Virus record (IMG/VR): IMGVR_UViG_3300042455_001086
Location: 62,001-126,000 of that record
Length of the DNA: 64,000 nucleotides
Reading direction: 5' to 3' (one strand)
Part shown: in pieces, positions 1 through 64,000 of the stretch
Position numbering within the stretch: the stretch's first letter is position 1
How the letters are laid out: every line of letters begins with the position of its first letter
Made by a program: the position numbers and the translations under genes
Notes under the pieces: generated by a model
Seen by the model: only the letters and a program-made list of their open reading frames with translations
Told to the model about the DNA's origin: nothing
Databases searched by the model: none

Positions 1-868
1 CATTTGCATATTTTAATAAGACTTCATCACAATCACCACCTTGACAAAGTTTTTTAACTGAAGTTGGGTTTTTCGCCTCCTGTGTTCCCGGTAATGCAGC
101 GTCTCTTGTATAACCCATTCTTTTTAACATACTCTCAACTTCATCTGGAATATCAAAACCTCTTTCTTCCCCACCTAAACTCACCCAAATAAAATATTTT
201 CCTGGTTCTGTAAATTCTTGTTTTAAACCATCCAATGATGTTTTTTTAATATATTGTTTTTTATCATTTACACCCATACCAGTATTCAAATCAACAGGTT
301 CATATAGTGTTCCGATTCCAGATTTTGGTCTAACTTTTGTATAACTAAAACCGGTTTCTTTAGCACCACTCGGACCAACAAGTTCATCAACTCTAATTGA
401 TTGCTCAGCAGAAAGATTTTTAACATCAGACACAAAACTTTCACCTCTTTTTAATTCTGGACATACTAACTGATTTTCAGAATATGGTTTTTCTTTATTT
501 CCAGTATCTTGTTTTACAAGTAAAAAAGCTCCTTTTGAATTTCTTTTGGCAAATACAAAAAATCTAAGATCATTTAACATAAATGATACATATTGGTCAC
601 CGGCGTTGACATTATTAACACCAGAATTTCTTAATTTTTGAATATTCTCTGGTTTAATATTTCCGATTTTACTTATATTTTTAGCCCCTTTATTCGTTAA
701 ACAACCAGCAGGTCCTGAAATCCAGGTTAGCCATTCTTCTGGTGTTTTAAAAGAAATAGCACTATCTTGTTCATTTAATATTTGTTCAGAAATAAGTGGT
801 TTTACATCACCCATTTTTGTTTCAAGAAGTCCAAGCATTCTTTTAATTTCTAAATTAACATTTTTCAT
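1..868 (-). CDS. Hypothetical protein, runs off the window start (MKNVNLEIKRMLGLLETKMGDVKPLISEQ...); not in ORF track
   Basis: ATG at 868; hand translation is open to position 1; leader contains LISE/LNE motifs. Confidence 0.8.
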   Translation of the reverse strand, partial: MKNVNLEIKRMLGLLETKMGDVKPLISEQILNEQDSAISFKTPEEWLTWISGPAGCLTNKGAKNISKIGNIKPENIQKLRNSGVNNVNAGDQYVSFMLNDLRFFVFAKRNSKGAFLLVKQDTGNKEKPYSENQLVCPELKRGESFVSDVKNLSAEQSIRVDELVGPSGAKETGFSYTKVRPKSGIGTLYEPVDLNTGMGVNDKKQYIKKTSLDGLKQEFTEPGKYFIWVSLGGEERGFDIPDEVESMLKRMGYTRDAALPGTQEAKNPTSVKKLCQGGDCDEVLLKYAN

Positions 869-887
869 TTTCTTATATATTTAAATT

Positions 888-1754
888 TTATAATTCACCA
901 CAAATATCAGAAATATCGGATGTGGTTATTTTACTTTTTTTAATTTCACTTTGAACCAATTTATCAAGTTCATCATCATATTTACCTGTTTGTTCAAGAC
1001 CTAAACATCCTTGAAGTTTTTTAATCTGGCCACCAGAAATTCCATCTTTACATCCTTTATAAAACTCACCAGAACAAACAACATAAGATAGATCATCATC
1101 TTTTTCCGTTTCTGAACCCTTATTACCCCCACCTGGATCACGAAGACCTTCGTCCTCTTTGGTTTTATTTTCAATTTTTTTATAACCTGGAACATCTCCA
1201 TCAACTTCCATTGTTTTCTTTACAGCACCTGATAAACCATTCATTACAATTGTGTCAAAATTTTGATAAACCTCATCCATCAAAACTTCACCCAAGTCTT
1301 GAGTATAAAGTTTTTCATATTCTTTTTTAACTTTACAATAATCACCAATTGATCTTATTTTCTTTAATAATTTTGTTACAGTTTCATTATATGTTCCCCA
1401 ATCCATCCCCAATGTGTACCAATCACTCCAATTAAAAGACTTATTTAATTTTTTTGCAATATATTGATAATCATTTGGGTTGTTAAATGTTTTTAATTTA
1501 CTAGAAGTTGGTATATCACACCCTTTATTGATTTGACTAAAAGCATCTTTACTTTTTTGTCCGGTTAATGAATCCCAATTTTTATAAAGTGCCGCAGCAC
1601 CACCAGCCGCAAGACCAATACCAAGTAATGTCAAAAAAAACTCGTTTAGTGGTTCTTTATCCTCCTTTAGATACAATTGGTTTGTTGCTTTTTTGTGCAT
1701 TTCAAGGATTCTCTGTTTCTCATATTGATCCAAAAAATATAAAGGTTTTTTCAT
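888..1754 (-). CDS. Putative virion protein with EKxRILxMH leader, TM segment and C-terminal peptidoglycan-binding-like domain
   Basis: EKQRILEMH; hydrophobic FFLTLLGIGLAAGGAAAL; IKKLQGCLGLEQTGKYD resembles PG_binding_1. Confidence 0.6.
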   Translation of the reverse strand: MKKPLYFLDQYEKQRILEMHKKATNQLYLKEDKEPLNEFFLTLLGIGLAAGGAAALYKNWDSLTGQKSKDAFSQINKGCDIPTSSKLKTFNNPNDYQYIAKKLNKSFNWSDWYTLGMDWGTYNETVTKLLKKIRSIGDYCKVKKEYEKLYTQDLGEVLMDEVYQNFDTIVMNGLSGAVKKTMEVDGDVPGYKKIENKTKEDEGLRDPGGGNKGSETEKDDDLSYVVCSGEFYKGCKDGISGGQIKKLQGCLGLEQTGKYDDELDKLVQSEIKKSKITTSDISDICGEL

Positions 1755-1999
1755 AATAATGTATTTGCTTTTCCTCTTGTTAATTTATTTAAAGATTTCC
1801 AGGTTACTTTATAGTCAATTTGATTTGCAACACTCCTTGTAAGTCCGGTTTCCCACTTTGTTACAGTCGGATAACCATTGCCACCACCAGAAGTCGCCGT
1901 TGATCCACCACCTTCTTCTTGTTCATCAATTTCACCTTCGCTTTTATCACTAAAAGTAAATTTTTGCATAATTGAAATTAAATCTTCAAGATTATCCAT
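1751..1999 (-). CDS. Hypothetical phage protein (TKWE...TRxxAN duplicated motif)
   Basis: 82-aa ORF; TATTTAT upstream. Confidence 0.65.
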   Translation of the reverse strand: MDNLEDLISIMQKFTFSDKSEGEIDEQEEGGGSTATSGGGNGYPTVTKWETGLTRSVANQIDYKVTWKSLNKLTRGKANTLL

Positions 2000-2050
2000 A
2001 GAATATCTTTTAATATAAATATACCTATGGTATGAAAAAAAATATAAGGA

Positions 2051-2362
2051 TTAAAAACTTTCTACCTTTGGTAGTTTTTCTGGATATACAATATAATATT
2101 CGTTTAGGAAAGAAAAAAGAGTATCTTCATCTATTGTCGGAAATTCATCTTCAAAATCATCCTCGTCTTCAAAATCATCATCCAATGTATTAAAAAAATC
2201 GTAACTTTCTTCAATTAGATTATATCCAAATTCTTTTGACTCATCCAAATTGATAATATCATTTCTTACCTCATCCTCTGAATCAATTGTAAGACGAAAT
2301 GTAATTTCCATCCTTTTTGTATCTTCATAAATGTAATAAGAAACAATTTCTCTAACTTCCAT
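2051..2362 (-). CDS. Acidic hypothetical protein
   Basis: 103-aa ORF, D/E rich, tightly packed in operon. Confidence 0.65.
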   Translation of the reverse strand: MEVREIVSYYIYEDTKRMEITFRLTIDSEDEVRNDIINLDESKEFGYNLIEESYDFFNTLDDDFEDEDDFEDEFPTIDEDTLFSFLNEYYIVYPEKLPKVESF

Positions 2363-2364
2363 TA

Positions 2365-2940
2365 TTATTTGATAATTCTTTTAAACATACTAAGAGATTC
2401 ATCAAGTTTTACAATGAAATCTTCTTTTAAATCATCTGGAACATCTTTAATTAGATCAATAGATAATTTATTATCAAAATCAATTTCATCATCTTCATCG
2501 ATTTCATATTCTTCATCATCTAAATAATCATCTTCAATAGCCATCATATCGGAGAAATCTTCCTCATCATCATAGTATGGATCATACATACTTCGGTCTT
2601 TATAGTCATCAGAATTTCCAGTAGAAAAGAATTCATATTCATCATCTCTATCCTCAACATCATCAAAATCTACGGTTCCATTTTTTAAATCATCTGGACC
2701 GTCAGCAATCTTATCAAGAGGAATGTGTGACTCATTTATTCCAACATTTGTATAAGGTTTAACATTACCTTTATTTGATACAACAATACCACCCTTATCA
2801 TTCGCAAAATCTTGAACATATAATGGTTGTGTATTTGATTGTTGTCCAAATTGTGTTACATAACCATCATATATTGTTTTGTGTTGATCCAAAATATTAT
2901 TTTTTTCGGTTTGTGACATTTTAAAGAAATATTGGTTCAT
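2365..2940 (-). CDS. Acidic hypothetical protein with EKxxILxxH leader
   Basis: MSQTEKNNILDQH; long D/E tract. Confidence 0.7.
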   Translation of the reverse strand: MNQYFFKMSQTEKNNILDQHKTIYDGYVTQFGQQSNTQPLYVQDFANDKGGIVVSNKGNVKPYTNVGINESHIPLDKIADGPDDLKNGTVDFDDVEDRDDEYEFFSTGNSDDYKDRSMYDPYYDDEEDFSDMMAIEDDYLDDEEYEIDEDDEIDFDNKLSIDLIKDVPDDLKEDFIVKLDESLSMFKRIIK

Positions 2941-2953
2941 ATTTTGTTTTTTT

Positions 2954-3262
2954 TTAAAAATTTTTATTGAGAATATCTCTCTTTGTTCTTACGAGAACAA
3001 TTTTATTTTCGGTTAGCGATTCTTCACTACCATCAATTTGAACTATTTTTTTCCAGCTATCAGCACCATCAATTAAAGCGAGTTTTGATCCACCAACCCA
3101 TTCAACATAATATATTTTGTCTCCTTGGACCTCACTAACGGATTTAACTTTACCTGGTGTTCCTGGATTTACTGGTGAATATGGATCATCCATTATAACA
3201 CAAATCACCTTGTCCCCAACTTCTAGTGGAGCGTTATTTTCATATTTTATTTTCTTTGCCAT
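2954..3262 (-). CDS. DUF4314-like SH3-fold protein
   Basis: VGDKV..MDDPYSPVNPGTPGKV..VEW..GSKLALI matches the DUF4314 pattern as recalled. Confidence 0.7.
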   Translation of the reverse strand: MAKKIKYENNAPLEVGDKVICVIMDDPYSPVNPGTPGKVKSVSEVQGDKIYYVEWVGGSKLALIDGADSWKKIVQIDGSEESLTENKIVLVRTKRDILNKNF

Positions 3263-3295
3263 ACAAATATAAATATAACGAAATATTTATTTAGT

Positions 3296-3916
3296 ATGAA
3301 AATAATAGTAAAAGAATCTCAATATAGAAAACTAATTCTTGAAGAAAGAAAAATTATGTTTGAAAAAAAGTTAGAAAATATGAAAAACTTCTTTGGGGAA
3401 TTAAGTGAAAACATCAAAAACCAGATTGGTTTGGATTTAACCTTTTTATCTACTTGGGGTGTAACTATTGCCGGATTTGTAAAACCAGTTCAAGATTTTA
3501 TTGCAAATAAATTTGACGGAATATCACCTGACGATTTAGTGTTAATGTCTGTTGGTTTAATTTTGGTATATTATCAAAATAATAAAGAAAAATTAAAAAG
3601 TGTTTTAGACGAAATAAAAGAAAGAAACCTAGTTGAGGTATTTGATGATACATTAAAAGTCGGTGAAAGATTAAGAAATGTGTTCGTTAAATTTATAGAA
3701 AGTTTAGCAATACCTACTTTAAAATATTCTAATATATTGGCATATACTTTTATTATCCCACTAATTGGTGATTTGTTTAATTTAGTCCAAGGTGAATCAG
3801 ATATGGTTAATCCAATTGATGTTGTAAAAAGAATTGGTGGATATATTGTTTTAAATTTGAGTGGTGAAATTGTTAAAAGAATTTTATTTGCTATTGTAAG
3901 GAGATTTAAATCTTAA
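3296..3916 (+). CDS. Leader-bearing hypothetical membrane-associated protein
   Basis: MKIIVKESQY leader; hydrophobic segments; TATTTAT 5 nt before ATG. Confidence 0.7.
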   Translation: MKIIVKESQYRKLILEERKIMFEKKLENMKNFFGELSENIKNQIGLDLTFLSTWGVTIAGFVKPVQDFIANKFDGISPDDLVLMSVGLILVYYQNNKEKLKSVLDEIKERNLVEVFDDTLKVGERLRNVFVKFIESLAIPTLKYSNILAYTFIIPLIGDLFNLVQGESDMVNPIDVVKRIGGYIVLNLSGEIVKRILFAIVRRFKS

Positions 3917-3920
3917 ATCT

Positions 3921-5747
3921 TCATTTTTTTTCTTTTATAATTATTTCCATAACTTTTTTTGTTTCATCGTCTGTTAAGTTATGAATATCTTTATTTTTCT
4001 CAAACCAATTTTTCATAACAGTTATAAATGGCTTTTTTGTCATTTTTGACATTCTTTTAAAACCAAAAATCTGAGCATCAATTTCTTCTGGTTGTGTGTA
4101 ATATTTAAATGAATCTGTTTCTTCTGGTTGATCCAAATCGTAAAGACTATTTAATTTTTGATAAACATGTCTTAATTCGTGTCCAACCAACTCATTTAAT
4201 TCGCCAACAATATCATAAATTAATTTTTGTTTATTTGTTGGGTTATATTTTATTTTAATTGATATTGTATCCTCATCCCTCCAATAGTCAGCATTTAATA
4301 TAAAATCGTCTATTTTTCTATCTTGTTCAATCTCCAATTCAAAACCAATTGGTATTGGTAAATCAGTAAATTCATAGAACATATTATCATCATCCAATTC
4401 TTCTGGTAGATAAAATGTTCCGTCCTCATTTTCTTTGAAAACTTTTACGACATCTCTAACGATTGTTCTAATAATATTTCTTAATTCTGATTTATTTCTT
4501 TCTAAAATAATATCATTTTTAATCTCTTCTATTTCAACAACCAAATCACCATCTCCTTTTATAACTCTATGATACATACCCTTTGGTATGAAGATCGTCT
4601 CACCTTCTTTTAATTGTTTTGGTATTTCATTATCCATTTGAAACTTCCAACCATTCGATTTTATTATTTTTACGTTTCTATCCAATTCATCAAAATGCCA
4701 TTTTAATTCATCACTATTTAAACTCTCCTTGAATAACCTTGTTTTCTTTCCGTTTTCTTTGATCTCGTCAAAAGGTAGAACATCATTTGTATTAACTTTT
4801 TTTTCTGGTAGTGGTGGGTCTAATAAAAATTTCTCGTTTAACCAATGTCTTAATTCATTCTCAACGAAAAATTCTGGAACCTCCTCATCATCTGATTTTT
4901 CTGATGCAATTTCTGCAATATATCTAGCAAACTTAACTTTTAATTTATCATCAAGCATTGTCATAAGTCCATCAGATATAAAAAATATTTTTGATAATGG
5001 GTCGTCAATTCCTAACTCACCCTCAACCAAATTAAAAATTTTCATTATTGTTTTTCCCCACCAAGTTTTATAACCGGTTGTTTCTTCAATTCCAGGTCTA
5101 AACACTTTATTAAACGCTCGTAATAATGATCCGGTAAAACCCACAATTGATAATTGTGGAAAAAACCAAGGAAGTAATCTTAATGTTGCTTTATATCCTC
5201 CTTCACCAATATGTTGATATAATCTTTTTGCTTTTGCGTTTGTTACAATTTCTTTTAACTGACCGAATGTTATTTTTCCTTGAGCTTTACAAAATTTTTT
5301 TGCGTCACAAATATTTTTGATTGCTCTTTCGGATGGTTCAATTTCTTCATTTAAACGATTATCCGTAGTATAGTCTAACTTAAATAATGGTGTTTTATTA
5401 AAATTAATTCTAATATTAAACTTATCTGGATCATATTCTATATACTGACCATCTTGTAATTGTAGAATATTTTCACCTTTTAATAAAATCAAATCTTCAA
5501 TAAAATTAGTTCTTATATTATTTGGTTCAGTATCAATAAAAAAACTAACAGTTGCTTGTGAATTTAAAAGTTCCTCTTTTGGTATGTATTTGTTGACAGA
5601 ACTTTTTGGTGTTATTGCAATACCATATAATTTAAGATTTATTTTTTTCTTATATTTTTCATAAAATAATGGTTCACACGCTTTTTTTAAAAAGGCGTTA
5701 AATAACATTATATATTTTTTATTAATAAATCTTTCGTATGGTGTCAT
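3921..5747 (-). CDS. Multidomain protein: unknown modules + cupin-like domain + HExxH metallopeptidase-like domain
   Basis: LKWHFDE...IFIPKGMYHRVIKG (cupin); GHELRHVYQ...EEIDA (zincin-like). Confidence 0.65.
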   Translation of the reverse strand: MTPYERFINKKYIMLFNAFLKKACEPLFYEKYKKKINLKLYGIAITPKSSVNKYIPKEELLNSQATVSFFIDTEPNNIRTNFIEDLILLKGENILQLQDGQYIEYDPDKFNIRINFNKTPLFKLDYTTDNRLNEEIEPSERAIKNICDAKKFCKAQGKITFGQLKEIVTNAKAKRLYQHIGEGGYKATLRLLPWFFPQLSIVGFTGSLLRAFNKVFRPGIEETTGYKTWWGKTIMKIFNLVEGELGIDDPLSKIFFISDGLMTMLDDKLKVKFARYIAEIASEKSDDEEVPEFFVENELRHWLNEKFLLDPPLPEKKVNTNDVLPFDEIKENGKKTRLFKESLNSDELKWHFDELDRNVKIIKSNGWKFQMDNEIPKQLKEGETIFIPKGMYHRVIKGDGDLVVEIEEIKNDIILERNKSELRNIIRTIVRDVVKVFKENEDGTFYLPEELDDDNMFYEFTDLPIPIGFELEIEQDRKIDDFILNADYWRDEDTISIKIKYNPTNKQKLIYDIVGELNELVGHELRHVYQKLNSLYDLDQPEETDSFKYYTQPEEIDAQIFGFKRMSKMTKKPFITVMKNWFEKNKDIHNLTDDETKKVMEIIIKEKK

Positions 5748-5753
5748 AATTAA

Positions 5754-6368
5754 TTACCAACTTCTTGATGATTTAAGTCCCAATTTTTTTCTATATCTTG
5801 AAACATTACACGCCCAGTAACCAGCTTTTGTTCTATCTTTCTTTTGATCACACTTATGACGAGCTCTAAATGATTTTGCTCTTGATTTACTTGCGTTTCT
5901 AACTCTCAAATTAGGATCACCAAAAGTTACTTTTTTAATATTACCACTTGGTGATTTAACATATACAGCAAATTTCTTTGGTCCTCCTGGTGTCCTAAAA
6001 GGACTATTTAATTTAACATTTTTTCCTCTGTGTTTTGCTTCGGTAATTGGTTCTTCCACCTCAATTGGAGCATCAAGCCAAACTTCCTCACCACTTTCAA
6101 GAATTACCTTTTTACCTAAATCACTTTCAACAATCCAAGTATCTTCTTCATTTAATTGGATTAAACCACGATTATATAATTTTCTTACTTCATTTATTAA
6201 ATTGAAATATTCATCAGAATAAATTCTAAAGATGTTTTCAGATAGTGTAATGTTATTATCCAAATGGTATTTCAAATTTTCAGACACTTTTACATTCTCA
6301 ACTAATCTCATTGAGTGTGAATATATCTCAAGTAATGATTTTCTAATTATATTTTCTAAAATTCTCAT
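5754..6368 (-). CDS. Leader + conserved basic phage domain (DUF6321-like)
   Basis: KLNSPFRTPGGPKKFAVYVK..KKVTFGDP..SFRARHKC..AGYWAC. Confidence 0.65.
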   Translation of the reverse strand: MRILENIIRKSLLEIYSHSMRLVENVKVSENLKYHLDNNITLSENIFRIYSDEYFNLINEVRKLYNRGLIQLNEEDTWIVESDLGKKVILESGEEVWLDAPIEVEEPITEAKHRGKNVKLNSPFRTPGGPKKFAVYVKSPSGNIKKVTFGDPNLRVRNASKSRAKSFRARHKCDQKKDRTKAGYWACNVSRYRKKLGLKSSRSW

Positions 6369-6437
6369 AGTTGTCGATATTTATTTGTATAAATACTTTG
6401 TATCTTAATAAATAAAACATATTTATAGTAAAATACT

Positions 6438-6980
6438 ATGAAAAGAAATAGATTAAACGAAAGAGATATTACACGAATCATCAATCGTGTGCTATCCGAA
6501 CAAGAAAACCCAAGTTCAGAAAAAAAAGGTAAAAAGAAGGAAGATGTAAAACCAAGATGTATTCCAGAAAATGTTGTTCCTTTAAATGAGATTGTTGGTT
6601 TTGCAGATGAATACGTAAAATATTCTCCTGGAATTAAAAAAAGAAGAGCCGGCGTAAATTCAATGGTTGATACTATTGGTATTTTAAATAATCTTAGATG
6701 GGCTAACGATATTAAAGACGGTGGAGCACATTTAGCTTATGAAATGATGAACAATCTAAATCGTTTTAGAAATAAAAACTATTACGATGAAACAACTGGT
6801 GATTGTCATAAAGCTATGGATAAAATTCTTGAATTATACAAAGAAAACGAACACGGAACTGAACTTGTTAAAGATATTGAGAGAGTTTTAGCTCTACAAA
6901 CAAAAGATGATGAATATACACCATCACCAAGAGCTAAAGAATATTTAAAACAATGTATTAACCTAATTAAAGGTCAATAA
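6438..6980 (+). CDS. Leader-bearing hypothetical protein
   Basis: RLNERDITRIINRVLSE leader; TATTTAT upstream. Confidence 0.7.
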   Translation: MKRNRLNERDITRIINRVLSEQENPSSEKKGKKKEDVKPRCIPENVVPLNEIVGFADEYVKYSPGIKKRRAGVNSMVDTIGILNNLRWANDIKDGGAHLAYEMMNNLNRFRNKNYYDETTGDCHKAMDKILELYKENEHGTELVKDIERVLALQTKDDEYTPSPRAKEYLKQCINLIKGQ

Positions 6981-7017
6981 AAGTTTGCTTAGGACCATTA
7001 CTGGTTATGGTAATGTT

Positions 7018-7048
7018 AAAAGGGACAATTCGCTACTGTCCCTTTTTT
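7018..7048 (+). terminator. Intrinsic terminator
   Basis: aaagggaca/tgtccct stem followed by T-run. Confidence 0.7.
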
Positions 7049-7078
7049 ATTTATCTAAATATTTATATAAAAACAACT

Positions 7079-7312
7079 ATGATGAAAAATTATTGGAAAC
7101 CCACACCGAAAAAGTGGAGAAAATTAGGGGATGCTTTACTTGCTGTTGCAACAGTTATTGCAATTGGTGGTATTTGGCAGTATGATAGTCTAAAAGAAAT
7201 TTTCACAACAACTGAACTTAAAATTATGATTGTGTCCTCAATTATATTTGGGGTTGTTGGTAAATTTCTTACAAATTTCTTTAAGGAGGATAAATCAGAA
7301 TCCCAAGAATAA
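7079..7312 (+). CDS. Two-TM holin-like protein
   Basis: WKPTPKKWRKLGDALL.., two hydrophobic helices; start moved to the ATG after TATTTAT. Confidence 0.55.
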   Translation: MMKNYWKPTPKKWRKLGDALLAVATVIAIGGIWQYDSLKEIFTTTELKIMIVSSIIFGVVGKFLTNFFKEDKSESQE

Positions 7313-7332
7313 CATTTTATCAGTTTTTTACT

Positions 7333-7360
7333 CCCCTCACAAAAGAGGGGTTTCTTTTTT
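7333..7360 (+). terminator. Intrinsic terminator
   Basis: cccctc-acaaaa-gagggg followed by T-run. Confidence 0.75.
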
Positions 7361-7388
7361 TAGGTAATTATTACTATATTTGTATCCT

Positions 7389-7544
7389 ATGAGTGATAAA
7401 AAAACAAAAAAACAAGTAGAAAGAAAGGTATTTGAAAGGACAATTACTCTTGATGATTGTATTATGATCTGGAAATATGACAATTATAAGACAAATACCG
7501 GCCCATATGAGGTGGAAATCAAACAACAAAAGAAAAAGGATTAA
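7389..7544 (+). CDS. Small hypothetical protein (51 aa, not in ORF track)
   Basis: MSDKKTKK...KKKD*; TATATTTG promoter just upstream. Confidence 0.6.
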   Translation: MSDKKTKKQVERKVFERTITLDDCIMIWKYDNYKTNTGPYEVEIKQQKKKD

Positions 7545-7561
7545 TTAGAGTATTTATTTAT

Positions 7562-8002
7562 ATGAAGTTATTACCTATTTTAAGTGAAATAATAGACAAA
7601 AAAACCCTCATTTCAGCGTTAAAAACGATGGATTTTGACGAAAAAGAGGCTAAAAATGAGCTAAAATACCACCTAAATAGGGTAAAAAACCTCCAAAAAA
7701 CACTTATAGGATACCGAATTTTGGTTGTAGATGACGAAAAAGACATCAATTTAGACGAAATTGGGACACATTTTAGTGAAAATAGACAAGAATTATTGTC
7801 AAATCACTCATTTTGTACTGGTTGTGGGGAAAAATACTACCTAATTACCGCAGAAATACCAAAAAATGAGGTAGATTTACAAGAAACACTCAGAAATAAC
7901 ATACTTTACCCCAATGAACACGAAATTTCAGTAAAAAATAAGGGAAAAAATGTAAAAATACTCAAAATTCAAGAAATTAACACCGAAAATGATGATTTTT
8001 AA
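7562..8002 (+). CDS. Possible ADP-ribosyltransferase-fold protein
   Basis: GYR..., GTHFS, PNEHEI resemble R-S-E ART motifs; MKLLPILSE leader. Confidence 0.4.
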   Translation: MKLLPILSEIIDKKTLISALKTMDFDEKEAKNELKYHLNRVKNLQKTLIGYRILVVDDEKDINLDEIGTHFSENRQELLSNHSFCTGCGEKYYLITAEIPKNEVDLQETLRNNILYPNEHEISVKNKGKNVKILKIQEINTENDDF

Positions 8003-8044
8003 GGTTATAAACTGATAAAATGCTAAATATTTCAGTCTATAACC

Positions 8045-8272
8045 TTATTTTTTGGTGGTTTTTCTAATAATCTCCTTAACTTTATTCAATTCTTGATCAA
8101 AATGACTTGTAATCGAGGTTTTTTGTTGGGTTATTGACTGATTTGCAATGTTATTTACCTTATTCAGAATGTTTTTAATGTGTTTTTTAAAAATTCTATA
8201 CAATATGTAGTATATTAAAACATTTACACCTAAAAAAACTAATGATATGATTAAAAAATATAAAATATTCAT
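8045..8272 (-). CDS. Small membrane protein
   Basis: N-terminal hydrophobic helix. Confidence 0.6.
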   Translation of the reverse strand: MNILYFLIISLVFLGVNVLIYYILYRIFKKHIKNILNKVNNIANQSITQQKTSITSHFDQELNKVKEIIRKTTKK

Positions 8273-8352
8273 AACTTACTGGTTTGAATAGTTAAAATTA
8301 AGTCTTTTTACTTTAAAATAAAGATTTTTATGCTTATTTTTAGATAAAATAT

Positions 8353-8634
8353 ATGAAATACAAAAAGTTTCTCCAAAAAGTTTTAGATATTGGGCTGAAA
8401 TCACAAACAGAACTTACTTTTGGTAAAGGAAGTTTCATAAAAATAAGTAATATGACCTATATTAGGAGTAAAAAAGCTTATTTGGTTAATGTAACCTTAC
8501 ATTTTGATGATTTTGAGAACTCAATGGATTTATATCCAGATGGTTTAGAATATATTGTTAAATCAGCTTGGGATGTTCTTGGTATTGGAAATCCGATTAT
8601 TATACAATCGTCGGTTGATGTAATTCCTAAATAA
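8353..8634 (+). CDS. Hypothetical protein
   Basis: 93-aa ORF. Confidence 0.6.
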   Translation: MKYKKFLQKVLDIGLKSQTELTFGKGSFIKISNMTYIRSKKAYLVNVTLHFDDFENSMDLYPDGLEYIVKSAWDVLGIGNPIIIQSSVDVIPK

Positions 8635-8646
8635 ATTTAAACAATT

Positions 8647-9237
8647 TTAATCCCACCACCATTCCATTCTTTCTTTTAAAATTTTAAATAATAAATTATG
8701 TGCTTTTTCTTGGTTATGTTTTGCAACATAAAAACATAAGTCCCTTTTATCTAAATTAGGTTTATTTTTTAAAACTTTACGAACACTTGACGGATACTTT
8801 TTTAAGTATTCATTATAATTTTCTGTCAAAATATCAATCTCCATTTTTTTGAGATTTTCATTACCTTCAATAGGTTCAAAACTGAATTTAGAATCTTCAT
8901 AGTCAAGGTATTCGGTATTGTAATATTCGTCTTTAACTCTTTCTATAAGATTCAAAACAATAGTCATATCACGATTATCTCTATCAACATCCATATGACG
9001 ATTTGCATAGATTATTTCCTTTCTTTGGAATTCTATTTTTTTCTGAAGAATTGTGAATATGTACCAACTATCCCAATCTTTATCTTTATATAATGTTGGG
9101 GCCCATCTGAAGATATTTTTTATACCTCCAGTAAAGTATCTTAGTCTCCAGTGTGCATTTCTCCATAAGAATGGTAAAACTCCTTTTCTGTTCCAAGCAG
9201 AATCATTTGGGATTGGAAGTTTGTTGTAGTTTTTCAT
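8647..9237 (-). CDS. Conserved hypothetical phage protein
   Basis: W..TLYKDKDWD..Y....L..KI..., ending ME.WWD, typical of T4-like phages. Confidence 0.7.
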   Translation of the reverse strand: MKNYNKLPIPNDSAWNRKGVLPFLWRNAHWRLRYFTGGIKNIFRWAPTLYKDKDWDSWYIFTILQKKIEFQRKEIIYANRHMDVDRDNRDMTIVLNLIERVKDEYYNTEYLDYEDSKFSFEPIEGNENLKKMEIDILTENYNEYLKKYPSSVRKVLKNKPNLDKRDLCFYVAKHNQEKAHNLLFKILKERMEWWWD

Positions 9238-9421
9238 TTTCTTCTTCTTTATATTGCAAATATAACGAAAATAAAACTAAAAAGTTAATAAAAACACATA
9301 AAAAAGTTTCAAATATATAATGCCAGTTGGTCTGTGTCATTGATAAGTGTGTTCCAAACCACATAAATGAACCATATTTATTCATTAATTGAATTATGAG
9401 ATATTTGATAAATTTTTTCAT
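9203..9421 (-). CDS. Small membrane protein
   Basis: Hydrophobic C-terminal half; start moved to MKKFIK. Confidence 0.5.
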   Translation of the reverse strand: MKKFIKYLIIQLMNKYGSFMWFGTHLSMTQTNWHYIFETFLCVFINFLVLFSLYLQYKEEENEKLQQTSNPK

Positions 9422-9479
9422 TTCTAATAAATACATTTTACAATTCAATTTTATTTAAGTATGATTGTTAAAAAAAATT

Positions 9480-9899
9480 ATGGTAAATGAACAAAGTAAT
9501 GTAGTTGTGAACTACGTAGGTAAATTAGAGGATGGAACAATTTTTGATTCATCTTTGGTGGAGGGGAGAACTCCATTAGAAACACAATTAGGACAAGGTC
9601 AACTTATTCCTGGATTTGAAAAAGGTTTAGTTGGTATGCAAGTTGGTGATAAAAAAACAGTAGAAATTGAGTCAGATCAAGCCTATGGTCCAAGAAATGA
9701 AGAACTGGTGATTGAAATTGAAAAAACAAAGGTTCCAGAAAATGTTGAGGTAGGTGCGATGTTACAAACATTTGGTCCTATGGGTCCAAGTATTGTAAAA
9801 GTTTTGGAAATTAAAGATGAGGTTGTTGTTATTGACGCTAACCACCCTTTAGCCGGACAAAAACTTATTTTTGAATTAGAATTGGTGGGGATTTCATAA
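9480..9899 (+). CDS. FKBP-type peptidyl-prolyl cis-trans isomerase (SlyD/SlpA-like, no His-rich tail)
   Basis: VNYVGKLEDGTIFDSS, GQLIPGFEKGL, AYG, DANHPLAGQKLIF. Confidence 0.93.
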   Translation: MVNEQSNVVVNYVGKLEDGTIFDSSLVEGRTPLETQLGQGQLIPGFEKGLVGMQVGDKKTVEIESDQAYGPRNEELVIEIEKTKVPENVEVGAMLQTFGPMGPSIVKVLEIKDEVVVIDANHPLAGQKLIFELELVGIS

Positions 9900-9911
9900 A
9901 TCCCCATTTTT
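9886..9911 (+). terminator. Terminator overlapping the FKBP stop codon
   Basis: tggggattt/aaatcccca stem followed by T-run. Confidence 0.6.
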
Positions 9912-9913
9912 AT

Positions 9914-10864
9914 TTAATATTCTTCTCCACCAAACTCAATTTGGTCTGATGTTGGTTTTGGTTGTTCTATTTTTGTTTGATCACTATCCGGTATTTCAAG
10001 GTCTTGTCCACCATCTATTACTTTACCACCACATAGTTTCTCAACATCAGCATCTGTAAAATAACTTCTACCAATTTTAGCACTTACAGCACTTACTGTG
10101 TTTGGTCCCATTTTACCATCCACTGATAAACCTAAACATCCTTGTATTTTTTTAATTGTATCTGAAATACACCCTTTTACATATGTTTCAGTACAAGCTT
10201 GATATTTTGTACCAGTTCCACCGCCACCACGCTCACGATAAATTATTTTTAGAGTTTCTTTTTTGAGTTTTTCTTTTTCAGCTGGAGATGCACTAGGACA
10301 TGCCCAATTTTGTGCTTCATATTCCGCTTTTGTTTTAAATCCACATTTTTTCGCATTAATTAATACTTGATCTGTAGTCTTAACTATTTGTTTTGTTTTA
10401 CAAACATTATTAAAAGGTTCAACTTGATTTGGTTGTGCGTACCAACTCATCTTTTCTGGATTACCATAATCACCCTCAATATTTTTTATACTTGTATTAT
10501 TTTTAGTACCAAATTTACCAGTAGAACAATTATAATAAACAACAGCTTTATTTTTTTTACCATCGACTATATTATCTTCATCCCCAAAAACACGACCAGT
10601 ATCTGTTGCAACATACTGAGATATGGTAGTTTTGTCAGTTATTAAATATGGTTTTCCATCATTTTTAAATTTTAAAACAAATTTTGTCCCTGGGAATAAT
10701 TTCAACTCTGGATGTTGGGCTATACTATTTTCAAGACTTAATATAGTATTTAAAATATATTCCTTTGGTTGGTTTTTTTGTTCTTGTAATAAACCTTTAT
10801 AATTGTAAAGAGACATTATTTCTCTTTTTTCATCTTCTGTTATTAAAAATCTTTTTGTTCCCAT
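9914..10864 (-). CDS. Leader-bearing protein with C-terminal peptidoglycan-binding-like domain
   Basis: FLITEDEKREIM leader; IKKIQGCLGLSVDGKMGPNT. Confidence 0.65.
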   Translation of the reverse strand: MGTKRFLITEDEKREIMSLYNYKGLLQEQKNQPKEYILNTILSLENSIAQHPELKLFPGTKFVLKFKNDGKPYLITDKTTISQYVATDTGRVFGDEDNIVDGKKNKAVVYYNCSTGKFGTKNNTSIKNIEGDYGNPEKMSWYAQPNQVEPFNNVCKTKQIVKTTDQVLINAKKCGFKTKAEYEAQNWACPSASPAEKEKLKKETLKIIYRERGGGGTGTKYQACTETYVKGCISDTIKKIQGCLGLSVDGKMGPNTVSAVSAKIGRSYFTDADVEKLCGGKVIDGGQDLEIPDSDQTKIEQPKPTSDQIEFGGEEY

Positions 10865-10906
10865 AATTTTTTATTTTATAAATATCTTTAAAACCAAAAA
10901 AAACCA

Positions 10907-11449
10907 TTAATTCATATCCGGTCTTTGGAATGGTTTTCCCTTTCTTAATCTTTTTCTAAATTTAGTATCGGCATCTTTTAGAGCATAAGCATAAGATTCA
11001 ACCCATTCTAAAACAATTGTTGTCATTTCTTCTAATTTACTTTTAACATTTTCTTTAGAAAAAATATCTTCACCCATATTAATTAACATTCTTATTTTTT
11101 CTTGATACGACTCTAATTTTCTATGTAGTATTTCACTAATTTTAATAACTTCCTTATCTGTAAAATCTTGTAGAACAGTTTTTGACACACTATTTATTTC
11201 TGAAATTAAATCAATTGCTTCTTTTAGATTTTCTTTTAAATCTATATATTCAATAGTTTTTGAACTTGTCATTTCAGCTATACCCCTAAAAACCGTCATT
11301 AAATCTTTTAAAGTATCAATCAAAATAGACATAGACTTCCCACCATGTTGTAACATTTGGTCGAAATCATCATATCCAGCAGCCTCTTCTGAAATATAAT
11401 TTACCAATTTCTCCAATTGATGTTCTGTCACAAGTATTTTTTTTCCCAT
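10907..11449 (-). CDS. Leader-bearing helical protein
   Basis: MGKKILVTEHQL leader. Confidence 0.7.
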   Translation of the reverse strand: MGKKILVTEHQLEKLVNYISEEAAGYDDFDQMLQHGGKSMSILIDTLKDLMTVFRGIAEMTSSKTIEYIDLKENLKEAIDLISEINSVSKTVLQDFTDKEVIKISEILHRKLESYQEKIRMLINMGEDIFSKENVKSKLEEMTTIVLEWVESYAYALKDADTKFRKRLRKGKPFQRPDMN

Positions 11450-11561
11450 AATTATTTTTTTAATTCTTCATTATATTTTGCAAGAATTTTAGCATTATTT
11501 TTAATCATTTTTAGATATTTATAAAGATTTCTTTTGTTTCTTGATTTTGTTTCTTCTTTTT

Positions 11562-11912
11562 TCATCGCATTCTTTTAATTCTAATTGATAATCCTTCTAA
11601 TTTGGAATTAGTTTTATTAATTGTTTCTGACAAATCTTTCATCAGATTTGTTAATTCGTCTTTTTGCCAATCATCAGCTGATGATTTTGTTAAATCAGAT
11701 GTGATATTATCTATTTGTTGTTTTAACTTTTCATCTTGTATTATTTTTCGTTTAATATTATACAATAAGTCATCAATTTCAGATAAATATTTTGAATAAT
11801 TATAACCTTTACCTCTAAACCAACCTTTAATACCTTCCCAAGTATTGCCTTCGTTAATTATTCTTTTAACGATTTCATCAATATCCTTTTGATTTATTTT
11901 TCTATTATCCAT
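11562..11912 (-). CDS. Leader-bearing coiled-coil protein
   Basis: DIDEIVKRIINE leader. Confidence 0.7.
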   Translation of the reverse strand: MDNRKINQKDIDEIVKRIINEGNTWEGIKGWFRGKGYNYSKYLSEIDDLLYNIKRKIIQDEKLKQQIDNITSDLTKSSADDWQKDELTNLMKDLSETINKTNSKLEGLSIRIKRMR

Positions 11913-11917
11913 AAAAT

Positions 11918-12739
11918 CTAACTTTGTTGTTGAAATCCTTGTTTCGCACCTGCAACACCTCCTTTAACGGCCGAACCAATTCTACCAAAAATATTATCAG
12001 CTTTCATTCCAAGTGCTTGTCTGATTGGTTTTTTAAGTTCTTTTGTTAGTGGGTCACCACCAAACATTTTATCTAAATTATCCATTGCTTTTTCTCTCTG
12101 GTCAGCTGGTGTATTTAAAATATATTGACCAGCCGGTGATTTAGTCCAAGTGGTAATTTTTGTTTGTGTTGCTTGATCTAATGTTGCTAAATTTGGAAAT
12201 TGTTTTAATAAATCTGGTGTTGGTGTTCCGGCTAGTTGAGCTAAAGGTTTTGCACCACCACCTACTGTTGTTCCAGTTGTTATAACTTTACTTGAGAGCG
12301 ACACACCAGATAAAGGTTTCAACTCCATTTTTTCAACTTTTGTGAATTTCAATTTACTGATTCCCTCAATTGCTTTAGGGTTTTTTGCCTCAGTCCAGTC
12401 TTTAAATTTACCTTGTTTTGCAAATTCTTTAGCTTTTGTAGATACTGGTTCTTCTACTAATTTAAAATAGTATTTATCGCCTTCTTTTTTATAATAATAG
12501 TCTTTATCTTGTGCCTGTAAAATTTGGGTTGGTACATAGTTTTTATCACCTTGTGTTTGAAATGTTACGGTTTCTTGTTTCGGTGTTCCAGTCGGAGTTG
12601 TGGTTGGTTGATTTATTACCAAATCTTCAGGTTCTCCGGCTCTAGCTATTTGTTCTGAAATAAATTCTTGTTTAATCGCATTGTGGTGCATTCCAAGAAT
12701 TCTACTTTTTTCAGCTTCTGTTATGATAAATTTTTTCAT
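11918..12739 (-). CDS. Leader-bearing hypothetical protein
   Basis: MKKFIITEAEKSRILGMH. Confidence 0.75.
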   Translation of the reverse strand: MKKFIITEAEKSRILGMHHNAIKQEFISEQIARAGEPEDLVINQPTTTPTGTPKQETVTFQTQGDKNYVPTQILQAQDKDYYYKKEGDKYYFKLVEEPVSTKAKEFAKQGKFKDWTEAKNPKAIEGISKLKFTKVEKMELKPLSGVSLSSKVITTGTTVGGGAKPLAQLAGTPTPDLLKQFPNLATLDQATQTKITTWTKSPAGQYILNTPADQREKAMDNLDKMFGGDPLTKELKKPIRQALGMKADNIFGRIGSAVKGGVAGAKQGFQQQS

Positions 12740-12776
12740 ATTTTAATTTTATTTATAAATATCATAAAGAGTTAAA

Positions 12777-12869
12777 AAAAATATTTATATTTGTAGAACA
12801 AATCAAATATCTATGAAGACAATATTTTTTATTTTCACACTTTTTATTGTTAGTTTTGTTAATTCACAA
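12777..12869 (+). repeat. 93-bp direct repeat (promoter + signal-peptide coding), copy 1; copy 2 at 14318-14410
   Basis: Two mismatches by manual alignment. Confidence 0.9.
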
Positions 12870-13439
12870 GATAGTATTATCCAGTATTACAATGAAATTG
12901 CTTATAGATCTGAATTTGTAACAAATGGAAAACCAACAATACGACCCCCTAAAAAATGGAAGACTGATGTAAAAATATTTGTTATGGGGACAAAAGATTC
13001 TGTAACATATAATGAGTTATTGAAAGTTGTTGATGAGTTAAATGAGTTAATCAATCCAATCGAAATAAAAATTGTCAATGAAAAGTCTCAAGCAAATTTG
13101 ATTGCGTTTTTTGGTCTATGCGGTGAATACGATAAAATTGAACCTCAAGTTGTTAGATTTAGTGGTTATAATTATGGTTTAGCTTGTATATTTTCAGATG
13201 AAAATAATGATTACTCGCATGGTTCATTTTATGTTGATGTTGTAAGATGCGATTGGTTGCCGCCAGAAGAGGCAGTTATGTTAAAAAAACATATCGTTAG
13301 AGAAGAATTGACACAGTCATTGGGGCTTATGAATGATTCAATGAAATACCCTAATAGTATTTTTTATGAAGGGTGGTCAATGACGACTGAATTTACAAAT
13401 ATGGATAAAGAAATTATAAAATTACATTATAATAAATAA
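12813..13439 (+). CDS. Secreted DUF2927-like protein (zincin-like fold)
   Basis: Signal peptide; REELTQSLGLMNDS..SIFY. Confidence 0.7.
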   Translation: MKTIFFIFTLFIVSFVNSQDSIIQYYNEIAYRSEFVTNGKPTIRPPKKWKTDVKIFVMGTKDSVTYNELLKVVDELNELINPIEIKIVNEKSQANLIAFFGLCGEYDKIEPQVVRFSGYNYGLACIFSDENNDYSHGSFYVDVVRCDWLPPEEAVMLKKHIVREELTQSLGLMNDSMKYPNSIFYEGWSMTTEFTNMDKEIIKLHYNK

Positions 13440-14282
13440 TTATTGTGCTTTACTAACACCTATCATCTTACCTAGTGTTATGTTTTGGAGGTAGCCAAAC
13501 AAATAGTCGACATAACCAATTGGTGTTCCACCAGTACCCAATGAGTTATAAAATACGGCACCATCATAATTTCTTATTTTTAACATATTAAAATTTTTAC
13601 CAAATTTTGTCCAATTCGGTTGTAATGTTAAAACTGCTTTGTCACCATCGACAGCTAAATCAGTACCAGATTTTACATTTAAATCCGCTATAATTGCTTG
13701 TTTTACATATTCGGTAGTTATACCATTAGCTCGTTCTGTTTTTTTGGTAATAAAAGGTTTATTAATATCACCAGAATAATTAGTTGTGATTGGACTATCA
13801 AATAGATATATATATTGTTTCTGTTTATCACCAAGTACTTCCTCACCAATATAAAGAGCTTTCGGTACGAATGACATTGATATTAAATTATCTAAATTAT
13901 TATCCTTTATTGGAATTGAAGATCCTTTATATTCCATTGATTGGGCATCAAGAATACCCACCTTCTTTGTAAAAACCAACACATTTTTATATATAATATT
14001 ATCAATTGAACCACCATAGTATTTTTGCATCGTATATGCAATATTTGAAGGTCCAGGAATATAATACGCTCCAGTTTGTTCATATTTTTGAAGTTTAATC
14101 CCAGTTGGTTCAATTGATCTAACTGCTTGTCCGGTTAATTCACCCATAGCTGTTTGTTTCTTCACATAAAGAGGATTTTCTGTTGATGTTCCTTGTTCCA
14201 TTAAATTTTGTTCTGAAATGGCGTTTTTATGTAATCCCAATATTCTTGATTTTTCTTCTTCTGATATGATAATTTTTTTCAT
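13440..14282 (-). CDS. Leader-bearing hypothetical protein
   Basis: MKKIIISEEEKSRILGLH; start moved to 14282. Confidence 0.75.
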   Translation of the reverse strand: MKKIIISEEEKSRILGLHKNAISEQNLMEQGTSTENPLYVKKQTAMGELTGQAVRSIEPTGIKLQKYEQTGAYYIPGPSNIAYTMQKYYGGSIDNIIYKNVLVFTKKVGILDAQSMEYKGSSIPIKDNNLDNLISMSFVPKALYIGEEVLGDKQKQYIYLFDSPITTNYSGDINKPFITKKTERANGITTEYVKQAIIADLNVKSGTDLAVDGDKAVLTLQPNWTKFGKNFNMLKIRNYDGAVFYNSLGTGGTPIGYVDYLFGYLQNITLGKMIGVSKAQ

Positions 14283-14317
14283 AATATTTTTTACAATAAA
14301 TATTAAAACAATCAAAT

Positions 14318-14410
14318 AAAAATATTTATATTTGTAGAACAAATCAAATATCTATGAAAACAATATTTTTTATTTTCACACTTTTTATTCTTAGTTTTGT
14401 TAATTCACAA
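14318..14410 (+). repeat. 93-bp direct repeat, copy 2
   Basis: Matches 12777-12869. Confidence 0.9.
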
Positions 14411-14773
14411 ATTATCAAAATTAAAGTTTATGAAACTATTGAATACTCTAATTACGACACTTTGGGAGTTTTTAATGTGATCTCCAATGTTTTGGAACCT
14501 GTATTATACAACTATGGTAATTGTGAATATGTTATTGATTTGACAAACAAAACGGATATGTTTTTTCGAGATGGTGTTTTGGAAAGTGAGAGTGATATAA
14601 TTTATGTAAATAATGGAAGTTTATATGTTGTTAATTTTTTATATGAAGGTTATGATGTTGGTGTAATTTTTAATACTGATACTAGAAATGAATCTTTTAA
14701 TTGGTTTTCAAGAACCGGAGATCATTATGATATATCAAAAGCCACAAAATTTGAAATAATTAAAACACAATAA
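14354..14773 (+). CDS. Secreted hypothetical protein
   Basis: Signal peptide nearly identical to that of 12813. Confidence 0.7.
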   Translation: MKTIFFIFTLFILSFVNSQIIKIKVYETIEYSNYDTLGVFNVISNVLEPVLYNYGNCEYVIDLTNKTDMFFRDGVLESESDIIYVNNGSLYVVNFLYEGYDVGVIFNTDTRNESFNWFSRTGDHYDISKATKFEIIKTQ

Positions 14774-14777
14774 AATT

Positions 14778-14807
14778 AAAAACCCACCGATTAAAGTGGG
14801 TTTTTTT
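14778..14807. terminator. Bidirectional terminator between convergent genes
   Basis: A5-cccac/gtggg-T7. Confidence 0.8.
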
Positions 14808-14808
14808 A

Positions 14809-15303
14809 TTAAGGTTTTTTAACTGGTTGAGATTGTGCAGCGCCAGGTTTTTGAGGTTGTGGTTGGAAACCTGCAACCCAACCGTCAACGGCAGCTTTAA
14901 GACCTGGTTGTGGTAATTGTTGTAATGTTTTCGGTAGATTTTTATTAAAGTTAATATTAAACGCTTGAATGATGGAATTTCCAATTAGTCTTGGTCCACC
15001 CTGAGTTAGCATAATAGAAATGTCTTGAACCTCACCAACTTGTGTGTTTCCATACATAAATTTATATAATACTCTATCACCACTAGCAACTCTTTGCACA
15101 GTTAATTTAGCTTGTGGGAACTGTGGATTTTGTTTTATTTTTAAATCAATTTCTTTATTTAAAATTCCGGCAACTTGATTCATAATCTGAGATACAGTAC
15201 CTTCAGTATCAATTGCTTCAGTTAAAAATTGTTTTGAGATTACACTTTTGTGCATTCCAAGAATTCTTGATCTTTCTTCTTCTGTTATTATTAATTTTCC
15301 CAT
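14809..15303 (-). CDS. Leader-bearing hypothetical protein
   Basis: MGKLIITEEERSRILGMH. Confidence 0.75.
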   Translation of the reverse strand: MGKLIITEEERSRILGMHKSVISKQFLTEAIDTEGTVSQIMNQVAGILNKEIDLKIKQNPQFPQAKLTVQRVASGDRVLYKFMYGNTQVGEVQDISIMLTQGGPRLIGNSIIQAFNINFNKNLPKTLQQLPQPGLKAAVDGWVAGFQPQPQKPGAAQSQPVKKP

Positions 15304-15333
15304 AATTTTTTATTTATAAATATTAGACAAAAT

Positions 15334-15363
15334 AAAAAACCTCACAAAATACTTGTGAGGTTT
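15334..15363 (-). terminator. Intrinsic terminator
   Basis: cctcacaa/ttgtgagg stem with A6 on plus strand. Confidence 0.75.
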
Positions 15364-15382
15364 CTATGTAAGTTAATTTTAA

Positions 15383-15817
15383 TTAATTAATAGTGTAAAG
15401 TTCATAATATACATACAAAGCTCCACTCCAGTTATCAACTTCAGCATCAGCTGGGTTTGCGTTATATAAATCAAATCTCACACCAGAGCTAATTCCAGTT
15501 GAAATTAAATAAGGAATTGCATTATCACTAGGATTTTGACTATAATATACAGAGTATTGAACATATATATTATCTCTATTTTCAACGGTAAGATCCAAAT
15601 CCGGGTTATTGATCACAAAATAGATTGAACTACCAAATCCTGGAGATGGTGCGAAATCTTCCATCCCAAGAATGTCAATAATACCTTTTGTTGTATTTAC
15701 TGTGACAACATCGGTTTGATCACGGTCTAATTCATAATGTGCGACACTATTGTCGTTTAATTCAGTTCCATTAAGAACAATTTCAGATGCGATTAATTTA
15801 TCTACTTTTAGTGGCAT
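15383..15817 (-). CDS. Putative structural/fibre-associated beta protein (MPLKVDKLIASEIVLNGTEL N-terminus)
   Basis: Beta-rich composition; N-terminus shared with 15843. Confidence 0.5.
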   Translation of the reverse strand: MPLKVDKLIASEIVLNGTELNDNSVAHYELDRDQTDVVTVNTTKGIIDILGMEDFAPSPGFGSSIYFVINNPDLDLTVENRDNIYVQYSVYYSQNPSDNAIPYLISTGISSGVRFDLYNANPADAEVDNWSGALYVYYELYTIN

Positions 15818-15845
15818 AATTTTTTGTTTTTTAATTGTTTATTTA
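15757..15845 (-). repeat. ~89-bp direct repeat, also at 16340-16428
   Basis: Identical 20-codon N-terminus plus upstream DNA, one mismatch. Confidence 0.9.
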
Positions 15846-16400
15846 GTTATATACTCTTATTTCTAATCTTATATTAATATGTTGATTACTTCCATTACTT
15901 GCATATAAACTAATTTCTGATGTACCATTATTAGCACAAACAAAACCCACAAAAATAGTTTCATCATCTGAACCAGAATAAGCTGTTGCCCATATTTTAT
16001 TTTGTGTAAATAATTCAACACTATTTGCTAAATACACTCCTTGTGCTATATAAGTAAACCAAATATTACCAATAGTATTCTCTAACACTGTTACTTCTGG
16101 GGCTCCTGTGTTATATAGTAAGGTACTACCACCATAACTTAATGGTGTGTCGTTATTTATTGCAACAAAATAAGTATCTGGATTATTATTTGGTGCGCCA
16201 ACATTTGAAAAGTCACCACCAGCAGCTTGAATTTTATAAGTTACTCCTTTTGTTAATGGTCCCGAATTAATTCCGGTTGTATTACCTTGACCACTCTGTG
16301 TCAATAAAGCTGTATATACTTTATAAGGTAATACTCCAGTTAATTCAGTTCCATTAAGAACAATTTCAGATGCGATTAATTTATCTACTTTTAGTGGCAT
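15843..16400 (-). CDS. Putative structural/fibre-associated protein
   Basis: YKVYTALLTQSG...APEVTVLENTIG; G/N/T-rich. Confidence 0.5.
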   Translation of the reverse strand: MPLKVDKLIASEIVLNGTELTGVLPYKVYTALLTQSGQGNTTGINSGPLTKGVTYKIQAAGGDFSNVGAPNNNPDTYFVAINNDTPLSYGGSTLLYNTGAPEVTVLENTIGNIWFTYIAQGVYLANSVELFTQNKIWATAYSGSDDETIFVGFVCANNGTSEISLYASNGSNQHINIRLEIRVYN

Positions 16401-16626
16401 AATTTTTTGTTTTTAAATTGTTTATTTAATAATAAATATTTACAATTGCCGGTTTATTCGTATAATTTTAAGATTTTTATTTTAACCCATTCAAAAAACG
16501 CGGCCAATCGGAACCAAAATAAAATCACGGACGAAGTCCGGGTTCGGTTTATACCCCCAATAAGAAAGGAAGAATTTTAATTATAATGATTTTTTATTTT
16601 AAAAATACTATAAACTAACAAAAAAA

Positions 16627-16917
16627 TTAACCATTAGAATAATCTTTTTTTAAACCTCTATAATATAAATCCATTAAAGGTCCGAACACACCAATTATAT
16701 AATCAATAATTGGTTCCCATTCTTTTTCTGACATATTTCCAAGATCAACTTCATATTTCATATAAAAAAATGTTTCAACTGCCGTCCTAGCTAACTCTAT
16801 TTTAAAATCTTCTTTATTTCTTGTATTAAAATAAGCGTGTGTAGCACCTCTTTTCATAACTTTTTCAAGTTTATGTGAATCATATCTTCTAATAAAAAAT
16901 GCTGGTAGTTTATTCAT
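16627..16917 (-). CDS. Acidic helical RR-family protein
   Basis: FFIRRY motif; start moved to MNKLP. Confidence 0.65.
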   Translation of the reverse strand: MNKLPAFFIRRYDSHKLEKVMKRGATHAYFNTRNKEDFKIELARTAVETFFYMKYEVDLGNMSEKEWEPIIDYIIGVFGPLMDLYYRGLKKDYSNG

Positions 16918-16918
16918 A

Positions 16919-17293
16919 TTAGATTTGTTTTTTTCTTTCCCAGTTAAGATACAACCGGTCTTTATACCTTTTTTCAAGAAATGGTTTTAATTCCCAATAC
17001 ATATCCATCACCTTATTTCGGCTGGTCTCATCCCAAAGATGTTCATCATAGTCCTCATCATAATATGTATCAATTTCATCACCCTTTCTTTCGGATATAA
17101 ATTCATGCAAAAGATCACCAATAATATAATCAGAAAAATCTTTAAATTCATTTACGGGGGGTGTTGTAATAATAAAACGATTTACATTCTTGTCAAACCA
17201 TTCCAAATCTTCCATTGTTATTCTTCTTTTAAGAAACTGGGGAAGATTCAAAAATAATGTTTCATATTGCGATTCTGTGATTATTATTTTCAT
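16919..17293 (-). CDS. Leader + RR-family domain
   Basis: MKIIITESQY; FLKRRI. Confidence 0.75.
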   Translation of the reverse strand: MKIIITESQYETLFLNLPQFLKRRITMEDLEWFDKNVNRFIITTPPVNEFKDFSDYIIGDLLHEFISERKGDEIDTYYDEDYDEHLWDETSRNKVMDMYWELKPFLEKRYKDRLYLNWERKKQI

Positions 17294-17311
17294 ATAAATA
17301 AATATAACAAA

Positions 17312-17623
17312 TTAACAATCACTATCATTCCACAGTGAAATAAAATCATTGTAAAATTCATCATACATTAAATCGGTTATAATATCCCGTCCGTGGTCTT
17401 CGGTTTCATCGGAGAATACCTCATTATCCCTTTCATATCCTTCATCCCCATAAAAGAAACTAATACCTTGGTCAATACAAAACTCGGCATAATCCTCACC
17501 ATCCTCAAAATTACAAGGATCTTGAATTTCGGTTTGATAAGTAATTATATCCTTAACTTCCTGGATTCTTCTTAATCTTTTAAGAAGTTCTTTGTTTTGA
17601 GTTTCAGTAATTATTATTTTCAT
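17312..17623 (-). CDS. Leader + RR-family domain
   Basis: MKIIITETQ; LRRI. Confidence 0.75.
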   Translation of the reverse strand: MKIIITETQNKELLKRLRRIQEVKDIITYQTEIQDPCNFEDGEDYAEFCIDQGISFFYGDEGYERDNEVFSDETEDHGRDIITDLMYDEFYNDFISLWNDSDC

Positions 17624-17676
17624 ATAAATAAATACATCATAAAATAAAAACCATTACTAAATGAGGTGGGGATAAA

Positions 17677-17856
17677 TTAAAGACGAGATGCCGAATCCAT
17701 TAGGAAACTTAATTTATTTTCCAGTTCTCGAATCTCATTTAACTGTCTTTGATTTAACTCAAGGGATTCTCCCCTTATTGAAGAGATTTTATTTTGGGTT
17801 CTTGTATATTCAATCATTAGTTGATTATACTTCTGTGCTTTTTGTTCGTTGTCCAT
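17677..17856 (-). CDS. Small coiled-coil protein (59 aa, not in ORF track), probable paralog of 62034
   Basis: Hand translation MDNEQKAQKYNQLMIEYTRTQNKISSIRGESLEL... Confidence 0.7.
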   Translation of the reverse strand: MDNEQKAQKYNQLMIEYTRTQNKISSIRGESLELNQRQLNEIRELENKLSFLMDSASRL

Positions 17857-17900
17857 AAATCATATATAGTTGAAAATTATTAAAAGGAAATGGATTCCGG

Positions 17901-18146
17901 TTATAATTTTGATTCTATGGTTTGAAGAATATTTTTTAACTTACGAGTTAAACTTCTTAAATTATCAAGTTCATCACTCATTCTTTTGTATTCCCCTTTT
18001 CTTGTTAAGACATCATATTCCTCCATTGATCTTGCAAGTTTTTGAGATACGTTTCTGTACTCATCTCTTATCGATCCCAGAGATCCCCGGTTTTCATTTA
18101 AAACCTTTCTTGCAATTCTTGTGATATCTTTTTCTGTTAGTCTCAT
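17901..18146 (-). CDS. Leader-bearing coiled-coil protein
   Basis: MRLTEKDITRIARKVLNE; TATTTAT 4 nt upstream. Confidence 0.75.
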   Translation of the reverse strand: MRLTEKDITRIARKVLNENRGSLGSIRDEYRNVSQKLARSMEEYDVLTRKGEYKRMSDELDNLRSLTRKLKNILQTIESKL

Positions 18147-18185
18147 AGTAATAAATACCCGGAATTTCAGAAAAAATTTCAAAAA

Positions 18186-18229
18186 TTTTTTTTGAATATT
18201 GGGTCTAATTTAAATTGGGGGTCGTGTTT
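18186..18229 (+). repeat. 44-bp exact noncoding direct repeat, copy 1; copy 2 at 18886-18929
   Basis: T8-gaatattgggtctaatttaaattgggggtcgtgttt; copies 700 bp apart. Confidence 0.9.
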
Positions 18230-18307
18230 CTGGGAGGTCATGTCGATTTTTTCTTATTTTTTCGACACTACATTAAATCATGTCGATTGAATAAACATAT
18301 TGGAAAT

Positions 18308-18337
18308 AAAAAACCCCTCTTTGTGGGAGGGGGGGGG
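18308..18337 (-). terminator. Intrinsic terminator
   Basis: A6-cccctc/gagggg. Confidence 0.6.
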
Positions 18338-18361
18338 TTAATATAAAATATAGAAAGATTA

Positions 18362-18799
18362 CTATCCTAAAGATAATATGGTTTTTTTAATTTTAGATAT
18401 TACATTACTTGGATTGGAAAAATCAATTTTACTTTTGGATGAATAGTTTTTAGATAAACTATTAAAATCAGTCTTTACTCCCCATTGATTTTCAAATATT
18501 TTACTTTGTATCTCATCACTTGTTATAAAAACTAAATTACCATCACTACCAATACCTAACCCCCAATTTTTTCTTTTACCTTGGTCACTTTTGTTTCCCC
18601 AGTTTAAAGTTGTCATTGGTTTATTTTTATATTTAAAATCAATGGTTTTTGGATTATTCCCATCTGAGTCGGTCACTAGTTTTAAACGATTTTTAATTGT
18701 TACCCAATTGTCGTTGGTCGTCATTTCTTCTTCCTCTATGATTATTCTTTTAACGATACGAGCTAAATCTGATTCAGTAAGTCTTATAATTTTTTTCAT
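18362..18799 (-). CDS. Leader-bearing hypothetical protein
   Basis: MKKIIRLTESDLARIVKRII. Confidence 0.75.
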   Translation of the reverse strand: MKKIIRLTESDLARIVKRIIIEEEEMTTNDNWVTIKNRLKLVTDSDGNNPKTIDFKYKNKPMTTLNWGNKSDQGKRKNWGLGIGSDGNLVFITSDEIQSKIFENQWGVKTDFNSLSKNYSSKSKIDFSNPSNVISKIKKTILSLG

Positions 18800-18885
18800 A
18801 ATATCCTATATTAATATTTTTTTTTATTTTAAAATAAATATTAATTAAAAAAAAAACGACTTTTTTTGAAAAAATTTTTTAAATT

Positions 18886-18929
18886 TTTTTTTTGAATATT
18901 GGGTCTAATTTAAATTGGGGGTCGTGTTT
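18886..18929 (+). repeat. 44-bp direct repeat, copy 2
   Basis: Matches 18186-18229. Confidence 0.9.
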
Positions 18930-19152
18930 TGTGGAAAACAATATTATATGTCGATTTTTTTAAAAAATTTAAACATACATTTATTCTATGTTTATCAAAT
19001 AGACATTCCCAAAATTGGGGAATTTTTTCCAAAAATTTTTTTTTAGAAATTGAGTATATCCCCAAAATGGGGGAAATTTTTTCTAAAATTTTTTTACGAA
19101 TACTTCATTTTTGGGATTGACCCCCCTATTTACCTGTCAAAATGTCATATAT

Positions 19153-19211
19153 GGGGGGGATACGGGAGGGGGGAGGGGGTAATAATGTCAGACCCCCATA
19201 TGGAGGGGGGG
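19153..19211 (+). other. G-run cluster (potential G-quadruplex)
   Basis: G7-ATAC-G3-A-G6-A-G5, then another G7, in an AT-rich genome. Confidence 0.55.
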
Positions 19212-19237
19212 TATATATACCATAAGCCCCCACTCGG

Positions 19238-19981
19238 TCAAATTGTCAGTTTTAACTTATTAACATTAACTTGTGGATAAAAATAATTAATCTCAAGATT
19301 GATTGGTTCTTTCTCATCTCTCCATCTAATATAAAAGTCACTACCAGATCCAAGATCCATTAGTTCGTCATCAGTTCTTCCTTCAAACTTTGTGTACTGC
19401 ATTGATTGGGGAATAAGATTATAATACTTATTTAATAACTCATTTAACTTATCGTTAAAGTTGTTTTCATATTCATCCTTATAAAGATTATCAACATATC
19501 TTCTTAGATACATTCCTCGTTCTCTAAGTAAATCAAACATATGTTCTTTTAAATATTCTTCTAGTTTTTTCGGCGGTGTGGTCCCGGTAATTTTATAGAA
19601 CTTATTTAAATCAATATCCATATCAACAGAAAGATATGTTCCACCTGAATTGTCGGTTGGTCTTACATTCGAAAGGTAGGGATAATGTTTTTTAATCATC
19701 TTTGATAGAATATCAAATCCTTTTTGTTTTTCATTGATTGATTCATTCATTGGTTGGGCATTCTTTTCTTCAATATCCATTTCCCCAATGATCTTTGTAT
19801 TTTCATCCAATGAATCTTTCCACACATTATATTCTTCTTCACCATTAAACTCCATTAACTTTGATTCGTAGTAATCCCCCTGGTCGTCAGTTATGTGTAG
19901 GGCAATTCCCTTTGTTATTGGCTTATCTTCTTCCAATAATAATTTGGTTAATTGTTCTTCTGTTATAATATACTTTTTCAT
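19238..19981 (-). CDS. Leader-bearing two-module hypothetical protein
   Basis: MKKYIITEEQL; internal SINE junction. Confidence 0.7.
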   Translation of the reverse strand: MKKYIITEEQLTKLLLEEDKPITKGIALHITDDQGDYYESKLMEFNGEEEYNVWKDSLDENTKIIGEMDIEEKNAQPMNESINEKQKGFDILSKMIKKHYPYLSNVRPTDNSGGTYLSVDMDIDLNKFYKITGTTPPKKLEEYLKEHMFDLLRERGMYLRRYVDNLYKDEYENNFNDKLNELLNKYYNLIPQSMQYTKFEGRTDDELMDLGSGSDFYIRWRDEKEPINLEINYFYPQVNVNKLKLTI

Positions 19982-19983
19982 AA

Positions 19984-20463
19984 TTAATTTACATCAAACC
20001 AATCATCATATACCTCACCATCTCTATGGTCTTCATCGGTTATTTCCCAATCCCAGGGAGCAATCTCATTGTGTTGTCTTAGTTCCTCAAGATAGCTTGA
20101 ATTAAAATCATCGTCAAGATATGTATCAACTTGACCTGATCTTGTGTATTGTATTCGAACCTTTTCATCCGTTACAAAATCACAGTCCTTATACTCAAGG
20201 GTTGGTCTATTAAGTTCCTTATCTTCCACATAATAAAATGGATTATTTTTTAATAGATAATAAAGATATTCAACATCCAATCTTTCAAACTCCCAACCAA
20301 TTGGTGCTTGAAGTATTTTTTTTGTATTTGAGTTGTCATACCTTGAAAATAAATTAAAGAAGTCTTCCGGCTCACCCAGTTCTTCATCTTTTAATACTTT
20401 GTGAACAAACCCCAAATACTTCTTTAGTTGAGGTTCGCTAAATTTTTCAAATCTTGTTCCCAT
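19984..20463 (-). CDS. Acidic hypothetical protein
   Basis: 159-aa ORF; TATTTAT 5 nt upstream. Confidence 0.7.
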   Translation of the reverse strand: MGTRFEKFSEPQLKKYLGFVHKVLKDEELGEPEDFFNLFSRYDNSNTKKILQAPIGWEFERLDVEYLYYLLKNNPFYYVEDKELNRPTLEYKDCDFVTDEKVRIQYTRSGQVDTYLDDDFNSSYLEELRQHNEIAPWDWEITDEDHRDGEVYDDWFDVN

Positions 20464-20483
20464 ATAAAATAAATATCAAATAG

Positions 20484-20515
20484 TTTGGTTATGTCAATTA
20501 TTATTTGTAACTTTG
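20484..20515 (+). promoter_or_regulatory. Bacteroidota-type housekeeping promoter (-33 TTTG, 20-nt spacer, -7 TAACTTTG)
   Basis: Exact match to TTTG-N20-TAnnTTTG; no ATG follows. Confidence 0.7.
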
Positions 20516-20519
20516 TATT

Positions 20520-20682
20520 GTTGGTGGTTGATTCCGAAACGGGTCCGAGTTCTCTAGGTGGGGGTTCGTAGAGGGTGAACTCCATAACATCTTATAAAAA
20601 TATAAGACAATAAAAAAATCCCCCAATACAAACCCGTCTTGTAAAGGAAGATAAACCCCCACCCACTCGTTTGTGGTTTTTT
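20520..20682 (+). ncRNA. Candidate structured small RNA
   Basis: GC-rich three-way junction downstream of a consensus promoter; weak hairpin + T6 at 20663-20682. Confidence 0.4.
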
Positions 20683-20821
20683 ATGTCATTATTTGTGTTT
20701 GATCTTATCTTAATCTTTACAAGCCACCAGGACTTTGATTAACTAATTCCCAGCTCTGGGGAAAATAAGTTCATTATATAAATATATGATTGTTTTGAAA
20801 AAGTCAAATATTTTTTATTAT

Positions 20822-21100
20822 TTACTTTTCCAGCTGAGCCCTTGAATGAGCTTGAATAAGATATGATATTGTCTGTAAATCCTGGGGACCAGTTATTTCC
20901 CCCATCTTATACAAACACTCAATCACATCTTCCATATCTGTATGAGTTAAAATATGTATTCGCTGTTTTAATTTATTCCCGTGAAGTGTGGCCTCTTTGT
21001 AAATACAGTGTCCGGAATATAAACCATGACAATATGTCACACTTATGGTGTCCCCTGATTTACTGACCTGGGGATTGAAAATGTCTAATATTGATTCCAT
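20822..21100 (-). CDS. Hypothetical protein
   Basis: 92-aa ORF. Confidence 0.5.
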   Translation of the reverse strand: MESILDIFNPQVSKSGDTISVTYCHGLYSGHCIYKEATLHGNKLKQRIHILTHTDMEDVIECLYKMGEITGPQDLQTISYLIQAHSRAQLEK

Positions 21101-21221
21101 ATGTTAATAATTTGTTTATAAATATTTGTTAATTTATTTGGAAATGTCAAAATGTCAGGTTCGTGTTGGGGACTACACAATCCCCCAGTTAGGGTTTCCC
21201 CACTTTTTCCCACTCCATAGT

Positions 21222-21519
21222 TCCCACTTATTACCACAATAATTGTCGTTCTAAATATCATAACCCCAATTTTTTCCCCTTCCTAGTATCTGGAAGACCA
21301 CTTTTTTTACTATATCTATTTCCCCGCTAAAATGGTATAGTTATAGTTTAAAGGCCGTGGATAGACATTTATGTTGTTTGTAAATCACTTTATTGGTTAC
21401 TTAAAAACATATCTTCAACGACCCGTAAGGGGGTATTTCAACAATGACCACCTTAAATTTACACAACTAATAACACATAGTAAATGGTAATAATCACTAA
21501 TAAGTGGTAATAAGTGGGA
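21222..21519. repeat. 16-bp perfect inverted repeat (21222-21237 / 21504-21519)
   Basis: tcccacttattaccac / gtggtaataagtggga. Confidence 0.85.
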
Positions 21520-21874
21520 TTATGTTTTATATCAGTTAAGCAAGGTTAAACCTTGCAATCAAGATATAATTAGTAATCCCTTTCACTACCACATTCATTT
21601 TAGTCTGTAATCACCACACCAAAATATAATATACATACAACACTAAAATATAACTTTGGTACAAAGTTGTCTGGATAGTTGTACCATATCATTATACCAA
21701 ATGTGTTATTATATTTTGTGTACCATATTGGTCACTAATACTGGGGGGGACCCATTAAAATGGGGGAAAAAGATTAGAACATATGAGTGAATGAAAAAGG
21801 AGACCGGATGAGGTCTCCCTTTGTAATGAGTGAGTATGTTGTAATGTTTTTACCTATTTAATAATCTTTAGCTC

Positions 21875-21913
21875 TTACCTTAATATTCTTCTTATGGATT
21901 CTTGTAGGTTCAT
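21875..21913 (-). pseudogene. Empty leader cassette: MNLQESIRRILR*
   Basis: Leader DNA identical to neighbours, but GAA codon replaced by TAA. Confidence 0.7.
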
Positions 21914-21915
21914 AA

Positions 21916-22371
21916 TTAATCTCTATATATTCCCAATACTGGGATTTTAGTTAATCCTTTTCTAGTATAGGAGTGGAATCTGTGCCAACCATCTATAATT
22001 AGTTCTTCATCATCAAAATCAATTATGATTGGTAATACTGAATCTCCGTGGTCTGTTTGTTCATCTCCATACCATTTATGATAATTCTCAAAACTATCCC
22101 ATTCTAATCGTTCTGTAACCTCATCTTTTATTAACTTAATTGGGACAACTCCATAGTAAAACATTTTTCTTTTAAAAGAAGTTTGTAACTCGTCATCAAT
22201 TAAATCTTTAATCTCCATATCATTTGTAGTTCCTTCATTTCTAAATATCATTAATGATTTTTGATATGGATATGGTAATTTATAAAATGGTGATACATCT
22301 AAATAATGACTAATATCTTTTGATTCCAGTTCTTCCCTTAATATTCTTCTTATGGATTCTTGTAGGTTCAT
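21916..22371 (-). CDS. MNLQE leader + ParB/Srx-like domain
   Basis: LPIIID....IIDGWHRF. Confidence 0.7.
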   Translation of the reverse strand: MNLQESIRRILREELESKDISHYLDVSPFYKLPYPYQKSLMIFRNEGTTNDMEIKDLIDDELQTSFKRKMFYYGVVPIKLIKDEVTERLEWDSFENYHKWYGDEQTDHGDSVLPIIIDFDDEELIIDGWHRFHSYTRKGLTKIPVLGIYRD

Positions 22372-22691
22372 AATCTTTCTTTGTAGTGGTTGTATAATGA
22401 TTTAATTTTGTCATCAAACAAATCTGATACATCTGTTACAAAATCTATTTCTTCTTGTTGTGGTAGATCTTCCCAGCCCAATTCATACTCATTATACATA
22501 ATTGTTTCCACAGCTCTTAAAGTTAATTCATATTTGAATTGTCCGTAATTTTCCGTTTCATAATACACTTGTTCGGCATTACCTGGAAGTTTTCTTTTAA
22601 TATCGTCTAATTTAATTCTCCTGCGAAAGAATTTCGTTTCATTTAGTAATTCTTCCCTTAATATTCTTCTTATGTTTTCTTGTAGATTCAT
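22368..22691 (-). CDS. MNLQE leader + RR-family domain
   Basis: MNLQENIRRILREE; FFRRRI. Confidence 0.75.
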   Translation of the reverse strand: MNLQENIRRILREELLNETKFFRRRIKLDDIKRKLPGNAEQVYYETENYGQFKYELTLRAVETIMYNEYELGWEDLPQQEEIDFVTDVSDLFDDKIKSLYNHYKERL

Positions 22692-22694
22692 TTA

Positions 22695-22764
22695 TAATAA
22701 ATATATTGTAATCTTTTTATCTAATCTATAATCTTTAGTAATTCTCTTACTTCTGGGTGTGATA
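22695..22764 (-). repeat. 70-bp exact direct repeat, also at 23408-23477
   Basis: 3' end of gene 23434 plus TATTTAT element, duplicated. Confidence 0.9.
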
Positions 22765-22789
22765 TAATAATTTTCCATATGTTGGAATT

Positions 22790-23404
22790 TTAATCTAACA
22801 TTTGTGGTTTGTCAATTTCATCCATAGGTATTGTTGCCAAATATTCGTCTTCGAATCCTCTGGAAAGTTTTATCCCAATATTGTTATATGTTGGTTCATA
22901 ATTAGATTCTTCGTCTCTTAATTTTTGATTTAATTGATGTCTTAAAGTATCGGAACTTTTTTCACCAACAATCCCATCAATCTGATAGTTTGTTCTTAAT
23001 TTTGAATTAAACTCATCTATAATTTCCTGAATCTTTCTTTTAATTTTTGAGATTTCACTCTTCGTTACCGGCTCATCATTATATAATCTTATTATGTTAC
23101 CACCAATTCCATTAAAAATACCCCTTTCTTTTATGAACCTAGATAATGCCCCATTTAAGTTAATTTCACTAATTGGTGTAAATCTGTATTTAACCCCCAA
23201 TTCTTTTAGTCTACCGAAGTTTTCATACTCAATGTATGCGTATAGTGGTATAGTAATATATCGTAAGTCTGGTGATGAAAAATGACCATATTGTTTTATA
23301 ATTTTGGCGGCTTCAGATTTTCTAACATTAAGATTTTTATGGAAGTCCTCACCATTGGATAATTCTTCCCTTAATATTCTTCTTATGGATTCTTGTAGGT
23401 TCAT
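22790..23404 (-). CDS. MNLQE leader + unknown cargo
   Basis: MNLQESIRRILREE. Confidence 0.75.
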   Translation of the reverse strand: MNLQESIRRILREELSNGEDFHKNLNVRKSEAAKIIKQYGHFSSPDLRYITIPLYAYIEYENFGRLKELGVKYRFTPISEINLNGALSRFIKERGIFNGIGGNIIRLYNDEPVTKSEISKIKRKIQEIIDEFNSKLRTNYQIDGIVGEKSSDTLRHQLNQKLRDEESNYEPTYNNIGIKLSRGFEDEYLATIPMDEIDKPQMLD

Positions 23405-23433
23405 ATGTAATAAATATATTGTAATCTTTTTAT

Positions 23434-23943
23434 CTAATCTATAATCTTTAGTAATTCTCTTACTTCTGGGTGTGATAAGAATTTTTCTATATCATTTTTA
23501 ATTGTTCCGGTATTACAAAATTGATTGTTAAAGAAATGTTTTGGTATTTTATCATATTCATCGTGCCAAATATCTATTCTATAATCTTCTGGTAATTCAT
23601 TTAATTGTCTATCATACCAATCCTGGGCTCTTTCTTCTATTTCATCTTCTGTTGTGAATCCATTGGAGTCTAAATATAAATCGTCTATCTTTATGTAAGC
23701 GTGAATAAGATACGATTGTTCTACTTCTCCCTCGTCAAAATCATAAACCTCATCGGCCATTATTAAATAATATCTAATGTTTTTATTTGGGTATAGTTTT
23801 TTTAATCTACCAATAATATTATAAGCAAAATAATGACAATAACCGTGTTGGTAATCATATTTATTTCCGTGTTTATTTCCGGTGTTCCATTTTGATTCCA
23901 GTTCTTCCCTTAATATTCTTCTTATGGATTCTTGTAGGTTCAT
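23434..23943 (-). CDS. MNLQE leader + putative papain/transglutaminase-like domain
   Basis: GYCHYFA...IHAY...YLDSNG (C-H-D); start moved to 23943. Confidence 0.55.
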   Translation of the reverse strand: MNLQESIRRILREELESKWNTGNKHGNKYDYQHGYCHYFAYNIIGRLKKLYPNKNIRYYLIMADEVYDFDEGEVEQSYLIHAYIKIDDLYLDSNGFTTEDEIEERAQDWYDRQLNELPEDYRIDIWHDEYDKIPKHFFNNQFCNTGTIKNDIEKFLSHPEVRELLKIID

Positions 23944-23979
23944 ATGTAATAAATACCTTATATATACAAAAAACCCCAC
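23902..23979 (-). repeat. 78-bp terminator+promoter+leader unit, also at 26087-26164
   Basis: Three mismatches by manual alignment. Confidence 0.9.
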
Positions 23980-24002
23980 CTTTTGGGGTGGGAATTATCT
24001 GT

Positions 24003-24422
24003 TTAAATCGGTATAATCTCACATGGTTCTAATCTTATTTTCTTAACTTCACGATAGTTTGTGAGTGATTTTAATATATTAACCAAACTATCTGAAAGTT
24101 CTTTAAGGAATTTTTGATCTACAATATCATCTAATGTAATATAATCTATCTTATTTGTAAGTTCATAACCTCTATATTCTAACCATCTTTGTTTAACCCA
24201 GGTTTCATCTACATATATTTTACCATAGAATGAGATAATATCACTAATTTCAGAATATAAAACATCATATATTTCAATTTTTTTCCACCAGTCATATTTT
24301 TTAGTCATAGTTTTATTTAAAACCATTTCCATAGCCGAATAAGATAAACCGCTTTCTTCTTCCCTATTTATTTTGGCATACCACTCAGTTAATACTTTTC
24401 TTATGTTTTCTTGTAGGTTCAT
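24003..24422 (-). CDS. MNLQE leader + unknown cargo
   Basis: MNLQENIRKVLTE; start moved to 24422. Confidence 0.75.
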   Translation of the reverse strand: MNLQENIRKVLTEWYAKINREEESGLSYSAMEMVLNKTMTKKYDWWKKIEIYDVLYSEISDIISFYGKIYVDETWVKQRWLEYRGYELTNKIDYITLDDIVDQKFLKELSDSLVNILKSLTNYREVKKIRLEPCEIIPI

Positions 24423-24444
24423 ATTATTATAAATATGACCATAA

Positions 24445-24768
24445 TTAAATTCGGATATATCCAATTTTTGTTTTATATAATCTATATGTGTCTTTCATTT
24501 TGTCTTTATATCTATTTCTTATAAAATCACATAATTTTGAATGGATTATCTCCATTTCATCTATTTTATTAAAAAAAACATCCCAACTAGGCATTTTTAA
24601 ATGTTCTACCATAAAATAATTTGACATATCGTGTAATAATGCTTCTTTCCAACTACGATAATCATGTGATCTAACTAAATGTTGAGCACCATTAGAATTT
24701 AACCAGAAGTGGAAAACCTCATCAATAGTCTCAAGTCTTCTAATTATGAGTTTTTGGTATTTGTCCAT
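24445..24768 (-). CDS. RR-family protein lacking the N-terminal leader peptide
   Basis: LIIRRL; TACATTTG promoter 3 nt before ATG. Confidence 0.65.
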   Translation of the reverse strand: MDKYQKLIIRRLETIDEVFHFWLNSNGAQHLVRSHDYRSWKEALLHDMSNYFMVEHLKMPSWDVFFNKIDEMEIIHSKLCDFIRNRYKDKMKDTYRLYKTKIGYIRI

Positions 24769-24796
24769 AGACAAATGTAGTAATTAATTTTGAAAC

Positions 24797-25188
24797 CTAC
24801 CACTGTCTGTCTTTATCTGACATTGTATTGATAATATTATCTACTATTACATTAACTTTTGGGATAAATTTACGTAGATGCCATTGTAGTTCATAAACTA
24901 ATGGGTCTTCATCCACAAACCAATTGGAACTATATTCTATCTTGAGATATATGTTTAGAACATTTTTTTTTCAATATTTGTGATTCTAATTTTTGGTTCT
25001 AACTCAAGAAAATCGCAAACATCAAATGAAATGTGTTCATCATCTTCCGAATTCAGTTCTCTACAAGTTTTTAACATTAACTCTAATGTATCATCCAAAA
25101 GTTTCTGGAGTCTTTCTATTCTTCGACCGTGACCAGTTTTATTGATCTCTTCTTTTAATATTCTTTTTATGTTTTCTTGTAGGTTCAT
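24797..25188 (-). pseudogene. MNLQE-leader gene split at an A9 tract (needs +1 nt or -1 frameshift)
   Basis: Frame 0 stops at 24955; -1 frame continues NVLNIYLKIEY...DRQW* to 24797. Confidence 0.65.
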
Positions 25189-25189
25189 A

Positions 25190-26128
25190 TTAATCTCCAC
25201 ATTGTATATGATAATGTTCTCTTAACTTATCACCAAATTTATTTTTGACATATCTTTCTATAAATCTATACATTTGTCCCCATTCGTCTGAATCATCATC
25301 TAATTTGTCGGCAAAATAATCCCAATACATTCCATCTCCTGTCTTTTCGATTACAATCTCCACAAAGTTTTCAGGGGTCCTAACATTACATATACCATTA
25401 TATTGTCTTTCTATTTCTCTTACAGAAAAATCAACCAACCAATCAACCGTGTCTATTCTTCTTTTAATTAAATTAACCGGATTTGATATTTCTTCCTTTA
25501 ATATCCTTCTTATTGATTCTTGTAGGTTCATTAAGTCACCTATATCCATATTTTTTATATCATCCGGTAATTCATTAAACTCTTTATCCTGTTTAGCTTT
25601 TAACTCCTCAGCTTCTTTCTCTTTTTTTATTCGTTCTTTTTCTTCAGGTGTCAAATCAATTTTTGGTTGTTTTCCCGTTTTTAGATAAATCTCTTTAGCT
25701 TTGTCCGCTTCTTCGTTTGATCCAATTAATTTAATTGCTGAAGGTGGTATTGGTTCAGTTGTTACATAAAAATACCATTCTGGCTCTGTTTTCTCGTGAA
25801 TAGGATCTTTATACCAATTATTATCAAGTTTTGTTAAATCTATTTCCCAAATGTCATTCCCATAAACACCAAAAAAGTTACCATGTTTTGGGTCTTGTGC
25901 AAATATTAAAGGAACCGGTTCCAGATTTAATTCATTGTTTGTAATAAAATTCTTTGTTCTTTCCCCAATTTTTGGTAATAAACCTCTTTTTAGAATACTA
26001 TCTCGATTCTTAGATGATGAATAATGATGTAATATAGATGGTGGATCTATTTTTGTTAAAATACTTTTAAGGGAAATTTTTTCTATTTCTTCCCTTAATA
26101 TTCTTCTTATGGATTCTTGTAGGTTCAT
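25190..26128 (-). CDS. Fusion of two cassettes: leader + Tpt1/ART-like domain, then second leader + RR-family domain
   Basis: LHHYSSSKNRDSILKRGLLP...TEPIPPSAIKL; internal MNLQESIRRILKEE at 25531. Confidence 0.65.
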   Translation of the reverse strand: MNLQESIRRILREEIEKISLKSILTKIDPPSILHHYSSSKNRDSILKRGLLPKIGERTKNFITNNELNLEPVPLIFAQDPKHGNFFGVYGNDIWEIDLTKLDNNWYKDPIHEKTEPEWYFYVTTEPIPPSAIKLIGSNEEADKAKEIYLKTGKQPKIDLTPEEKERIKKEKEAEELKAKQDKEFNELPDDIKNMDIGDLMNLQESIRRILKEEISNPVNLIKRRIDTVDWLVDFSVREIERQYNGICNVRTPENFVEIVIEKTGDGMYWDYFADKLDDDSDEWGQMYRFIERYVKNKFGDKLREHYHIQCGD

Positions 26129-26185
26129 ATGTTATAAATAGTTTATATATACAAAAAACCCCACTTTTATGTGAGGTTAATAATT

Positions 26186-26473
26186 CTAAACCATATTATT
26201 GAAAAATTTCTCAAGTTCGTATCTATATTTACTTGATATGAATTTATATAGGTTATTAAAAATATTATGTGTTTCAGTTTCCCATAGGTTAAGTTCAAAA
26301 CTATATAAAATAACATTGTTTGTTGTTGTCACAACCACATGTCTTAACCAACGATCAAAATCAAGTTTCACAATTTTAATCAAATCTATCGTGATATTGT
26401 TATTTAAATGTTCATAAAAAATTTTATCAATGACTGCAACCCTTCTAATTAAGGCAAGTTCTAAATTATCCAT
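26186..26473 (-). CDS. RR-family protein lacking the N-terminal leader peptide
   Basis: ALIRRV; TATCTTTG 3 nt before ATG. Confidence 0.65.
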   Translation of the reverse strand: MDNLELALIRRVAVIDKIFYEHLNNNITIDLIKIVKLDFDRWLRHVVVTTTNNVILYSFELNLWETETHNIFNNLYKFISSKYRYELEKFFNNMV

Positions 26474-26533
26474 ATACAAAGATATAATTTAATTTTGGAT
26501 TGATCTATAATTGACTTCTGGTTCTGACCTATT

Positions 26534-26839
26534 TTAATTATTTTTTCCATTAATATTTTTCTTACCGAATATTAGTTTTAGAAAAAATCTTTCAATTTCA
26601 TATGGTTCTGAATATTTGTATATCTTATAACAAACATACACACCAAAACAAAGTCTTAGAACTGTTAGAATATTAAATGAAATAAAACCAATCGTTGTTA
26701 AAACAATATCTAAAACATCAATTAAAATAAAAATGGTAAATAAAATCTCGTGTTTAAGAATTTTACGATTCAACTCTTTGATTCTTTTTTGAGCCTCCTC
26801 TGATGTTAATTTTTCAAATTCATACAGATTCTCTAACAT
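26534..26839 (-). CDS. Membrane protein
   Basis: Two hydrophobic helices. Confidence 0.65.
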   Translation of the reverse strand: MLENLYEFEKLTSEEAQKRIKELNRKILKHEILFTIFILIDVLDIVLTTIGFISFNILTVLRLCFGVYVCYKIYKYSEPYEIERFFLKLIFGKKNINGKNN

Positions 26840-26972
26840 AGTTTTATTGTTTTCTATAGATCAATTTTATTAACTCACCATTACCATCAACAATGTCAAA
26901 AAACCATAATATTTTGATTTTTTTGTTATAATTAACTAATTGTAGAACTATTAAATGTGATAATCAACATTA

Positions 26973-27467
26973 CTACAACCCCTCATCTTCTTTTTCTGTG
27001 AAGTATTGATTAAACTTTTGCAACATTAAATAAAATTGAAATAACTTATCAATTCTATCAAACTTATTTGACAACCAAGCTTCACCATTTCTATATTCTT
27101 CATTTCTGTCGTCAAAAACAATTGTTCTACCAATACCATCACCAAACAAACGATATAAGGCAAATGCGTTATTTTCCAACCTTCTTTTTAATTCGTCGTT
27201 TCTAATTACTATATAACCCAAAACACCAAGTTTGATGTGATCAATAAACTCTTTATCACAATCTCTTTTTGTTGTACACCACTTTGTTCCAGAACCATAT
27301 TTTTTTGATGCTTCGTGTGTTAATGGAATTGTCAATATAAAATCATCGTCTTTGTATAGCTCAATATATTCATCTTTGGAGACTTTAAATCTCTCATGCA
27401 ATATCGATGAAGAGATGTGATCACTTAAAAGTCTATTATATTGTGATTCTGTAAGAATGATTCGCAT
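26973..27467 (-). CDS. Leader + PcfJ-like (ASxxYGxGTxWC) domain
   Basis: MRIILTESQY; PLTHEASKKYGSGTKWCTT. Confidence 0.5.
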   Translation of the reverse strand: MRIILTESQYNRLLSDHISSSILHERFKVSKDEYIELYKDDDFILTIPLTHEASKKYGSGTKWCTTKRDCDKEFIDHIKLGVLGYIVIRNDELKRRLENNAFALYRLFGDGIGRTIVFDDRNEEYRNGEAWLSNKFDRIDKLFQFYLMLQKFNQYFTEKEDEGL

Positions 27468-27488
27468 AACTATAAATATGCTTTTATA

Positions 27489-27875
27489 TTAAAAATTTGG
27501 AATTTGATTATCCCTTTCTTTATCCCTTAAATAAACTTCTAAGGTTGATGTTCCACCAGAATAAATTCTATCAAATGAACTCTTAAAAAAAGCTTCTAGT
27601 TGTGGTTTAAATTTTTTTCTAATCTCGAACATCTGGTCTGTTTGTTCGTCGTTAAAAGGTTTTTTCATAACTGTTGTAATAACTAAAACTCTTTCATCCG
27701 AATTTAAAAATTTTACATTTCTTATATCAACCATAAAATCATAAAAGTTTTCTGGAAACTCAATATCTTTGGTTAAAAAATTAATCATCTTTTTTACAGC
27801 ATACTTTAATCTTTCCGATTCAGTATTTTCAATTTCTTCTTTTAATATTCTTTTTATATTTTGCCTTATATTCAT
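27489..27875 (-). CDS. Leader-bearing hypothetical protein
   Basis: MNIRQNIKRILKEE; start moved to 27875. Confidence 0.75.
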   Translation of the reverse strand: MNIRQNIKRILKEEIENTESERLKYAVKKMINFLTKDIEFPENFYDFMVDIRNVKFLNSDERVLVITTVMKKPFNDEQTDQMFEIRKKFKPQLEAFFKSSFDRIYSGGTSTLEVYLRDKERDNQIPNF

Positions 27876-27876
27876 A

Positions 27877-28521
27877 TTAATATTCAATATCTGTTAGTTC
27901 AAACCATAAATCTTCTATTTGGTCTTCATACATATATTCCAATAAATTCATTACGGAGTCATACATATCTGATTCTTCCATAAACCCATCAATCAATAAA
28001 CCGTGTATTCCATCCATCATATAATTTAAAAATCGTGTTTTAAAATCCGAATAAGTAACTCCTGGGTGACTATGCCCTTCACTATAATATTTATAATTTT
28101 CATAAAATTCATCTTCTAAATCTTCTTTTGATACTCTCCTAAAAAGAAAATTTGCAGCATCTTTTTTATCGTATTTTGCTTCACTAATAATTGGTTCATA
28201 TCCTTCGCACTTTAGATTATCATAATATTCCTGAATTGTGTTTGAGAAAATTTCTTCAAGACCTTTGTTAATTATATTAATTTCTTCTTCTTCGGTTGAT
28301 TCATCATCATTTAAAAAGTCATAATTTGCCATTATATTAAAAATAACATCAGACATATCATCTAAAATAACACGATAAAACATATTATATCCTTCTTCCA
28401 CACCATACTTTGTTTTATAGAAACAACCATTTTGGTCCAAAAAAACATTTTGTAAAGCGTATTTTAAATCCGATACTGATATTCGTCTTAAAATATATTG
28501 TATTTCTTTTGTCATATCCAT
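27877..28521 (-). CDS. Protein with two tandem RR-family domains
   Basis: YILRRI and FLFRRV modules joined at IISE. Confidence 0.7.
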   Translation of the reverse strand: MDMTKEIQYILRRISVSDLKYALQNVFLDQNGCFYKTKYGVEEGYNMFYRVILDDMSDVIFNIMANYDFLNDDESTEEEEINIINKGLEEIFSNTIQEYYDNLKCEGYEPIISEAKYDKKDAANFLFRRVSKEDLEDEFYENYKYYSEGHSHPGVTYSDFKTRFLNYMMDGIHGLLIDGFMEESDMYDSVMNLLEYMYEDQIEDLWFELTDIEY

Positions 28522-28525
28522 AGAA

Positions 28526-29473
28526 TTAACTTGGTAATTTTTTACCTTTTAAATATGTTTTTTCGTTCTCAACTTTTATTTTAATTTTTGGTTCATATCC
28601 TTTTGGAAGTTTGTTTTCAATCCCTTTGAATTCCCCCATTTCATTATCCATCCTTACAGTAACTTCTTTCTTTTCTAAATTCATCATAATTTGTCCGACA
28701 GTTGTCATATTATACATATTTTTAGTTCTATATGGATTTAAAAATGGATCTTCGTCATATTTTTCTTTTAATCTATCAATAATCTCAATATCTGTTTTCA
28801 CATCTTCTAAATGTTTCTTGGCTAATTCCATTCGTGAGACAGATGATTTTCTTTTTTCACCCTTTGTATAACCAGCACCTTTTTGATAAATTCCGTGATT
28901 AGTCCTTACAACAAGTTTTGAGTCTTCTTTTAATTTTTTTATAACTGGTGCGTGTTTTCTTGTCATTTCAACAACATAGATATTTTTATTATCAGAAACT
29001 ATGGTTTCACCTTTTAATCCAACATCGTTTTTATCTTCACCGGTATAACTAATAATTGATTTTATGACTTTTGGTAGAGTTTTATAACTAAGAGCTTTTC
29101 TTATTTTTCCACCATCAGCAGCAAACTTTTTCTTTGATGTTTTATCTTTTATTTTATCAACTTGTCTTCTTTCTTTTTTAACACCCTTTCCTTCTTTTTC
29201 GTCTTCAACAACCAATAAACTTGAATTTACAATACCAATACCAAATTCATTCATTCCTTCACTCCAGTCTGTATCAATATCTCTCCAATATACAACCTCA
29301 ACATCATCAATTAATTCGTGTATAATTTCAACATTAGCTTTATATCCTCTGTCTCTATTCTTTGCTAAAACAATACCATCGTCAATTCTTACTCCGGCAA
29401 TCGTACATTCAACTAATGTTTTTAGTTCTATATGTTCTCTTAATATATTTTTGATTGAATCTTTTAAGTTCAT
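28526..29473 (-). CDS. Leader + Cys-nucleophile Ntn-hydrolase
   Basis: CTIAG...LAKNRDR...WSEGMNEFGIGIVNSSL, typical of C45/C59/C69-type Ntn hydrolases. Confidence 0.75.
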   Translation of the reverse strand: MNLKDSIKNILREHIELKTLVECTIAGVRIDDGIVLAKNRDRGYKANVEIIHELIDDVEVVYWRDIDTDWSEGMNEFGIGIVNSSLLVVEDEKEGKGVKKERRQVDKIKDKTSKKKFAADGGKIRKALSYKTLPKVIKSIISYTGEDKNDVGLKGETIVSDNKNIYVVEMTRKHAPVIKKLKEDSKLVVRTNHGIYQKGAGYTKGEKRKSSVSRMELAKKHLEDVKTDIEIIDRLKEKYDEDPFLNPYRTKNMYNMTTVGQIMMNLEKKEVTVRMDNEMGEFKGIENKLPKGYEPKIKIKVENEKTYLKGKKLPS

Positions 29474-29496
29474 AAAAATAAATATCTAATTAAATC

Positions 29497-30645
29497 TTAT
29501 TTACCAAAAAGTTCAGCTTCTCGTTTTCTTCTAACTTCAAGACCTGGAAATTTTCCAAACATATGTGAGCTTTCTTTTTTTAATTGTTCTTGAGCCTTTT
29601 CCATTTGACCTCTTTTTACATATTGAATAAATTCACTCATTCTAAAATTTTTAATCCCCATATTGTATATCATTGAAATCATTGCGTTATACATATTTTG
29701 TGTTATATTTGGTGTTATTCCTTTTTTTTCCCAATCATTTAATATTTTATTTAACTGGTCTTTTGATTCTTCAACATCATCTCTTAAAAGAATTTCAGCT
29801 TGGTTTTTTGTGATTGTTGTTTTACCTGGAATAATTCTATGATATTTAGGTAAGAAATTATAATTTCCACCAACATCACCTCTATTTGGATTACTAAACA
29901 CAGCGTGTCCATAACCAATTGTTTTTGCACCATCACCGATGTCATAAGCGGTTAATATTGGTTCGCCTTTATTAACGACTGAACCTTCTTCATATTTTAG
30001 ATGATCAATTAATTTATCGTCATAATTACGAATTCGTTTTTTTGTTTCTTTTAAACCACCACCAATATTGATTGGTAGTTCTGTTTTTTCTGGTTCAACT
30101 TGTTTTGGTTCTGGTAATGATTGATAACCAATAACACCTATTAAAGAATATAAAGCATATTTTAAAATCTTTTTTCTTACATTATCGTCAAGATTTTTTA
30201 TCTTTTCTTTAAGTAATTCCAAATATTTTTTAGCTTCTTCTTTTGTTTTTACCCACAAAGTTGAAAGATCTATATTTTTTTTGACATCAGTAAAATCCCA
30301 CTCAAAATCTGGTTCCCTATCTTCATTTATAAGATTTATCGACTGAATAGCCAAATTGATGTATTCTGAACTTAATTTTAAATTTTCATTTAAGTCTCTT
30401 GTGTATTTTCTAAATCTATATGGTGAGTTTTTGACTGCTGACTTTGGAAATCTGGTTCCAATACCTTGTCTTCTGGCCATTTTAAGTGTTCTTGTATATT
30501 CTTCAAGTTCTTTTTTCTTTTTCCCATCACAATGTGCTCGTTGTGAAAAACCTTTTGGGTTATCACAGTCGATTGAATCCTTATATTCTTTGGACCATTT
30601 CTCTTCTAATTCTTCTTTTAATATTTTTCTAATTAATTGTTTCAC
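29497..30645 (-). CDS. Leader + modules + GH24 phage lysozyme
   Basis: LKYEEG..AYD.GDG..TIGYGH..YNAMISMIYNMG..GLEVRRKREAELF; GTG start. Confidence 0.85.
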   Translation of the reverse strand: MKQLIRKILKEELEEKWSKEYKDSIDCDNPKGFSQRAHCDGKKKKELEEYTRTLKMARRQGIGTRFPKSAVKNSPYRFRKYTRDLNENLKLSSEYINLAIQSINLINEDREPDFEWDFTDVKKNIDLSTLWVKTKEEAKKYLELLKEKIKNLDDNVRKKILKYALYSLIGVIGYQSLPEPKQVEPEKTELPINIGGGLKETKKRIRNYDDKLIDHLKYEEGSVVNKGEPILTAYDIGDGAKTIGYGHAVFSNPNRGDVGGNYNFLPKYHRIIPGKTTITKNQAEILLRDDVEESKDQLNKILNDWEKKGITPNITQNMYNAMISMIYNMGIKNFRMSEFIQYVKRGQMEKAQEQLKKESSHMFGKFPGLEVRRKREAELFGK

Positions 30646-30648
30646 TTA

Positions 30649-32073
30649 TTAACCCTTATCAATCTTATCTTGAAGAACTTTCACAAACTCGTTTTGAATC
30701 ATTTTCACAAACTTAATATATGGTGCATCCTCTTTTTCTGGATCATATTTATATTTTCCTCGTGGTGGTCTTGTTGATCTACCAAGGTAATTTAGCGAAC
30801 TTACATTAGAAATGCAAGAATGTCCCCCACTATTAGCTTGTATTAAATCCCACGCATTAATTGTAATTTCATCTAGCATTTTTTTCTCATCTTCATCCAA
30901 ATCACTAAATGGTTTTTCCATAATCTGATATATGCTTCTTATATATTCTTTGTTCCTTTGTGGTGATTTAAAATCATTACCATATGTTGCAACAAAATCT
31001 TTAAAAGTGAAACCAACAGATTCTGAACCAAATTCTTTACCACTTTCTGAAACCCACTTAATTGTTGATAATGGAATTTCTCTTGATTTTAATTGTCCTT
31101 CCCATTTTGATAATACCTCTTGTGCTATTTCACCAAGATTAATACCCTTTAATTCTCTTTCTTTTTTAAATGGATTACAAGAAACCTGAACCAAACCTAA
31201 TGGCCAAGCAATAACAATAAAGTCAGCTTCTGGATTGTTTTTAAATGGTGTATATCTGTCATATGAACCTGGTGCAAATGTGCTACCACCACCATATTGG
31301 ACGATTATTCTATCTTGAATTTTCACATTTGGATGTGATTTCATTTGTTGGATATAATCTTCTCTATTTTTTTGTAGTTGTGGTATTTTAGCATAGTTCT
31401 TCTCAACCATTATCCTTTTAATATTATTTAAAATACTCAACAATGATGGTTGTGATTTCATTACTAATTCTTCCAAGAAACCTGGTTTGTTTTTGAACGC
31501 CAATAATAACTTATTGGTTACCAGTCCCATCATAAACTTATTTCTTCTTGCTGATTGACTTTTATCCAATTTGAATAAATAATTAATAACCTCATCAACT
31601 GAAATATCTTTTGCAATATAATTTGCTGAATCGACCGTAGATATAAGTTCAATATCTTCCGGTGTGAATATTTCTTTTGGTGACACAATTTGTGATATTG
31701 TTTCAACATTTGATCTTGAATGTCTGAATGATGTTGCCGTGTCTTTTTCAACACCGGCTTGTCTGTCGTGATGATCGGTGTGAATTACGAACATCGGCTT
31801 GCCATTAGCGAAGTCAACTAAAACTGGCATAACATCACCATTAGCGTCTAATTTCTTAACCGCAAATTCTTTATCCCCATACTGGATTACTTCTGCATCA
31901 ACTACTTCAATTCCTTTTTGCTCAAGATAATGTTTCATTGCAAGAGCTGTCGTAACTCCGTCAAGTCAAAGGTCCTGGTGAAAGTAGATTTTCGCTTTCT
32001 TGTAGCGCTTTGCGATGTTATTAATATCGCGTAATCCACTTTCAACCAGGACATATCTATTTTTTCTGGTCAT
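30649..32073 (-). CDS. DHH-family phosphoesterase with in-frame TGA at 31966-31968
   Basis: IYFHQDL*LDGVTTA (motif I), HTDHH, GGH; upstream frame open to ATG 32073. Confidence 0.8.
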
Positions 32074-32163
32074 AATTTATTTTTTTTCATATAAATACTT
32101 TATAAATCCAATTAATTAATCTAGTCCTATTGAATATTTCTATTATTTTTACTACACTTCATT

Positions 32164-32475
32164 ATGCTTTCACCAGAAACTTTTAAAAAAATAGGAATTT
32201 TTATCAAAAGGCACAGTAATAATAATATTCTTACGATTGATAATATCACTTATCAAGCTAAGACTGATGCGAATTACGATAATTTTTTTGATAATCTAAA
32301 TCTTGTTACCATTAAACATATATTGATTTTGGATTGTAGATGTAGAGACAATTCATATTTTAAAGGTTATGAAGAATTGGGTAAAATGATTCACCATATG
32401 TTTAAGTATGAATTAATTGGGATTGATGATGTTATTGTTAGATATAACTGTTCAACATATTTTTGTAAGGATTGA
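32164..32475 (+). CDS. Hypothetical protein
   Basis: 103-aa ORF. Confidence 0.55.
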   Translation: MLSPETFKKIGIFIKRHSNNNILTIDNITYQAKTDANYDNFFDNLNLVTIKHILILDCRCRDNSYFKGYEELGKMIHHMFKYELIGIDDVIVRYNCSTYFCKD

Positions 32476-32480
32476 AGATA

Positions 32481-33479
32481 TTAAGCGACACTACTAACTA
32501 AATCAAACTTATCCGAATCACTTACAGCTTTTGATCTATGAAACCCAACAGCACCACCGGCATTTATATCAGCAAAATAAGTTGCGGAATCTTTTTTGTC
32601 TTTAAACTTAGGAAATGAATCACCTGACTTTCCTTTTGTTAAAAACACCACAGCAATTTCAGATGCCACATTTGGGTCATTAACTAAATCTGGATTACCA
32701 ACTAAATCTTTACCAATTAAATTACCATATTTTTCATAATTTCCTCTACCGGTCAATTGGTTGAGACCTCTTCCTCTATATTTCCAACCATCATCACCAC
32801 CTTGATTTCCAGCGGTTTTAGCATATACAACATTAAAGAATTTTTCAGGATCTTTTTTTAAGTTGGTTAATTCACTATCCGAATATTTTGCAACTCTGGA
32901 ACCAAAAATACTTTTAATTCTTGAATTTGATGTTCCGGCATATGATAGTTCTGATTTTGGTTTAAAACCCGATTCTTTTGAGATTACAGATAATATGCCA
33001 ATTTTTGCTAAAGGGTCTTTTATTCCAAATTTATTCATATGGTTAATAATTAAACCGATATTTCTTTTTTGTTCTCCGTCAAAACCACCAACTAATTTAA
33101 TATCACTATTTTTGGGTATTTGACTATCTTCTTGATCCGAACTAATACTATTTTCAAATAAAAACTTTTCTGTCAATTTCTTAATTGTTTCTAAGTCAAA
33201 ATAACCAGATTCTTCTAAATTATTTTCGGATTGGAAGTCTTTAATGGTTGATTGTGTGTTTTCGTCTAAAATCCCGTTTAACTCTATTTGTTTTTGTGTC
33301 ACAATTCTTAAAACAATTTGCATTATTCTAATCTCTTTGTTTGCACTATTTTTTGTAATCTCTTTGTTTTTACTAACCAAATCTTGATAGACCTTTATGA
33401 ATTTTTCAAATAGTTTTTTTCTATCATCATTTTCGTTGATGAGTTTTTTAAACTGGCTTTCAGTAATTACAATTTTCAT
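32481..33479 (-). CDS. Leader + peptidoglycan-binding domain + GH19 muramidase
   Basis: IKDFQSENNLEESG; KES; DGWKYRGRGLNQLTGRGNY; DLVGNPDLV. Confidence 0.85.
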   Translation of the reverse strand: MKIVITESQFKKLINENDDRKKLFEKFIKVYQDLVSKNKEITKNSANKEIRIMQIVLRIVTQKQIELNGILDENTQSTIKDFQSENNLEESGYFDLETIKKLTEKFLFENSISSDQEDSQIPKNSDIKLVGGFDGEQKRNIGLIINHMNKFGIKDPLAKIGILSVISKESGFKPKSELSYAGTSNSRIKSIFGSRVAKYSDSELTNLKKDPEKFFNVVYAKTAGNQGGDDGWKYRGRGLNQLTGRGNYEKYGNLIGKDLVGNPDLVNDPNVASEIAVVFLTKGKSGDSFPKFKDKKDSATYFADINAGGAVGFHRSKAVSDSDKFDLVSSVA

Positions 33480-33502
33480 ATTTATATAAATATACTGCTA
33501 AT

Positions 33503-33697
33503 TCAATCTTTATAATTTTTCCAGAATTTAAACAACTCTTCATCATTATATTCCTCGTTTTTATTATCCCAACCACACATATGACAAAGAAATGGATGAT
33601 TATCTTCCTTATCTTTTTTCCAAGAATGCCCACATTTACAATTTATTTCCTTTGCAAATAATTTATCGGCCTGTTTTTCGGTGATGATTATTTTCAT
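33503..33697 (-). CDS. Leader + zinc ribbon
   Basis: CKCGHSW...CHMCG. Confidence 0.7.
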   Translation of the reverse strand: MKIIITEKQADKLFAKEINCKCGHSWKKDKEDNHPFLCHMCGWDNKNEEYNDEELFKFWKNYKD

Positions 33698-34194
33698 TTC
33701 TTTAATCTATCAATTACTTCTTCTTGAAAGAATGTTTGGATTTCAGCATCACTATTTTCCTTTTCTAAAATATCTTTTAATCTAATATCTTCGTCATTTA
33801 ATACACTATAAAAATCATAGTCTATCAAATAACCTCTTTTGTCTGTTACAATTACACCCAAAAATTCATCACCATTAAATGTGATTTCACCATAGTATTC
33901 TATTTCATCACCCTTATCCATTTCTTCGGAAAATTCAAATCTAAATGGTCTTCCTTTTAAATTATATTTAAATCTCATTCCCTCTCTTTCATCAATATCA
34001 TAAATGTCGTCGTCGTTAAAAATAAAGTCTTCCGGATCACCACCTCTTTCTGTGTGTTTTTTGAATGACTTCAACATATCTTTTTCGAATGGTTTTAATT
34101 CCTCACCCTTCTTCATTTTTGAATACAAATCCAATACTTCGTCAAAATTTTCTGACAACATTTTATATTGACTTTCTGTTATTATTATTTTCAT
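33694..34194 (-). CDS. Leader-bearing acidic protein
   Basis: MKIIITESQY. Confidence 0.75.
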   Translation of the reverse strand: MKIIITESQYKMLSENFDEVLDLYSKMKKGEELKPFEKDMLKSFKKHTERGGDPEDFIFNDDDIYDIDEREGMRFKYNLKGRPFRFEFSEEMDKGDEIEYYGEITFNGDEFLGVIVTDKRGYLIDYDFYSVLNDEDIRLKDILEKENSDAEIQTFFQEEVIDRLKK

Positions 34195-35048
34195 AAATTA
34201 TTAAAATTACCTTTTTTTATTTTATTATCATTTAGGATAAAACATTTGTTATTAGTGTCTATTTTATAGTTTTTGTTTGGGAATGAAACATAATTACCAG
34301 TTTTAATATCAACTAACATAATATTACCAACAGATAATCCAAGATAATTTTTTGGCATCGGTGTGTTTAATATTAATTTTCCATCTTCTTCTGACATTCC
34401 GGTTAGTTCTTTAACTTGAAAACTTTTTCCATTAATCATAAGGTCAATTCCGTGATCTCTATCTTGTCTGGAACCTGGAGGAAAATACTTTATCTCGTAT
34501 TTGGAGTTTTTTAATTTATCAATAACATATTTTTCAGTAACACTACCCTTATTATAGGTATTCATATTGGTCCTAATTAATTCTTTTAAAACCGGACCAT
34601 CCTTTAGTAATCTTTCTTTATTATCGATTAACCAACTATAAAACTCTTTTGGTGTTTCTCCTTTATTTTCTTTTTTAAAAGTAGTTAATAATCTTTCTTT
34701 AACAAATTTGTGCCCACCAAAATAATTTAGAATTGACCAACTTGTTAGATCATTAAGTGGATATATATCAACAATTCCATATTTACTTTTATCTTCATTC
34801 CAATCTAAATTATCTTTATATATCTCATATAAAACTGTATTTAATAATTTAGCAAATCTTCTATCTCCTTGGATAAACTCAACATTTAAATTTTTTGAAT
34901 CATTATCTTCCGAATGTATAATATCGATATAACCTTTTAAATTTTCTTCATTTGTATTTTCACTAAAATCAATATCGATTTGACTTTCGGTCAAACCCAT
35001 AAGTTTCAAACTTCTTTTTATTTCGTTAATTATGATTTTATCCATCAT
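34191..35048 (-). CDS. Putative PD-(D/E)xK nuclease-fold protein
   Basis: TEKYV...DHGIDL.INGKSFQVK. Confidence 0.5.
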   Translation of the reverse strand: MMDKIIINEIKRSLKLMGLTESQIDIDFSENTNEENLKGYIDIIHSEDNDSKNLNVEFIQGDRRFAKLLNTVLYEIYKDNLDWNEDKSKYGIVDIYPLNDLTSWSILNYFGGHKFVKERLLTTFKKENKGETPKEFYSWLIDNKERLLKDGPVLKELIRTNMNTYNKGSVTEKYVIDKLKNSKYEIKYFPPGSRQDRDHGIDLMINGKSFQVKELTGMSEEDGKLILNTPMPKNYLGLSVGNIMLVDIKTGNYVSFPNKNYKIDTNNKCFILNDNKIKKGNFNNL

Positions 35049-35722
35049 TCAAAATCTTCTTCTTTTAAAATTAGTGGCTCACCAATTTCTGTTACTTGTT
35101 CGACCCAGTTATGATATAAATATCCATTATTATCGGAGTCTAACTTCATTGTACCGAACCCACCAACACCTTCGTTCCAATCATCTGTTTCCAAAACTTC
35201 TGAAATCATAAAATAAATTTCCTGTTGGAAAGTTTTTATATTGTGTTCTTTATTATTGTAGGTAATTTTATAACTATCAAACTCATTTTGCATTCCATTA
35301 TAATCAATTATTAATTCATCAATTGACAAATCTTTCATAAATTCAAATAATGGTTGTGAATATCTAAGCTCTTCCCAACCAAACCTATGATTATCTTTTG
35401 TGTGTTTATACACATAATACTTTGGTGTTAAAAGAATTTCTCTTGTTTTCGGATTTATCGTAACATCAACCCAAAAAGAACCATCTTTTTTGTCGGTATT
35501 GTTATAAAGTTTTTGACCAAAATATGAGATTATTTTATGAATAAATTCATCAAATATATCAATGAGACTAAACCTAAATGTATGACGCGAAGTCCAAAAT
35601 GTTGGGTAATAGTCAATCTCATCACCAAACATATCAACATTCTTTCCAATAGAACCAATAGGATTTAAATAAGCCATTAACGCCTTGAATGTTCTTTTAT
35701 TTATAATTGTAGTATTACTCAC
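35045..35722 (-). CDS. DUF6878-like paralog 5 (degenerate)
   Basis: Same architecture as neighbours; WNEGVGGFG. Confidence 0.45.
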   Translation of the reverse strand: MSNTTIINKRTFKALMAYLNPIGSIGKNVDMFGDEIDYYPTFWTSRHTFRFSLIDIFDEFIHKIISYFGQKLYNNTDKKDGSFWVDVTINPKTREILLTPKYYVYKHTKDNHRFGWEELRYSQPLFEFMKDLSIDELIIDYNGMQNEFDSYKITYNNKEHNIKTFQQEIYFMISEVLETDDWNEGVGGFGTMKLDSDNNGYLYHNWVEQVTEIGEPLILKEEDFE

Positions 35723-36410
35723 TAAATGAATCTTGTGTTACTTTTATTTCTATTGGTCCCAAATCGCTTTCCTCTACATTCCAATAATGATCGTGATTAA
35801 TCCGATCTTTAGTAATAGTAAAACTACCTTGAGATCCTTCATTTATTTCCCAACCACCATATTCACTTAATAAATTATAACAAATATTTTCAATCTCATT
35901 TGGAACATCGCCGCTTTGACCATTTTTAGTTGTATACTCACTATTAATGAACCCGCTATCTCCACCGCCCTCATAACTAACAATCATATCATCTATATTA
36001 AGTTCGGTCAATATTTTATCTATTTCTAAAAATTTTTCATACATAGAATCACCTTCTTCATAGTCATCTTTATCGTGGTAGTTTCCACTTTCTTGAGTAT
36101 CATAATAGCGATATTCAAGGTCTTCAAAAATTATTGTTTCATTTACGACATCTATCAGACCGTAAATTCTATAATAACTAGACATACCGTCAACATCAAC
36201 ACTACTTAACCCTTCATCAACACACTTTTCAGCATAAATATTTATTATATCTTGAATTATGTCTTCAATAACTTCAGCGACACTCAATAATTCAGTGTGA
36301 ATAATAACACTACCAACATAACCATCTTCACCGACTTCAACTTCAAAAGCCACATCTTTTAATTTGGCACTTTTAAAATAAGTCATTATTAATTTAAATT
36401 TCTTTTTCAT
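35715..36410 (-). CDS. DUF6878-like paralog 4
   Basis: YEGGGDSG...GGWEINEGSQG; start moved to MKKKF. Confidence 0.6.
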   Translation of the reverse strand: MKKKFKLIMTYFKSAKLKDVAFEVEVGEDGYVGSVIIHTELLSVAEVIEDIIQDIINIYAEKCVDEGLSSVDVDGMSSYYRIYGLIDVVNETIIFEDLEYRYYDTQESGNYHDKDDYEEGDSMYEKFLEIDKILTELNIDDMIVSYEGGGDSGFINSEYTTKNGQSGDVPNEIENICYNLLSEYGGWEINEGSQGSFTITKDRINHDHYWNVEESDLGPIEIKVTQDSFSE

Positions 36411-36411
36411 C

Positions 36412-37110
36412 CTATTTAAAATCTTCAATATTATCCAAAGTAATTTCCAAATTCATTCCAGAATCTTCATATTCTTCTTTTTTTATATTACCCATCACTA
36501 TTATATCATCACCCCAAATTCTACAACTTAATTCGGCACCAGGACCATCATTCCAATATCTATCTCCTGTTATTGTCACCATCAAACCATATCCTATATC
36601 CCATAATCTTTGATCAAGTTCTTCTGTTATTTTTTTTCTACGATTATCAACTTCAAAATCAAACGAGTCACCCTCACCAAATCTTCCATTGATTCCAAAA
36701 TCAAAATATGCGGTATCTGGATACTCACTGTATAAATAATCAATTCCATATTGAACTTCTCTTTTCATACCGACATACTGAAATTCTCTTGAGAATGATT
36801 CACTTTTTTCTACTTTATGAGTTCCTTGAAAAACTAATCTATTTTCCTGTGGAAAAATATCAATATATAAAAACCAATAATCGTCATTATCTAACACAAT
36901 ATATTTTCTAAATTCATAATAAAAATGATCAATTAGTTCTTCCAATATTGTTTCAATAAATGACGGAATTTCAATATTTATATTTCCATCTATTAAAAAT
37001 TTACGGTCCCAATGTTCAATATAGTTTCGATCAAGTTCAACACGAGTTTGGACTATTTTACTTCTCAAGCCTCTTAAAAACCCAAATAATATTTTTAGTT
37101 TGTCTTTCAT
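36412..37110 (-). CDS. DUF6878-like paralog 3 (degenerate)
   Basis: MKDKLKILFGF; WNDGPGA. Confidence 0.45.
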   Translation of the reverse strand: MKDKLKILFGFLRGLRSKIVQTRVELDRNYIEHWDRKFLIDGNINIEIPSFIETILEELIDHFYYEFRKYIVLDNDDYWFLYIDIFPQENRLVFQGTHKVEKSESFSREFQYVGMKREVQYGIDYLYSEYPDTAYFDFGINGRFGEGDSFDFEVDNRRKKITEELDQRLWDIGYGLMVTITGDRYWNDGPGAELSCRIWGDDIIVMGNIKKEEYEDSGMNLEITLDNIEDFK

Positions 37111-37113
37111 TAT

Positions 37114-37827
37114 TTAAAAATCATCTAGTGTTATGATTATATTCATATCTGTCATATCATAATCTTCACTTCTAACATTGAAATCCAGTTGAATTGAGTT
37201 ATTTCTTTGAATTGTGATCTTTCCGGCAGCTCCTCTTTCATCTTTCCAAAAGCTATCAACTCTTTCTTTCATTATTTTATCCAAAAGTATTGCCCACGGT
37301 TCAAGTCTTAAAGTAACCGGTGTATCGTCTTCTTCAAAATCTTTAATATCTAAACCACGCCATTCCGCATCAAACTCATATGCTACTGTTTCTGTTTCTT
37401 TCCATAAATCACCATTTTCAAATGTCATATTTATTGCATCCAAAGTCTCTTGTGATAATTTATTTTCAGTTGGGAGACCAGGAGTTGTTAAATCAATATT
37501 ATATTTGTATGAATTTTCATATAAATATTTACATTCACTTTTAAATTTTATTTTATTTTTCCAAGGATAAATTGTAATATACAATGTCCAAAAATCATCT
37601 TCATCATAATTATTAAAACGATGAAATTTTCTCATCATACTTGATATAACTTCTTCCAAAATTTCTTCAATTATTTTTGGTGATTTAAAACCTTTACCTT
37701 TTTTGGTTGTAAAAATATGATCCCATTGTTCAAGACCATCATATATATAATTCATATATGTTGTAATCTCTTCTGTTTTAAGGCCTCTAAAAAACCCAAA
37801 TAATATTTTTAATTTTTCTTCCATCAA
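37114..37827 (-). CDS. DUF6878-like paralog 2 (degenerate)
   Basis: MEEKLKILFGF; WKDERGAAG. Confidence 0.45.
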   Translation of the reverse strand: MMEEKLKILFGFFRGLKTEEITTYMNYIYDGLEQWDHIFTTKKGKGFKSPKIIEEILEEVISSMMRKFHRFNNYDEDDFWTLYITIYPWKNKIKFKSECKYLYENSYKYNIDLTTPGLPTENKLSQETLDAINMTFENGDLWKETETVAYEFDAEWRGLDIKDFEEDDTPVTLRLEPWAILLDKIMKERVDSFWKDERGAAGKITIQRNNSIQLDFNVRSEDYDMTDMNIIITLDDF

Positions 37828-38498
37828 TCTTCAAACATATCAACAGTTAATTCAAATTTTTCATCACACCAATTCATTTCTCTCATAATCCATTCGTGTG
37901 AAATTACAATTTCCAAATTGTTATTTAATTCAATTGTTCCAGTGGAACCATCATCAATTTCCCAACCACCATAGGCATTTTCTAAATTATCGTAAAGTGT
38001 ATTCCAAATTAATTCATTGTCAGGTTCTCTGGATCCCCATTGGATATTTGTATCTTCACCATCAATTGTTATTGAGTTAATATCTCCATCATCCCCACCT
38101 CCACTATATCTTGCTTCAATTATTTCAACTCCAGTTCTTTTAAAATATTCTTCAAGTTTTGGATTTTCTAATTTTCTTTCATAAGTTTCAGCTTGATTTA
38201 TATATTCTTCATATTTTAACTCAATATACATTGAGTTTGTTTTTGGTTCCACAAATAAATAAACACTGTAATAGTCTGTCTCACTATAACAATTATCAAA
38301 TAATTCACTATTTATTTCGTTATAATAATATTCTACAACATCAGTAGCAAAATCAAATATCATTTCTGGTAATCCTGAAATATTTGAGCTAGCCCCCCAT
38401 TCATATTCAATATTCTCATTAGGAGCATTCCAAACAAACTGAACTGTTTTATTAAGTGGTTTTAAAAATTTTAAAAGTGCTAAAAATTTCTTTTTCAT
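37824..38498 (-). CDS. DUF6878-like paralog 1
   Basis: YSGGGDDG...GGWEIDDGSTG. Confidence 0.6.
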   Translation of the reverse strand: MKKKFLALLKFLKPLNKTVQFVWNAPNENIEYEWGASSNISGLPEMIFDFATDVVEYYYNEINSELFDNCYSETDYYSVYLFVEPKTNSMYIELKYEEYINQAETYERKLENPKLEEYFKRTGVEIIEARYSGGGDDGDINSITIDGEDTNIQWGSREPDNELIWNTLYDNLENAYGGWEIDDGSTGTIELNNNLEIVISHEWIMREMNWCDEKFELTVDMFED

Positions 38499-38510
38499 AG
38501 TAATAAATAC

Positions 38511-38864
38511 TTAGTCATCGAATTTAAGATCAAGTGTTCTTATCATCCACATAGGTTTTTCTTTGGCTTCAATTGCTTTTATCCATTCTTTTGCTGATGG
38601 AATGTAATTGTAGCAATCCTCTTTGACATGGTCTTCAAGACAGTATCTAGTATATACAATTTTACCATCACTATTTGTGAAATGAGGACCAAAGATTTTT
38701 TCGGCTTCAAAAATACCTTCACTATGATGTCTCCACATTCTATGAAGTGAATGTCCATACCAGGCCTTCGTTGCGTCCATCCATTCGTGTAAATGAATAT
38801 AATCTTCCCATTTGCCACCATATTTTTTTTGATTGGACTTTGAGTGTAATATTGGGTGCGCCAT
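38511..38864 (-). CDS. DUF6915-like His-rich protein
   Basis: MAHPILHS..YGG..EDY..LHEWMD..HR..RHHSEGIF..HVKED. Confidence 0.75.
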   Translation of the reverse strand: MAHPILHSKSNQKKYGGKWEDYIHLHEWMDATKAWYGHSLHRMWRHHSEGIFEAEKIFGPHFTNSDGKIVYTRYCLEDHVKEDCYNYIPSAKEWIKAIEAKEKPMWMIRTLDLKFDD

Positions 38865-38926
38865 AATTATCTGTTTTTTTAAATAAATATAGATTTCATA
38901 ATCTATTTTTGTAGTATTTATATATA

Positions 38927-40219
38927 ATGAAAGAACTCATACGGAACATATTAATGGAAGAAATATCAAACCCGGAACAAATAACAAGAAAATATTTATC
39001 CAGATTAAATCTTGAACCTTGGGAAGATAAAAAATACAATATGCAATATCTTGTTGAACCAAAATCAAGAAGGATAATTTTTCTTTCGGTTCCAAATGAT
39101 TTTGAATGTTCGATTCTTGTTCTTGAGCACTTTTATACTATGTTAAAGATGTTTTTCAAAAATGATGAGCAAGAAATGACATATTTTGTTTATGATTACC
39201 TAAAAGAAAACGGATTAAACCTACCATTTCACAAAGAAGATTTTTGTATTTCAAGTAGTGAAGATACAGGAATTGTAAGTAATGAAGATGGTGATGAACC
39301 GATTAAAAAATATAATTTAAGTGAAGGAAGAAAGCCAAGTTTGGAAAATAAATTTGTTAAATCCTGGCTTTCAAAATTTGAGAATCTAAAAAAATATAAA
39401 AGTGAGGATGATAGATACATATATCTTGCTGGTAAATCTGGACAAATTGTTGTTAAACTAGACACACAAATAAATGAAACTTACGTAAATTCCGAATTAA
39501 TATTTAAACCTATTGAAAATATTATTGGATTAACAAACGCAAGAAGAAAAATAATTGGTTGGTTACTTGATACATATCATTTACCTGGAATGGGCTATGT
39601 TCTTTTTAGAAGTCAAGAAAGTTTGGGAAAGATTGGTGGTGATGCAATTCCATATAATCAAGAAGCAATCAACGAATCGGAAGAGAAATCAAAACTTGAA
39701 AGGTTCTTTATTAAAAGGTGGGATGATCAAAAAAAACAAGGTATAACACCAAATATAATGAATTTACATTTGTTTGGTCTTCAATCACATAGAGATGAAA
39801 TCTTACAATATTTTATAAAATATATGAATCTTAAAGATGTCAATAGTCGAGCTGAGGCTTTTAAAAGTTATTTACTTTCACAAGTATTCACAGAAAAACA
39901 AATAAAATTAATGGCAGAATTTTTTGAACGAGGAAAGATTACTGTCAAATTTAATAATGTCGAGTTTTTTGAAAATGAAAAATATAATGCTTTTGACTTG
40001 GATATAGAATTTGTTGTTTTGGATGGCTCTTTTTATAGTGAAGACATTGGCGAAAATGTAAATTTCTCATCTGGTGATATACCTTTTGATGATATGATGG
40101 AATATTTTGAATTTAAAGGAGTCGTTGAAAATGTGCTTGAAGGGTTTGTAGCTGATGTTTTAGAATCTTTTGGGTATGACACAGACGAAGATTTCGCTAG
40201 TATTAATATTAAATGGTAA
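38927..40219 (+). CDS. Leader-bearing three-module hypothetical protein
   Basis: MKELIRNILMEE; junctions NLSE and AINE. Confidence 0.75.
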   Translation: MKELIRNILMEEISNPEQITRKYLSRLNLEPWEDKKYNMQYLVEPKSRRIIFLSVPNDFECSILVLEHFYTMLKMFFKNDEQEMTYFVYDYLKENGLNLPFHKEDFCISSSEDTGIVSNEDGDEPIKKYNLSEGRKPSLENKFVKSWLSKFENLKKYKSEDDRYIYLAGKSGQIVVKLDTQINETYVNSELIFKPIENIIGLTNARRKIIGWLLDTYHLPGMGYVLFRSQESLGKIGGDAIPYNQEAINESEEKSKLERFFIKRWDDQKKQGITPNIMNLHLFGLQSHRDEILQYFIKYMNLKDVNSRAEAFKSYLLSQVFTEKQIKLMAEFFERGKITVKFNNVEFFENEKYNAFDLDIEFVVLDGSFYSEDIGENVNFSSGDIPFDDMMEYFEFKGVVENVLEGFVADVLESFGYDTDEDFASINIKW

Positions 40220-40797
40220 TGAAAGAATTAATTAGAAAAATATTAAGGGAAAATACAGATTATGACATCATTAAAAAGATTGTAACAAAATCTTTTGAAC
40301 GACAAGTCAATTCTGGTCAAATCCCAAAGATTAACTTTTTGGATTTAAAAAGAAAGGGATTATCTGATTATCAAGACGAGGTTTTTGATATATATCACGA
40401 TTTTGTTGGCAACTCAGAGGGAGCTTTTAAGTTATTTGACAAATATATGACTGGTAAAATAATTACCGATGTTGATATGAGAAATTTTGGTATTAAAGTT
40501 GATCCAGAAGATCAATATAAAGTTAGAATAACAGGAATTAACAATCCAGATTATAAAGGTAAAAGAATTGTAGGAACTAATGAGGAATTGGAGTTTGGTT
40601 TTGAATTAGTGTATGGGCAATTTATAACATCAAGAGGTATTTTAACTATAGACGAATTATATAGTGAGGAACACGATGATATTTGGCTTGATGTTACGGA
40701 TAATTTAAGATCGGAAATTGAATACTATGTTTGGAGTATAGCTGAAAATGATTTTGGTCTTATATTTGAAGATTGTACCTCACATTGGAATGACTAA
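40219..40797 (+). CDS. Leader-bearing protein similar to the C-terminal module of 38927
   Basis: MKELIRKILRE; TAATG overlap with upstream stop. Confidence 0.75.
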   Translation: MKELIRKILRENTDYDIIKKIVTKSFERQVNSGQIPKINFLDLKRKGLSDYQDEVFDIYHDFVGNSEGAFKLFDKYMTGKIITDVDMRNFGIKVDPEDQYKVRITGINNPDYKGKRIVGTNEELEFGFELVYGQFITSRGILTIDELYSEEHDDIWLDVTDNLRSEIEYYVWSIAENDFGLIFEDCTSHWND

Positions 40798-40802
40798 AAA
40801 TT

Positions 40803-40829
40803 AAAAAACCGGACTTTAATCCGGTTTTT
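40803..40829. terminator. Bidirectional terminator
   Basis: A6-ccgga/tccgg-T5. Confidence 0.8.
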
Positions 40830-40832
40830 CTC

Positions 40833-41081
40833 TTATAATGAGTAATTAACTCTTTTATCACCCAAAGCTTCAATAGCATTTTTGACCGCTTCATCTTTGG
40901 TTTTAAAATTCCCAATAACTTGTTTTTTGCCGTGTAATACATTATACACAGTTTCTTTCACATCGGCTTTTGAAAATTTATACCTAGAAGCTTTCTTTGG
41001 TTTAAATGTATCTTTAGCATAGACATCTAAATAACCAACCTTACAAATGTAACGACCTCTTTGTCCTGTTTTTGTTCCCAT
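40833..41081 (-). CDS. Basic hypothetical protein
   Basis: 82-aa ORF. Confidence 0.65.
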   Translation of the reverse strand: MGTKTGQRGRYICKVGYLDVYAKDTFKPKKASRYKFSKADVKETVYNVLHGKKQVIGNFKTKDEAVKNAIEALGDKRVNYSL

Positions 41082-41134
41082 TTCTTTTTTTTATATTTTT
41101 AAGTTAAACAATAAACAAATCTAATTCTTTTTTT

Positions 41135-41491
41135 TTATTTAGTCAAAATAATTTTAATAAATTTTCTGACTGTTCTAATAATTTTTTGTCTTTCTGAATC
41201 TTCTACTTTTGGATTACCGGACCAATCTTCCGGAATTATTTCAACATCTTCAAGTAATTCAAAAATTCTTCTTGTCCAATATGATCGATTTTGATATGAT
41301 GTAAATCCATAACCAGGAAAACCTTCAAAAGTGTATTCTGTAGTAGTTAAAGGTTCAATGTCACCCCAATTCCCACCCATTTTTCTTTCAGTCACAGTAA
41401 CTCTTCTTAAAAGAAAATTTAAAATAGAAGAATCAAACTCCTCGTTTGAAGAATTTGATTCTCTATTATTTTCTCTTAGTCTATGTCTCAT
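41135..41491 (-). CDS. Hypothetical protein with FLLRR motif
   Basis: 118-aa ORF. Confidence 0.6.
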   Translation of the reverse strand: MRHRLRENNRESNSSNEEFDSSILNFLLRRVTVTERKMGGNWGDIEPLTTTEYTFEGFPGYGFTSYQNRSYWTRRIFELLEDVEIIPEDWSGNPKVEDSERQKIIRTVRKFIKIILTK

Positions 41492-42030
41492 TTAAGAAAT
41501 TTCAATTTGTAAAGTGTTGAGTTAATTAACTCTTGAACGGTGTCAATTTGATTTTGAATAAAACTATCATCTACTGAATCTCTATTTTCATCTATGATGT
41601 CAAGTAATCTTTCAAAATATGAAATTGTTTTTTTGTTATTTCTATATTGTTCAATCTTGAAAGTTTTGAAATTTTTAATAATCCCATATTTTCCTTGATA
41701 TGACTCTACAATACCATCAAATAATCCTACAACTCCATCGTAATAGTCGTTTAATGCCTTGTGTTCGGCAAATGATTTTGTTTGAAGGTGAAACACATGG
41801 GCTTGGTTTCTTGAATGTAAGATATTACATACCATCTCACAAAAATCTTCATTTGATTCTGAATCGTCTTCTACATTTTCACTATCGTCCTCTTCCTCTT
41901 CATCTTCTGCATCATCCTCATCGTCTTCAATGTCATCAACTTCCTCATCTTCTGTATCATCCTCATCTTCCTCAAATAGATTTCGTTTTTTGAGTTCTTC
42001 ATAAAGTTTTTCTGTTAAATCTTTTTCCAT
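41488..42030 (-). CDS. Ferritin/Dps-like protein (DUF5856-like) with acidic N-terminal arm
   Basis: HSRNQAHVFHLQTKSFAEHKALNDYYD..IVESYQGKYG..YKLKFLK. Confidence 0.8.
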   Translation of the reverse strand: MEKDLTEKLYEELKKRNLFEEDEDDTEDEEVDDIEDDEDDAEDEEEEDDSENVEDDSESNEDFCEMVCNILHSRNQAHVFHLQTKSFAEHKALNDYYDGVVGLFDGIVESYQGKYGIIKNFKTFKIEQYRNNKKTISYFERLLDIIDENRDSVDDSFIQNQIDTVQELINSTLYKLKFLK

Positions 42031-42082
42031 AATTATTATATTTTATTTCTATAAATATTAGGAAAATTAAGAAATTAGTAAA

Positions 42083-42781
42083 TTAAACTTCAACAAACTC
42101 GATTTCATTTGTATCTGGATCCCAGTCAATAGTCAAAGGTTTGTTTCTGAACTCATAACGACCATTAAGGACTGCGGCATTTATATAGTGAGTTGTCCCA
42201 TCAAATATGTAGCCTGCACCCTCATGGATATGTCCACAGACGTGGATTTTTGGTTTGATTTCTTGTATTTTAACTAACAAATCTTCACAACCAACATTTA
42301 TTCTATTGTATGGAACATAATCCAATTTACCAAAAGCAGGTCCGTGTGTGATTAATATATCCACATCGTTTGGTATTAAATCCCACTTTTCTTTTATTTT
42401 TTCACCACGAGGAAGATTAAATGCCCAGTTATGAAATTCTGGTTGCCAAGGACTACCCCATATTTTAACAAGGTTTTCATAATCCCCACCGACCATCATC
42501 CAGTCATCTTGAAGATAATCTATGGTCTTATAACCAGTAAGTAATCCTTTTAATTTTTCTGGATCGTCCTGAAATCCAAAATCGTGATTACCACAAATGA
42601 ATACTTTTGTGTCGTAATTATCTAAGTTGTCATACCATTTGAAAAAACTTTCAAGTTCGGTTAAATAACCTCTACTTGATATATCACCGGCACAAATAAG
42701 AATATCACCACCAGGAAGAAAACCATTTAGTTTTTCGTGTTTGGTGTGTGTATCTGATATAAATGTTAGGCGTCTTTTCAT
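42083..42781 (-). CDS. Calcineurin-like metallophosphoesterase (MPPED-like)
   Basis: SDTH, AGD, GNHD, THGP, GHIHE. Confidence 0.92.
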   Translation of the reverse strand: MKRRLTFISDTHTKHEKLNGFLPGGDILICAGDISSRGYLTELESFFKWYDNLDNYDTKVFICGNHDFGFQDDPEKLKGLLTGYKTIDYLQDDWMMVGGDYENLVKIWGSPWQPEFHNWAFNLPRGEKIKEKWDLIPNDVDILITHGPAFGKLDYVPYNRINVGCEDLLVKIQEIKPKIHVCGHIHEGAGYIFDGTTHYINAAVLNGRYEFRNKPLTIDWDPDTNEIEFVEV

Positions 42782-42804
42782 AATACAAAGATAATGAATT
42801 TTGT

Positions 42805-43128
42805 CTAATATGTATCAATTTGTTTTTTTATTCTTTCCAAAATATCTTCATTCATTATATTCTCATTTATCAAGATTTGTTCCAACAAATCTTTGATGTC
42901 TCTTTTTGATCTTTCTTTTGATTTTCTTCTTGTTTTAAGTTCAGTTTGATAAAGATAAAATGATATTTCATCAACGCTCTTTAGTTTTTGAAGGTATTTT
43001 TCAATTCTTTGGTCCAACTTTCTACTATCTTGTAAATCAAGCATAGTTGGTTCCATTTTGAACAATTCATCCAATCTTCCTTTTAGATATTGAATTTCTC
43101 CGTATTTTAATATTTCTTGTTGTGTCAT
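42805..43128 (-). CDS. Helical hypothetical protein
   Basis: Start moved to MTQQE. Confidence 0.6.
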   Translation of the reverse strand: MTQQEILKYGEIQYLKGRLDELFKMEPTMLDLQDSRKLDQRIEKYLQKLKSVDEISFYLYQTELKTRRKSKERSKRDIKDLLEQILINENIMNEDILERIKKQIDTY

Positions 43129-43186
43129 AAAAAAATGTTTCCCATAAAATATAGGAAACATTTAATTTGTAATCAATAAAGATTTG

Positions 43187-43792
43187 TTATTTAATATCAG
43201 TTGATTCTAATAATGTATATGAAAACTTATTACCATAAATTTTTGCAGCCTTTTTACAAATAGACATAAACACATCAAAATCTTTAACTCTTTTAAACAC
43301 TTGACATCCTTCACTCCATCGGTCAACCCATGTTGAATCTTGACCCGCTTTATGAATGTTAATACCAAACATACCAGTATCAGTTTTTGTTTCTTCAAAA
43401 ATTAAATCCTTGTTTGCATCTCTCCAAACTGTAACATTACCATTTCTCTGACAAAGCGCTTGATATTTTCCTTGATGTAAATCTACAGACCAAACACTTC
43501 TGTATTGACCTGGAACTAACCTAGCAACACCATTTTTATTATGGAATTGTTGAACTCCCTTCTTACCCGGATCACAAGTTGCCATCCAACAATAGAATTG
43601 CCAAACACCCTTTTCATCTTTAAATGTTATTGTCAAAAAATCGTCAAAAACATTTGTTACTTTTTTATATACCGCTGGTGATGTATTTCTAACACCAACA
43701 ATATTAACATCATATCCTCTGTTTGAATCATCATTAAACCATTTATATCCTTTTGATTCAACCGCTTTTTTAATTTGTTCTCTTGTGTACAT
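43187..43792 (-). CDS. L,D-transpeptidase-like (YkuD-fold) cell-wall protein
   Basis: GINIHKAG......WSEGC catalytic-type motif. Confidence 0.65.
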   Translation of the reverse strand: MYTREQIKKAVESKGYKWFNDDSNRGYDVNIVGVRNTSPAVYKKVTNVFDDFLTITFKDEKGVWQFYCWMATCDPGKKGVQQFHNKNGVARLVPGQYRSVWSVDLHQGKYQALCQRNGNVTVWRDANKDLIFEETKTDTGMFGINIHKAGQDSTWVDRWSEGCQVFKRVKDFDVFMSICKKAAKIYGNKFSYTLLESTDIK

Positions 43793-43837
43793 AACTATAG
43801 TTATTTTCCCGTTTATTTAAATAAATATTACTTAATT

Positions 43838-44470
43838 TCATTCTGTATCATAAAACATTCTTTCGCTATCTTCCGTCACCCACTTATCGTGTCCTTCACA
43901 ATTAAACCAATCTTTATTCACCAAAAAATCTGGTTTATCTGGAAATGGTTTTGTCACAAATGAAGGTTCGGACCATTTAATTCTATTGTTTGGTTGGAGT
44001 GCAATTTGCCCGTTGTCTAATAAAATTATATGATGTGATTTATGTTCCATTGGATCCTCAGCCAAAGTTAAATCTGTATTCAAATCATTTGAACCCCAAT
44101 TTATTGTTGCGTAATAACTTCCTTTATACCAGTTTTTATCTTTCATAAAAACCTCAACTTGTGTGTCATATACATAACTTAAATGTATTAAAGTAAAGTT
44201 ATAGGAAAAACAATTCCATAATTGTAAATAATGGAATGGTAAATCCGGGTTTGGTACTTCATTTGTTGTTAATAATGCGTGACAAGGTAATTTATCTCTC
44301 ATCACACCATTATTTAGTAATACTTGAAAGAGTGCCGCTTGTCCTGGCATACATCTTACAGATATTATTACACCTTCGGTTACTTCGCCGTGTCCTTTTT
44401 TTCCTTGATAGAAATATTCATTTCTTACAAAGACCTTCAAAGGAAAAAAGTTATGTTCAATATATGCCAT
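43838..44470 (-). CDS. Conserved T4-like phage hypothetical protein
   Basis: LQLWNCFSY...QPNNRIKW. Confidence 0.7.
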   Translation of the reverse strand: MAYIEHNFFPLKVFVRNEYFYQGKKGHGEVTEGVIISVRCMPGQAALFQVLLNNGVMRDKLPCHALLTTNEVPNPDLPFHYLQLWNCFSYNFTLIHLSYVYDTQVEVFMKDKNWYKGSYYATINWGSNDLNTDLTLAEDPMEHKSHHIILLDNGQIALQPNNRIKWSEPSFVTKPFPDKPDFLVNKDWFNCEGHDKWVTEDSERMFYDTE

Positions 44471-44560
44471 TATATTTAATAAAATCCTTTACCGGTGTGG
44501 ATCATCGCGTTTATTCTTTGTTGTTCTAACCAACCTAAAAATTTGAATAGTTTTTTCATA

Positions 44561-44878
44561 TTACTCTACTACTTCACAAATATTTGTTATATCATCTTCA
44601 ACCTCATCAATCATAGGTTGATTTTCCAATTCTTCAATTACGATGTTAATTGCCTCCGGATAATGATTTGCGCTTCCTGGTTGGAAGTAAATGCTAGCAA
44701 GACCCAAAACTTCATTGTTTACATAATGTCTAAATTTTCCTTTTGCTTTATTAACTTCCCAGTCCATTGATACATCATTCCAATCTTCTAAAACAAGTCG
44801 GTTTCCACCTTTTTCCTTGTAATGTAATCTAATCAAATTATTATGACTAAAATTTTCTATAAATTCTCCTAGTTTCAT
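44561..44878 (-). CDS. Hypothetical protein
   Basis: 105-aa ORF. Confidence 0.6.
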   Translation of the reverse strand: MKLGEFIENFSHNNLIRLHYKEKGGNRLVLEDWNDVSMDWEVNKAKGKFRHYVNNEVLGLASIYFQPGSANHYPEAINIVIEELENQPMIDEVEDDITNICEVVE

Positions 44879-44890
44879 TTTATTTATTTT

Positions 44891-45307
44891 TTACCTACGT
44901 ACTGGTTTAAACTCAAATGGATAATTATCACAAAAATCTTTAACAAATTCCAATTCAATATCTTTTTCGTCTAAATTTGGATTTCTACTATTCCATACTT
45001 CAATTGTTTGATATGTTATTAACTTAGCTGATAATGCTATAATAATTTGAATAACTTTATTAAAGATTAATTCTGCTGGTAAATGTTGTTCTACTTTATT
45101 AAAAATTCTAATAATAACTGGATGTGTTAATGTTGTTATTTCTCCATTATATTTTTCTATATTATCTAATAGATATAACTTTGAAAATTCACACGCCAAA
45201 GCCGTATTTCGTTTGTTTTTTACGTTAGTCAAAAAACCAATGTTTTCCCATTTAGTGATTAGTTCACTTGAGTTTTGTTCTTTTAATGTTTTTAACAATT
45301 CTCCCAT
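44891..45307 (-). CDS. Short protein resembling the N-terminal region of gp23-type major capsid proteins
   Basis: LITKWENIGFL...HPVIIRIF. Confidence 0.4.
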   Translation of the reverse strand: MGELLKTLKEQNSSELITKWENIGFLTNVKNKRNTALACEFSKLYLLDNIEKYNGEITTLTHPVIIRIFNKVEQHLPAELIFNKVIQIIIALSAKLITYQTIEVWNSRNPNLDEKDIELEFVKDFCDNYPFEFKPVRR

Positions 45308-45321
45308 AATTTATATTTTTT

Positions 45322-45537
45322 TTATTTATTTTTTAATTGACTTATAACTTTATTCATATACCCCTCCAATAAAAAAAGTTTTCTTCTAATACCAATATTA
45401 TCCATATCTGCTAATAACCTCAAATAGTCGTTTAGTTCTTCAAGTTGTGTTTGTGGTTCAACTTCTTTTTGGATTTCAAGGTCCGGAAATGTATTTTTAA
45501 GTGCGTTTTTATGTCTATTTGATAGTTCGTTATTCAT
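45322..45537 (-). CDS. Hypothetical protein
   Basis: 71-aa ORF. Confidence 0.6.
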   Translation of the reverse strand: MNNELSNRHKNALKNTFPDLEIQKEVEPQTQLEELNDYLRLLADMDNIGIRRKLFLLEGYMNKVISQLKNK

Positions 45538-46390
45538 TTGTTGTATTTTCTTTTATAAAGTTTTCTACCTCTTCTCTTGTCACATTTATAGATTTTGGAC
45601 CTAATTCACTTTGATATTTTTCTTTAAGTTCTATTGGGACACTAATCTTTGAAAGTTTAAGATTATCTTGACCCTCTTTTGAATTTTCTAAATCCTTTTC
45701 AAAGAAGAAAACTGAAAAATGTGTAATCTTATCTGTACTTAAACCATAAAGTTCCATTTTTTCAACACCAGAATTACTTTCAACAATTTCAAATACTCCT
45801 CTAACCATAACACCTTTTTCACCTTTAACTTGGTACGTTTCAGGATTATCAAAAACTTTATCAAGTTTTTCGTGAAGTTGTTTTCTTAATTGTTGTTGGT
45901 GAGTGTCTTCTATGTCGTTAATCATACTAGGACTTCCATAAGCATAAATTGTTTTATCTTGTGATATTTCTGGTGAAAATTCCAAAACAATTTTCTTTTT
46001 TGGTTCAAACGTTTCAGGGTCATAAATTGTTGGTGTTATACTAGCACCATCAAAAACAGGTTCGTGAATTTTTTTGGGATCAAACATTTCGGGTGTTAAC
46101 GCCAAGGATAATAAATAACATTTTCCCTTAAATTTTTGATTTGGTACAAGTTTATAAATTTTGGGTTGTATGGTGTTGTTATTTTCATCAAGAGTAACTG
46201 GATGTTTCATAATAACAATTTCATCACATTCAGAAAATTCTTCACATTCTTTAATTCTTTCCAAATATGGTTCAAGATCTTCCCCGTATATTGTATTATC
46301 TGTAAGTCCTTTAACATCAACTAAAAAACCTTTTTTATTTTTTAGTTCTCCCGAACTTAAAATTTCATTAATTAATTCTTGTAGTTTCAT
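45530..46390 (-). CDS. Hypothetical protein
   Basis: 286-aa ORF. Confidence 0.7.
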   Translation of the reverse strand: MKLQELINEILSSGELKNKKGFLVDVKGLTDNTIYGEDLEPYLERIKECEEFSECDEIVIMKHPVTLDENNNTIQPKIYKLVPNQKFKGKCYLLSLALTPEMFDPKKIHEPVFDGASITPTIYDPETFEPKKKIVLEFSPEISQDKTIYAYGSPSMINDIEDTHQQQLRKQLHEKLDKVFDNPETYQVKGEKGVMVRGVFEIVESNSGVEKMELYGLSTDKITHFSVFFFEKDLENSKEGQDNLKLSKISVPIELKEKYQSELGPKSINVTREEVENFIKENTTNE

Positions 46391-46740
46391 TTTATGTTAT
46401 TTTTTAATTTATTTTTTAACCCTTTGAATACCTCTCTACCTTTTTTCAAAGTTTTTATTTTTGGTTGGATTCTTATTGTTTCTTCAAGATTTTCAGTTTC
46501 AATATCCATCCCTTCTATTATTTCAAGTATATTACCTAAATATTTTTTGTGTATGTCAACCCAAGGATATGGTAGTCCCCAATTTTTATGTCCCCAACAA
46601 GATTGTGTGGTTCCAATTTTATGGTAATTTAACAAGACAACCAATTCCCTAACACCATTATCTATTTTGTTTCCCAAGTTATCAGTAATTAATTTTGATT
46701 TTTCATCAATGTTTTTATACCTAATATCTTGTAATTTCAT
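46387..46740 (-). CDS. TYW3-like fold protein
   Basis: IDNGVRELV..LN...TTQSCWGH. Confidence 0.45.
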   Translation of the reverse strand: MKLQDIRYKNIDEKSKLITDNLGNKIDNGVRELVVLLNYHKIGTTQSCWGHKNWGLPYPWVDIHKKYLGNILEIIEGMDIETENLEETIRIQPKIKTLKKGREVFKGLKNKLKNNIK

Positions 46741-46975
46741 AATTTAATCCCCATCTTTCACTTATCTCAGTGAATTTATCGTTTATTTTTTCTTCTTTAA
46801 TACCATTTAAAGATGAGAAATCATTCTCAAATTGTAAACCGTGTTCCCGGTTTGCATCCATAATTTTTTGTTTAAGAACGGAAAGTTCGTTTGAAGTATA
46901 AAATTCTGTTCCGTGATCAATAATTTTTAGTTCCACAAGAATTTTTTTGTCAAAGGTTTTTATTTGGTGTATCAT
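46721..46975 (-). CDS. Hypothetical protein
   Basis: 84-aa ORF. Confidence 0.55.
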   Translation of the reverse strand: MIHQIKTFDKKILVELKIIDHGTEFYTSNELSVLKQKIMDANREHGLQFENDFSSLNGIKEEKINDKFTEISERWGLNYEITRY

Positions 46976-47802
46976 ATAGCTAACTCTAATTTTGAATTTA
47001 TTTTAGTTATACCGTCAATTCCGGTAATCTCAAAATCATCAATTGTGTAGTCGTAGAAGTTTTTATTTTCTTTTAAAATTAACTTTGGTTGTATGTCTAA
47101 TGGTTCCTTGTTTAATAGTTCTGAAACACCATCAAAATGCCTATCGTATATATGTAGGTTCTGAACCAAATGACAAAACTTACCAACTTTATAGTCACAA
47201 TGTCCCGCAACCATCATTAAAAGTGCCGTATATTGAATTTTGTTAATATAACCAGCAACTAAATAGTCGTTGCTACGTTGGATAAGTGTCATATCAAGAG
47301 TTAATTCTCCGTTATTTTTTCTTACCGAGAATAGTATTTCGTATGCGCAAGGAAATAAACCTTTTGTTTCAAATAAATCGTGATACTGAAACATATTGAT
47401 GATATGTCTTCTACCAAACGGATCATCAATTAAACCTACTAATAATCTATCAATTAAATTGTATCTTCCGATTGTTGCACCATATCTCTGTCCGATTGTA
47501 TCATCACCAATATTCCATTCTTCCCACCAGTTAATACCCATCTCACGAGCCACTCTCAATGATGAAGTTTGTTTTTGATATATCCATAAAATTTCTTTAA
47601 TACCTGTTTTAATTGCGGTATTTCTTAATGTTGGGATTGGAAACTCTTCTTTTGATATGTCATACTCTTCAAAAACTCCTGTAATAAATTTTGAGTTTGC
47701 CGGTGTTCCATCCTCGTATTTTGGTCTTGGGTTTTCATCCCAAGAACCTTCTTTTATAATTTTTTGGATGTTTTGGATGTAATATTTATCCGCTTTATTC
47801 AT
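46972..47802 (-). CDS. thyA: Thymidylate synthase
   Basis: ELLWI-like EILWIY, PCAY catalytic Cys, QRSND, NLHIYDRH. Confidence 0.95.
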   Translation of the reverse strand: MNKADKYYIQNIQKIIKEGSWDENPRPKYEDGTPANSKFITGVFEEYDISKEEFPIPTLRNTAIKTGIKEILWIYQKQTSSLRVAREMGINWWEEWNIGDDTIGQRYGATIGRYNLIDRLLVGLIDDPFGRRHIINMFQYHDLFETKGLFPCAYEILFSVRKNNGELTLDMTLIQRSNDYLVAGYINKIQYTALLMMVAGHCDYKVGKFCHLVQNLHIYDRHFDGVSELLNKEPLDIQPKLILKENKNFYDYTIDDFEITGIDGITKINSKLELAI

Positions 47803-48028
47803 TTTCTTTTTTAAAATATTCGTTTATCTGTTCTTCGTGTGGTTTATTTAATTCGTCCAAACAATCAGCAATTAACCTTAAACTATATGGCGACCAATAT
47901 CCTTTTTCTTTATTGGCCTGGTAGTAAAAATACCCATTAATATCTTTAATTGCGTGTCCAATATTTTTGTTCCCATAAAATAATTCAAATAACCCTGGTG
48001 TGAGTTCTTCGGTTGTTATTCTATTCAT
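47795..48028 (-). CDS. Hypothetical protein
   Basis: 77-aa ORF. Confidence 0.6.
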   Translation of the reverse strand: MNRITTEELTPGLFELFYGNKNIGHAIKDINGYFYYQANKEKGYWSPYSLRLIADCLDELNKPHEEQINEYFKKENE

Positions 48029-48524
48029 AACTTTCTATTTTTTTGTCGTTGTATGTTATTGTGATTAGTTTGGTTGGAATATTTTTTTCATCTAAAACTT
48101 TCTTTAATCTATCTGTACCTAAACTCTCCCATTTTACAAATTGAGTATGTTTATCTTTTTCTATTAAATCATATCTCTCTTCCAAATTCAACTCTCGTTC
48201 TTCAATCTTTAATCCCCACCTTTGAGAGAACTCAATATCAGTTTTACATTTTTTGATAAATTCATCTTTTGTTAATTTAATTTTATCCCCCATTATCCAG
48301 TAATAACCCATATAAGCCTCATTCAATAAGTCTGGTTCGTCTTTACCATAATGTTCCAATTGATTTTCGTTGAAGATGTGTAATAATCCGTATTCGTCCA
48401 TTTCACCAATCACTCGGACTTCACCAGCAATTGTTTCAAATACACCAACAATTGTACAAGGAAATTTATAACCTTTTGGTTTGTGAGCCTTGTCCCCCAC
48501 TTTAAATTTTGTTTCTTTATTCAT
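48021..48524 (-). CDS. Two-module hypothetical protein
   Basis: FKVGD..KPKGYKF SH3-like N-terminus. Confidence 0.65.
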   Translation of the reverse strand: MNKETKFKVGDKAHKPKGYKFPCTIVGVFETIAGEVRVIGEMDEYGLLHIFNENQLEHYGKDEPDLLNEAYMGYYWIMGDKIKLTKDEFIKKCKTDIEFSQRWGLKIEERELNLEERYDLIEKDKHTQFVKWESLGTDRLKKVLDEKNIPTKLITITYNDKKIESYE

Positions 48525-48536
48525 ATTTATTTTATT

Positions 48537-48764
48537 TTATTTATATATTGATGATCTTGAATTAAGTCTCTGACTCAATAAAGTTTCCTTGAAGCACTTA
48601 ACAAATTCCTCTTTTATATCTTCAACAACTATTCCATCACCCCACACCATTACGTCTTTCTTAACCCTATCTTTCCAATGATAGTTTGTTGGGTAGTTGT
48701 ATAAAAGGAAGTTCTCCATTTCCTCCATAGTAAAGGAAAGTTCTATTTTAATTTGTTCACTCAT
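48537..48764 (-). CDS. Hypothetical protein
   Basis: 75-aa ORF. Confidence 0.55.
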   Translation of the reverse strand: MSEQIKIELSFTMEEMENFLLYNYPTNYHWKDRVKKDVMVWGDGIVVEDIKEEFVKCFKETLLSQRLNSRSSIYK

Positions 48765-49203
48765 AATCTTTATAATAGTATTTATCTAACAATTCTCTAC
48801 ATTTTTTTGTGACATATTCCAAGGTCCAATTTTGTTTAAAACCATCTCTGAATCCTTCTTCACCTTTTGACATCCATTCGATTGCAAATGCAAAGTTTTC
48901 AAAATCTTTTTCCATCTGGCTTAAGTAAGAATTGGCTTCAAGTAATTCTGTAATATCATAACCATTCTTATGTAACCATAAAACCACTTTGGAATTATCA
49001 AAATGTAATATGCAATTGTCCTGACCATTGTGAAACTCAATACCTATAATTGACCGACCATCAAATGTTATTTGTTGTTTGCCATCTTCAGTGATTACCG
49101 GTTCAAATGATAATTTTTTAAACCAATAATATTTCTCATTTGGATAGACAAATTTTAAAATATCTTTTGCTTCGTCTTCTGTTAGTTCTTTAATGTTTTT
49201 CAT
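48757..49203 (-). CDS. Hypothetical protein
   Basis: 148-aa ORF. Confidence 0.6.
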   Translation of the reverse strand: MKNIKELTEDEAKDILKFVYPNEKYYWFKKLSFEPVITEDGKQQITFDGRSIIGIEFHNGQDNCILHFDNSKVVLWLHKNGYDITELLEANSYLSQMEKDFENFAFAIEWMSKGEEGFRDGFKQNWTLEYVTKKCRELLDKYYYKDYE

Positions 49204-49206
49204 TTC

Positions 49207-49470
49207 TTACCAACTTATTTCCCAATAACCGTCTCTTTGAACATCATACCACCGAACTTTATATCCCAATCTTTCAAGATGAACTCTTGTTGGGTGTGAT
49301 AGTATGTCTTTATAAATTGAGAACTTACCTACTGTTGCCGCTTCCTTAATTTCTTCAATTGTATCCACAATCTCTGGAGTTATTTTAATTTCTTCTGCGA
49401 GCTTTCTTGCTTCTTGTGCGTTCATATCTATTTTATTAAAATTCGTGTTTTCCTGGTTTAATTTTTCCAT
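49207..49470 (-). CDS. Hypothetical protein
   Basis: MNAQEARKL...LERLGYKV. Confidence 0.6.
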   Translation of the reverse strand: MEKLNQENTNFNKIDMNAQEARKLAEEIKITPEIVDTIEEIKEAATVGKFSIYKDILSHPTRVHLERLGYKVRWYDVQRDGYWEISW

Positions 49471-49678
49471 CCAAAATATCTTTCATAACTTTTGGTTGGT
49501 AATCTTCAAGTAATTGTTTTTGTGTTACTTCCCACCCAATTGGTGGTAATGTATAATCTTCAAAATATGTATACCTGATCATTCCTTGAATGTTTTCACC
49601 ACACTCTTTAACTTCTCCGGTTTCGTGGATTGTTGCCTCAAATTTACCTTCTCCAATATGTTTAATTGTGTAACCCAT
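49436..49678 (-). CDS. Hypothetical protein
   Basis: 80-aa ORF. Confidence 0.55.
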   Translation of the reverse strand: MGYTIKHIGEGKFEATIHETGEVKECGENIQGMIRYTYFEDYTLPPIGWEVTQKQLLEDYQPKVMKDILDGKIKPGKHEF

Positions 49679-49680
49679 CT

Positions 49681-49983
49681 TTATTTTCTTTTAAATAATA
49701 TATCAATAATTCTATTAATTGTCCAATCTCTTTTCTTTTCTTTGATGGTTTTTGGTTTCTCTTTGAATGGATTGTGATAGAGATTCGTCTCGGTGTCGTA
49801 GAAATACATAAATGAGCGTAAAAAAACTTGGTGTTGACTTTCTGGAATATTTGTGAAATCGGCAATTATCTTAACAGGTAATTCAGATTTATGCCCAGCA
49901 AGTGTTATACCAGTATTAATTTCAACAATTGGTTTAACATTTATCGTTAAACTATTTTTGGTGTCTAATGTTATATTACTCAT
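49681..49983 (-). CDS. Hypothetical protein
   Basis: 100-aa ORF. Confidence 0.55.
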   Translation of the reverse strand: MSNITLDTKNSLTINVKPIVEINTGITLAGHKSELPVKIIADFTNIPESQHQVFLRSFMYFYDTETNLYHNPFKEKPKTIKEKKRDWTINRIIDILFKRK

Positions 49984-50204
49984 CTTGATATTACTTTACA
50001 ATTATTTACATCTATGTCGTGTGATTTTCCATCAACCTTAACTCTGTAATACATTCCATATAAATTCTGCCATTCTTTAACAACTTCAAATTGTTCTCCG
50101 GTTTTAAATCTTTTTTCAACAAGCCCTGGTCTATAATAATTCAATAGTTCGTGACGATAGTGTTCGCACAAACAATCTTTTTTAACTTCTATTACCATCT
50201 TCAT
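49980..50204 (-). CDS. Small SH3-like hypothetical protein
   Basis: 74-aa ORF. Confidence 0.55.
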   Translation of the reverse strand: MKMVIEVKKDCLCEHYRHELLNYYRPGLVEKRFKTGEQFEVVKEWQNLYGMYYRVKVDGKSHDIDVNNCKVISR

Positions 50205-50219
50205 CTTTGTTTTGTTTTA

Positions 50220-50399
50220 CTATTTAATACCAATTCCCTCTCCGTCAATGTATATTAACTTTACCGTTTCACCATCACCTATAATTGTTAAAGTGGGATA
50301 TTCATCATCTGGAACAGGATAGGTGGGTTTTATTTCATAACGATATTCATAACAAATTTTATCCACTTTATCAAGAAACTCTTTCATTTTATTTGTCAT
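50220..50399 (-). CDS. Small hypothetical protein (59 aa, not in ORF track)
   Basis: Hand translation MTNKMKEFLDKVDKIC...GIK*. Confidence 0.5.
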   Translation of the reverse strand: MTNKMKEFLDKVDKICYEYRYEIKPTYPVPDDEYPTLTIIGDGETVKLIYIDGEGIGIK

Positions 50400-50494
50400 C
50401 TCTTAAATTTTGATTTAATTTTCATCCAAACTATTTCGGGAAAGTTCCATAACCACCAAAAAAATACATAAAATTTTTTCATCAATCAATCATT

Positions 50495-50722
50495 TTATAT
50501 GAAATATTTTGAGTGTATCTCTTGTCTTTTATTTGATAACCGATATTCAAGTGGTGATATGATTGTGGCGTAATTCAATGCCCCTAATTTTCGATCTAAT
50601 TGATTGTAAAAATTTCTAATCAACCTCTTTGCAACAAATGTTTGTTCTCGTGTTTCACAAGAATCAATTACCTTTTCAATCCATTTTGCTACGTCTCCGT
50701 AATGTGTGCTTCTATTTTCCAT
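50495..50722 (-). CDS. KWIEKVIxSCET family protein
   Basis: Paralog of 60106 and 60641; TATATTTG 4 nt before ATG. Confidence 0.7.
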   Translation of the reverse strand: MENRSTHYGDVAKWIEKVIDSCETREQTFVAKRLIRNFYNQLDRKLGALNYATIISPLEYRLSNKRQEIHSKYFI

Positions 50723-50745
50723 AATACAAATATAAAAAAAATTGA

Positions 50746-51003
50746 TTAATTCTCCAAATAAAAATCTTTTCCAGATTTCATTACATATTGAACTGTAACA
50801 CCATCGTTTGTTATTAATTCAATAAACATTGGTTTTCCGGTGTATAAACATAACTCAAATGAATGTGCCGTTGGTTTCATTGACATTATAAGTAATCTCT
50901 CCGGTCCAAGTATTTTAATTGAGGATCCATCAAGTGACAGTTCTTCATTTATGTCAATTTTAACACAATTATCACAAATGGATTCGGCATTTAAATTTTT
51001 CAT
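50746..51003 (-). CDS. Hypothetical protein
   Basis: 85-aa ORF. Confidence 0.55.
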   Translation of the reverse strand: MKNLNAESICDNCVKIDINEELSLDGSSIKILGPERLLIMSMKPTAHSFELCLYTGKPMFIELITNDGVTVQYVMKSGKDFYLEN

Positions 51004-51377
51004 ATATTTTCTTTTTGTTCTACAATCTCAATTAAATTAGTTAGACAATCAAGTTCGGCTTCTTCGTAAGTATAAAATAATTTAGTTGTTGTTGGGTAAT
51101 ACTCTGATCCAATTTCAGATTTAATACTTACCACACCTCGTCTTAAACTTCCACCAAAAGATTCATCTACCCATCCACTTAAACCATGTTTCTCTCTAAA
51201 CCATCTAAATGCTGACTGCCAAGTTGGTGCTGAAATACTTTCAAAATCTCTTTCATCCGAGTTGTAAGTAATACCAAAATTCCATTTACCATCAGCGAAA
51301 TATGACATACATCGTTCATCATAACCCAATGCTTTCATTCTTAAAGCCAAAGGATATATTACAAATTCTTTTTCCAT
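51000..51377 (-). CDS. Conserved hypothetical phage protein
   Basis: SAPTWQSAFRWFREKHGL...YEEAE. Confidence 0.7.
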   Translation of the reverse strand: MEKEFVIYPLALRMKALGYDERCMSYFADGKWNFGITYNSDERDFESISAPTWQSAFRWFREKHGLSGWVDESFGGSLRRGVVSIKSEIGSEYYPTTTKLFYTYEEAELDCLTNLIEIVEQKENI

Positions 51378-51395
51378 AATACAAATATAATAAAA

Positions 51396-52133
51396 TTATT
51401 GTTCCATAGTTGGTTTCAACCACATTAATTTGTTTTCAAAGATATATCTTTTTAATGTTGGGTATTGATCTAATATATCCAGAGTTCTCATCGTGTCGTG
51501 TTTAAAACATTTATATAGTTCTTCCCGGATTCTTTCAGCCGATACAACACTCATTTTACTTTCGTAATCGTAGTTATTAATGTAGTAATCAAGATGTCTT
51601 AAACTAAATCCTTTTGTAATTGAAAACCTAATTGCTCTAATAATTCTTAATGGATCGTCGTCAAAAGTTTCTTTTGTATGTAATGGTGTTTTTAATACCA
51701 TATTTTTTAGATCCTCCATTCCACCAAATAGGTCAATGATGTTTCCATCTATATCTATGGCCATTGCGTTGACCGTGAAATCTCTTCTTGTTAAATCATC
51801 TTCCAATGTTCCAGGTAAAACAATTGGTGTTCTTGTTCCCATTATATAACCAGTTTCCTTTCTTGCCATAACAAAGTCCGCAACTAATCCACTATGAATG
51901 TGGTCTTTTGGAAATTTTGCCCTAATTGTAAAACAATCCGGTGTTACCAAAAAGATTTCAAATCCTTCTTCTTTAAGGAACCCTTCAAGAATATTAAACA
52001 TTGTGTGTGGTGATCCAATATCTTTTAATAGGTCTTCACTTGGTACCACGGTGTAATCAACATCTTTTGATGTCAAACCGAGTATTTCATCTCTGACTTT
52101 GCCACCAACCTCGTAAAATTTAAATAAACTCAT
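51396..52133 (-). CDS. cca: tRNA nucleotidyltransferase (CCA/PAP family, no HD domain)
   Basis: VGGKVRD..KDVD, DDLTRRDFTVNAMA, DDPLRIIRAIRF. Confidence 0.88.
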   Translation of the reverse strand: MSLFKFYEVGGKVRDEILGLTSKDVDYTVVPSEDLLKDIGSPHTMFNILEGFLKEEGFEIFLVTPDCFTIRAKFPKDHIHSGLVADFVMARKETGYIMGTRTPIVLPGTLEDDLTRRDFTVNAMAIDIDGNIIDLFGGMEDLKNMVLKTPLHTKETFDDDPLRIIRAIRFSITKGFSLRHLDYYINNYDYESKMSVVSAERIREELYKCFKHDTMRTLDILDQYPTLKRYIFENKLMWLKPTMEQ

Positions 52134-52134
52134 A

Positions 52135-52665
52135 TTAAATTTTTTTAAGTATCAAACAACCATCTGAATCTAATTTTGGTTGTTCTTTTGGTTTGTCTTC
52201 AGTATACGATGTTGAAAATCCACCTAATGATTGGTCATAGAAACAGGGTTCCATTTTAATTTCAACATCAATTTCTATTTGTTGTTGGATAGATGAGACA
52301 GCCATATCCATTCTGTCTAACTCTGAAATAGTTTTTCTGTCATAATTTGCAAAATTAAATATAGCTTGTTTAACATCTTCCAAAGTAAACACCTTGTCTT
52401 TATTCAGTTCGATTGCTTTGCTGAATCCGTTTTTAAATCCATATTCAGTATCATCTTGTGCTGTTGGATATATTGAATGGTATTTAGCAAAATCATAAGC
52501 CAACTTATCCAAGTCATAACCATTCTTAATGTCGATACAATTTTTAACCGATAATTTATTTGTAATAGCCATTAGAGGACCACCTTCTGTATCTGCAAAT
52601 AACTTACCATCAACTGTAAGCCAATACGTATCCGAATTTAGTGATTTATATAATTTTCCTTTCAT
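52135..52665 (-). CDS. MKGKL family protein
   Basis: Paralog of 52975 and 60877. Confidence 0.7.
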   Translation of the reverse strand: MKGKLYKSLNSDTYWLTVDGKLFADTEGGPLMAITNKLSVKNCIDIKNGYDLDKLAYDFAKYHSIYPTAQDDTEYGFKNGFSKAIELNKDKVFTLEDVKQAIFNFANYDRKTISELDRMDMAVSSIQQQIEIDVEIKMEPCFYDQSLGGFSTSYTEDKPKEQPKLDSDGCLILKKI

Positions 52666-52676
52666 ATCAAATCTTT

Positions 52677-52973
52677 TTAAAGTTGTTTTTTAAAAATTGT
52701 AAACATAATCCCAATACCAATTAACATTCTATCAACAATCATTTGAGTATGACATCCATAGAATGGAATATAAAATTCATTAGGTAATTTCCAAAATATG
52801 AAAGACCCAATTAATAGTAATATATTAAAGAATCCAAATACAATAAAGAGTGGTGCTAAAATGCTTAAAATAGTTTTTCCAAACCATAACCAAGTTTCTT
52901 TATCTGTTTCTTTTAAAGACATAAAAGCTCTTACGGGAGATAAATACAAAACAATATTTAGAAACGTTTTCAT
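52677..52973 (-). CDS. Membrane protein
   Basis: Multiple hydrophobic helices. Confidence 0.65.
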   Translation of the reverse strand: MKTFLNIVLYLSPVRAFMSLKETDKETWLWFGKTILSILAPLFIVFGFFNILLLIGSFIFWKLPNEFYIPFYGCHTQMIVDRMLIGIGIMFTIFKKQL

Positions 52974-52974
52974 A

Positions 52975-53454
52975 TCATATCTTTTTAAGTATTAAACATC
53001 CATTTGGGTCTAAAAACGGAAATGATGTTTCTTCTTTTGGAAAAATTCTTGTAGAATCTAAGCCATCCCAAATATCATCCATCTCAATCTCAACTTCAAT
53101 TTCTGTTGGTTGTAGTATTGGTTGAGTAAATTCCGCAAAAGTACCTTTATTGTATACACAAAAATCCCAAAGATTTCCCATATCCTCCAAAGTAAAAACC
53201 TTGTCTTTATTCAACTCTATTGCTTTTTTGAAACCCTCTTTAAAACCAATATGACCGTAATGTTCATTATAATCACCATTAACATTAGCATACTCATCAG
53301 CCAACTTCTCAACATAAACTACTCCAAATATCTCATCGCAGTTTTGTTTGGATAGTTTTTTACCTTCAGTCACACCATTTGTAATTGCTACTACTTCTCC
53401 ATTTGTGTCTTTAAGTAAATAATCATTCCCTGTTTTAATTAATTTTCCTTTCAT
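52975..53454 (-). CDS. MKGKL family protein
   Basis: Paralog of 52135; TATCTTTG 4 nt before ATG. Confidence 0.7.
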   Translation of the reverse strand: MKGKLIKTGNDYLLKDTNGEVVAITNGVTEGKKLSKQNCDEIFGVVYVEKLADEYANVNGDYNEHYGHIGFKEGFKKAIELNKDKVFTLEDMGNLWDFCVYNKGTFAEFTQPILQPTEIEVEIEMDDIWDGLDSTRIFPKEETSFPFLDPNGCLILKKI

Positions 53455-53479
53455 AGTTCAAAGATACAAAACTTTTTTT

Positions 53480-53512
53480 AAAAAACAAAATCCCACCTAT
53501 AAAGATGGGATT
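53480..53512 (-). terminator. Intrinsic terminator
   Basis: aatccca/tgggatt stem with A-rich plus-strand flank. Confidence 0.7.
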
Positions 53513-53540
53513 AAATATTTTGAAACCTTGTTGTTTTTTA

Positions 53541-54563
53541 TTAGTCAATAACGATTGCTCTTAACGAGTCAGATGTTAATGAATCTGATTTTATGTAAAT
53601 TAATTTATTTTCGTGTCTCTTTAAGAAATTATCCAAAGTATCATTATAGGTTGACATAAGATATTGTTTACCATTAATCATTATATTAGCATCCATCGTA
53701 TAATGAATTTCAGTTTTGGTTCTAACCATTTGATGACCACATTCAGGACAAAATTTCCAAGATGATTTTTTAATCTTTGTTGAACACTTTGGACATCTAT
53801 CAATCAAATCTTTCTTCTCAAATGGTTTTTGAGATTCTGGTAATATCTTCCAAGTTGATGTTGATACGGTCCAAGAATTGAAATTTTTACTTACGGTTTT
53901 AAATGTTTGATTACTTGAAGATCCCATCTCAACTCTTCCTGTTTCAACTGATTTAGATTTTTTTGCAAAACTTCTTGGTTTTTGGTCGTATTTTCTTTCA
54001 AACTTATTTGATCGTGCGTTGTTACTGAAACTTAATTTACCACTATTATTACTAGTAATATCCACATTTGACGAGTAATTAACATTTGAAGTGTATAAAT
54101 TGTTTCCAATTACATCATTAGTTGATGTAAGATGAGTAACACCAAAACCAGCGGTTCCGGTATTAAAGTAAGTTGGATTCCAATTTAAATTATTGTTTAA
54201 TCTTCCAATAATTATATCTTCTTCCTCATAAAACAAAACTTCAACATCTCCGTTGTTTGCAATTGCGTTTTTTGTTTCATTTGAACCATCAACGGTATAA
54301 GTTTCAAACTTAAATTTGTTTGGAACATCAAGGTATCTTTCAAGAAATACTCTTTCACCTGGACGTAAAACAATTCCACCTCCGTTAATAAATTCTCCGT
54401 TTATTGAGATTTTTGATAGAACGGTTTTTTTAGATCCATTATAGAGTTCAATTTCAAATTCTGAACCGTCTTTTAGATAAACATTCTGACCGAATTGTTT
54501 AATCCTTTGTTTGTTTTTTGTGATATAAGCACACGGCTTATCACTGATTTGATTGTAATACAT
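53541..54563 (-). CDS. Conserved jumbo-phage beta-sandwich protein with zinc ribbon
   Basis: VYLKDGSEFEIELYN..ERVFLERY; CPKC..WKFCPECG. Confidence 0.75.
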   Translation of the reverse strand: MYYNQISDKPCAYITKNKQRIKQFGQNVYLKDGSEFEIELYNGSKKTVLSKISINGEFINGGGIVLRPGERVFLERYLDVPNKFKFETYTVDGSNETKNAIANNGDVEVLFYEEEDIIIGRLNNNLNWNPTYFNTGTAGFGVTHLTSTNDVIGNNLYTSNVNYSSNVDITSNNSGKLSFSNNARSNKFERKYDQKPRSFAKKSKSVETGRVEMGSSSNQTFKTVSKNFNSWTVSTSTWKILPESQKPFEKKDLIDRCPKCSTKIKKSSWKFCPECGHQMVRTKTEIHYTMDANIMINGKQYLMSTYNDTLDNFLKRHENKLIYIKSDSLTSDSLRAIVID

Positions 54564-54663
54564 TTTTCCTTATTTTATTTGTTTATTTTATTGGATGCCG
54601 ATTTGTTGGTTTTACCCAACTCAAATGTTTCAAGAACACTCGGAATCCAGTAACAAGGTTTCA
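54564..54663 (-). promoter_or_regulatory. Structured ~100-nt 5' UTR
   Basis: TGGAT/ATCCA and CCGA/TCGG closing two hairpins; 5' 12 nt complementary to 53521-53532. Confidence 0.5.
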
Positions 54664-54716
54664 GGAATAAATATATTATGATTTTGTTTTTTGTAAATAA
54701 AAAGATGGGTTTTAAT

Positions 54717-55085
54717 TTATCTTGCAATTTCCTTTGCTTGTCGTCTTAATTCTTTTGCTTCAGCTTCGAGTTCTCTGGCTCTACCAAGTAATGAATTTAT
54801 TTCTTCGGCGGTTTCCGGTGTCATATACTCAATGTAATCTGCACTATGACGATTGTGCATTCCTGTTAAATATTTTTTCTTTGGGACTTTATCTATTTTA
54901 ACATATTTCCCATCTTTCATCAAATACATAAACTTACCTTGTACTTTATTTCTTAAAATATCGGCAGACCAAGTTCCGGTATCATCAATATCCGATTTTT
55001 TAATGATGTTAAATTTATGATCTTCAACAACACGATTAACAATTCTTGTCAAATCAGATTCGGTAAGTTTTATGATTTTTTTCAT
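54717..55085 (-). CDS. Leader-bearing protein
   Basis: MKKIIKLTESDLTRIV. Confidence 0.75.
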   Translation of the reverse strand: MKKIIKLTESDLTRIVNRVVEDHKFNIIKKSDIDDTGTWSADILRNKVQGKFMYLMKDGKYVKIDKVPKKKYLTGMHNRHSADYIEYMTPETAEEINSLLGRARELEAEAKELRRQAKEIAR

Positions 55086-55094
55086 AACAATAGA

Positions 55095-55466
55095 TTATTT
55101 AATTATTTTTTGTTCCAGAACACCAATCAATTGTTTTGTATATAAATCAATGACATTTTGATATTCAGAAATCAACTTATTTACATTTTCGGTTAGTTTT
55201 ACTAATTTGGAATGTTCGTCATCAGATAAAAAATAAAATGTTGTTTTCGGTAGATCATCTTTTATATTTTTTACCTTAACTATTTTATAATCACCCTTTT
55301 TATTTAAATCTAAATAATATGGTTTATAGCCTTCTGATATGAGTTTTTGATTCCAAGTGTTTGATATTTGTGATCCATATACAATTCTATCACTTTTGGA
55401 TTCTTTTATTATCTTACCAACAATTCTTGTTAAATCCGATTCAGTAAGTTTTATGATTTTTTTCAT
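55095..55466 (-). CDS. Leader-bearing protein
   Basis: MKKIIKLTESDLTRIV; leader DNA near-identical to that of 54717. Confidence 0.75.
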   Translation of the reverse strand: MKKIIKLTESDLTRIVGKIIKESKSDRIVYGSQISNTWNQKLISEGYKPYYLDLNKKGDYKIVKVKNIKDDLPKTTFYFLSDDEHSKLVKLTENVNKLISEYQNVIDLYTKQLIGVLEQKIIK

Positions 55467-55477
55467 AATAATAAATA

Positions 55478-55849
55478 TCACATTCTTTCAAAATAGAAAA
55501 CAACAGGAATATTTGTCTCCTGGATTAAACCAAAATCTTTTGCCATTCGGTAATTATTATTGTGATTGTTTAATCTTTCTATTTGAAGTCCGATTTCTTT
55601 TCTAAACATCTCAAGATTGAATGTTGATTTCCACCGGTTACATCTCGCACAGCTTGGCATTAAATTTTCAAAATCATCGGTTCCCCTTTCAACACCCCAA
55701 ACTTCAAGGGTTGTTACTTTATCATTCCGGTATAATGGTTTGATGTGGTCCACTTGCATTTGTTTTATGGTAATTTCCTTACCACAATAACCACAATGTC
55801 CATCACATTTATTATAAACTTCTTGTCTGTTTATTTTGGTTTTGGACAT
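55478..55849 (-). CDS. HNH endonuclease
   Basis: CGYCG..QVDHIKP..NLMPSCARCN. Confidence 0.88.
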   Translation of the reverse strand: MSKTKINRQEVYNKCDGHCGYCGKEITIKQMQVDHIKPLYRNDKVTTLEVWGVERGTDDFENLMPSCARCNRWKSTFNLEMFRKEIGLQIERLNNHNNNYRMAKDFGLIQETNIPVVFYFERM

Positions 55850-55859
55850 TAATTTAATT

Positions 55860-56522
55860 TTACAAATGCGACATTAAAATATCAAGATAATAATCAATAA
55901 TTTCTGGATGAACATCTTTTACTTCACGATTAATTAAAATACTACCACTAAATTTTTCTTCAGATAGTAGCTCGTGAGTTTCTTTAAAGTGTTCACCAAG
56001 GGCATTATTATAAACTCTCACTCTTTTTGTGTTTTCAATATCTTCGTCTGTACCAGTTTTCTTATCTGGTGCCCCAAAATAAGCAAACGAGGCATTTGGT
56101 CGTTCGGATAGTATCCTTTCAATTTCATCAATCATTATTGACAAAATCTTTAATGTAATTTTTTCATTAGTCCTAAAAGAATACTTATCACTATGGGTAG
56201 CACCGATTGACGCTAATTTACTTTGTTTTGAATAAAATTCTGGTTGTAGTTTTGGATAAAATGAAATGATAAAGAAATCATATTTGTATTCTTCTATTTC
56301 AACTATATATTTAAAACCAGAAAAAGTTTTAGGTTTTCCATCAATGATTTCGGTTCTTTCTGGTGTAACAAACGTAAAAATTTTACCACCAATGAAATTA
56401 CTACCATCATCTTTTATTGGTAAGTTTTGGGAATATCTCCAATTATAATCACTTTTTAATTTTTCGGCTCGTTCTTTTGAAAAAACAATTTCTTTAAGTA
56501 TTTTTCTAATCGTTTTTTTCAT
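55860..56522 (-). CDS. Leader-bearing hypothetical protein
   Basis: MKKTIRKILKE. Confidence 0.7.
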   Translation of the reverse strand: MKKTIRKILKEIVFSKERAEKLKSDYNWRYSQNLPIKDDGSNFIGGKIFTFVTPERTEIIDGKPKTFSGFKYIVEIEEYKYDFFIISFYPKLQPEFYSKQSKLASIGATHSDKYSFRTNEKITLKILSIMIDEIERILSERPNASFAYFGAPDKKTGTDEDIENTKRVRVYNNALGEHFKETHELLSEEKFSGSILINREVKDVHPEIIDYYLDILMSHL

Positions 56523-56698
56523 TTTTTAGTTTTCTTAAACCTTTCATCATATTCTTTTGTACCATATGTTGCCATATTCCAAGTGGTATAAAAATATGGA
56601 TTTTTAATTGGACAATTACCAGATTCTTTTAAATCTTTACGGAATTTTTCTGATTGTTCCTTTGTATAATTAAAATCAAATATTTTTTTAGTTTCCAT
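56519..56698 (-). CDS. Small hypothetical protein (59 aa, not in ORF track)
   Basis: Hand translation METKKIFDF...; TATATTTG upstream. Confidence 0.55.
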   Translation of the reverse strand: METKKIFDFNYTKEQSEKFRKDLKESGNCPIKNPYFYTTWNMATYGTKEYDERFKKTKK

Positions 56699-56764
56699 TT
56701 TGTCCGTTTTTTATAGTACAAATATAACATAAATATTTTAATTAACAAAAAATTCAACTATTTT

Positions 56765-57031
56765 TCACTGAAACTTCTGTTGAAACTCATCATTACTTTC
56801 CCAAACATTAACAAACTCCTCCAATGTAAATTCTCTTAATTTATATTCATTTGGGTCGTCGACCAAATAATCATAATCTGGTTCTTCAAAAGTTTTAACA
56901 AACTCAAGATACTTCTCGTAAGATTTTACAAGTTCCTCCACAAATATTACATTATCTGGAATTTCAATTACCACTGGTTCTGGAAAGAACATATTCAATC
57001 CAATTCCTAAATTCACTTCAATTTTTTTCAT
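56765..57031 (-). CDS. Acidic hypothetical protein
   Basis: 88-aa ORF. Confidence 0.6.
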   Translation of the reverse strand: MKKIEVNLGIGLNMFFPEPVVIEIPDNVIFVEELVKSYEKYLEFVKTFEEPDYDYLVDDPNEYKLREFTLEEFVNVWESNDEFQQKFQ

Positions 57032-57428
57032 TATTCTTACTTTTTCTATAATACAAATCTGTTATAACACCATTTTGGTCAATCACTTCAAAAAAATATT
57101 TATCGTCATTACCATCAATTTCTCCAAACATTATTTTGTATTTGTTATTTTCTCTTAAAAATATACTAACTATGATGTTGTCACTATTTGGGTCATTACT
57201 AAAAAAACCAAAATCTATTGGATTTTTTGTTATGTCATAAACAACCTCATTTGTATCTGAACCATTTTTATCCAGAACATAATTATATTTATATATTGCC
57301 TTTATTGGATCTTTGAAACTCATTTCATATAGTCCGTATTCATTTTTTTTGAGGTCATTAACATAATCTAATTGTGAAAAACTAATTGTCCCACAAAAAA
57401 GTATTAAACTTAAAATTAATTTTTTCAT
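57018..57428 (-). CDS. Secreted hypothetical protein
   Basis: MKKLILSLILFCGTISFSQ signal peptide of Bacteroidota type. Confidence 0.7.
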   Translation of the reverse strand: MKKLILSLILFCGTISFSQLDYVNDLKKNEYGLYEMSFKDPIKAIYKYNYVLDKNGSDTNEVVYDITKNPIDFGFFSNDPNSDNIIVSIFLRENNKYKIMFGEIDGNDDKYFFEVIDQNGVITDLYYRKSKNNEKN

Positions 57429-57429
57429 A

Positions 57430-57546
57430 TTATTGTTTGTTATTATATTTTTTTCTTAAATAATCAGCCCAATCGGCCTGTTTTCTTCCGTTTATGAAGA
57501 ACCAACCCCAGTTTAGTTCAAACCATTTGTTTAGTTTTTTTAACAT
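57430..57546 (-). CDS. Small Trp-rich peptide (38 aa, not in ORF track)
   Basis: MLKKLNKWFELNWGWFFINGRK. Confidence 0.55.
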   Translation of the reverse strand: MLKKLNKWFELNWGWFFINGRKQADWADYLRKKYNNKQ

Positions 57547-57547
57547 A

Positions 57548-57691
57548 TTATTTTATTTTTAAGTTGTATGGATCTGGATCCAGATAATCAGAAATAACCA
57601 TCATTACAAATCCTGGTATTGCAACGATGAGTGCCGGAACTGCAAGAACTATTGAAATAACTCTTGTTGTGTAATAAAGTATTTTTTTCAT
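57548..57691 (-). CDS. Small membrane peptide (47 aa, not in ORF track)
   Basis: Single hydrophobic helix; operonic spacing. Confidence 0.55.
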   Translation of the reverse strand: MKKILYYTTRVISIVLAVPALIVAIPGFVMMVISDYLDPDPYNLKIK

Positions 57692-57924
57692 ATCTTTTGG
57701 AATCTATTAATTGATATTTCTCCAGCCCCAAATTTTTTATTTTCGGCAACCTCAAGCCACTCGTTTAATGGTCTGGCGTAGATAGTTCCAAACGATAGTG
57801 ATTTGTAAATAACCAAAGGTTCTTTCGTGTCTGTGTGATTTGCCAAACAAATCACTTCATATTTACCACCTTTATAATGTTGATACTTTTCTCCCGGTAA
57901 AGGGTAATTTATAAACTCTGCCAT
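57688..57924 (-). CDS. DUF1653 family protein
   Basis: YQHYKGGKYEV..A.HTDT.E.LVIYKSL..YARPL. Confidence 0.88.
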   Translation of the reverse strand: MAEFINYPLPGEKYQHYKGGKYEVICLANHTDTKEPLVIYKSLSFGTIYARPLNEWLEVAENKKFGAGEISINRFQKI

Positions 57925-57925
57925 A

Positions 57926-58132
57926 TTATTTTATTTTTAATTCTTTTCTATATTTTTCAATTAATTTTCTTTCTTCATTAAATTCATCAGTATCGGAGGC
58001 TTTATGTCCTCTCATTATAGCTTCAGTTATTTTTAATTCAGTTTTTAAAATGTAACTTAACTTTTCCGAATCTGTTAAATTATTTTTTGTTTTTACGCTC
58101 ATCATAAAAATATTGAATAACCCAAGAAACAA
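57926..58132 (-). CDS. Hypothetical protein
   Basis: 68-aa ORF; real start may be 58105. Confidence 0.55.
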   Translation of the reverse strand: MFLGLFNIFMMSVKTKNNLTDSEKLSYILKTELKITEAIMRGHKASDTDEFNEERKLIEKYRKELKIK

Positions 58133-58180
58133 ATACTATCAAAACCAAAAACCAGGCAAAAAGTAATGTGTTAAAAAATG

Positions 58181-58366
58181 TCATAATTTTTCTTTTTTTA
58201 TATAATTTAAAATTTCTTCTTTTGTTTTTCCTGAATTAAACATCTTATACACTTCCCTTGAAAAGTCGTCCGTTAAATACACAGCATCGGCATCTAGGTA
58301 GTCCATTATATTTTCAAGATTTAATAATATTCCTTCTTTCTTTAAAAATCTTTTATTAAATCCCAT
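58181..58366 (-). CDS. Small hypothetical protein (MGFNKRF...)
   Basis: Start moved to MGFNK. Confidence 0.55.
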   Translation of the reverse strand: MGFNKRFLKKEGILLNLENIMDYLDADAVYLTDDFSREVYKMFNSGKTKEEILNYIKKEKL

Positions 58367-58405
58367 ATTACAAAAAATAATAAACTTTTTAATATATTTC
58401 AATGA

Positions 58406-59674
58406 TTATAAGAATAATTTTTTGGATTGTTTTTCACGGTGAAATTTGATTGCAAAACGATGAACTTCTTCTTGTATTTTGCCAAACATTGTAAAATTTA
58501 AATCATCTTTGATATTGAATTCGGAACCATCAACTTTGTGAATAATAGATGATTTGTGATTTGAATCTTTTGATATTGAAATAAGATCCACCTGGTTTAA
58601 TATTCCAAGTTCTTCAAATACTCTTTTTGCAATACCAAGTTGTCCCTTACCACCATCAATGATTACAAGATCCGGAAGTTTTTGTTTTTCGTCAATTAAT
58701 CTTTTAAATCTACGATTAAGTATTTCATCAAATGATGCGTAATCATCAACGCCATCTACGGTTCTGATAATATACTTACGGTATTCAGATTTAACTGGAT
58801 TATCATTTTGGAACCTAACAGACGCTGCAACATTGGAATCACCCTGGTTGTGTGAATTATCAAACGCCTCAATTATTTGTGGAAGATTTTTAAGTCCGAG
58901 GATATTCTTCACATCAAACGCTTTCTTGTTGTATTTCTGTAATCTAACAACATTCAACTTATTATCAATAATTTCCAGATTTGAAAGTTTTGATAATAAG
59001 ATTTGTGCTTTTTCAAATTCCAAGTTGTCGGAATGATGCTTCATTGATTTTTTAAACTTTGATTTAAGTCCGGAAAAATCAAGCGATAAAACTTTTTTGA
59101 CATCACGAACAATCTCGTTATAATAAAACTTTTTGATGTTATTTATGCAAGGTGCATTACATCTTCCCAAATGGAATTCAAGACAAGTTTTGAACTTTTC
59201 TTTTGTAATGTTTTCTTCTGTCAAATCATATGAACAACTGCGAAGTTCAAACACATCGTGAATTAGGTTATAGATTTCACGACATAAGATACCAGAGGTA
59301 AGATCAAGTGATAGTCTATCATCTTGTTTGTTTTTTACAATTTCTAGTTTTGGGAAATCTTCATCGGTAAAACACAAGGACCATTTTCTTGTTCTATCAT
59401 CTTTTCCTTTTAGGTTAAACTTTGGTTTGTATAATTTAATTAATTCTTCTTCAAGGATAATTGCTTCTTGTTCTGATGAAGTGATTTTGAATTCAACATC
59501 AACAATATTCTCAACAAGAGTTTTTGTTTTTCCAGTATGATTTTTTTGAAAATAAGATAACACTCTCTTTGGTAAAAACTTTGACATACCAACATAGATG
59601 ATTTGTTCTTTGTCATTTTTGAACAAATAACATCCAGGATTTTGTGGTATGTCTTTTAGTTTTTCAGAAATCAT
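58406..59674 (-). CDS. uvrC: Excinuclease ABC subunit C, lacking the C-terminal HhH
   Basis: GIY-YIG (PGCYLF, IYVG), Cys cluster CLEFHLGRCNAPC, IEAFDNSH, IIDGGKGQL. Confidence 0.93.
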   Translation of the reverse strand: MISEKLKDIPQNPGCYLFKNDKEQIIYVGMSKFLPKRVLSYFQKNHTGKTKTLVENIVDVEFKITSSEQEAIILEEELIKLYKPKFNLKGKDDRTRKWSLCFTDEDFPKLEIVKNKQDDRLSLDLTSGILCREIYNLIHDVFELRSCSYDLTEENITKEKFKTCLEFHLGRCNAPCINNIKKFYYNEIVRDVKKVLSLDFSGLKSKFKKSMKHHSDNLEFEKAQILLSKLSNLEIIDNKLNVVRLQKYNKKAFDVKNILGLKNLPQIIEAFDNSHNQGDSNVAASVRFQNDNPVKSEYRKYIIRTVDGVDDYASFDEILNRRFKRLIDEKQKLPDLVIIDGGKGQLGIAKRVFEELGILNQVDLISISKDSNHKSSIIHKVDGSEFNIKDDLNFTMFGKIQEEVHRFAIKFHREKQSKKLFL

Positions 59675-59686
59675 ACTTCAAAGATA

Positions 59687-59902
59687 TTAAAAAATATCTT
59701 TCAAAGTATCTACATCACAAAATATTGTACCACAATTTTTACAAGCAATAATTTCAAATGGTTTGACTTTATATTTGTCAGTTCTTCTCAATGTTTCAAT
59801 TACCACTTTTCCTGTGTATTGACAATTCGGACACTTAATAGTGTCTGTTCTTGAGATTTCTTCAGATTGTTCTTTGTCTTCTGATGAGGTATAATCTTCC
59901 AT
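59687..59902 (-). CDS. Zinc-ribbon protein
   Basis: CPNC...CKNCG. Confidence 0.65.
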   Translation of the reverse strand: MEDYTSSEDKEQSEEISRTDTIKCPNCQYTGKVVIETLRRTDKYKVKPFEIIACKNCGTIFCDVDTLKDIF

Positions 59903-59915
59903 TATTTTATTTTTA

Positions 59916-60104
59916 TTACTTAAACATAAGTCCCACAAGTATTCCAATACCAAAACCGGCCAACATTAAAAGTCCGGCTAAAGCAAAAACATATTTTTTT
60001 ACTCCACCAAAATTAAATGGTAATTGGTTTTGAATTTGTGGTGTCTGAAAATTCTTCATAATCTGTTGTAACAGATTTGGATCAAATGGATTATTCATAT
60101 TCAT
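59916..60104 (-). CDS. Small C-terminally anchored membrane protein
   Basis: C-terminal TM helix. Confidence 0.6.
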   Translation of the reverse strand: MNMNNPFDPNLLQQIMKNFQTPQIQNQLPFNFGGVKKYVFALAGLLMLAGFGIGILVGLMFK

Positions 60105-60105
60105 A

Positions 60106-60333
60106 TTAGTTAAGTATTATTGTAGAAGTGTTAATCAAATTTTTTCTGGTTGTAAAGATTTTATATTCCAAATCTGTAATATAAGGTAAAGACAACATTT
60201 CATCATATCCAAATTTCTCCATCTGGGATTTGAAATTTTTAACCAATTTCTCACAAGTTGTGAGTTGTTCCCAAGTTTCACAGGATTTAATTACTTTTTC
60301 AATCCACTTTTTTGTTTTAAAATTATCTGACAT
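60106..60333 (-). CDS. KWIEKVIxSCET family protein
   Basis: Paralog of 50495. Confidence 0.7.
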   Translation of the reverse strand: MSDNFKTKKWIEKVIKSCETWEQLTTCEKLVKNFKSQMEKFGYDEMLSLPYITDLEYKIFTTRKNLINTSTIILN

Positions 60334-60637
60334 CTTTTATTATTTTATAATTATTAATTTGTAACCATTCCAAAAAATCAAGTGCGGTCCATTCATTCGG
60401 ATCTAATTCACCAAGAGGTCCATCACCAAATTGTTCTATAAATCCCGGTAAATAATCGTGGACTATTTCAATACCACCATTTTCGGCAACCTCAATTTTT
60501 GTTTTAACCATTTCAATAGCACAAGTTTCACATTGTACTGCTAATTTATCTCCTAAGAAATCGTGTTTACAGGTGACGCACTCACACATATAGTTTCCAG
60601 GAGCAAATCCACCTATTGGGTATTTTGTTTTTTCCAT
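60323..60637 (-). CDS. Zinc-ribbon protein
   Basis: GFAPGNYMCECVTC...CETC. Confidence 0.65.
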   Translation of the reverse strand: MEKTKYPIGGFAPGNYMCECVTCKHDFLGDKLAVQCETCAIEMVKTKIEVAENGGIEIVHDYLPGFIEQFGDGPLGELDPNEWTALDFLEWLQINNYKIIKDVR

Positions 60638-60640
60638 TAT

Positions 60641-60880
60641 TTAAGATTTTCCAATAAAAGATTGTCTTTTATTTGTTAATTTAGTTTCAAGTGGCAAAAT
60701 AACACCGTAATGATAATCTCTCCAATATTTGTCAGGAGTAGTTCTCATTAGTTGTTTTCTAAAATTACCAATTAATGTTTTAACGACAAATGTTTGTTGA
60801 TATGTCTCACAAGAGTCAATTACTTTTTCTATCCATTTTGATATATCACCGTAGTGTGTACTTCTTTTATCCATTTTCAT
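60641..60880 (-). CDS. KWIEKVIxSCET family protein
   Basis: RSTHYGD..KWIEKVIDSCET. Confidence 0.7.
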   Translation of the reverse strand: MKMDKRSTHYGDISKWIEKVIDSCETYQQTFVVKTLIGNFRKQLMRTTPDKYWRDYHYGVILPLETKLTNKRQSFIGKS

Positions 60881-61344
60881 ATTCTTTTAAATATTAAACA
60901 TCCATATTCATCTTTTTTAGGTATATCACCATAATAGACATTACCATTATTTGACAGTGCTGGAACAGTCTCAATCTCAACATCCCATTCTGTTTGTTGT
61001 AGTGATTGTTTAAAAACATCAAAAGTGGGTTCATTTTGCACATGGAAAAATGCTTCTCTTAATTGCCCTTCACTAAACTTTTTATCACCCATCAACTCAA
61101 GTGCTTTTTGGAAACCTTTTTTAAAAGCAAGTTCTCTAATAAGTGCTTCTTCATCATTCCATACTTCACAAATAGGATATTCTATTTTAGCCAACTCATC
61201 CAAATCATAACCAAGTTCAATTACTTTACAGTTTTTAAGTGATAACGATAATCCTTCTTTCTTTAATGATGTTGAAGCTATAACAACCCCATTATCATCT
61301 TCAAGAATATAATTTACATCTGTTTTAATTAATTTCCCCTTCAT
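60877..61344 (-). CDS. MKGKL family protein
   Basis: Paralog of 52135 and 52975. Confidence 0.7.
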   Translation of the reverse strand: MKGKLIKTDVNYILEDDNGVVIASTSLKKEGLSLSLKNCKVIELGYDLDELAKIEYPICEVWNDEEALIRELAFKKGFQKALELMGDKKFSEGQLREAFFHVQNEPTFDVFKQSLQQTEWDVEIETVPALSNNGNVYYGDIPKKDEYGCLIFKRI

Positions 61345-61376
61345 ACCTCAAAATTAATAATATTATTTTAAAAAAC

Positions 61377-61402
61377 AAATCCCCACTCTAAAGTGAGGAT
61401 TT
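61377..61402 (-). terminator. Intrinsic terminator
   Basis: aaatcc.cac/gtg.ggattt stem. Confidence 0.65.
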
Positions 61403-61406
61403 AATT

Positions 61407-61658
61407 TTATTTCTTTAGTTCTTCAACCATCTTTATATTAAGTGTTGGTGTCCTTAAAACATCATCGGTGCAATTCGTAATTGTTGTCATTCCATTATGG
61501 TATGATCTAACATCCTTTGCTTCCACTTGTGTTCCGTCATTAAACCTTACCAATTTATCACAGACATCACCTTTTTTAAATGCTAGGTATAAAATTCCAC
61601 CATAAATTAACCCACTTAAAATAATCACAAAGAATAGTGTTCCAAAATTTCTTATCAT
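61407..61658 (-). CDS. Membrane-anchored small protein
   Basis: N-terminal TM helix. Confidence 0.6.
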   Translation of the reverse strand: MIRNFGTLFFVIILSGLIYGGILYLAFKKGDVCDKLVRFNDGTQVEAKDVRSYHNGMTTITNCTDDVLRTPTLNIKMVEELKK

Positions 61659-61672
61659 AATTTTATTTTTTA

Positions 61673-62053
61673 CTAATTTATAAAGACACAATCACTGAAA
61701 TCATACAAATGATTACCCCTTGTTGATCTAACTTGTAAGTAATATTTATAACCAAATAACTCAAACGATTTTTGGTCTTCACCATCCTTCAGTGGTTTAA
61801 TTGGTAATTGAAGGTTTGTTTCAATTCCGTGAATAACTTCAATATTTTTAACAACATCAGTCCAGGTTGAAAGTCCGTATTTACCCTTATATCTAAATTC
61901 CTTTCCAACCAATTGTTTTAAATCAAAAGTTGATGTGGTTTCTTCAACTTCCGGTGATAATGGATTTCTTTCTCCGGTTAATTCTTCATAATACGGATTA
62001 AGTTCTCCGGTGTATGGATCGTGTGTTGGTATTTTATTTGCCGAAGTTTCCAT
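61673..62053 (-). CDS. Hypothetical protein
   Basis: HDPYTGELNPYYEELTGERNPL. Confidence 0.65.
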   Translation of the reverse strand: METSANKIPTHDPYTGELNPYYEELTGERNPLSPEVEETTSTFDLKQLVGKEFRYKGKYGLSTWTDVVKNIEVIHGIETNLQLPIKPLKDGEDQKSFELFGYKYYLQVRSTRGNHLYDFSDCVFIN

Positions 62054-62228
62054 TGAATAGCATTTTCATTTGGTTCATAAGTTGTATTTGTTTTTTTTGT
62101 AGTTCTTGGACTTTCCTTTTTTCTTCATCACTGAGTTCGTAGCTATTTGCGTTGATGTCTGAAATTTCATTTAAGATTCTTCTATGTTCGTTCAATAACT
62201 GTCCGTAAATTACCTCTATATTTTTCAT
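62034..62228 (-). CDS. Small coiled-coil protein, probable paralog of 17677
   Basis: YGQLLNEHRRILNEISDI. Confidence 0.7.
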   Translation of the reverse strand: MKNIEVIYGQLLNEHRRILNEISDINANSYELSDEEKRKVQELQKKQIQLMNQMKMLFNGNFGK

Positions 62229-62473
62229 TTTACAATTGCATTTGTCAATTGGTTTATTAGTCCTTGGACTTCTTCAAATTTAGTAAATCTGATGATTGGA
62301 TCCGTGTTAAATACTTCTACCGGCCAGTCTGATGTCTTTAATTCTTCATTTGCCGGAGTTATAAATGTTAAACCATTTACAATATCTAAAGCATAATAGT
62401 AAGACTCATCATCATCATATTCTCCGATGTATTCTTTTTGGAACCCCAAAAGTTGTAATTCTTTCTCTGTCAT
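62225..62473 (-). CDS. Hypothetical protein
   Basis: 82-aa ORF. Confidence 0.65.
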   Translation of the reverse strand: MTEKELQLLGFQKEYIGEYDDDESYYYALDIVNGLTFITPANEELKTSDWPVEVFNTDPIIRFTKFEEVQGLINQLTNAIVK

Positions 62474-62474
62474 C

Positions 62475-62738
62475 TTATTTTTTTTCTACAATGTTAAATG
62501 TTCCTTCTACTACACCCCAAGATGATTCTTCCTGAAACTGATAAGTTTCGGCAACATCGTTTGAATTCATTTCTCTTGTCAAATACCAAATTTGGTCTTT
62601 TTTCCAAGTTATGTTCATCAACTTTCTTCCCTTTGGTAGATTAATTGTCCCTTGACCACCCCAAGATTTAACTCGTTCGTTTTGAGTACATGATGTTGCA
62701 ATAACACAAATTAATATTCCTAAAATTACTTTTCTCAT
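62475..62738 (-). CDS. Phage lipoprotein
   Basis: Lipobox ATSC; GG..TINLPKGRKL.NITWK..WYLTR. Confidence 0.7.
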   Translation of the reverse strand: MRKVILGILICVIATSCTQNERVKSWGGQGTINLPKGRKLMNITWKKDQIWYLTREMNSNDVAETYQFQEESSWGVVEGTFNIVEKK

Positions 62739-62749
62739 TTTTATTTTTT

Positions 62750-63016
62750 TTACAATTCTCGTTTATCTAACTCTTCTAAAACTTCTTTTAACAATTCATC
62801 ACCTTTTTTATATTTTATATCGTGGTAAATATACAATAAAAAACAAACAACATCAAGACATATTGAATACAAAATCCATTTTCCTGTGGATAATACAAAT
62901 AAACTTTGTATTAAAACAATAATACACAATATAGTGGTAATAAAAGTATTTTTTTCCATCTTTTTTAATTCAGAATACGCTAAATCAAATAGATCGTCAT
63001 TTTTTAAATCTTTCAT
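62750..63016 (-). CDS. Two-TM membrane protein
   Basis: Two hydrophobic helices. Confidence 0.65.
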   Translation of the reverse strand: MKDLKNDDLFDLAYSELKKMEKNTFITTILCIIVLIQSLFVLSTGKWILYSICLDVVCFLLYIYHDIKYKKGDELLKEVLEELDKREL

Positions 63017-63252
63017 TCCAGTTCTTTTACTTTTATTAACGAATGTGCGGCTTCAAATCTCTTTAATGTCATAATAAGTTCTGTGACATTATCAAAAGCC
63101 CATCTTTCTGTTTCAATAACATAAAAATCTCCACCACCACCATTTTGAGTTTTGATAGTTAAAAATTGATCTCTTGTATCACAACAATCAGCGTCCTGGG
63201 TAAATGTCATTTGGAATTCTTGACCCAATATTGAAACTTTATTTTCTCTCAT
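63013..63252 (-). CDS. Hypothetical protein
   Basis: GGGDFYVIETERWA. Confidence 0.65.
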   Translation of the reverse strand: MRENKVSILGQEFQMTFTQDADCCDTRDQFLTIKTQNGGGGDFYVIETERWAFDNVTELIMTLKRFEAAHSLIKVKELE

Positions 63253-63291
63253 AACCTTAATTTTAAATCAAAGTTAAAAAAAAAACTTTAA

Positions 63292-63519
63292 TCAAACAAG
63301 TTTTATGATGAATTTTCCAGGATTTAAATATTCTTCCTCACAAGTCATATTATAATCACTAACACAATTTATTACAATATTTTTCATTTGATTACTTTGG
63401 CCGGTAATAACACCAACAACTTTTTGATTTGATTTCATATTCTCCCACAGAAATTGATCCAGAATAGTTTGGACCTCGTTATGTCTAATCCCGTGGAGAT
63501 CCAGCGAGTTCATCTTCAA
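63292..63519 (-). CDS. Smr-domain-like protein
   Basis: LDLHG...VITG. Confidence 0.7.
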   Translation of the reverse strand: MKMNSLDLHGIRHNEVQTILDQFLWENMKSNQKVVGVITGQSNQMKNIVINCVSDYNMTCEEEYLNPGKFIIKLV

Positions 63520-63670
63520 TTATATTTACTAAACTTACAGAAATTAAACTATTTGTCCCATCTTTGTCCTGATATATCACTTTTTTACCTCCAACAAAAT
63601 AATTATCATCTTCTAAAACGGCATCAACAATTTCACCATCAATCAATATTTTGATATTATTTTTGATCAT
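63485..63670 (-). CDS. Hypothetical protein
   Basis: Start moved to MIKNN; overlaps the Smr gene. Confidence 0.45.
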   Translation of the reverse strand: MIKNNIKILIDGEIVDAVLEDDNYFVGGKKVIYQDKDGTNSLISVSLVNIIEDELAGSPRD

Positions 63671-63765
63671 CTTTTTTTCCTTTTTTATAACGAATATAAA
63701 GTTCAAGTGGTATTAAAATCATAACACAAACAATTCCACTAATTATTAAAAATTGTTCCATTTTT

Positions 63766-63987
63766 TTAAATATTATAGGTTAATTCACCATTTTCAATTT
63801 CAACCTCTAACACACCATCACTTTCATAGGTAATTTTATCTATTTGTTCACCAGTTAATGTAATTTTTTCTGGTTCCATAAAAATTTTATATGCCTGGTT
63901 TAAAGACAACTTTGGGTCTGTAATTAAATTCAAAGTTGTTTGATTACTACATTCAACTATGGAAGGATATTGTCCGCCAACAGTCAT
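63766..63987 (-). CDS. Hypothetical protein, possibly 5'-truncated by the window end
   Basis: Frame stays open upstream to position 63999. Confidence 0.6.
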   Translation of the reverse strand: MTVGGQYPSIVECSNQTTLNLITDPKLSLNQAYKIFMEPEKITLTGEQIDKITYESDGVLEVEIENGELTYNI

Positions 63988-64000
63988 AATCGCCTTATCC

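What the first reader, a model, noticed from the sequence alone, without database searches (positions are those of the whole stretch)
20484..20682. Consensus host promoter driving a GC-rich structured RNA instead of an ORF
Seen: TTTG-N20-TAACTTTG followed by TATT-G, the same geometry as TTTG-TATT-ATG in protein genes but with no ATG. The next ~68 nt can form a three-way junction: gttggtgg/ccataac, gattccg-aaa-cgggtc and gagttc...gaactc. A weak hairpin with T6 lies at 20663-20682. Inference: an early small ncRNA (regulatory, anti-defence decoy or replication primer) next to the origin-like zone. It does not fit a tRNA cloverleaf or the hammerhead core.
Basis: partly seen in the sequence, partly recalled or inferred. 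Interest (0 to 1): 0.6.

Follow-up and report, generated by a model that had tools for sequence, protein, structure and literature searches.

The report
New phage small RNA gene family

Summary
TTTG-N20-TAACTTTG-TATT-G lies at 20484-20520 on the + strand, followed by a GC-rich stretch with no conserved ORF.

Pattern scans found at least 86 distinct relatives, mostly in lake metagenomes and on jumbo-phage contigs. All carry TTTG at -36..-33 and TAnnTTTG at -12..-5, the position of the measured sigma-A box in Flavobacterium. That puts the start at G20520.

The RNA has three helices backed by compensatory changes:
- P1, GUY/RAC.
- P2, a short hairpin.
- P3, a hairpin with all five scored pairs covarying.

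A fourth hairpin, P5 (AGGGUG with a YRYYYU tail), is followed by a U run in many relatives. A possible pseudoknot joins GGGU to the ACUC in the P5 loop. G·U pairs far outnumber non-standard cells (which include any A·C), so the + strand is the RNA.

The T6 hairpin is weak and missing in the closest relative.

Nothing matches in Rfam, ARAGORN, GenBank phages or 185,579 species' representative bacterial and archaeal genomes. No RNA-seq evidence could be obtained.

Positions 20612-20771 on the minus strand hold a second, convergent conserved RNA with a phage-type promoter. Function is unknown; a trans-acting early sRNA is my best guess.

The parts
20484..20487 (+). -33 element TTTG of the RNA-1 promoter (positions -36..-33)
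   Evidence: Conserved 84-99% in 92 distinct family upstream regions, although no search pattern required it.
20492..20496 (+). Conserved TGTCA at -28..-24 inside the promoter spacer; role unknown
   Evidence: 67-95% conserved per position in the family. On the minus strand it reads TTGACA.
20508..20515 (+). -7 box TAACTTTG (TAnnTTTG) at -12..-5
   Evidence: This is the same position as the sigma-A box in the F. psychrophilum TSS map (PMC9723704). All 11 distinct copies from the scan that did not constrain the upstream region carry a TAnnTTT(G/A) box, at this position in 10 and one base further upstream in L011.
20520..20599 (+). RNA-1 core (predicted start G20520). Covariance-model match over the full model.
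   Evidence: R1 scores 61.5 bits, E 6e-24. It is the only full-length, high-scoring copy in the 257-kb genome; the next hit is a 24-nt stretch at 10.4 bits, E 0.04.
20520..20540 (+). 5' domain. P1 is GUU 20520-22 with AAC 20538-40. The internal loop is GGU/GA. P2 is GG 20526-27 with CC 20534-35.
   Evidence: The third P1 pair covaries: C-G 64, U-A 21, A-U 1. P2 sequences differ between relatives but stay complementary.
20541..20544 (+). Linker GGGU. Proposed pseudoknot partner of ACUC 20579-82 (P4).
   Evidence: RNAalifold predicts it. It is invariant, partly because the search patterns fixed it, so covariation cannot test it.
20546..20568 (+). P3 hairpin: CGAGUUCUC, loop UAGGU, GGGGGUUCG
   Evidence: All five scored pairs change on both sides; 98.8% of cells are paired.
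20570..20593 (+). P5 hairpin. AGGGUG 20572-77 pairs with CAUCUU 20588-93. The loop AACUCCAUAA holds the conserved ACUCC.
   Evidence: The family tail is YRYYYU opposite AGGGUG; 93.6% of cells are paired, with one-sided changes only. RNAfold finds this hairpin in several relatives, and a U run follows it in many.
20590..20607 (.). A/U hairpin UCUUAUA-AAAA-UAUAAGA. It shares bases with the 3' strand of P5.
   Evidence: Nearly identical in the close relative (a single T insertion), so no covariation is available.
20612..20652 (-). Hairpin plus U7 on the minus strand: the terminator of the convergent RNA-2 and the 92-aa gene
   Evidence: Minus-strand fold. Relative L005 has a different hairpin plus U7 at the same place.
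20663..20682 (+). A possible but unconserved + strand terminator.
   Evidence: 4-bp stem, not called by the scan. Lies in a stretch deleted in L005.
20653..20771 (-). Body of RNA-2, a second conserved non-coding RNA convergent with RNA-1. Together with its terminator it spans about 20771 to 20612.
   Evidence: 26 distinct copies (27 sequences extracted, one spurious) share UUUUCCCC..GGGAAUUAGUU..GUAAAG. By eye, two helices keep pairing through changed sequence; not scored with the count of structure pairs.
20778..20784 (-). TATTTAT, the phage-type promoter motif upstream of RNA-2
   Evidence: The same motif lies 5-6 nt before the ATG of 37 genes of this phage. It is conserved upstream of RNA-2 in relatives.
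20822..21100 (-). Gene for a 92-aa protein of unknown function, convergent with RNA-1. It is the most frequent neighbour of the RNA.
   Evidence: Homologues lie downstream and convergent in 41 of 89 loci. AlphaFold2 mean pLDDT is 92.1. No Pfam, PHROGs, PDB-sequence or Foldseek match.
19984..20463 (-). Gene for a 159-aa protein, divergent from RNA-1. Its TATTTAT promoter lies back to back with the RNA-1 promoter.
   Evidence: No family match. Conserved only in close relatives.

Best explanation
Positions 20484-~20600 (+) are a gene for a small non-coding RNA, here called RNA-1, in a 257-kb phage of a Bacteroidota host.

How it is made. Host RNA polymerase with sigma-A starts at G20520 from a near-consensus promoter (TTTG at -33, TAnnTTTG at -7).

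How it folds. The ~75-80 nt core has three parts:
- a 5' hairpin domain (P1, a 3x2 internal loop, then P2);
- a variable hairpin, P3;
- a 3' hairpin, P5, with a conserved loop NACUCCRAC.
In many relatives a U run follows P5, so it would act as the intrinsic terminator. The linker GGGU can pair with ACUC in the P5 loop to close a compact pseudoknot.

What is shown: the promoter conservation, the strand, helices P1-P3, and the lack of coding potential.

What is inferred: P5 as terminator, the pseudoknot, early expression, and the function.

My best guess at function. It is a trans-acting RNA made early in infection. Its invariant segments (ACGGGU, AGAGGGUG, ACUCC) would be the surface recognised by a protein or RNA partner of host or phage. 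It may work together with the convergent RNA-2, which has a phage-type (presumably later) promoter.
For: Family size. Scans by core motif found 14 loci holding the RNA (11 distinct copies) among 32 hits in viral contigs, and at least 120 metagenome contigs. These give 86 distinct sequences, several on phage contigs of 85-340 kb.

Promoter. Its position-specific conservation includes the unforced -33 TTTG. The -7 box sits at -12..-5 as in measured Flavobacterium sigma-A promoters (PMC9723704).

Host phylum. The phage's genes have no Shine-Dalgarno enrichment (3.5% against 3.6% in random 16-mers) and an A-rich upstream region, as in Bacteroidota (PMC6847099 abstract).

Structure:
- P1+P2+P3 pair in 94.2% of cells against 74.5% in shuffles.
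- The covariation score is 0.562 against 0.173, reached by 0 of 500 shuffles. Slid controls give at most 0.177.
- With P4 and P5 added, 95.2% of cells pair.

Strand. P3 has 54 G·U/U·G cells against 5 non-standard cells.

Model hits. The window copy scores 61.5 bits. Chance hits in bacterial genomes score 13-27 bits.

Coding. Indels are not in multiples of three and there is no shared ORF.
Against: - No transcript has been seen. All runs that hold the stretch are DNA or probably DNA.
- The window's own copy is an outlier. It scores near the bottom of the family (61.5 bits), has GAACUCC where most members have GGACUCC, carries the tail AUAAC, and has no U run after P5. Its 3' end is therefore unknown.
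- As a single sequence it folds no better than shuffles.
- GGGU, AGAGGGUG and ACUCC were fixed by my search patterns. Their invariance, and therefore P4 and part of P5, cannot be tested by covariation.
- Nothing identifies a partner or a target.
Confidence: 0.85

Rival explanations
1. The functional unit is on the minus strand. The GC-rich stretch would be part of a large structured RNA or terminator read in the same direction as the flanking genes, and the + strand promoter would be a chance match.
For: In the window the minus strand of 20519-20684 folds to -51.6 kcal/mol, z -3.1, with MFE equal to centroid. The + strand gives z -0.6. All neighbouring genes are on the minus strand.
Against: The long closing stem of that fold lies in a 32-nt stretch missing from the closest relative. 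In the family the helices hold 54 (P3) and over 250 (P5) G·U cells, which would be A·C on the minus strand. The + strand promoter is conserved at fixed distance in every copy. The minus-strand signal is explained by RNA-2 and its terminator at 20612-20771.
Confidence: 0.05
2. It acts as DNA, not RNA: a protein-binding or origin-associated element between two genes.
For: The region from 18000 to 21500 is rich in repeats and G/C runs. A conserved TGTCA/TTGACA lies in the promoter spacer.
Against: Compensatory base changes keep hairpins whose sequence and length vary freely. G·U pairs are tolerated but A·C is not. A promoter and, in relatives, a hairpin plus U run bracket the element. These are marks of selection on a transcript.
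Confidence: 0.04
3. It is one half of an antisense pair. RNA-1 (host promoter) and RNA-2 (phage-type promoter), or the 92-aa gene's mRNA, are convergent and overlap at their 3' ends, so each controls the other by transcriptional interference or duplex formation. The folded core would be secondary.
For: A convergent arrangement recurs. RNA-2 lies downstream in about 22 loci. Other relatives have a second convergent sRNA gene whose tail is the inverted copy of RNA-1's tail. The 92-aa gene is convergent in 41 of 89 loci. In the window, + strand read-through to T6 at 20682 would overlap RNA-2 by about 70 nt.
Against: The most conserved parts of RNA-1 lie upstream of any overlap. In many relatives RNA-1 ends at its own hairpin plus U run before reaching the partner. 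Some loci carry RNA-1 without RNA-2 or a type B gene.
Confidence: 0.2
4. It is a ribozyme or a ligand-binding aptamer working on its own. About 35 near-invariant nucleotides in a ~77-nt pseudoknotted RNA would suit that.
For: Long conserved unpaired segments (ACGGGU, AGAGGGUGNACUCC) sit beside freely varying helices. A pseudoknot is possible.
Against: No match to any Rfam ribozyme or riboswitch, even at E up to 10. The invariance is partly an artefact of the search patterns. A 5'-anchored scan found variants such as GGGUA, and one copy without ACUCC. No gene lies downstream on the same strand to regulate.
Confidence: 0.08
5. It encodes a tiny peptide (TTG start at 20522, 16 codons).
For: The frame is open in the window.
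Against: The frame is broken in relatives, for example by a stop at codon 4 in L005. Hairpin lengths change by 1-2 nt, and substitutions are compensatory rather than synonymous.
Confidence: 0.01

Closest known systems
Phage-encoded trans-acting small RNAs (reviewed in PMC12197685, listed)
   Same: A short non-coding transcript from a phage genome, with its own promoter, hairpins and, in relatives, a hairpin plus U-run terminator. It is not attached to a coding gene.
   Different: No sequence or model similarity to any described family. No seed or target is known. The phage clade is uncultured (no GenBank phage match). The conserved core is much larger than a typical seed.
Bacteroidota sigma-A promoters (TTTG at -33, TAnnTTTG at -7)
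   Same: The same two elements. The -7 box lies at -12..-5 relative to the predicted start, as in the F. psychrophilum TSS map (PMC9723704; PMC10309648).
   Different: Here the promoter sits in a phage and drives an RNA gene. It also has a conserved TGTCA at -28..-24, which is not part of the published consensus as far as I know.
tRNA, tmRNA and tRNA-like elements of jumbo phages
   Same: A GC-rich island in an AT-rich phage that carries 24 tRNA genes elsewhere. The size is similar.
   Different: There is no cloverleaf, T arm or acceptor stem. ARAGORN is blank, and Rfam tmRNA gives only 7.5 bits over 27 nt.
H-type pseudoknot RNAs with a hairpin inserted in a loop (small riboswitch aptamers, small ribozymes)
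   Same: The proposed topology: the GGGU linker pairs with the loop of the 3' hairpin, and P3 sits between them.
   Different: The pseudoknot is unproven. There is no match to any curated family, and no downstream gene or cleavage site to act on.

Membership tests
tRNA / tmRNA | Cloverleaf or tRNA-like domain detectable by ARAGORN or the Rfam models | tested here: not met
   ARAGORN finds 0 genes in the window but 24 tRNAs elsewhere in the same genome. Rfam tmRNA gives 7.5 bits against a gathering score of 47.
Hammerhead ribozyme | Conserved core CUGANGA ... GAAA around three helices | tested here: not met
   No CUGANGA is present. CGAAAC occurs in the window, but relatives have CGAGAC or CGACGAC. 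No Rfam hit at E up to 10.
Any Rfam 15 family (4227 models) | Score at or above the family's gathering threshold | tested here: not met
   No match for the window at gathering thresholds. Only noise at E up to 10 on 20300-20900. No match at E up to 1 on ten loci holding consensus-like copies.
Bacteroidota sigma-A promoter | TAnnTTTG at about -12..-5 and TTTG near -33, about 19-21 nt apart | tested here: met
   The window has TTTG 20484-87, 20 nt, then TAACTTTG 20508-15. The position agrees with PMC9723704. Use of this promoter in vivo was not tested.
Intrinsic (rho-independent) terminator at the 3' end of the RNA | A stable G+C-rich hairpin directly followed by a U run | tested here: inconclusive
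   In relatives P5 is followed by U runs, for example L275, L107, L032 and L052. In the window P5 is followed by AUAAAAAU. The only T6 (20677-82) follows a 4-bp stem that the scan does not call.
CRISPR repeat mimic / solitary repeat (RNA anti-CRISPR) | Sequence and structure like the repeat of a host CRISPR array | not tested
   The host is unknown and no host repeats are at hand. The 5' domain (GUUG...GAAAC, 21 nt) only loosely recalls repeat ends, which is a resemblance from memory. There are no direct repeats of it in the window and no full-length second copy in the genome.
Type III antitoxin RNA (ToxI-like) | Tandem direct repeats of the RNA just upstream of, and co-oriented with, an endoribonuclease toxin gene | tested here: not met
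   It is a single copy. There are no tandem repeats. The neighbouring 92-aa gene is convergent, not co-oriented, and matches no toxin family.
Structured non-coding RNA supported by comparative analysis (the general criterion) | Helices kept through compensatory changes well above shuffled and slid controls, with no coding signal | tested here: met
   144 cells changed on both sides against 34 in shuffles (0 of 500 reach it), and a covariation score of 0.562 against 0.173. P1 and P3 are strongly supported. P2 is supported with alignment noise (73.8% paired).

The most novel reading that the evidence does not exclude
RNA-1 is the founding member of a superfamily of phage small RNAs that share a 3' module (GACUCC-RACCUGCC-UUAUA). 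In uncultured Bacteroidota jumbo phages these form convergent pairs: one RNA made by host polymerase early, one from a phage-type promoter later. The pseudoknotted core would bind and neutralise a host factor, such as a defence sensor or an RNA-processing or translation component. That would make it an RNA-based take-over or anti-defence device of a new kind.
Probability: 0.15. Interest if true: 0.85.

Novelty: new variant of a known kind. Interest (0 to 1): 0.62.

Why it matters
Phage-encoded small RNAs are known mainly from a few model phages of Proteobacteria and Firmicutes. Almost nothing is known for phages of Bacteroidota, which lack Hfq and Shine-Dalgarno-led translation.

This RNA family is abundant in lakes. 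It is strongly conserved and sits beside other conserved RNA genes.

It gives a concrete, testable entry point into RNA-based control in uncultured jumbo phages. It is also a ready candidate family for Rfam.

Tried and rejected
- Known classes: tRNA/tmRNA, Rfam at gathering and permissive thresholds and the hammerhead core gave nothing.
- A four-way junction on the minus strand was rejected because its closing stem is deleted in L005.
- Pairing of the P3 loop with the tail looked good in one subfamily (CAAGU/ACUUG against CAGGU/ACCUG) but fails in others.
- Pairing of the tail with RAC-GGGU, up to 9 bp in some members, was dropped. The extra pairs show no covariation (A·C 57 of 87) and they clash with P1.
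- GGGU(2)/ACCU was replaced by the better register, P5 (89.5% against 93.6% paired).
- A K-turn reading of the P1/P2 internal loop was rejected because G7 forms a Watson-Crick pair with C in most members.
- Exact-word scans of viral contigs with the window's own sequence gave 0 hits.
- BLAST of the region, of a consensus-like copy and of the 92-aa protein against GenBank phages gave no match.
- The scan of bacterial and archaeal genomes gave 56 hits, all chance (13-27 bits, coding or GC-rich context).
- Expression: no RNA run holds the stretch. The one run labelled RNA-Seq is probably DNA and shows nothing special here.
- The 92-aa neighbour gave a confident model but no fold match (best Foldseek E 0.047) and no Pfam or PDB sequence match.
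- Literature searches found no description of this RNA.

Full report
**Setting.** The window is bases 62001-126000 of a 257,166-bp virus record with inverted terminal repeats, rated 100% complete.
- The genome is 29% GC, and nearly all genes lie on the minus strand.
- It carries 24 tRNA genes just upstream of the window.
- The stretch 20300-21100 is held by 19 DNA runs from 17 studies, almost all lake or freshwater metagenomes.
- Neither the region nor its neighbour protein matches any phage in GenBank.

**The host is probably a member of Bacteroidota.**
- Of 289 genes, 32 have TAnnTTT(G/A) 2-7 nt before the ATG.
- Shine-Dalgarno-like words upstream of starts are no more frequent than in random 16-mers (3.5% against 3.6%). 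The upstream region is A-rich.
- This fits what is reported for the phylum (PMC6847099 abstract; PMC9723704).
- A second promoter class, TATTTAT 5-6 nt before the ATG, precedes 37 genes and usually has no -35 element. I take it to be phage-specific.

**The observation.** The + strand reads TTTG (20484-87), 20 nt, TAACTTTG (20508-15), TATT, then GTTGGTGG....
- The following 60-nt windows reach 57% GC.
- There is no ATG and no conserved frame.
- As a bare pattern the promoter is weak evidence: 15 matches in the window against 7.8 expected.
- The window's RNA alone folds no better than shuffles (z +1.16).
- Taken by itself, then, the finding could have been chance.

**Relatives.**
- The syntenic intergenic region of contig IMGVR_UViG_3300042861_001706 is 80% identical in DNA, while the flanking 92-aa protein is only 62% identical.
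- A scan of viral contigs for ACGGGT-N10-40-GAGGGTGNACTCC, with nothing required upstream, gave 32 hits. Of these, 14 loci (11 distinct copies) lie in AT-rich phage contigs. All carry a TAnnTTT(G/A) box, 4 nt before GU in ten and 5 nt in L011.
- Several contigs are 85-340 kb long.
- Together they give 86 distinct RNA sequences.

**Promoter.** In 92 distinct upstream regions:
- TTTG occupies -36..-33 (95, 99, 84 and 88%);
- TGTCA occupies -28..-24;
- TAnnTTTG occupies -12..-5.

The -33 element was never part of a search pattern. In the TSS map of Flavobacterium psychrophilum, the sigma-A box TAnnTTTG lies at -12 to -5 (PMC9723704). The predicted start is therefore G20520. The same promoter block drives a protein gene in another phage (L006), which shows it is a portable promoter.

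**Structure.** I built covariance model R1 from a MAFFT alignment with P1, P2 and P3 marked, then realigned the 86 sequences to it.
- P1 is G1-C, U2-A and Y3-R. The third pair is C-G in 64, U-A in 21 and A-U in 1.
- P2 is a 2-4 bp hairpin of changing sequence: GG/CC, GUU/AAC, GAGA/UCUC, AGU/ACU.
- P3 is a hairpin in which all five scored pairs change on both sides; 98.8% of cells are paired.
- For P1+P2+P3, 94.2% of cells pair against 74.5% in shuffles. There are 144 double-change cells against 34, and the covariation score is 0.562 against 0.173. None of 500 shuffles reaches these values, and slid controls give at most 0.177.
- RNAalifold adds GGGU/ACUC around P3.

RNAfold of single members showed a third hairpin. 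AGGGUG pairs with tail positions 5-10, which across the family read Y-R-Y-Y-Y-U. That is exactly what pairing with AGGGUG allows once wobble is counted. This P5 is paired in 93.6% of cells. In many relatives a U run follows it, so it looks like the terminator.

GGGU/ACUC then becomes a pseudoknot between the P1-P3 linker and the P5 loop. My search patterns fixed GGGU, AGAGGGUG and ACUCC, so P4 and the 5' strand of P5 cannot be tested by covariation.

A last scan, anchored only on the promoter and the 5' domain, found variants:
- GGGUA, with U opposite the A in 4 of 6;
- one copy without ACUCC;
- one type (L283) in which ACUCC pairs with an adjacent GGAGU.

**Strand.** P3 holds 54 G·U/U·G cells against 5 non-standard cells, and P5 holds more than 250 G·U cells. 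On the minus strand these would be A·C mismatches. The RNA is the + strand, the direction of the promoter.

**The window's copy.** Helices, in window coordinates:

| Helix | Pairing |
|---|---|
| P1 | 20520-22 with 20538-40 |
| P2 | 20526-27 with 20534-35 |
| GGGU linker | 20541-44 |
| P3 | 20546-54 with 20560-68 |
| P5 | 20572-77 with 20588-93 |
| P4 | 20541-44 with 20579-82 |

- It scores 61.5 bits (E 6e-24), near the bottom of the family range of 54-92 bits.
- It is the only full-length, high-scoring copy in the genome; the next hit is 24 nt at 10.4 bits, E 0.04.
- It is unusual in three ways: GAACUCC where most members have GGACUCC, the tail AUAACAUC, and no U run after P5.
- Its 3' end may lie just after P5, or as far as T6 at 20682.

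The three proposed helices pair in 55.0% of family cells against 54.5% in shuffles, with a covariation score of 0.100 against 0.097. The T6 hairpin has a 4-bp stem, is not called by the scan, and lies in 32 nt absent from L005.

**The rest of the interval.** In the window the minus strand of 20519-20684 folds well (z -3.1), but the long stem responsible is specific to the window. What is conserved on the minus strand is a second RNA gene, RNA-2.
- It has a TATTTAT motif (20784-20778).
- Its conserved body reads UUUUCCCCAGAGCUGGGAAUUAGUUAAUCAAAGUCCUGGUGGCUUGUAAAGAUUAAGAU.
- It ends in a hairpin plus U7 (20652-20612).
- Twenty-six distinct copies share it (27 extracted, one spurious). By eye, at least two helices stay complementary through changed sequence, for example UUAAUC/GAUUAA, UUAUUC/GAAUAA and UUAUCC/GGAUAA; this was not scored.
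- So the 358-nt spacer holds two convergent RNA genes, one with a host-type and one with a phage-type promoter.

In other relatives the convergent partner is a different small RNA, which I call type B. It reads GUAAC...GGGGACCGAGUAGACUCC-AACCUGCC-UUAUA, has its own TTTG/TAnnTTTG promoter, and shares RNA-1's 3' module.

**Neighbours.**
- A 92-112 aa protein (window 20822-21100, minus strand) lies convergent and downstream in 41 of 89 loci.
- Its AlphaFold2 model is confident (mean pLDDT 92.1; one helix, four strands, two helices).
- It has no Pfam, PHROGs, PDB-sequence or Foldseek match.
- Whether it works with the RNA is unknown.

**Absence elsewhere.**
- There are no Rfam matches.
- The core motif gave 56 hits among the representative genomes of 185,579 bacterial and archaeal species. 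All score 13-27 bits with R1 and lie in GC-rich or coding context.
- The family therefore appears confined to phages.

**Expression.** No RNA run holds the stretch. The one run labelled RNA-Seq is rated probably DNA and gives only scattered low-depth contigs. Expression, timing and RNA ends remain untested.

**Function.** I found no evidence for a partner or a target. The architecture is that of a trans-acting small RNA or a small RNP component: its own promoter, three hairpins, a terminator-like 3' hairpin, long conserved segments outside the covarying helices, and no gene downstream on the same strand. A role in an antisense pair with RNA-2 is possible, and a ribozyme or aptamer cannot be excluded. 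Large aquatic phages predicted to infect Flavobacteriia and to depend on host transcription have been described (PMC12619734). I did not test whether this phage belongs to that lineage.

**Verdict.** The gene is real with high probability. The drawn fold is wrong. The family is new to Rfam, and its function is open.

Noticed in passing
window 20612-20784, minus strand: RNA-2, a second conserved non-coding RNA convergent with RNA-1. It has a phage-type TATTTAT promoter, a conserved body (UUUUCCCC...GGGAAUUAGUU...GUAAAG...) with helices that appear to covary by eye, and its own hairpin plus U7 terminator. Twenty-six distinct copies occur in related contigs.
   Followed up: partly
G000 genome about 159355-159505, minus strand (locus L331; outside the window, window coordinate about 97500): A third candidate small RNA in the same phage. 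It has the same promoter geometry (TTTG-N20-TATCTTTG-TATT-GTTGATG...). The ~150 nt hold a GGGUUGG...AACCUACCUUAAU segment that resembles RNA-1's 3' module, and end in a hairpin plus U run. No Rfam match. A near-identical copy lies in relative L255.
   Followed up: partly
related loci, e.g. L011:4410-4500, L007:10502-10580, L113, L074: Type B small RNA genes lie convergent with RNA-1 in many relatives. They read GUAAC-hairpin-GGGGACCGAGUAGACUCC-AACCUGCC-UUAUA and have their own TTTG/TAnnTTTG promoter. A further type (GUUGGUGAUUAAGUUCGAAAC... plus terminator) occurs in L008 and L027. None is present in the window.
   Followed up: partly
whole phage genome; window examples 22692-22705, 23405-23418, 26129-26142: There are two promoter classes, both placed so close to the ATG that the mRNAs would be leaderless or nearly so. 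One is host-type TAnnTTTG + 4-5 nt + ATG (32 genes). The other is TATTTAT + 5-6 nt + ATG (37 genes, usually with no -35 element).
   Followed up: partly
window 18768-18901, 19036-19169, 21850-21983, 22330-22372: These short stretches have much higher summed contig depth in lake metagenomes than their surroundings. Many contigs break or join at 22330/22372. This looks like repeats shared among many phages or mobile elements.
   Followed up: no
window 19113-19231 and 21154-21227, minus strand: Further GC-rich islands (up to 65% GC) made of G and C runs. TGACATTTTGACA occurs in both. Related TTGAC words lie upstream of the genes starting at 20463 and 21100 and upstream of RNA-2. They may be operator sites.
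   Followed up: no
window 18165-18229 and 18865-18929: A 65-nt direct repeat, 89% identical, 700 nt apart. Shorter A/T-rich repeats with CCCCAAAAUGGGG-type hairpins lie at 19005-19095.
   Followed up: no
related loci L230, L239, L259, L295 (viral contigs): Other promoter-led non-coding stretches hold two or three copies of ACGATT(T/C)AGATAC separated by short spacers and ending in U runs. This may be a different repeat-containing phage RNA.
   Followed up: no
L004, L030, L075, L095, L136, L319 (relatives): Some RNA-1 copies carry a 25-30 nt insert after ACUCC. Examples are CACGUGCGUGGUCGGUUAGAACACUCC and UUGACGUUGUCUUCGGAGAUAGAUAACUCC. Each insert ends in a second ACUCC before the usual tail, and the same insert occurs in type B genes.
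   Followed up: no
window 58406-59674, minus strand: A 422-aa protein with GIY-YIG and UvrC RNase H endonuclease domains (UvrC-like). Lysozyme and peptidoglycan-binding/chitinase-like genes lie at 29497-30645 and 32481-33479.
   Followed up: no

Follow-up and report, generated by a model that had tools for sequence, protein, structure and literature searches.

The array described here lies in a 64,000-nt window (positions 62,001 to 126,000 of IMG/VR record IMGVR_UViG_3300042455_001086) of a 257-kb lake-water phage contig, where consecutive small minus-strand genes share the same 14 initial codons, MNLQESIRRILREE, referred to here as the leader. Leader coordinates are the ATG positions of these minus-strand genes. 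Exact copies of the 42-nt leader are found at 22371, 23404, 23943 and 26128, and three further copies carry two (21913) or three (22691 and 25531) mismatches; no matches are expected by chance (100 shuffles). The original prediction of identical or near-identical leaders at nine sites, with a diverged copy at 27875, was right in that the repeats are real, but the copies at 25188 (36/42), 24422 (about 32/42) and 27875 (30/42 to the master leader) are more diverged than it implied. About 29 of the 127 ORFs of the window carry this leader or a related one, and a second leader type (MRIILTESQY) has other DNA and the same peptide pattern.

All features of the array are on the minus strand. A 92-aa anchor gene (20822..21100), which lies downstream of leader arrays in 12 distinct contigs, is separated from the array by a conserved spacer free of ORFs (21101..21870). 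The array is closed by a terminator-like hairpin and T-run (21790..21822; hairpin 21799-21818, the stem being followed by TTTTT on the minus strand), which is kept in two related loci, L132 and L118. At its 3′ end is an orphan leader, MNLQESIRRILR (21872..21913), which meets a stop after 12 codons; at the homologous position L114 has the leader of one more cassette. Then come a 151-aa cassette with an exact leader and ParB_N-like cargo (lead only; 21916..22371), whose ATG overlaps the preceding stop codon (ATGA), and a 107-aa cassette consisting of a leader and an FFRRRI helical domain (22368..22691). These are followed by two cassettes with exact leaders, one of 204 aa with unknown cargo (22790..23404) and one of 169 aa with YunG-like cargo (lead only; 23434..23943). 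Here we found a further repeat beyond those first noted, a duplicated 125-nt junction whose two copies (copy 1, 23353-23477; copy 2, 22640..22764; 117/125 identical) flank the cargo of 22790-23404. Copy 2 comprises a leftover, non-coding piece of gene 23434-23943 (its 3′ end), together with the intergenic TATTTAT and the leader.

A terminator hairpin, TATATATAA and TATTTAT precede leader 23943 (23944..23993). Beyond these are a 139-aa cassette with a diverged leader, MNLQENIRKVLTEW, and TATTTAT 6 nt upstream (24003..24422), a leaderless 107-aa gene of the conserved frame with an IIRRLE motif (24445..24768), and a 77-aa cassette whose leader, MNLQENIKRILKEE, abuts the preceding stop codon (24955..25188). 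The next ORF (312 aa, 25190..26128) is an in-frame fusion of two cassettes: a leader and an ART-fold module (about 25655-26083), the leader copy 25531 internal and in frame (25490-25531), and an RRR-type module. Relatives match its residues 1-217 or 200-312 separately. A second terminator hairpin with TATTTAT stands before leader 26128 (26129..26178), followed by another leaderless gene of the conserved frame (95 aa, 26186..26473; 77% nt identity to L140 7959-8217), a gene of the second leader type with TATTTAT 4 nt upstream (26973..27467), and a 128-aa cassette with the diverged leader MNIRQNIKRILKEE (27489..27875). Two enzymes with leader-like N-termini are encoded farther on: MNLKDSIKNILREH precedes an Ntn-hydrolase (AAT/peptidase C45) domain (28526..29473; Pfam PF03417, E 4.7e-5) and MKQLIRKILKEELEE a lysozyme domain (29497..30645; PF00959, E 3e-19).

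The longer repeats that had been reported hold exactly: 22318-22372 equals 23890-23944 at 55 of 55 positions and 23902-23979 matches 26087-26164 at 75 of 78, and the 40 nt upstream of leaders 23943 and 26128 match at 36 positions. The proposed units of terminator, promoter and leader, in contrast, are not general, as the full set is present at only two of the ten copies (26128 and 23943). Three units (24422, 23404 and 22691) have TATTTAT without a hairpin, and four (25188, 27875, 22371 and 21913) abut or overlap the preceding stop codon. There are only two hairpins between cassettes, both terminator-like. No −35/−10 promoter is present at the units and sigma-70-like sites are not enriched (60, against 69.7 in shuffles). 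In 15 genes, 12 of them with leader motifs, TATTTAT precedes the ATG by 4-6 nt; the motif may be a phage promoter which co-regulates leader-bearing genes. The original proposal that the repeats preserve timing and targeting of expression while cargo is exchanged is likewise conjectural.

The DNA of the leader is conserved beyond the requirements of the peptide. Codons that are uncommon in the genome background predominate in it: AAC (94% vs 21%), CTA (80% vs 10%), TCC (89% vs 6%), ATA (98-100% vs 33%) and AGG (85% vs 8%). In diverged homolog pairs same-codon identity is 0.79-0.85 in leaders and 0.58 in cargo, the kind of comparison that had been suggested for synonymous sites, and in the nucleotide scan described below variation at third codon positions does not exceed that at the first or second. 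Most variants are single purine transitions. The rare codons are also kept in internal, non-start copies found by their peptide alone.

Such conservation could belong to a leader that is mainly a nucleic-acid expression element, either a standard translation-initiation region or the 5′ end of a near-leaderless mRNA, the peptide being a by-product and the cassettes moving by illegitimate recombination that selection then filters. This presumes that TATTTAT is a promoter and that the host does without Shine-Dalgarno pairing. The position of TATTTAT before the 15 ATGs, 12 of them in genes with leader motifs, is in its favor, as are the conserved rare C-containing codons, the purine transitions and a leader RNA that is unstructured (z about 0, with no significant fold on the leader strand). 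We consider it unlikely, since conservation is no lower in leaders that lack the promoter motif (master-codon use 0.92 vs 0.88), ATG-less internal copies, where no start is possible, retain the core of the peptide as well as the rare codons, the second leader family has the same peptide pattern in different DNA, and in the structure model the leader forms a helix of its own, joined on by a flexible linker.

In 30 IMG/VR contigs, at least 106 distinct proteins, of about 70 cargo families, begin with this leader. A codon-unbiased scan located it in 32 IMG/VR stretches of 30 contigs, and a nucleotide scan of 1.74 Mb of fetched loci identified 147 distinct leaders, against none with a scrambled control. 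It is absent from 185,579 cellular genomes and has no match among 50,697 cultured-phage records. Residues I7, L11 and E13 are invariant in 103 proteins, in whose cargo mean column identity is 5%. Where two or three modules are fused into one protein, internal leaders stand at the joints, in frame and usually without Met, and ESIR(R/K)(I/V)L(R/K)EE persists in 21-22 of these copies although as many as 10 nt have changed. The earlier view of the leader as DNA had missed this: the leader is first of all a peptide, retained in frame within fused multi-module proteins. Tandem, co-oriented genes, several with an FFRRRI-type motif in their cargo, might also be expected of an ordinary paralog family in which one gene was multiplied and the N-terminus alone is still alike. 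This is very improbable given about 70 unrelated cargo clusters that include all-helical and alpha/beta ART folds, leader DNA that is 100% identical where cargo similarity is undetectable, and the occurrence of the same cargo with different leaders.

Only 6 of the 103 leader proteins have a Pfam match of any kind. The cargo labels first given were partly sound: the ART-like assignment is backed by the fold and the RR family is real, but ParB-like is a lead only and papain-like gives way to YunG-like, itself a lead only. For the 151-aa cassette the ParB_N-like lead rests on an Atlas score of 0.96, with 185-187 features shared with ParB_N clusters; a Pfam search of this protein found nothing. 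The 107-aa cassette has 341 homologs, all unnamed. Its AlphaFold2 model (pLDDT 90) shows the leader as a separate helix (residues 3-15), then a disordered linker and a helical domain for which there is no fold match in the PDB; the RR family is a real family of helical domains with the FFRRRI motif and without a known fold. The ART module of 25190-26128, modeled with AlphaFold2 and compared with Foldseek, matches KptA/Tpt1 (probability 1.00, E from 2e-4) and also DarT. The Pfam census includes one leader protein with an ART-PolyVal domain; neither an embedded peptidase (MPTase/assemblin-like) nor a portal or MuF linkage was found in it among the 103 leader proteins or their neighbors. With an ART fold, ART-PolyVal and lysozyme the cargo reads as effector-like.

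In more than ten contig comparisons homology ends no more than about 2 nt from a leader edge, in agreement with the proposal that leaders are module boundaries and recombination junctions. The 107-aa cassette, homologous in 8 contigs, has homology ending 0 to −15 nt from the ATG and 0 to ±2 nt from the last base of the next leader. The same edge pattern is seen for the 151-aa cassette, which ends at the orphan leader: homology to L114 (93%) runs from 22374 to 21873 and stops at the last base of that leader. Cassette presence and order both differ, as anticipated, in relatives which share the flanking frame (L140 and L170, the anchor gene of L170 being 95% identical), and in both of these the two cassettes neighboring the 125-nt junction stand in opposite order. 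The homologs of 24445..24768 and 26186-26473 adjoin each other in L140; in the window inserted cassettes separate them.

Modules are also joined differently in different phages. The homolog of the 204-aa cassette is a stand-alone gene in L140 (83% nt) and, behind an internal leader, the third module of a 480-aa ORF in L170 that has three modules and two internal leaders. The 169-aa cassette has its homolog (85% aa) in L138, where it follows a decayed leader as the middle module within a 507-aa ORF. The cargo domain of the 139-aa cassette and the domain of 26973..27467 recur at residues 507-610 and 156-292, respectively, of a 630-aa ORF in L133, and the cargo of the 77-aa cassette recurs inside 229- and 278-aa ORFs of relatives. 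Some fused ORFs of relatives have no recognizable leader at the joint.

The window itself bears scars: a leader without cargo (the orphan), a duplicated 125-nt junction and two cassettes fused in frame. Identity also extends mosaically, the side of the leader varying from pair to pair. Four independent samples yielded near-identical strains whose arrays are identical, so the shuffling is evolutionary and not demonstrably ongoing, with no sign of frequent present-day rearrangement. Logan assembly contigs break at every leader, and all the apparent joints in them have sides of at most 40 nt, inside the repeat. Breakpoints at leaders, varying content and order, excess conservation of leader DNA and the lack of an integrase together contradict the opposite expectation, that relatives share gene order and content and that leader DNA is no more conserved than the protein requires. 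Selection among random recombinants could also leave breakpoints at gene borders.

The array was correctly described as integrase-free: no integrase or recombinase family is represented in 82 ORFs of the window or among the called genes in the 10 kb beyond it on either side. A true site-specific cassette system, in which a dedicated enzyme (a homing-type HNH/GIY-YIG nuclease or an unrecognized recombinase) targets leader DNA, might nevertheless be suggested by nucleotide invariance that includes third positions, by the several HNH, GIY-YIG and endonuclease VII genes of the window and by breakpoints precise to about 2 nt. We judge this decidedly unlikely: no nuclease or recombinase gene lies in or beside the array and none visibly co-occurs with the arrays of relatives, identical DNA hides the positions of crossovers, and 42 bp of identity suffices for general homologous recombination.

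The best reading is that these are leader-delimited effector cassettes shuffled by homologous recombination. The near-identical stretch of approximately 42 bp with which each gene begins would provide portable homology for general homologous recombination, and crossovers there, between co-infecting phages or between copies within one genome, would exchange, insert, delete and fuse cassettes while keeping the leaders homogenized.

As modeled, the leader is a detachable N-terminal amphipathic helix outside the cargo fold. Three Ntn-hydrolase homologs have three different leaders, each ending in x-E just before the invariant CTIA...NRD, and in all three the nucleophile Cys of the cargo directly follows. 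Ntn-hydrolases need a free N-terminal Cys. By analogy with the T4 capsid-targeting sequence (CTS), the leader peptide probably serves as a tag for targeting or processing that is later removed. It would act as a common sorting or processing signal absent from the mature protein, the likeliest role being that of a virion-packaging propeptide with putative cleavage after Glu (LQE or LRE), as for the T4 CTS; the cargo would then enter the host with the DNA as host-takeover or anti-defence proteins. The some 29 leader-type ORFs are many for packaged proteins; giant phages package dozens of proteins.

The leader might instead be a shared tag for a fate other than the capsid, such as a degron that sets when early proteins are removed, a helix that docks onto a common partner or chaperone, or a signal for import or export. 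An amphipathic helix on a flexible linker (in the model) and many unrelated users, two peptidoglycan hydrolases among them, would suit such a tag. The window ±10 kb has only accessory and nucleotide-metabolism genes, with no structural genes, prohead protease or capsid genes that would tie the leader to head assembly. This alternative is plausible, if well short of probable. The hydrophobic character of a signal peptide is missing, retention of the leader between fused modules and right before the Ntn nucleophile Cys fits a cleaved propeptide better than a degron, and the nearest precedents (the T4 CTS, propeptides of giant phages) direct proteins to the head (PMC5694885).

The T4 CTS is a propeptide of 10-20 residues on otherwise unrelated internal proteins (IPs) and is cleaved by gp21 (PMC3012670, PMC5694885). 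The (L/I)-x-E motifs of the leader (LQE, LRE) are of the type cut by this prohead protease (PMC3012670, PMC5694885). As in the T-even IP loci, a short N-terminal peptide (10-20 residues in T4, 14 here) is attached to unrelated small proteins at a locus that varies between phages, and the cargo is of a host-conflict type, with IPI and the packaged ART Alt in T4 and an ART-fold module and hydrolases here. The leader differs in that it presumably has no sequence similarity to the CTS, in having far more copies per genome and more cargo families, in its internal copies between fused modules and in DNA which is nearly invariant across many distinct phage contigs. For the leader proteins packaging and cleavage are predicted. 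In Pfam and PHROGs searches neither the window nor the fetched loci showed any IP or head family.

Shuffling by PeSLs (promoter-early stem-loops) has been described in T4-type hyperplastic regions (PMC2839356). Mini-circles are the expected product of recombination between PeSL copies. There, as proposed here, short conserved sequences flank ORFans and homologous exchange generates insertions, deletions and replacements without an integrase (PMC2839356, PMC4122927). The leaders likewise adjoin ORFans in a hypervariable region and mark indel and replacement breakpoints between related phages, and in two units a promoter-like motif and a terminator hairpin immediately precede the gene. However, a PeSL is an intergenic sigma-70-type promoter and stem-loop ending at the Shine-Dalgarno sequence and ATG, whereas the leader core is coding, most units lack a hairpin and none has a −35/−10 promoter. 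The term integron-like, used in the original prediction, holds only as an analogy. Tandem, co-oriented and mostly promoterless unrelated cassettes with a repeated element between them do resemble integron arrays, but there is no intI, attC or attI, the element is a translated direct repeat inside coding sequence and not a folded recombination site, and exchange is presumably homologous, not site-specific. Polyvalent proteins are predicted to be delivered with DNA and to have their modules freed by proteolysis (PMC5512222). The resemblance is partial: disparate conflict-type domains share one polypeptide (two modules in the window, three in relatives) and one leader protein carries ART-PolyVal, but here genes are mostly separate, fusions are small, no peptidase is embedded and a 14-residue joint marks the borders.

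Taken together, and with moderate confidence, we interpret the region as a hypervariable array of small accessory, effector-type genes of an uncultured freshwater phage, probably of Bacteroidota, each combining the 14-residue leader with unrelated cargo, shaped by recombination and sharing a protein tag. The leader appears to be both this tag and a piece of identical DNA through which these genes are exchanged, fused and lost among related phages. A more far-reaching version, which we put forward only tentatively, is that across a whole clade of freshwater jumbo phages, abundant and uncultured, the leader is dual-purpose: as a peptide a universal cleavable tag that loads any cargo into the virion or some other shared pathway, and as DNA the recombination site of a cassette system without an integrase, possibly aided by a nuclease specific for the leader.

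If correct, one coding stretch would both signal at the protein level and supply portable homology for exchanging genes, and the ideas behind the T4 CTS and PeSL would apply, on a much larger scale, in another phage group, one that is uncultured. The 14-residue tag would mark a very large and almost wholly uncharacterized set of small proteins, with about 70 families already in the limited set of loci sampled here; these proteins are likely effectors with which abundant lake phages take over the host or counter its defences. It might also be of practical use as a compact natural packaging or processing tag. Modules that fuse or split would form a natural bridge from single-gene cassettes to polyvalent proteins. 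Should the dual-purpose version hold, these phages would possess a counterpart of the integron in which the recombination site is translated and is also a protein-sorting signal, the tag would let modules work equally well fused or separate, and the leader could be used as bait for hundreds of unknown families of injected effectors.

The window belongs to a 257,166-bp viral contig (IMG/VR UViG 3300042455_001086; GenBank JBFDJO010003269.1; JGI 3300042455 Ga0453178_0000004), has a G+C content of 28–31% and carries nearly all of its genes on the minus strand. Between approximately 21872 and 27875, a 42-nt repeat forms the 5′ end of consecutive minus-strand genes and is translated as MNLQESIRRILREE; we refer to it as the leader, and to a leader with the cargo that follows as a cassette. 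Exact copies have their ATG at 22371, 23404, 23943 and 26128, while those at 21913, 22691 and 25531 carry 2–3 mismatches; at this level no match is expected by chance. More diverged copies occur at 25188 (36/42), 24422 (about 32/42) and 27875 (30/42). Two longer identities reported previously were confirmed (55/55 and 75/78) and the array includes an additional repeat of 125 nt (117/125 identical).

The original prediction, that each unit is composed of a terminator, a promoter and a leader, holds at 26128 and 23943, where a hairpin, the motif TATTTAT and the leader follow each other, but not at the remaining copies. Units 24422, 23404 and 22691 have TATTTAT without a hairpin, and the leaders at 25188, 27875, 22371 and 21913 adjoin or overlap the stop codon of the upstream gene. 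The 21913 copy is an orphan (21872–21913, minus strand) of 12 codons followed by a stop and a terminator, and that at 25531 (minus strand) is internal, lying in frame within a 312-aa ORF (25190–26128) which fuses two cassettes. Leader-like N-termini are also found on an Ntn-hydrolase gene (28526–29473) and a lysozyme-domain gene (29497–30645), both on the minus strand. TATTTAT is located 4–6 nt upstream of the ATG in 15 window genes, 12 of which carry a leader of this or of a second type (see below). No known RNA family was matched within 20300–28000 and no RNA fold was detected for the leader (z-scores about 0).

The leader DNA is conserved more than its protein requires, the opposite of what had been named initially as grounds for refutation. 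It includes genome-rare codons which are kept across contigs: compared with background codon use, AAC is used at 94% (vs 21%), CTA at 80% (vs 10%), TCC at 89% (vs 6%), ATA at 98–100% (vs 33%) and AGG at 85% (vs 8%). For those homologous cassette pairs in which the cargo has reached saturation at synonymous sites, same-codon identity is 0.79–0.85 in the leader and 0.58 in the cargo, and leader third codon positions are not more variable than first or second positions. That this DNA serves expression only is disfavoured, because conservation of leaders that lack the promoter motif equals or exceeds that of leaders which have it, and because internal copies without an ATG retain the peptide as well as its rare codons.

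Comparison with related viral contigs shows what changes between leaders. In 12 distinct contigs an array lies upstream of the same 92-aa anchor gene (20822–21100, minus strand) and a 650–800-nt ORF-free spacer, with differing cassette sets. As predicted, the closest relatives (L140 and L170) share a common frame of flanking and leaderless genes and differ in cassette content and order. The frame genes at 26186–26473 and 24445–24768 are adjacent in L140 and are separated in the window by two cassettes, including the fusion; both L140 and L170 have the 107-aa and 204-aa cassettes in reversed order. For the 107-aa cassette, nucleotide homology among eight contigs begins 0–15 nt upstream of the ATG and ends 0–2 nt from where the next leader finishes. 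The 151-aa cassette and its counterpart in L114 share 93% identity over a stretch that opens 3 nt upstream of the ATG and closes with the final base of the orphan leader, beyond which L114 carries another cargo. The 125-nt repeat, a junction duplication, occurs on both sides of the 204-aa cargo in the window. Identity extends beyond the leader on differing sides in differing leader pairs, the mosaic that would be expected of crossovers inside the leader.

In four independent samples, contigs with identical copies of two array-linked proteins share exactly the array of the window, which implies that rearrangement within a strain is infrequent. In lake-water metagenome runs, k-mer contigs built from reads end at every leader, and leader-containing bins are 10–20 times deeper than cargo bins. 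Apparent joints in these contigs have sides of at most 40 nt, lie within the repeat and are indistinguishable from leaders of other phages. Elsewhere, judging from gene tables only, the window at about 47800–55480 looks like a second hypervariable spot: L153, a 24.7-kb contig of a near-identical strain, appears to pass from an HNH gene to thymidylate synthase within about 1.4 kb and has differing small genes, while the equivalent stretch of the window covers about 7.7 kb and includes two MKKIIKLTESDL genes.

The leader also behaves as a discrete peptide. In the structure model it forms its own helix (residues 3–15), joined to the cargo domain by a low-confidence linker. Internal in-frame copies (21–22 cases), in most of which the Met is replaced, retain the core ESIR(R/K)(I/V)L(R/K)EE even where 9–10 nt have changed. 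Leader-delimited polypeptides of two and three modules occur in relatives: in L170, which shares 95% identity with the window in the anchor gene, a 480-aa ORF punctuated by two internal leaders carries the 204-aa cassette of the window as its third module, and the 169-aa cargo forms the middle of a 507-aa ORF in L138. Each of three homologs in the Ntn-hydrolase family has a different leader, whose terminal x-E abuts the invariant Cys. Since the Cys nucleophile of Ntn hydrolases must become a free N-terminus and here sits directly after the leader, the leader would have to be removed from these proteins.

The cargo domains are unrelated to one another. Searches with them against Pfam, PHROGs and PDB sequences gave almost no matches, and Pfam domains were found in only 6 of 103 leader proteins (DUF2237, ART-PolyVal and AAT). 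In the 312-aa ORF, the N-terminal module has an ADP-ribosyltransferase (ART)-superfamily fold (AlphaFold2 pLDDT 84), for which Foldseek returned KptA/Tpt1 first (probability 1.00, E from 2e-4) and then DarT. The 107-aa cargo is modelled confidently as an all-helical domain, without a match in a PDB fold search. Of the cargo labels proposed initially, ART is thus borne out by the fold and the RR family is real, papain-like is unsupported, and ParB (ParB_N, in the 151-aa cassette) is a lead, as is YunG-like for the 169-aa cassette. A tandem-paralog family was ruled out by the fold and cargo-clustering evidence. The window includes four tandem paralogous genes of about 224–237 aa (MKxKLKILFGFLRGL...; 35715–38498) without a family match. 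A Cys-rich mini-module of about 45 residues (WSK.YK.SI.C.NPKGFSQRAHC) recurs fused to unrelated cargoes such as DUF2237 proteins; it is present at 30480–30600 (residues ~15–55 of the lysozyme-domain protein) and C-terminally on many cargo proteins of related contigs L002, L010, L018, L025 and L126, which shows shuffling of modules at the sub-gene level.

A second motif of related type, MK(K)II(I/L)TE(S/E)(Q/D), starts about 16 further and unrelated window ORFs, including a GH19/PG-binding protein, as MKIIITESQ..., MKKIIKLTESDLTRIV... or MKKxIITEEEKSRILGMHK (minus-strand ATGs at, for example, 12739, 14282, 15303, 17293, 17623, 18799, 27467, 33479, 33697, 34194, 55085 and 55466). It has in common with the MNLQES leader (L/I)-(T/Q)-E-(S/E) and a basic amphipathic helix; its DNA is less uniform (73–86%). 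Relatives carry a third variant, MNLQE.I.RIKEMMG. A 95-nt repeat (15757–15851 and 16340–16434, 97% identity), spanning the upstream region and first ~16 codons (MPLKVDKLIASEIVLNGTEL) of two neighbouring paralogous genes, is a further instance of common 5′ ends. There is also a 65-nt intergenic direct repeat (18165–18229 and 18865–18929, 89%) with the terminal sequence GGGTCTAATTTAAATTGGGGGTCGTG.

The ORF-free spacer between the array terminator and the anchor gene (21101–21870, minus strand; 650–800 nt) is conserved in 11 contigs. Its final ~270 nt include invariant blocks, such as GGGGATTGTGT and GACTGACATTTTGACA, together with a small hairpin in which compensatory changes occur; neither an Rfam match nor a strong consensus fold was obtained. 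A recoded gene in these 770 nt was ruled out, every frame containing all three stop codons, and the spacer may serve in regulation or encode an RNA not yet described.

A scan of IMG/VR allowing every synonymous codon identified the leader peptide in 32 stretches of 30 contigs, many of 100–300 kb. The fetched loci (1.74 Mb) include 147 distinct leaders (none in the scrambled control), heading 106 distinct proteins in about 70 cargo clusters. The leader pattern was absent from 185,579 bacterial and archaeal species (one genome each) and from cultured phages, whose 50,697 records matched neither the array nor one second-type leader protein at the DNA or protein level; a literature search for the motif strings came back empty. 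A neighbouring gene has weak matches only, to huge phages and Flavobacterium/Tenacibaculum phages. The same strain, with zero differences, is present in several lake-water metagenomes; a metagenome scan with the anchor gene recovered chiefly short contigs. Two features hint at a Bacteroidota host: an ORF of a related contig encodes a C-terminal sorting domain for type IX secretion (Por_Secre_tail), and lipoprotein signals of Bacteroidota style occur on window ORFs.

These observations are consistent with a system of cassettes delimited by leaders. At every gene start, about 42 bp of near-identical DNA would provide a safe site for general recombination, by which modules could be exchanged, inserted, deleted or fused, and the same process would homogenise the leaders. 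We infer that the peptide is a removable sorting or processing tag, because modules fuse and split freely, the leader precedes the Ntn nucleophile, (L/I)-x-E motifs are present, and the cargo is effector-like (ART fold, ART-PolyVal, hydrolases). Its closest precedent would be the T4 capsid-targeting sequence, which is carried by Alt and by a range of internal proteins (PMC3012670, PMC5694885); T-even IP loci likewise combine a constant tag with variable cargo. No sequence similarity links the leader to the T4 element. Neither head genes nor a prohead protease were found in the window, in 81 long ORFs of related loci or in the 10 kb beyond either side of the window. The array operates similarly to PeSL-mediated shuffling (PMC2839356, PMC4122927) but lacks the defining intergenic sigma-70 promoter and stem-loop; it touches on polyvalent proteins (PMC5512222) and, having neither intI nor attC, is not an integron. 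What distinguishes it is its scale, the rare-codon invariance of its leaders and a recombination handle that is itself translated.

What the first reader, a model, noticed from the sequence alone, without database searches (positions are those of the whole stretch)
28526..29473. Ntn-hydrolase whose catalytic Cys directly follows a leader ending in LVE: possible zymogen activated by capsid maturation
Seen: MNLKDSIKNILREHIELKTLVE|CTIAG...KNRD, with the Cys at codon 29407-29405. Established: Cys-type Ntn hydrolases (C45/C59/C69 families) need a free N-terminal Cys in the CT..KNxD motif. Inference: cleavage after the [ILV]xE motif would expose the nucleophile exactly. This is the strongest internal support for the leader-cleavage model and suggests an enzyme switched on only inside the matured virion. 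Autoprocessing, as in other Ntn precursors, is the alternative.
Basis: partly seen in the sequence, partly recalled or inferred. Interest (0 to 1): 0.8.

Follow-up and report, generated by a model that had tools for sequence, protein, structure and literature searches.

The report
Phage Ntn-hydrolase precursor gated by cleavage motif
A jumbo-phage gene encodes an amide-cleaving enzyme whose catalytic cysteine directly follows a short leader ending in the cut-site motif of T4-type capsid-maturation proteases, so the enzyme is probably switched on during head maturation, though self-cleavage is not excluded.

Summary
Window 28526-29473 (-) encodes a 315-aa protein that starts MNLKDSIKNILREHIELKTLVE|CTIAG...AKNRD, with Cys23 at 29407-29405.

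An alignment-based AlphaFold model (pLDDT 90) has an Ntn-hydrolase fold. The leader is a helix (residues 3-15) plus a low-confidence linker, and the first core strand starts exactly at Cys23. The nearest solved structures are C45 isopenicillin-N acyltransferase and CV2077.

- All 120 close homologues with an intact N-terminus, and all 79 IMG/VR loci, keep a hydrophobic residue-x-Glu directly before the Cys.
- In 162 such junctions P3 is I/L/V in 158, while P2 and P4-P10 vary freely.
- Orthologues 85% identical carry unrelated leaders.
- Leader-free MC forms arose at least three times.
- A separate clade has [KR]-x-[AGS]|C.

In six relatives the gene lies within 10 kb of T4-like portal, S77 prohead protease or gp23 capsid genes. 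In one it sits between protease and capsid gene, among proteins whose N-termini also end in [ILV]xE.

Trans-activation by the prohead protease is the best reading (about 0.55). It is not shown:
- The S77 gene was not found in the window or in about 10 kb of the same contig beyond its 3' end.
- Known Ntn precursors self-process.
- Some relatives have 4-5-residue leaders.

I rate this a new variant of known kinds.

The parts
28526..29473 (-). Whole ORF, 315 aa: precursor of a C45-like Cys-Ntn amidohydrolase
29408..29473 (-). 22-residue N-terminal leader or propeptide, MNLKDSIKNILREHIELKTLVE. It is a type-A leader, shared with many other ORFs of the window.
   Evidence: modelled as helix 3-15 plus a low-confidence linker 16-22
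29435..29443 (-). First [ILV]xE motif inside the leader (L11-R12-E13). This is a candidate upstream cleavage site and the core of the type-A leader (I-L-R-E).
   Evidence: the same ILxE core is present in the other type-A leaders
29408..29416 (-). Junction tripeptide L20-V21-E22 (P3-P2-P1), directly before the nucleophile
29405..29407 (-). Cys23 codon (TGT), the predicted N-terminal nucleophile. It is the first residue of the first core beta strand.
29351..29362 (-). K38-N39-R40-D41. This is the KNRD motif, equivalent to RNxD of choloylglycine hydrolases and NRDE of TANGO2. K38, R40 and D41 are invariant; N39 is at least 90% conserved.
28898..28900 (-). Asn192 (TNHG), invariant. It is a candidate oxyanion-hole residue by analogy with Asn175 of PVA/BSH (analogy from general knowledge).
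28832..28834 (-). Arg214, invariant. It is a candidate active-site arginine.
29497..30645 (-). Upstream neighbour, 23 nt away: 382-aa protein with a type-A leader (MKQLIRKILKEELEE) and a C-terminal phage lysozyme domain
27489..27887 (-). Downstream neighbour with a type-A leader (..MNIRQNIKRILKEE); function unknown
32481..33479 (-). 332-aa endolysin- or chitinase-like protein with a type-B leader (MKIVITESQFKKLINE)
41488..42030 (-). Acidic protein with DUF5856, a domain fused to the S77 prohead protease in Chryseobacterium phages MA9V-1 and MA9V-2

Best explanation
The gene encodes the inactive precursor of a cysteine N-terminal-nucleophile (Ntn) amidohydrolase of a jumbo phage. The window is bases 62001-126000 of a 257-kb IMG/VR contig with 29% GC.

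Residues 1-22 form a detachable leader: an amphipathic helix of a type carried by about a quarter of the ORFs in the window, followed by a flexible linker ending in Leu-Val-Glu.

Proposed mechanism:
1. The leader takes the precursor into the assembling prohead core, as the capsid targeting sequences of T4 internal proteins do.
2. When the T4-type (S77, gp21-like) prohead protease is activated, it cuts after Glu22, and probably also after Glu13. This removes the leader and leaves Cys23 as the free alpha-amino nucleophile.
3. The now-competent enzyme stays in the head and is ejected with the DNA. In the new host it hydrolyses an amide bond, possibly in the cell envelope, since the neighbouring leader-bearing genes encode lysozyme-like enzymes.

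Shown: the ORF, the fold, the position of Cys at the start of the core, the conservation of P3 and P1, the modular and swappable leader, and head-module linkage in relatives.

Inferred: targeting, the identity of the cutting protease, packaging and ejection, and the substrate.
For: Fold:
- The alignment-based AF2 model has pLDDT 90.3. Helix 3-15, linker 16-22 at pLDDT about 61, and strand 1 starting at residue 23.
- Foldseek top hits are 3gvz and IAT 2x1c/2x1d (E 1e-9), then BSH, PVA, NAAA and acid ceramidase.
- Pfam AAT scores 23.6 bits. NCBIfam C45_proenzyme scores 40 bits.
- K38, R40, D41, N192 and R214 are invariant. C23 and N39 are at least 90% conserved.

Junction:
- Glu at P1 in every close homologue with an intact N-terminus and in all 79 IMG/VR loci.
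- P3 is I/L/V in 158 of 162 E-type junctions. Entropy is 1.49 bits at P3 against 3.0-3.5 bits at P2 and P4-P10.
- The tripeptide is kept even in 4-7-residue leaders such as MINE|C, MKLSE|C and MAKLLNE|C.

Leader modularity:
- About 33 of 121 window ORFs carry one of four related leader types.
- P0005 and P0013 are 85% identical over the first 150 mature residues but have unrelated leaders, both ending IxE|C.
- [ILV]xE is enriched in the first 25 residues of window ORFs (55.6% against 37.5% of internal windows, p=2e-4). Control motifs with D, K, Q, N or S in place of E are not enriched.

Head linkage:
- In L084 (a 266-kb contig) the gene order is portal (PF07230) ... S77 protease (PF03420, 94.5 bits) ... 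Ntn ... gp23 MCP (PF07068).
- L053, L059, L064, L065 and L071 also have head genes within 10 kb.
- In L084 the protease, the MCP, a putative scaffold protein and two small paralogues all begin with 7-12-residue leaders ending [ILV]xE followed by G, A, S or T. The MCP has LDE|A just before its conserved body.
- Cultured Chryseobacterium phage MA9V-1 has the homologue (..EFLNE|CVIAAK) plus a T4-like portal, S77 protease and gp23.

Literature:
- T4, phiKZ and SPN3US prohead proteases all cut after Glu (PMC5694885).
- In the T4 IPIII CTS, residues 8 and 10 (P3 and P1) determine processing, and Asp at P1 blocks it. Propeptides are 7-65 residues long (PMC9026906).

The leader is dispensable for the enzyme:
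- MC forms arose at least three times.
- One has a stop codon directly before ATG-TGT, in a contig of giant-virus type.
Against: - No S77 protease, portal or MCP gene was detected in the 64-kb window or in about 10 kb of the same contig beyond its 3' end. Two further steps past the 5' end landed on a 48.7-kb relative's contig and showed no structural genes.
- Every characterised Ntn precursor with a propeptide activates itself (PMC9140057). Short propeptides before a Cys nucleophile, such as MLG|C in penicillin V acylase, are typical of autoprocessing (general knowledge).
- Leaders of 4-5 residues in relatives cannot be targeting helices.
- Leaderless forms occur in phage-like contigs, so capsid gating is not essential to the family.
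- The sister clade with [KR]x[AGS]|C has no known matching head protease, and no head genes were seen near it.
- There are no proteomic data on any homologue. The MA9V-1 paper has no mass spectrometry.
Confidence: 0.55

Rival explanations
1. Autoprocessing only. The precursor folds and Cys23 attacks its own Glu22-Cys23 bond (N-to-S acyl shift), as in isopenicillin-N acyltransferase, penicillin V acylase, NAAA and acid ceramidase. On this view the conserved P3/P1 residues fit the enzyme's own substrate pockets, so the propeptide mimics the substrate, for example a bond after a Glu residue. The prohead protease plays no part at this bond. The leader may still target the protein or merely delay activity.
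For: The nearest structures are all self-processing precursors. NCBIfam's nearest model is 'C45 family autoproteolytic'. A review states that autoproteolysis is the hallmark of the superfamily (PMC9140057). Very short 4-5-residue leaders occur in relatives. The domain also lies inside large polyvalent proteins, where self-cleavage would be a simple way to free it. No S77 gene was found in the window or in the flanks examined.
Against: The self-processing families I know of show no P3 requirement paired with a free P2. P3/P1 here equal the T4 gp21 determinants (PMC9026906). The same tripeptide ends the N-terminal leaders of unrelated head-module proteins in L084. A sister clade uses a completely different pair, K/R at P3 with A/G/S at P1, on an enzyme core with the same invariant residues. 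That is hard to reconcile with a propeptide that mimics one substrate. The canonical C45 N-terminal pro-region of about 100 residues is absent.
Confidence: 0.3
2. The Ntn protein is itself the leader peptidase. After freeing its own Cys it cuts [ILV]xE sites in trans and removes the leaders of the roughly 30 leader-bearing proteins. In the polyvalent relatives it would separate the domains.
For: Its own junction has the same motif as the other leaders. The domain is embedded in polyvalent proteins that need processing. In the class-A polyproteins a leader-like motif RVA[AS]R recurs between domains.
Against: Cys-Ntn enzymes of the C45/C59/C89 type are not known as endopeptidases acting on other proteins (general knowledge). 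An S77 protease with the right specificity is present in the relatives. Leader-bearing proteins are far more widespread than this gene would need to be. Sites matching [KR]x[AGS] after the recurring motif in polyproteins were inconsistent.
Confidence: 0.05
3. The leader is not removed in the capsid at all. It serves another purpose, such as localisation in the infected cell, interaction with a partner, or translation or stability. Cys23 would be exposed by a host protease or never, leaving the protein as a non-catalytic structural or binding module.
For: Targeting into the prohead is inferred only. The four leader types occur on about a quarter of the ORFs in this window, which is many for head contents. 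The neighbourhood of the gene in this window is not a structural module.
Against: The catalytic constellation (C23, K38, N39, D41, N192, R214) is invariant or nearly so over deep divergence, which argues for an active enzyme that needs a free Cys. The junction tripeptide is under strong selection while the rest of the leader is not.
Confidence: 0.1

Closest known systems
T4 internal proteins IPI/IPII/IPIII and Alt: capsid targeting sequence cut by prohead protease gp21 (S77)
   Same: A short N-terminal propeptide (7-20 residues in T4) ends in hydrophobic-x-Glu, with P3 and P1 as the processing determinants. The cargo is enzymes or effectors packaged in the head and ejected into the host. Leaders are portable between unrelated cargos. 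Relatives of this gene sit in T4-like head modules with an S77 protease (PMC9026906, PMC9958956).
   Different: None of the T4 cargos covered in the papers read here is described as needing its new N-terminal residue as the catalytic nucleophile. Here the cut would create the active site, giving true zymogen activation. Leader sequences are unrelated to MKTYQEFIAE. Packaging is not shown. The protease gene was not located in this genome.
phiKZ / SPN3US ejection and inner-body proteins processed by gp175 / gp245
   Same: These are jumbo phages with dozens of head proteins whose propeptides are removed after Glu. There are often several redundant sites per propeptide (PMC5694885, PMC9026906), as with LRE13 and LVE22 here.
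   Different: Their motif has a small residue (S/A/G) at P3, not I/L/V. Their propeptides are often longer than 100 residues. No Ntn hydrolase is reported among their substrates in the papers read here.
Peptidase family C45 / acyl-CoA:isopenicillin-N acyltransferase (PF03417; NCBIfam C45_proenzyme)
   Same: This is the best structural match: Cys nucleophile at the start of the first core strand, with a marginal Pfam hit.
   Different: Canonical C45 proenzymes carry an N-terminal chain of about 100 residues and cut themselves at Gly|Cys. This protein has a 22-residue leader ending in Glu. It scores 40 bits against a cut-off of 85 on the NCBIfam model, and only its C-terminal half matches Pfam.
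Choloylglycine hydrolase / penicillin V acylase (C59) and the TANGO2/NRDE family
   Same: Cys-Ntn fold, a C...(R/K)NxD motif about 16-19 residues after the Cys, an MC start or a very short propeptide, and Foldseek or Atlas similarity.
   Different: No Pfam CBAH or TANGO2 hit at E<=0.1. TM-scores are lower than for IAT. Those families are cellular and are exposed by Met removal or self-cleavage.
Polyvalent proteins of phages and conjugative elements (Iyer, Burroughs, Anand, de Souza, Aravind 2017)
   Same: Distant homologues of this domain are embedded in proteins of 500-2800 residues together with RNA ligase, PolyA_pol, HAD_SAK, LigT, topoisomerase IB, SOD and Zeta-toxin-like kinase domains. 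Such proteins are thought to be delivered with the DNA.
   Different: The window's protein is a single domain. A term search of the 2017 paper found its list of four peptidase superfamilies and no mention of an Ntn hydrolase.

Membership tests
Ntn-hydrolase superfamily | Four-layer alpha-beta-beta-alpha fold | tested here: met
   AF2 model with pLDDT 90.3 and pTM 0.88. There are 29 PDB hits with E<=1e-3, all Ntn hydrolases.
Ntn-hydrolase superfamily | Nucleophile (Cys/Ser/Thr) is the first residue of the first core beta strand and becomes the N-terminus of the mature chain | tested here: inconclusive
   The position is met: strand 1 starts at Cys23, Cys is at least 90% conserved, and MC-starting homologues exist. 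Whether the mature chain really starts at Cys23 needs protein chemistry.
Peptidase C45 / AAT (PF03417, NF040521) | Score above the curated family cut-offs | tested here: inconclusive
   Pfam scores 23.6 against 23.2 bits and matches only residues 157-277. NCBIfam scores 40 against 85 bits, which is not met.
Peptidase C45 / AAT (PF03417, NF040521) | N-terminal pro-region or alpha chain of about 100 residues before the Cys | tested here: not met
   The leader is 22 residues. In the MC homologue P0163, residue 10 aligns to profile position 101 of 313.
Peptidase C45 / AAT (PF03417, NF040521) | Autoproteolytic activation | not testable with these tools
   Needs expression of wild-type and C23A precursor.
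Choloylglycine hydrolase family C59 (PF02275) | Profile match, plus the Cys / Arg / Asp / Asn / Arg constellation | tested here: not met
   No Pfam CBAH hit at E<=0.1. There is fold similarity only, with TM 0.4-0.5. Analogous residues K38, D41, N192 and R214 are invariant.
T4-type prohead-protease substrate with capsid targeting propeptide | N-terminal propeptide ending in [L/I]-x-Glu, with P3 and P1 conserved | tested here: met
   criterion taken from PMC9026906 and PMC5694885
T4-type prohead-protease substrate with capsid targeting propeptide | The same genome encodes an S77 (gp21-like) prohead protease | tested here: inconclusive
   Not found in the window or in about 10 kb of the same contig beyond its 3' end. 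Searches fetched a relative's contig past the 5' end. The protease is present next to the orthologue in L053, L059, L065, L071 and L084, and in MA9V-1.
T4-type prohead-protease substrate with capsid targeting propeptide | Protein present in the virion with the processed N-terminus | not testable with these tools
   No proteomics found for any homologue.
Polyvalent proteins | Two or more unrelated effector domains in one polypeptide | tested here: not met
   The window protein is a single domain. Only distant homologues are polyvalent.

The most novel reading that the evidence does not exclude
An Ntn hydrolase family has handed its obligatory activation cut over from autoproteolysis to the virus's own capsid-maturation protease. 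The enzyme would be made inert, loaded into the prohead by a swappable leader, and armed only when the head matures. The two residues that define the cut, P3 and P1, would be retuned or dropped as the gene moves between virus lineages: [ILV]xE in phages with T4-type heads, [KR]x[AGS] in a high-GC clade of huge phages and polyvalent proteins, and none in giant-virus-like contigs. This would be the first Ntn zymogen activated in trans, and a general way for jumbo phages to carry dangerous enzymes safely.
Probability: 0.4. Interest if true: 0.8.

Novelty: new variant of a known kind. Interest (0 to 1): 0.66.

Why it matters
The textbook hallmark of Ntn hydrolases is that they activate themselves. 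A member whose nucleophile is exposed by another enzyme, the capsid-maturation protease, would break that rule. It would also be a clear case of a packaged phage enzyme kept as a true zymogen until head maturation.

The family is large and unannotated. There are 710 hits at 90% clustering and 463 representatives at 50%. It spans jumbo phages, polyvalent 'Swiss-army-knife' proteins and giant-virus-like contigs.

The work also exposes a very rich system of interchangeable N-terminal leaders in an uncultured 257-kb phage, carried by about a quarter of the ORFs in the window. That system could serve as a natural toolkit for loading foreign proteins into capsids.

A cultured relative, Chryseobacterium phage MA9V-1, makes the hypothesis directly testable.

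Tried and rejected
1. A single-sequence AlphaFold run gave a useless model (pLDDT 33). I repeated it with an 81-sequence alignment.

2. A profile search of PDB sequences found nothing. Only fold comparison worked.

3. PHROGs has no family for the protein. A megablast of 6 kb against phage genomes found nothing.

4. Locating the head protease of the window's own contig failed by every route:
- phmmer and HMM searches of the window found none.
- Homologue searches with the MA9V-1 protease and portal reached only 4 and 23 proteins, none on the 257-kb contig.
- A scan with the MA9V-1 portal alone found no relative.
- A scan with the L053 capsid protein returned only its own abundant lineage.
- One walk of about 10 kb past the 3' end of the window on the same contig showed RNA-repair genes. 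Two walks past the 5' end landed on a 48.7-kb relative's contig and showed unknown genes and an IS605 element.
- None of the protease loci came from a close relative of the window phage.

5. I tried to test whether the [KR]x[AGS] clade uses a different head protease. No head genes lay within 10 kb in 8 such loci. The recurring RVA[AS]R motif in its polyproteins is not consistently followed by [KR]x[AGS]. This remains open.

6. Orthologues of the neighbouring leader-bearing genes are too few in the fetched loci to score their cleavage sites.

7. A literature search for the leader sequences found nothing. A search for Ntn hydrolase together with prohead protease also found nothing.

8. The sigma-70 promoter and terminator scan around the gene was at background level.

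9. The names given by sources to homologues ('ribosomal protein S25', 'TamB', 'dipeptidase') are unsupported by any profile, and I ignored them.
Full report
**What is there.**
Window 28526-29473 (minus strand) is a single ATG-started ORF of 315 codons. It begins MNLKDSIKNILREHIELKTLVE-CTIAGVRIDDGIVLAKNRDRGY. No alternative start codon lies between Met1 and Cys23. The gene sits in a tight same-strand run. A 382-aa protein with a phage lysozyme domain ends 23 nt upstream, and the next ORF starts 4 nt downstream. The window is bases 62001-126000 of a 257,166-bp contig with 29% GC, held as JGI Ga0453178_0000004 and IMGVR_UViG_3300042455_001086.

**It is an Ntn hydrolase.**
- Pfam gives a marginal AAT (C45) hit on the C-terminal half (23.6 bits against a cut-off of 23.2).
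- NCBIfam gives 'C45 family autoproteolytic acyltransferase/hydrolase' at 40 bits, far below its cut-off of 85.
- PHROGs and a profile search of PDB sequences give nothing.
- A single-sequence AlphaFold model failed. With an 81-sequence alignment the model is confident (pLDDT 90.3, pTM 0.88). It has helix 3-15, a low-confidence linker 16-22, and the first core strand starting exactly at residue 23.
- Foldseek against the PDB returns only Ntn hydrolases. CV2077 (3gvz) and isopenicillin-N acyltransferase come first (E about 1e-9), then bile-salt hydrolases, penicillin V acylase, NAAA and acid ceramidase.
- K38, R40, D41, N192 and R214 are invariant, and C23 and N39 are nearly so. This is the pattern expected of an active Cys-Ntn amidohydrolase.
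- The protein lacks the roughly 100-residue N-terminal chain of canonical C45 proenzymes. I therefore treat it as a distinct, unannotated family nearest to C45, not as a member of it.

- The word-indexed search found 710 homologues. The exhaustive search found 463 representatives at 50% identity.
- Every close homologue with an intact N-terminus (58-92% identity) has hydrophobic-x-Glu directly before the Cys. So do all 79 IMG/VR loci; one has Phe at P3.
- Over 240 junctions three classes appear:
  - 162 have Glu at P1. In these P3 is I87, L55, V16, M3, T1.
  - 60 have A/G/S at P1. In these P3 is always K or R.
  - 16 start directly with MC.
- In the Glu class the entropy is 1.49 bits at P3, against 3.0-3.5 bits at P2 and at P4-P10. 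Selection therefore acts on two side chains and not on the leader as a whole.
- A further IMG/VR set shows the tripeptide surviving in leaders of only 4-7 residues, such as MINE|C, MLNE|C, MKLSE|C and MNKLINE|C.

**The leader is a portable module.**
- About 33 of roughly 121 ORFs in the window begin with one of four related leader types: MNLQESIRRILREE, MKIIITESQY, KLTESDLTRIV and ITEEEKSRILGMHK.
- Orthologues of the Ntn protein carry different types. P0005 and P0013 are 85% identical in the mature part but have unrelated leaders, both ending IxE|C.
- The lysozyme neighbour likewise has a type-A leader here and a type-B leader in relatives.
- [ILV]xE is enriched in the first 25 residues of window ORFs (55.6% against 37.5% of internal windows, p = 2e-4). 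The same motif with D, K, Q, N or S in place of E is not enriched. Because the leaders are paralogous, these ORFs are not independent observations.

**Link to T4-type head assembly.**
- The only cultured phages with a homologue are Chryseobacterium jumbo phages MA9V-1 and MA9V-2 (40% identity..EFLNE|CVIAAK).
- MA9V-1 has a T4-like portal, a gp23-like capsid protein, and an S77-like prohead protease fused to DUF5856.
- In six uncultured relatives (L053, L059, L064, L065, L071, L084) the Ntn gene is within 10 kb of these head genes. Pfam confirms S77 at 94-109 bits, Portal_T4 and Gp23.
- In L084, a 266-kb contig, the order is portal ... S77 protease ... Ntn ... capsid protein. That is the region where T4 keeps its prohead core genes.
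- In that module the protease (MQPKLLIE|T), two small paralogues (MK[KT]QNSYLIME|G), a putative scaffold protein (MASSKLLKE|A), other ORFs and the capsid protein (..QLLDE|A just before its conserved body) all carry [ILV]xE-terminated N-terminal peptides. The Ntn protein (MAKLLNE|C) fits the series.
- The literature supplies the rule. T4, phiKZ and SPN3US prohead proteases all cut after Glu (PMC5694885). In the T4 IPIII capsid targeting sequence, residues 8 and 10 (P3 and P1) govern processing, and Asp at P1 blocks it. Propeptides span 7-65 residues and often hold redundant sites (PMC9026906).
- The window's leader has two such sites, LRE13 and LVE22.

**What the wider family says.**
- On a tree of the mature domains (FastTree, 133 sequences) the [KR]x[AGS] class is one clade (support 98) and the Glu class is paraphyletic. 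MC forms arise at least three times.
- One MC member lies in a 23.6%-GC contig with Erv1/Alr, an RFC subunit and dual-specificity phosphatases. That is giant-virus-like. A stop codon stands directly before its ATG-TGT.
- Another MC member is in a phage-like contig. More occur in 31%-GC contigs of up to 270 kb.
- The leader is therefore not needed for folding or catalysis.
- The [KR]x[AGS] clade is mostly from 54-62% GC contigs. It is often embedded in proteins of 500-2800 residues together with RNA ligase, PolyA polymerase-like, HAD_SAK, LigT, topoisomerase IB, SOD and Zeta-toxin-like domains. These are polyvalent proteins in the sense of Iyer et al. 2017. A term search of that paper found four peptidase superfamilies and no mention of an Ntn hydrolase.
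- These proteins have their own recurring motif, RVA[AS]R[HYW][LV], at N-termini and between domains.
- Whether that clade is cut by another protease or by itself could not be settled.

**Mechanism and rivals.**
- The best-supported reading (0.55) is that the leader brings the precursor into the prohead, and the S77-type protease cuts after Glu22 to create the free Cys23. Activation would then coincide with head maturation, and the enzyme would be delivered with the DNA.
- The main rival (0.30) is ordinary autoproteolysis, which is the rule for every characterised Ntn precursor (PMC9140057). It is favoured by the very short leaders of some relatives and by internal copies in polyproteins.
- The P3/P1 pattern, its identity with the gp21 determinants, its reuse on unrelated head proteins and the head-module context speak for the trans model. 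The missing protease gene in the part of this genome that could be read speaks against it. So do the leaderless phage forms.
- Two minor rivals are that the Ntn protein is itself the leader peptidase (0.05) and that the leader is never removed in the head (0.10).
- The substrate is unknown. Neighbouring leader-bearing lysozyme- and endolysin-like genes, and Atlas neighbours called 'conjugal transfer protein', hint at the cell envelope.

**Novelty and verdict.**
- No paper in the library links an Ntn hydrolase to a prohead protease. The leader sequences are not found in any text.
- The parts are known: CTS-type propeptides, S77 proteases and Ntn zymogens. The combination, a cut by the capsid protease that would create the catalytic N-terminus, is not.
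- I rate it a new variant of known kinds, with interest 0.66.
- The decisive experiments are simple and possible with a cultured relative.

Noticed in passing
window 1-64000 (e.g. 21916-26128, 16919-17623, 54717-55481, 11918-15303): About 33 of roughly 121 ORFs start with one of four related N-terminal leader types: A MNLQESIRRILREE, B MKIIITESQY, C KLTESDLTRIV, D ITEEEKSRILGMHK. All share an L-x-E-S/h-x-R-I-h core. I found no description of them in the literature library.
   Followed up: partly
P0240, P0229, P0253, P0152 (distant homologues): The [KR]x[AGS]|C clade has its own recurring motif RVA[AS]R[HYW][LV]. It occurs at N-termini and repeatedly between domains of polyvalent proteins of 900-2800 residues (RNA ligase, PolyA_pol, HAD_SAK, LigT, Topo IB, SOD). 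Its function is unknown.
   Followed up: partly
L168 226-1128: A leaderless MC homologue lies in a 23.6%-GC contig with Erv1/Alr sulfhydryl oxidase, an RFC subunit and two dual-specificity phosphatases. This gene set is typical of giant viruses of eukaryotes, so the family crosses the boundary between phages and giant viruses.
   Followed up: partly
window 41488-42030 (-): An acidic protein with DUF5856 (76 bits). The same domain is fused to the S77 prohead protease in Chryseobacterium phages MA9V-1/2, and small DUF5856 ORFs lie a few kb upstream of the Ntn gene in several relatives. It may be a prohead-core protein.
   Followed up: partly
window 15383-15817 and 15843-16400 (-): Two adjacent paralogues share the N-terminus MPLKVDKLIASEIVLNGTEL and then diverge. 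No Pfam hit for the larger one.
   Followed up: no
window 12813-13439 and 14354-14773 (+): Two plus-strand ORFs, set among minus-strand genes, share a signal-peptide-like start MKTIFFIFTLFI(V/L)SFVNSQ. They may be secreted proteins or lipoproteins.
   Followed up: no
L249 (same contig, bases 115013-135252): Just beyond the 3' end of the window the phage encodes separate RNA ligase, AAA, HAD_SAK_2 and phosphatase genes. These are the same RNA-repair domains that are fused to the Ntn domain in the polyvalent relatives.
   Followed up: no
L330 16686-18383 (48.7-kb contig of a close relative): An IS200/IS605 pair (Y1 transposase plus OrfB/TnpB) is inserted in a relative's genome, at a place where it departs from the window's contig.
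   Followed up: no
window 29497-30645 and 32481-33479 (-): Two cell-wall hydrolase-like proteins (a phage lysozyme domain, and an endolysin/chitinase-like protein matching phrog_181) carry type-A and type-B leaders. This suggests they are also processed or packaged rather than being ordinary endolysins.
   Followed up: partly
homologue list: Source annotations of close homologues ('ribosomal protein S25', 'autotransporter translocation and assembly factor TamB', 'dipeptidase') are not supported by any profile and look like annotation noise.
   Followed up: no
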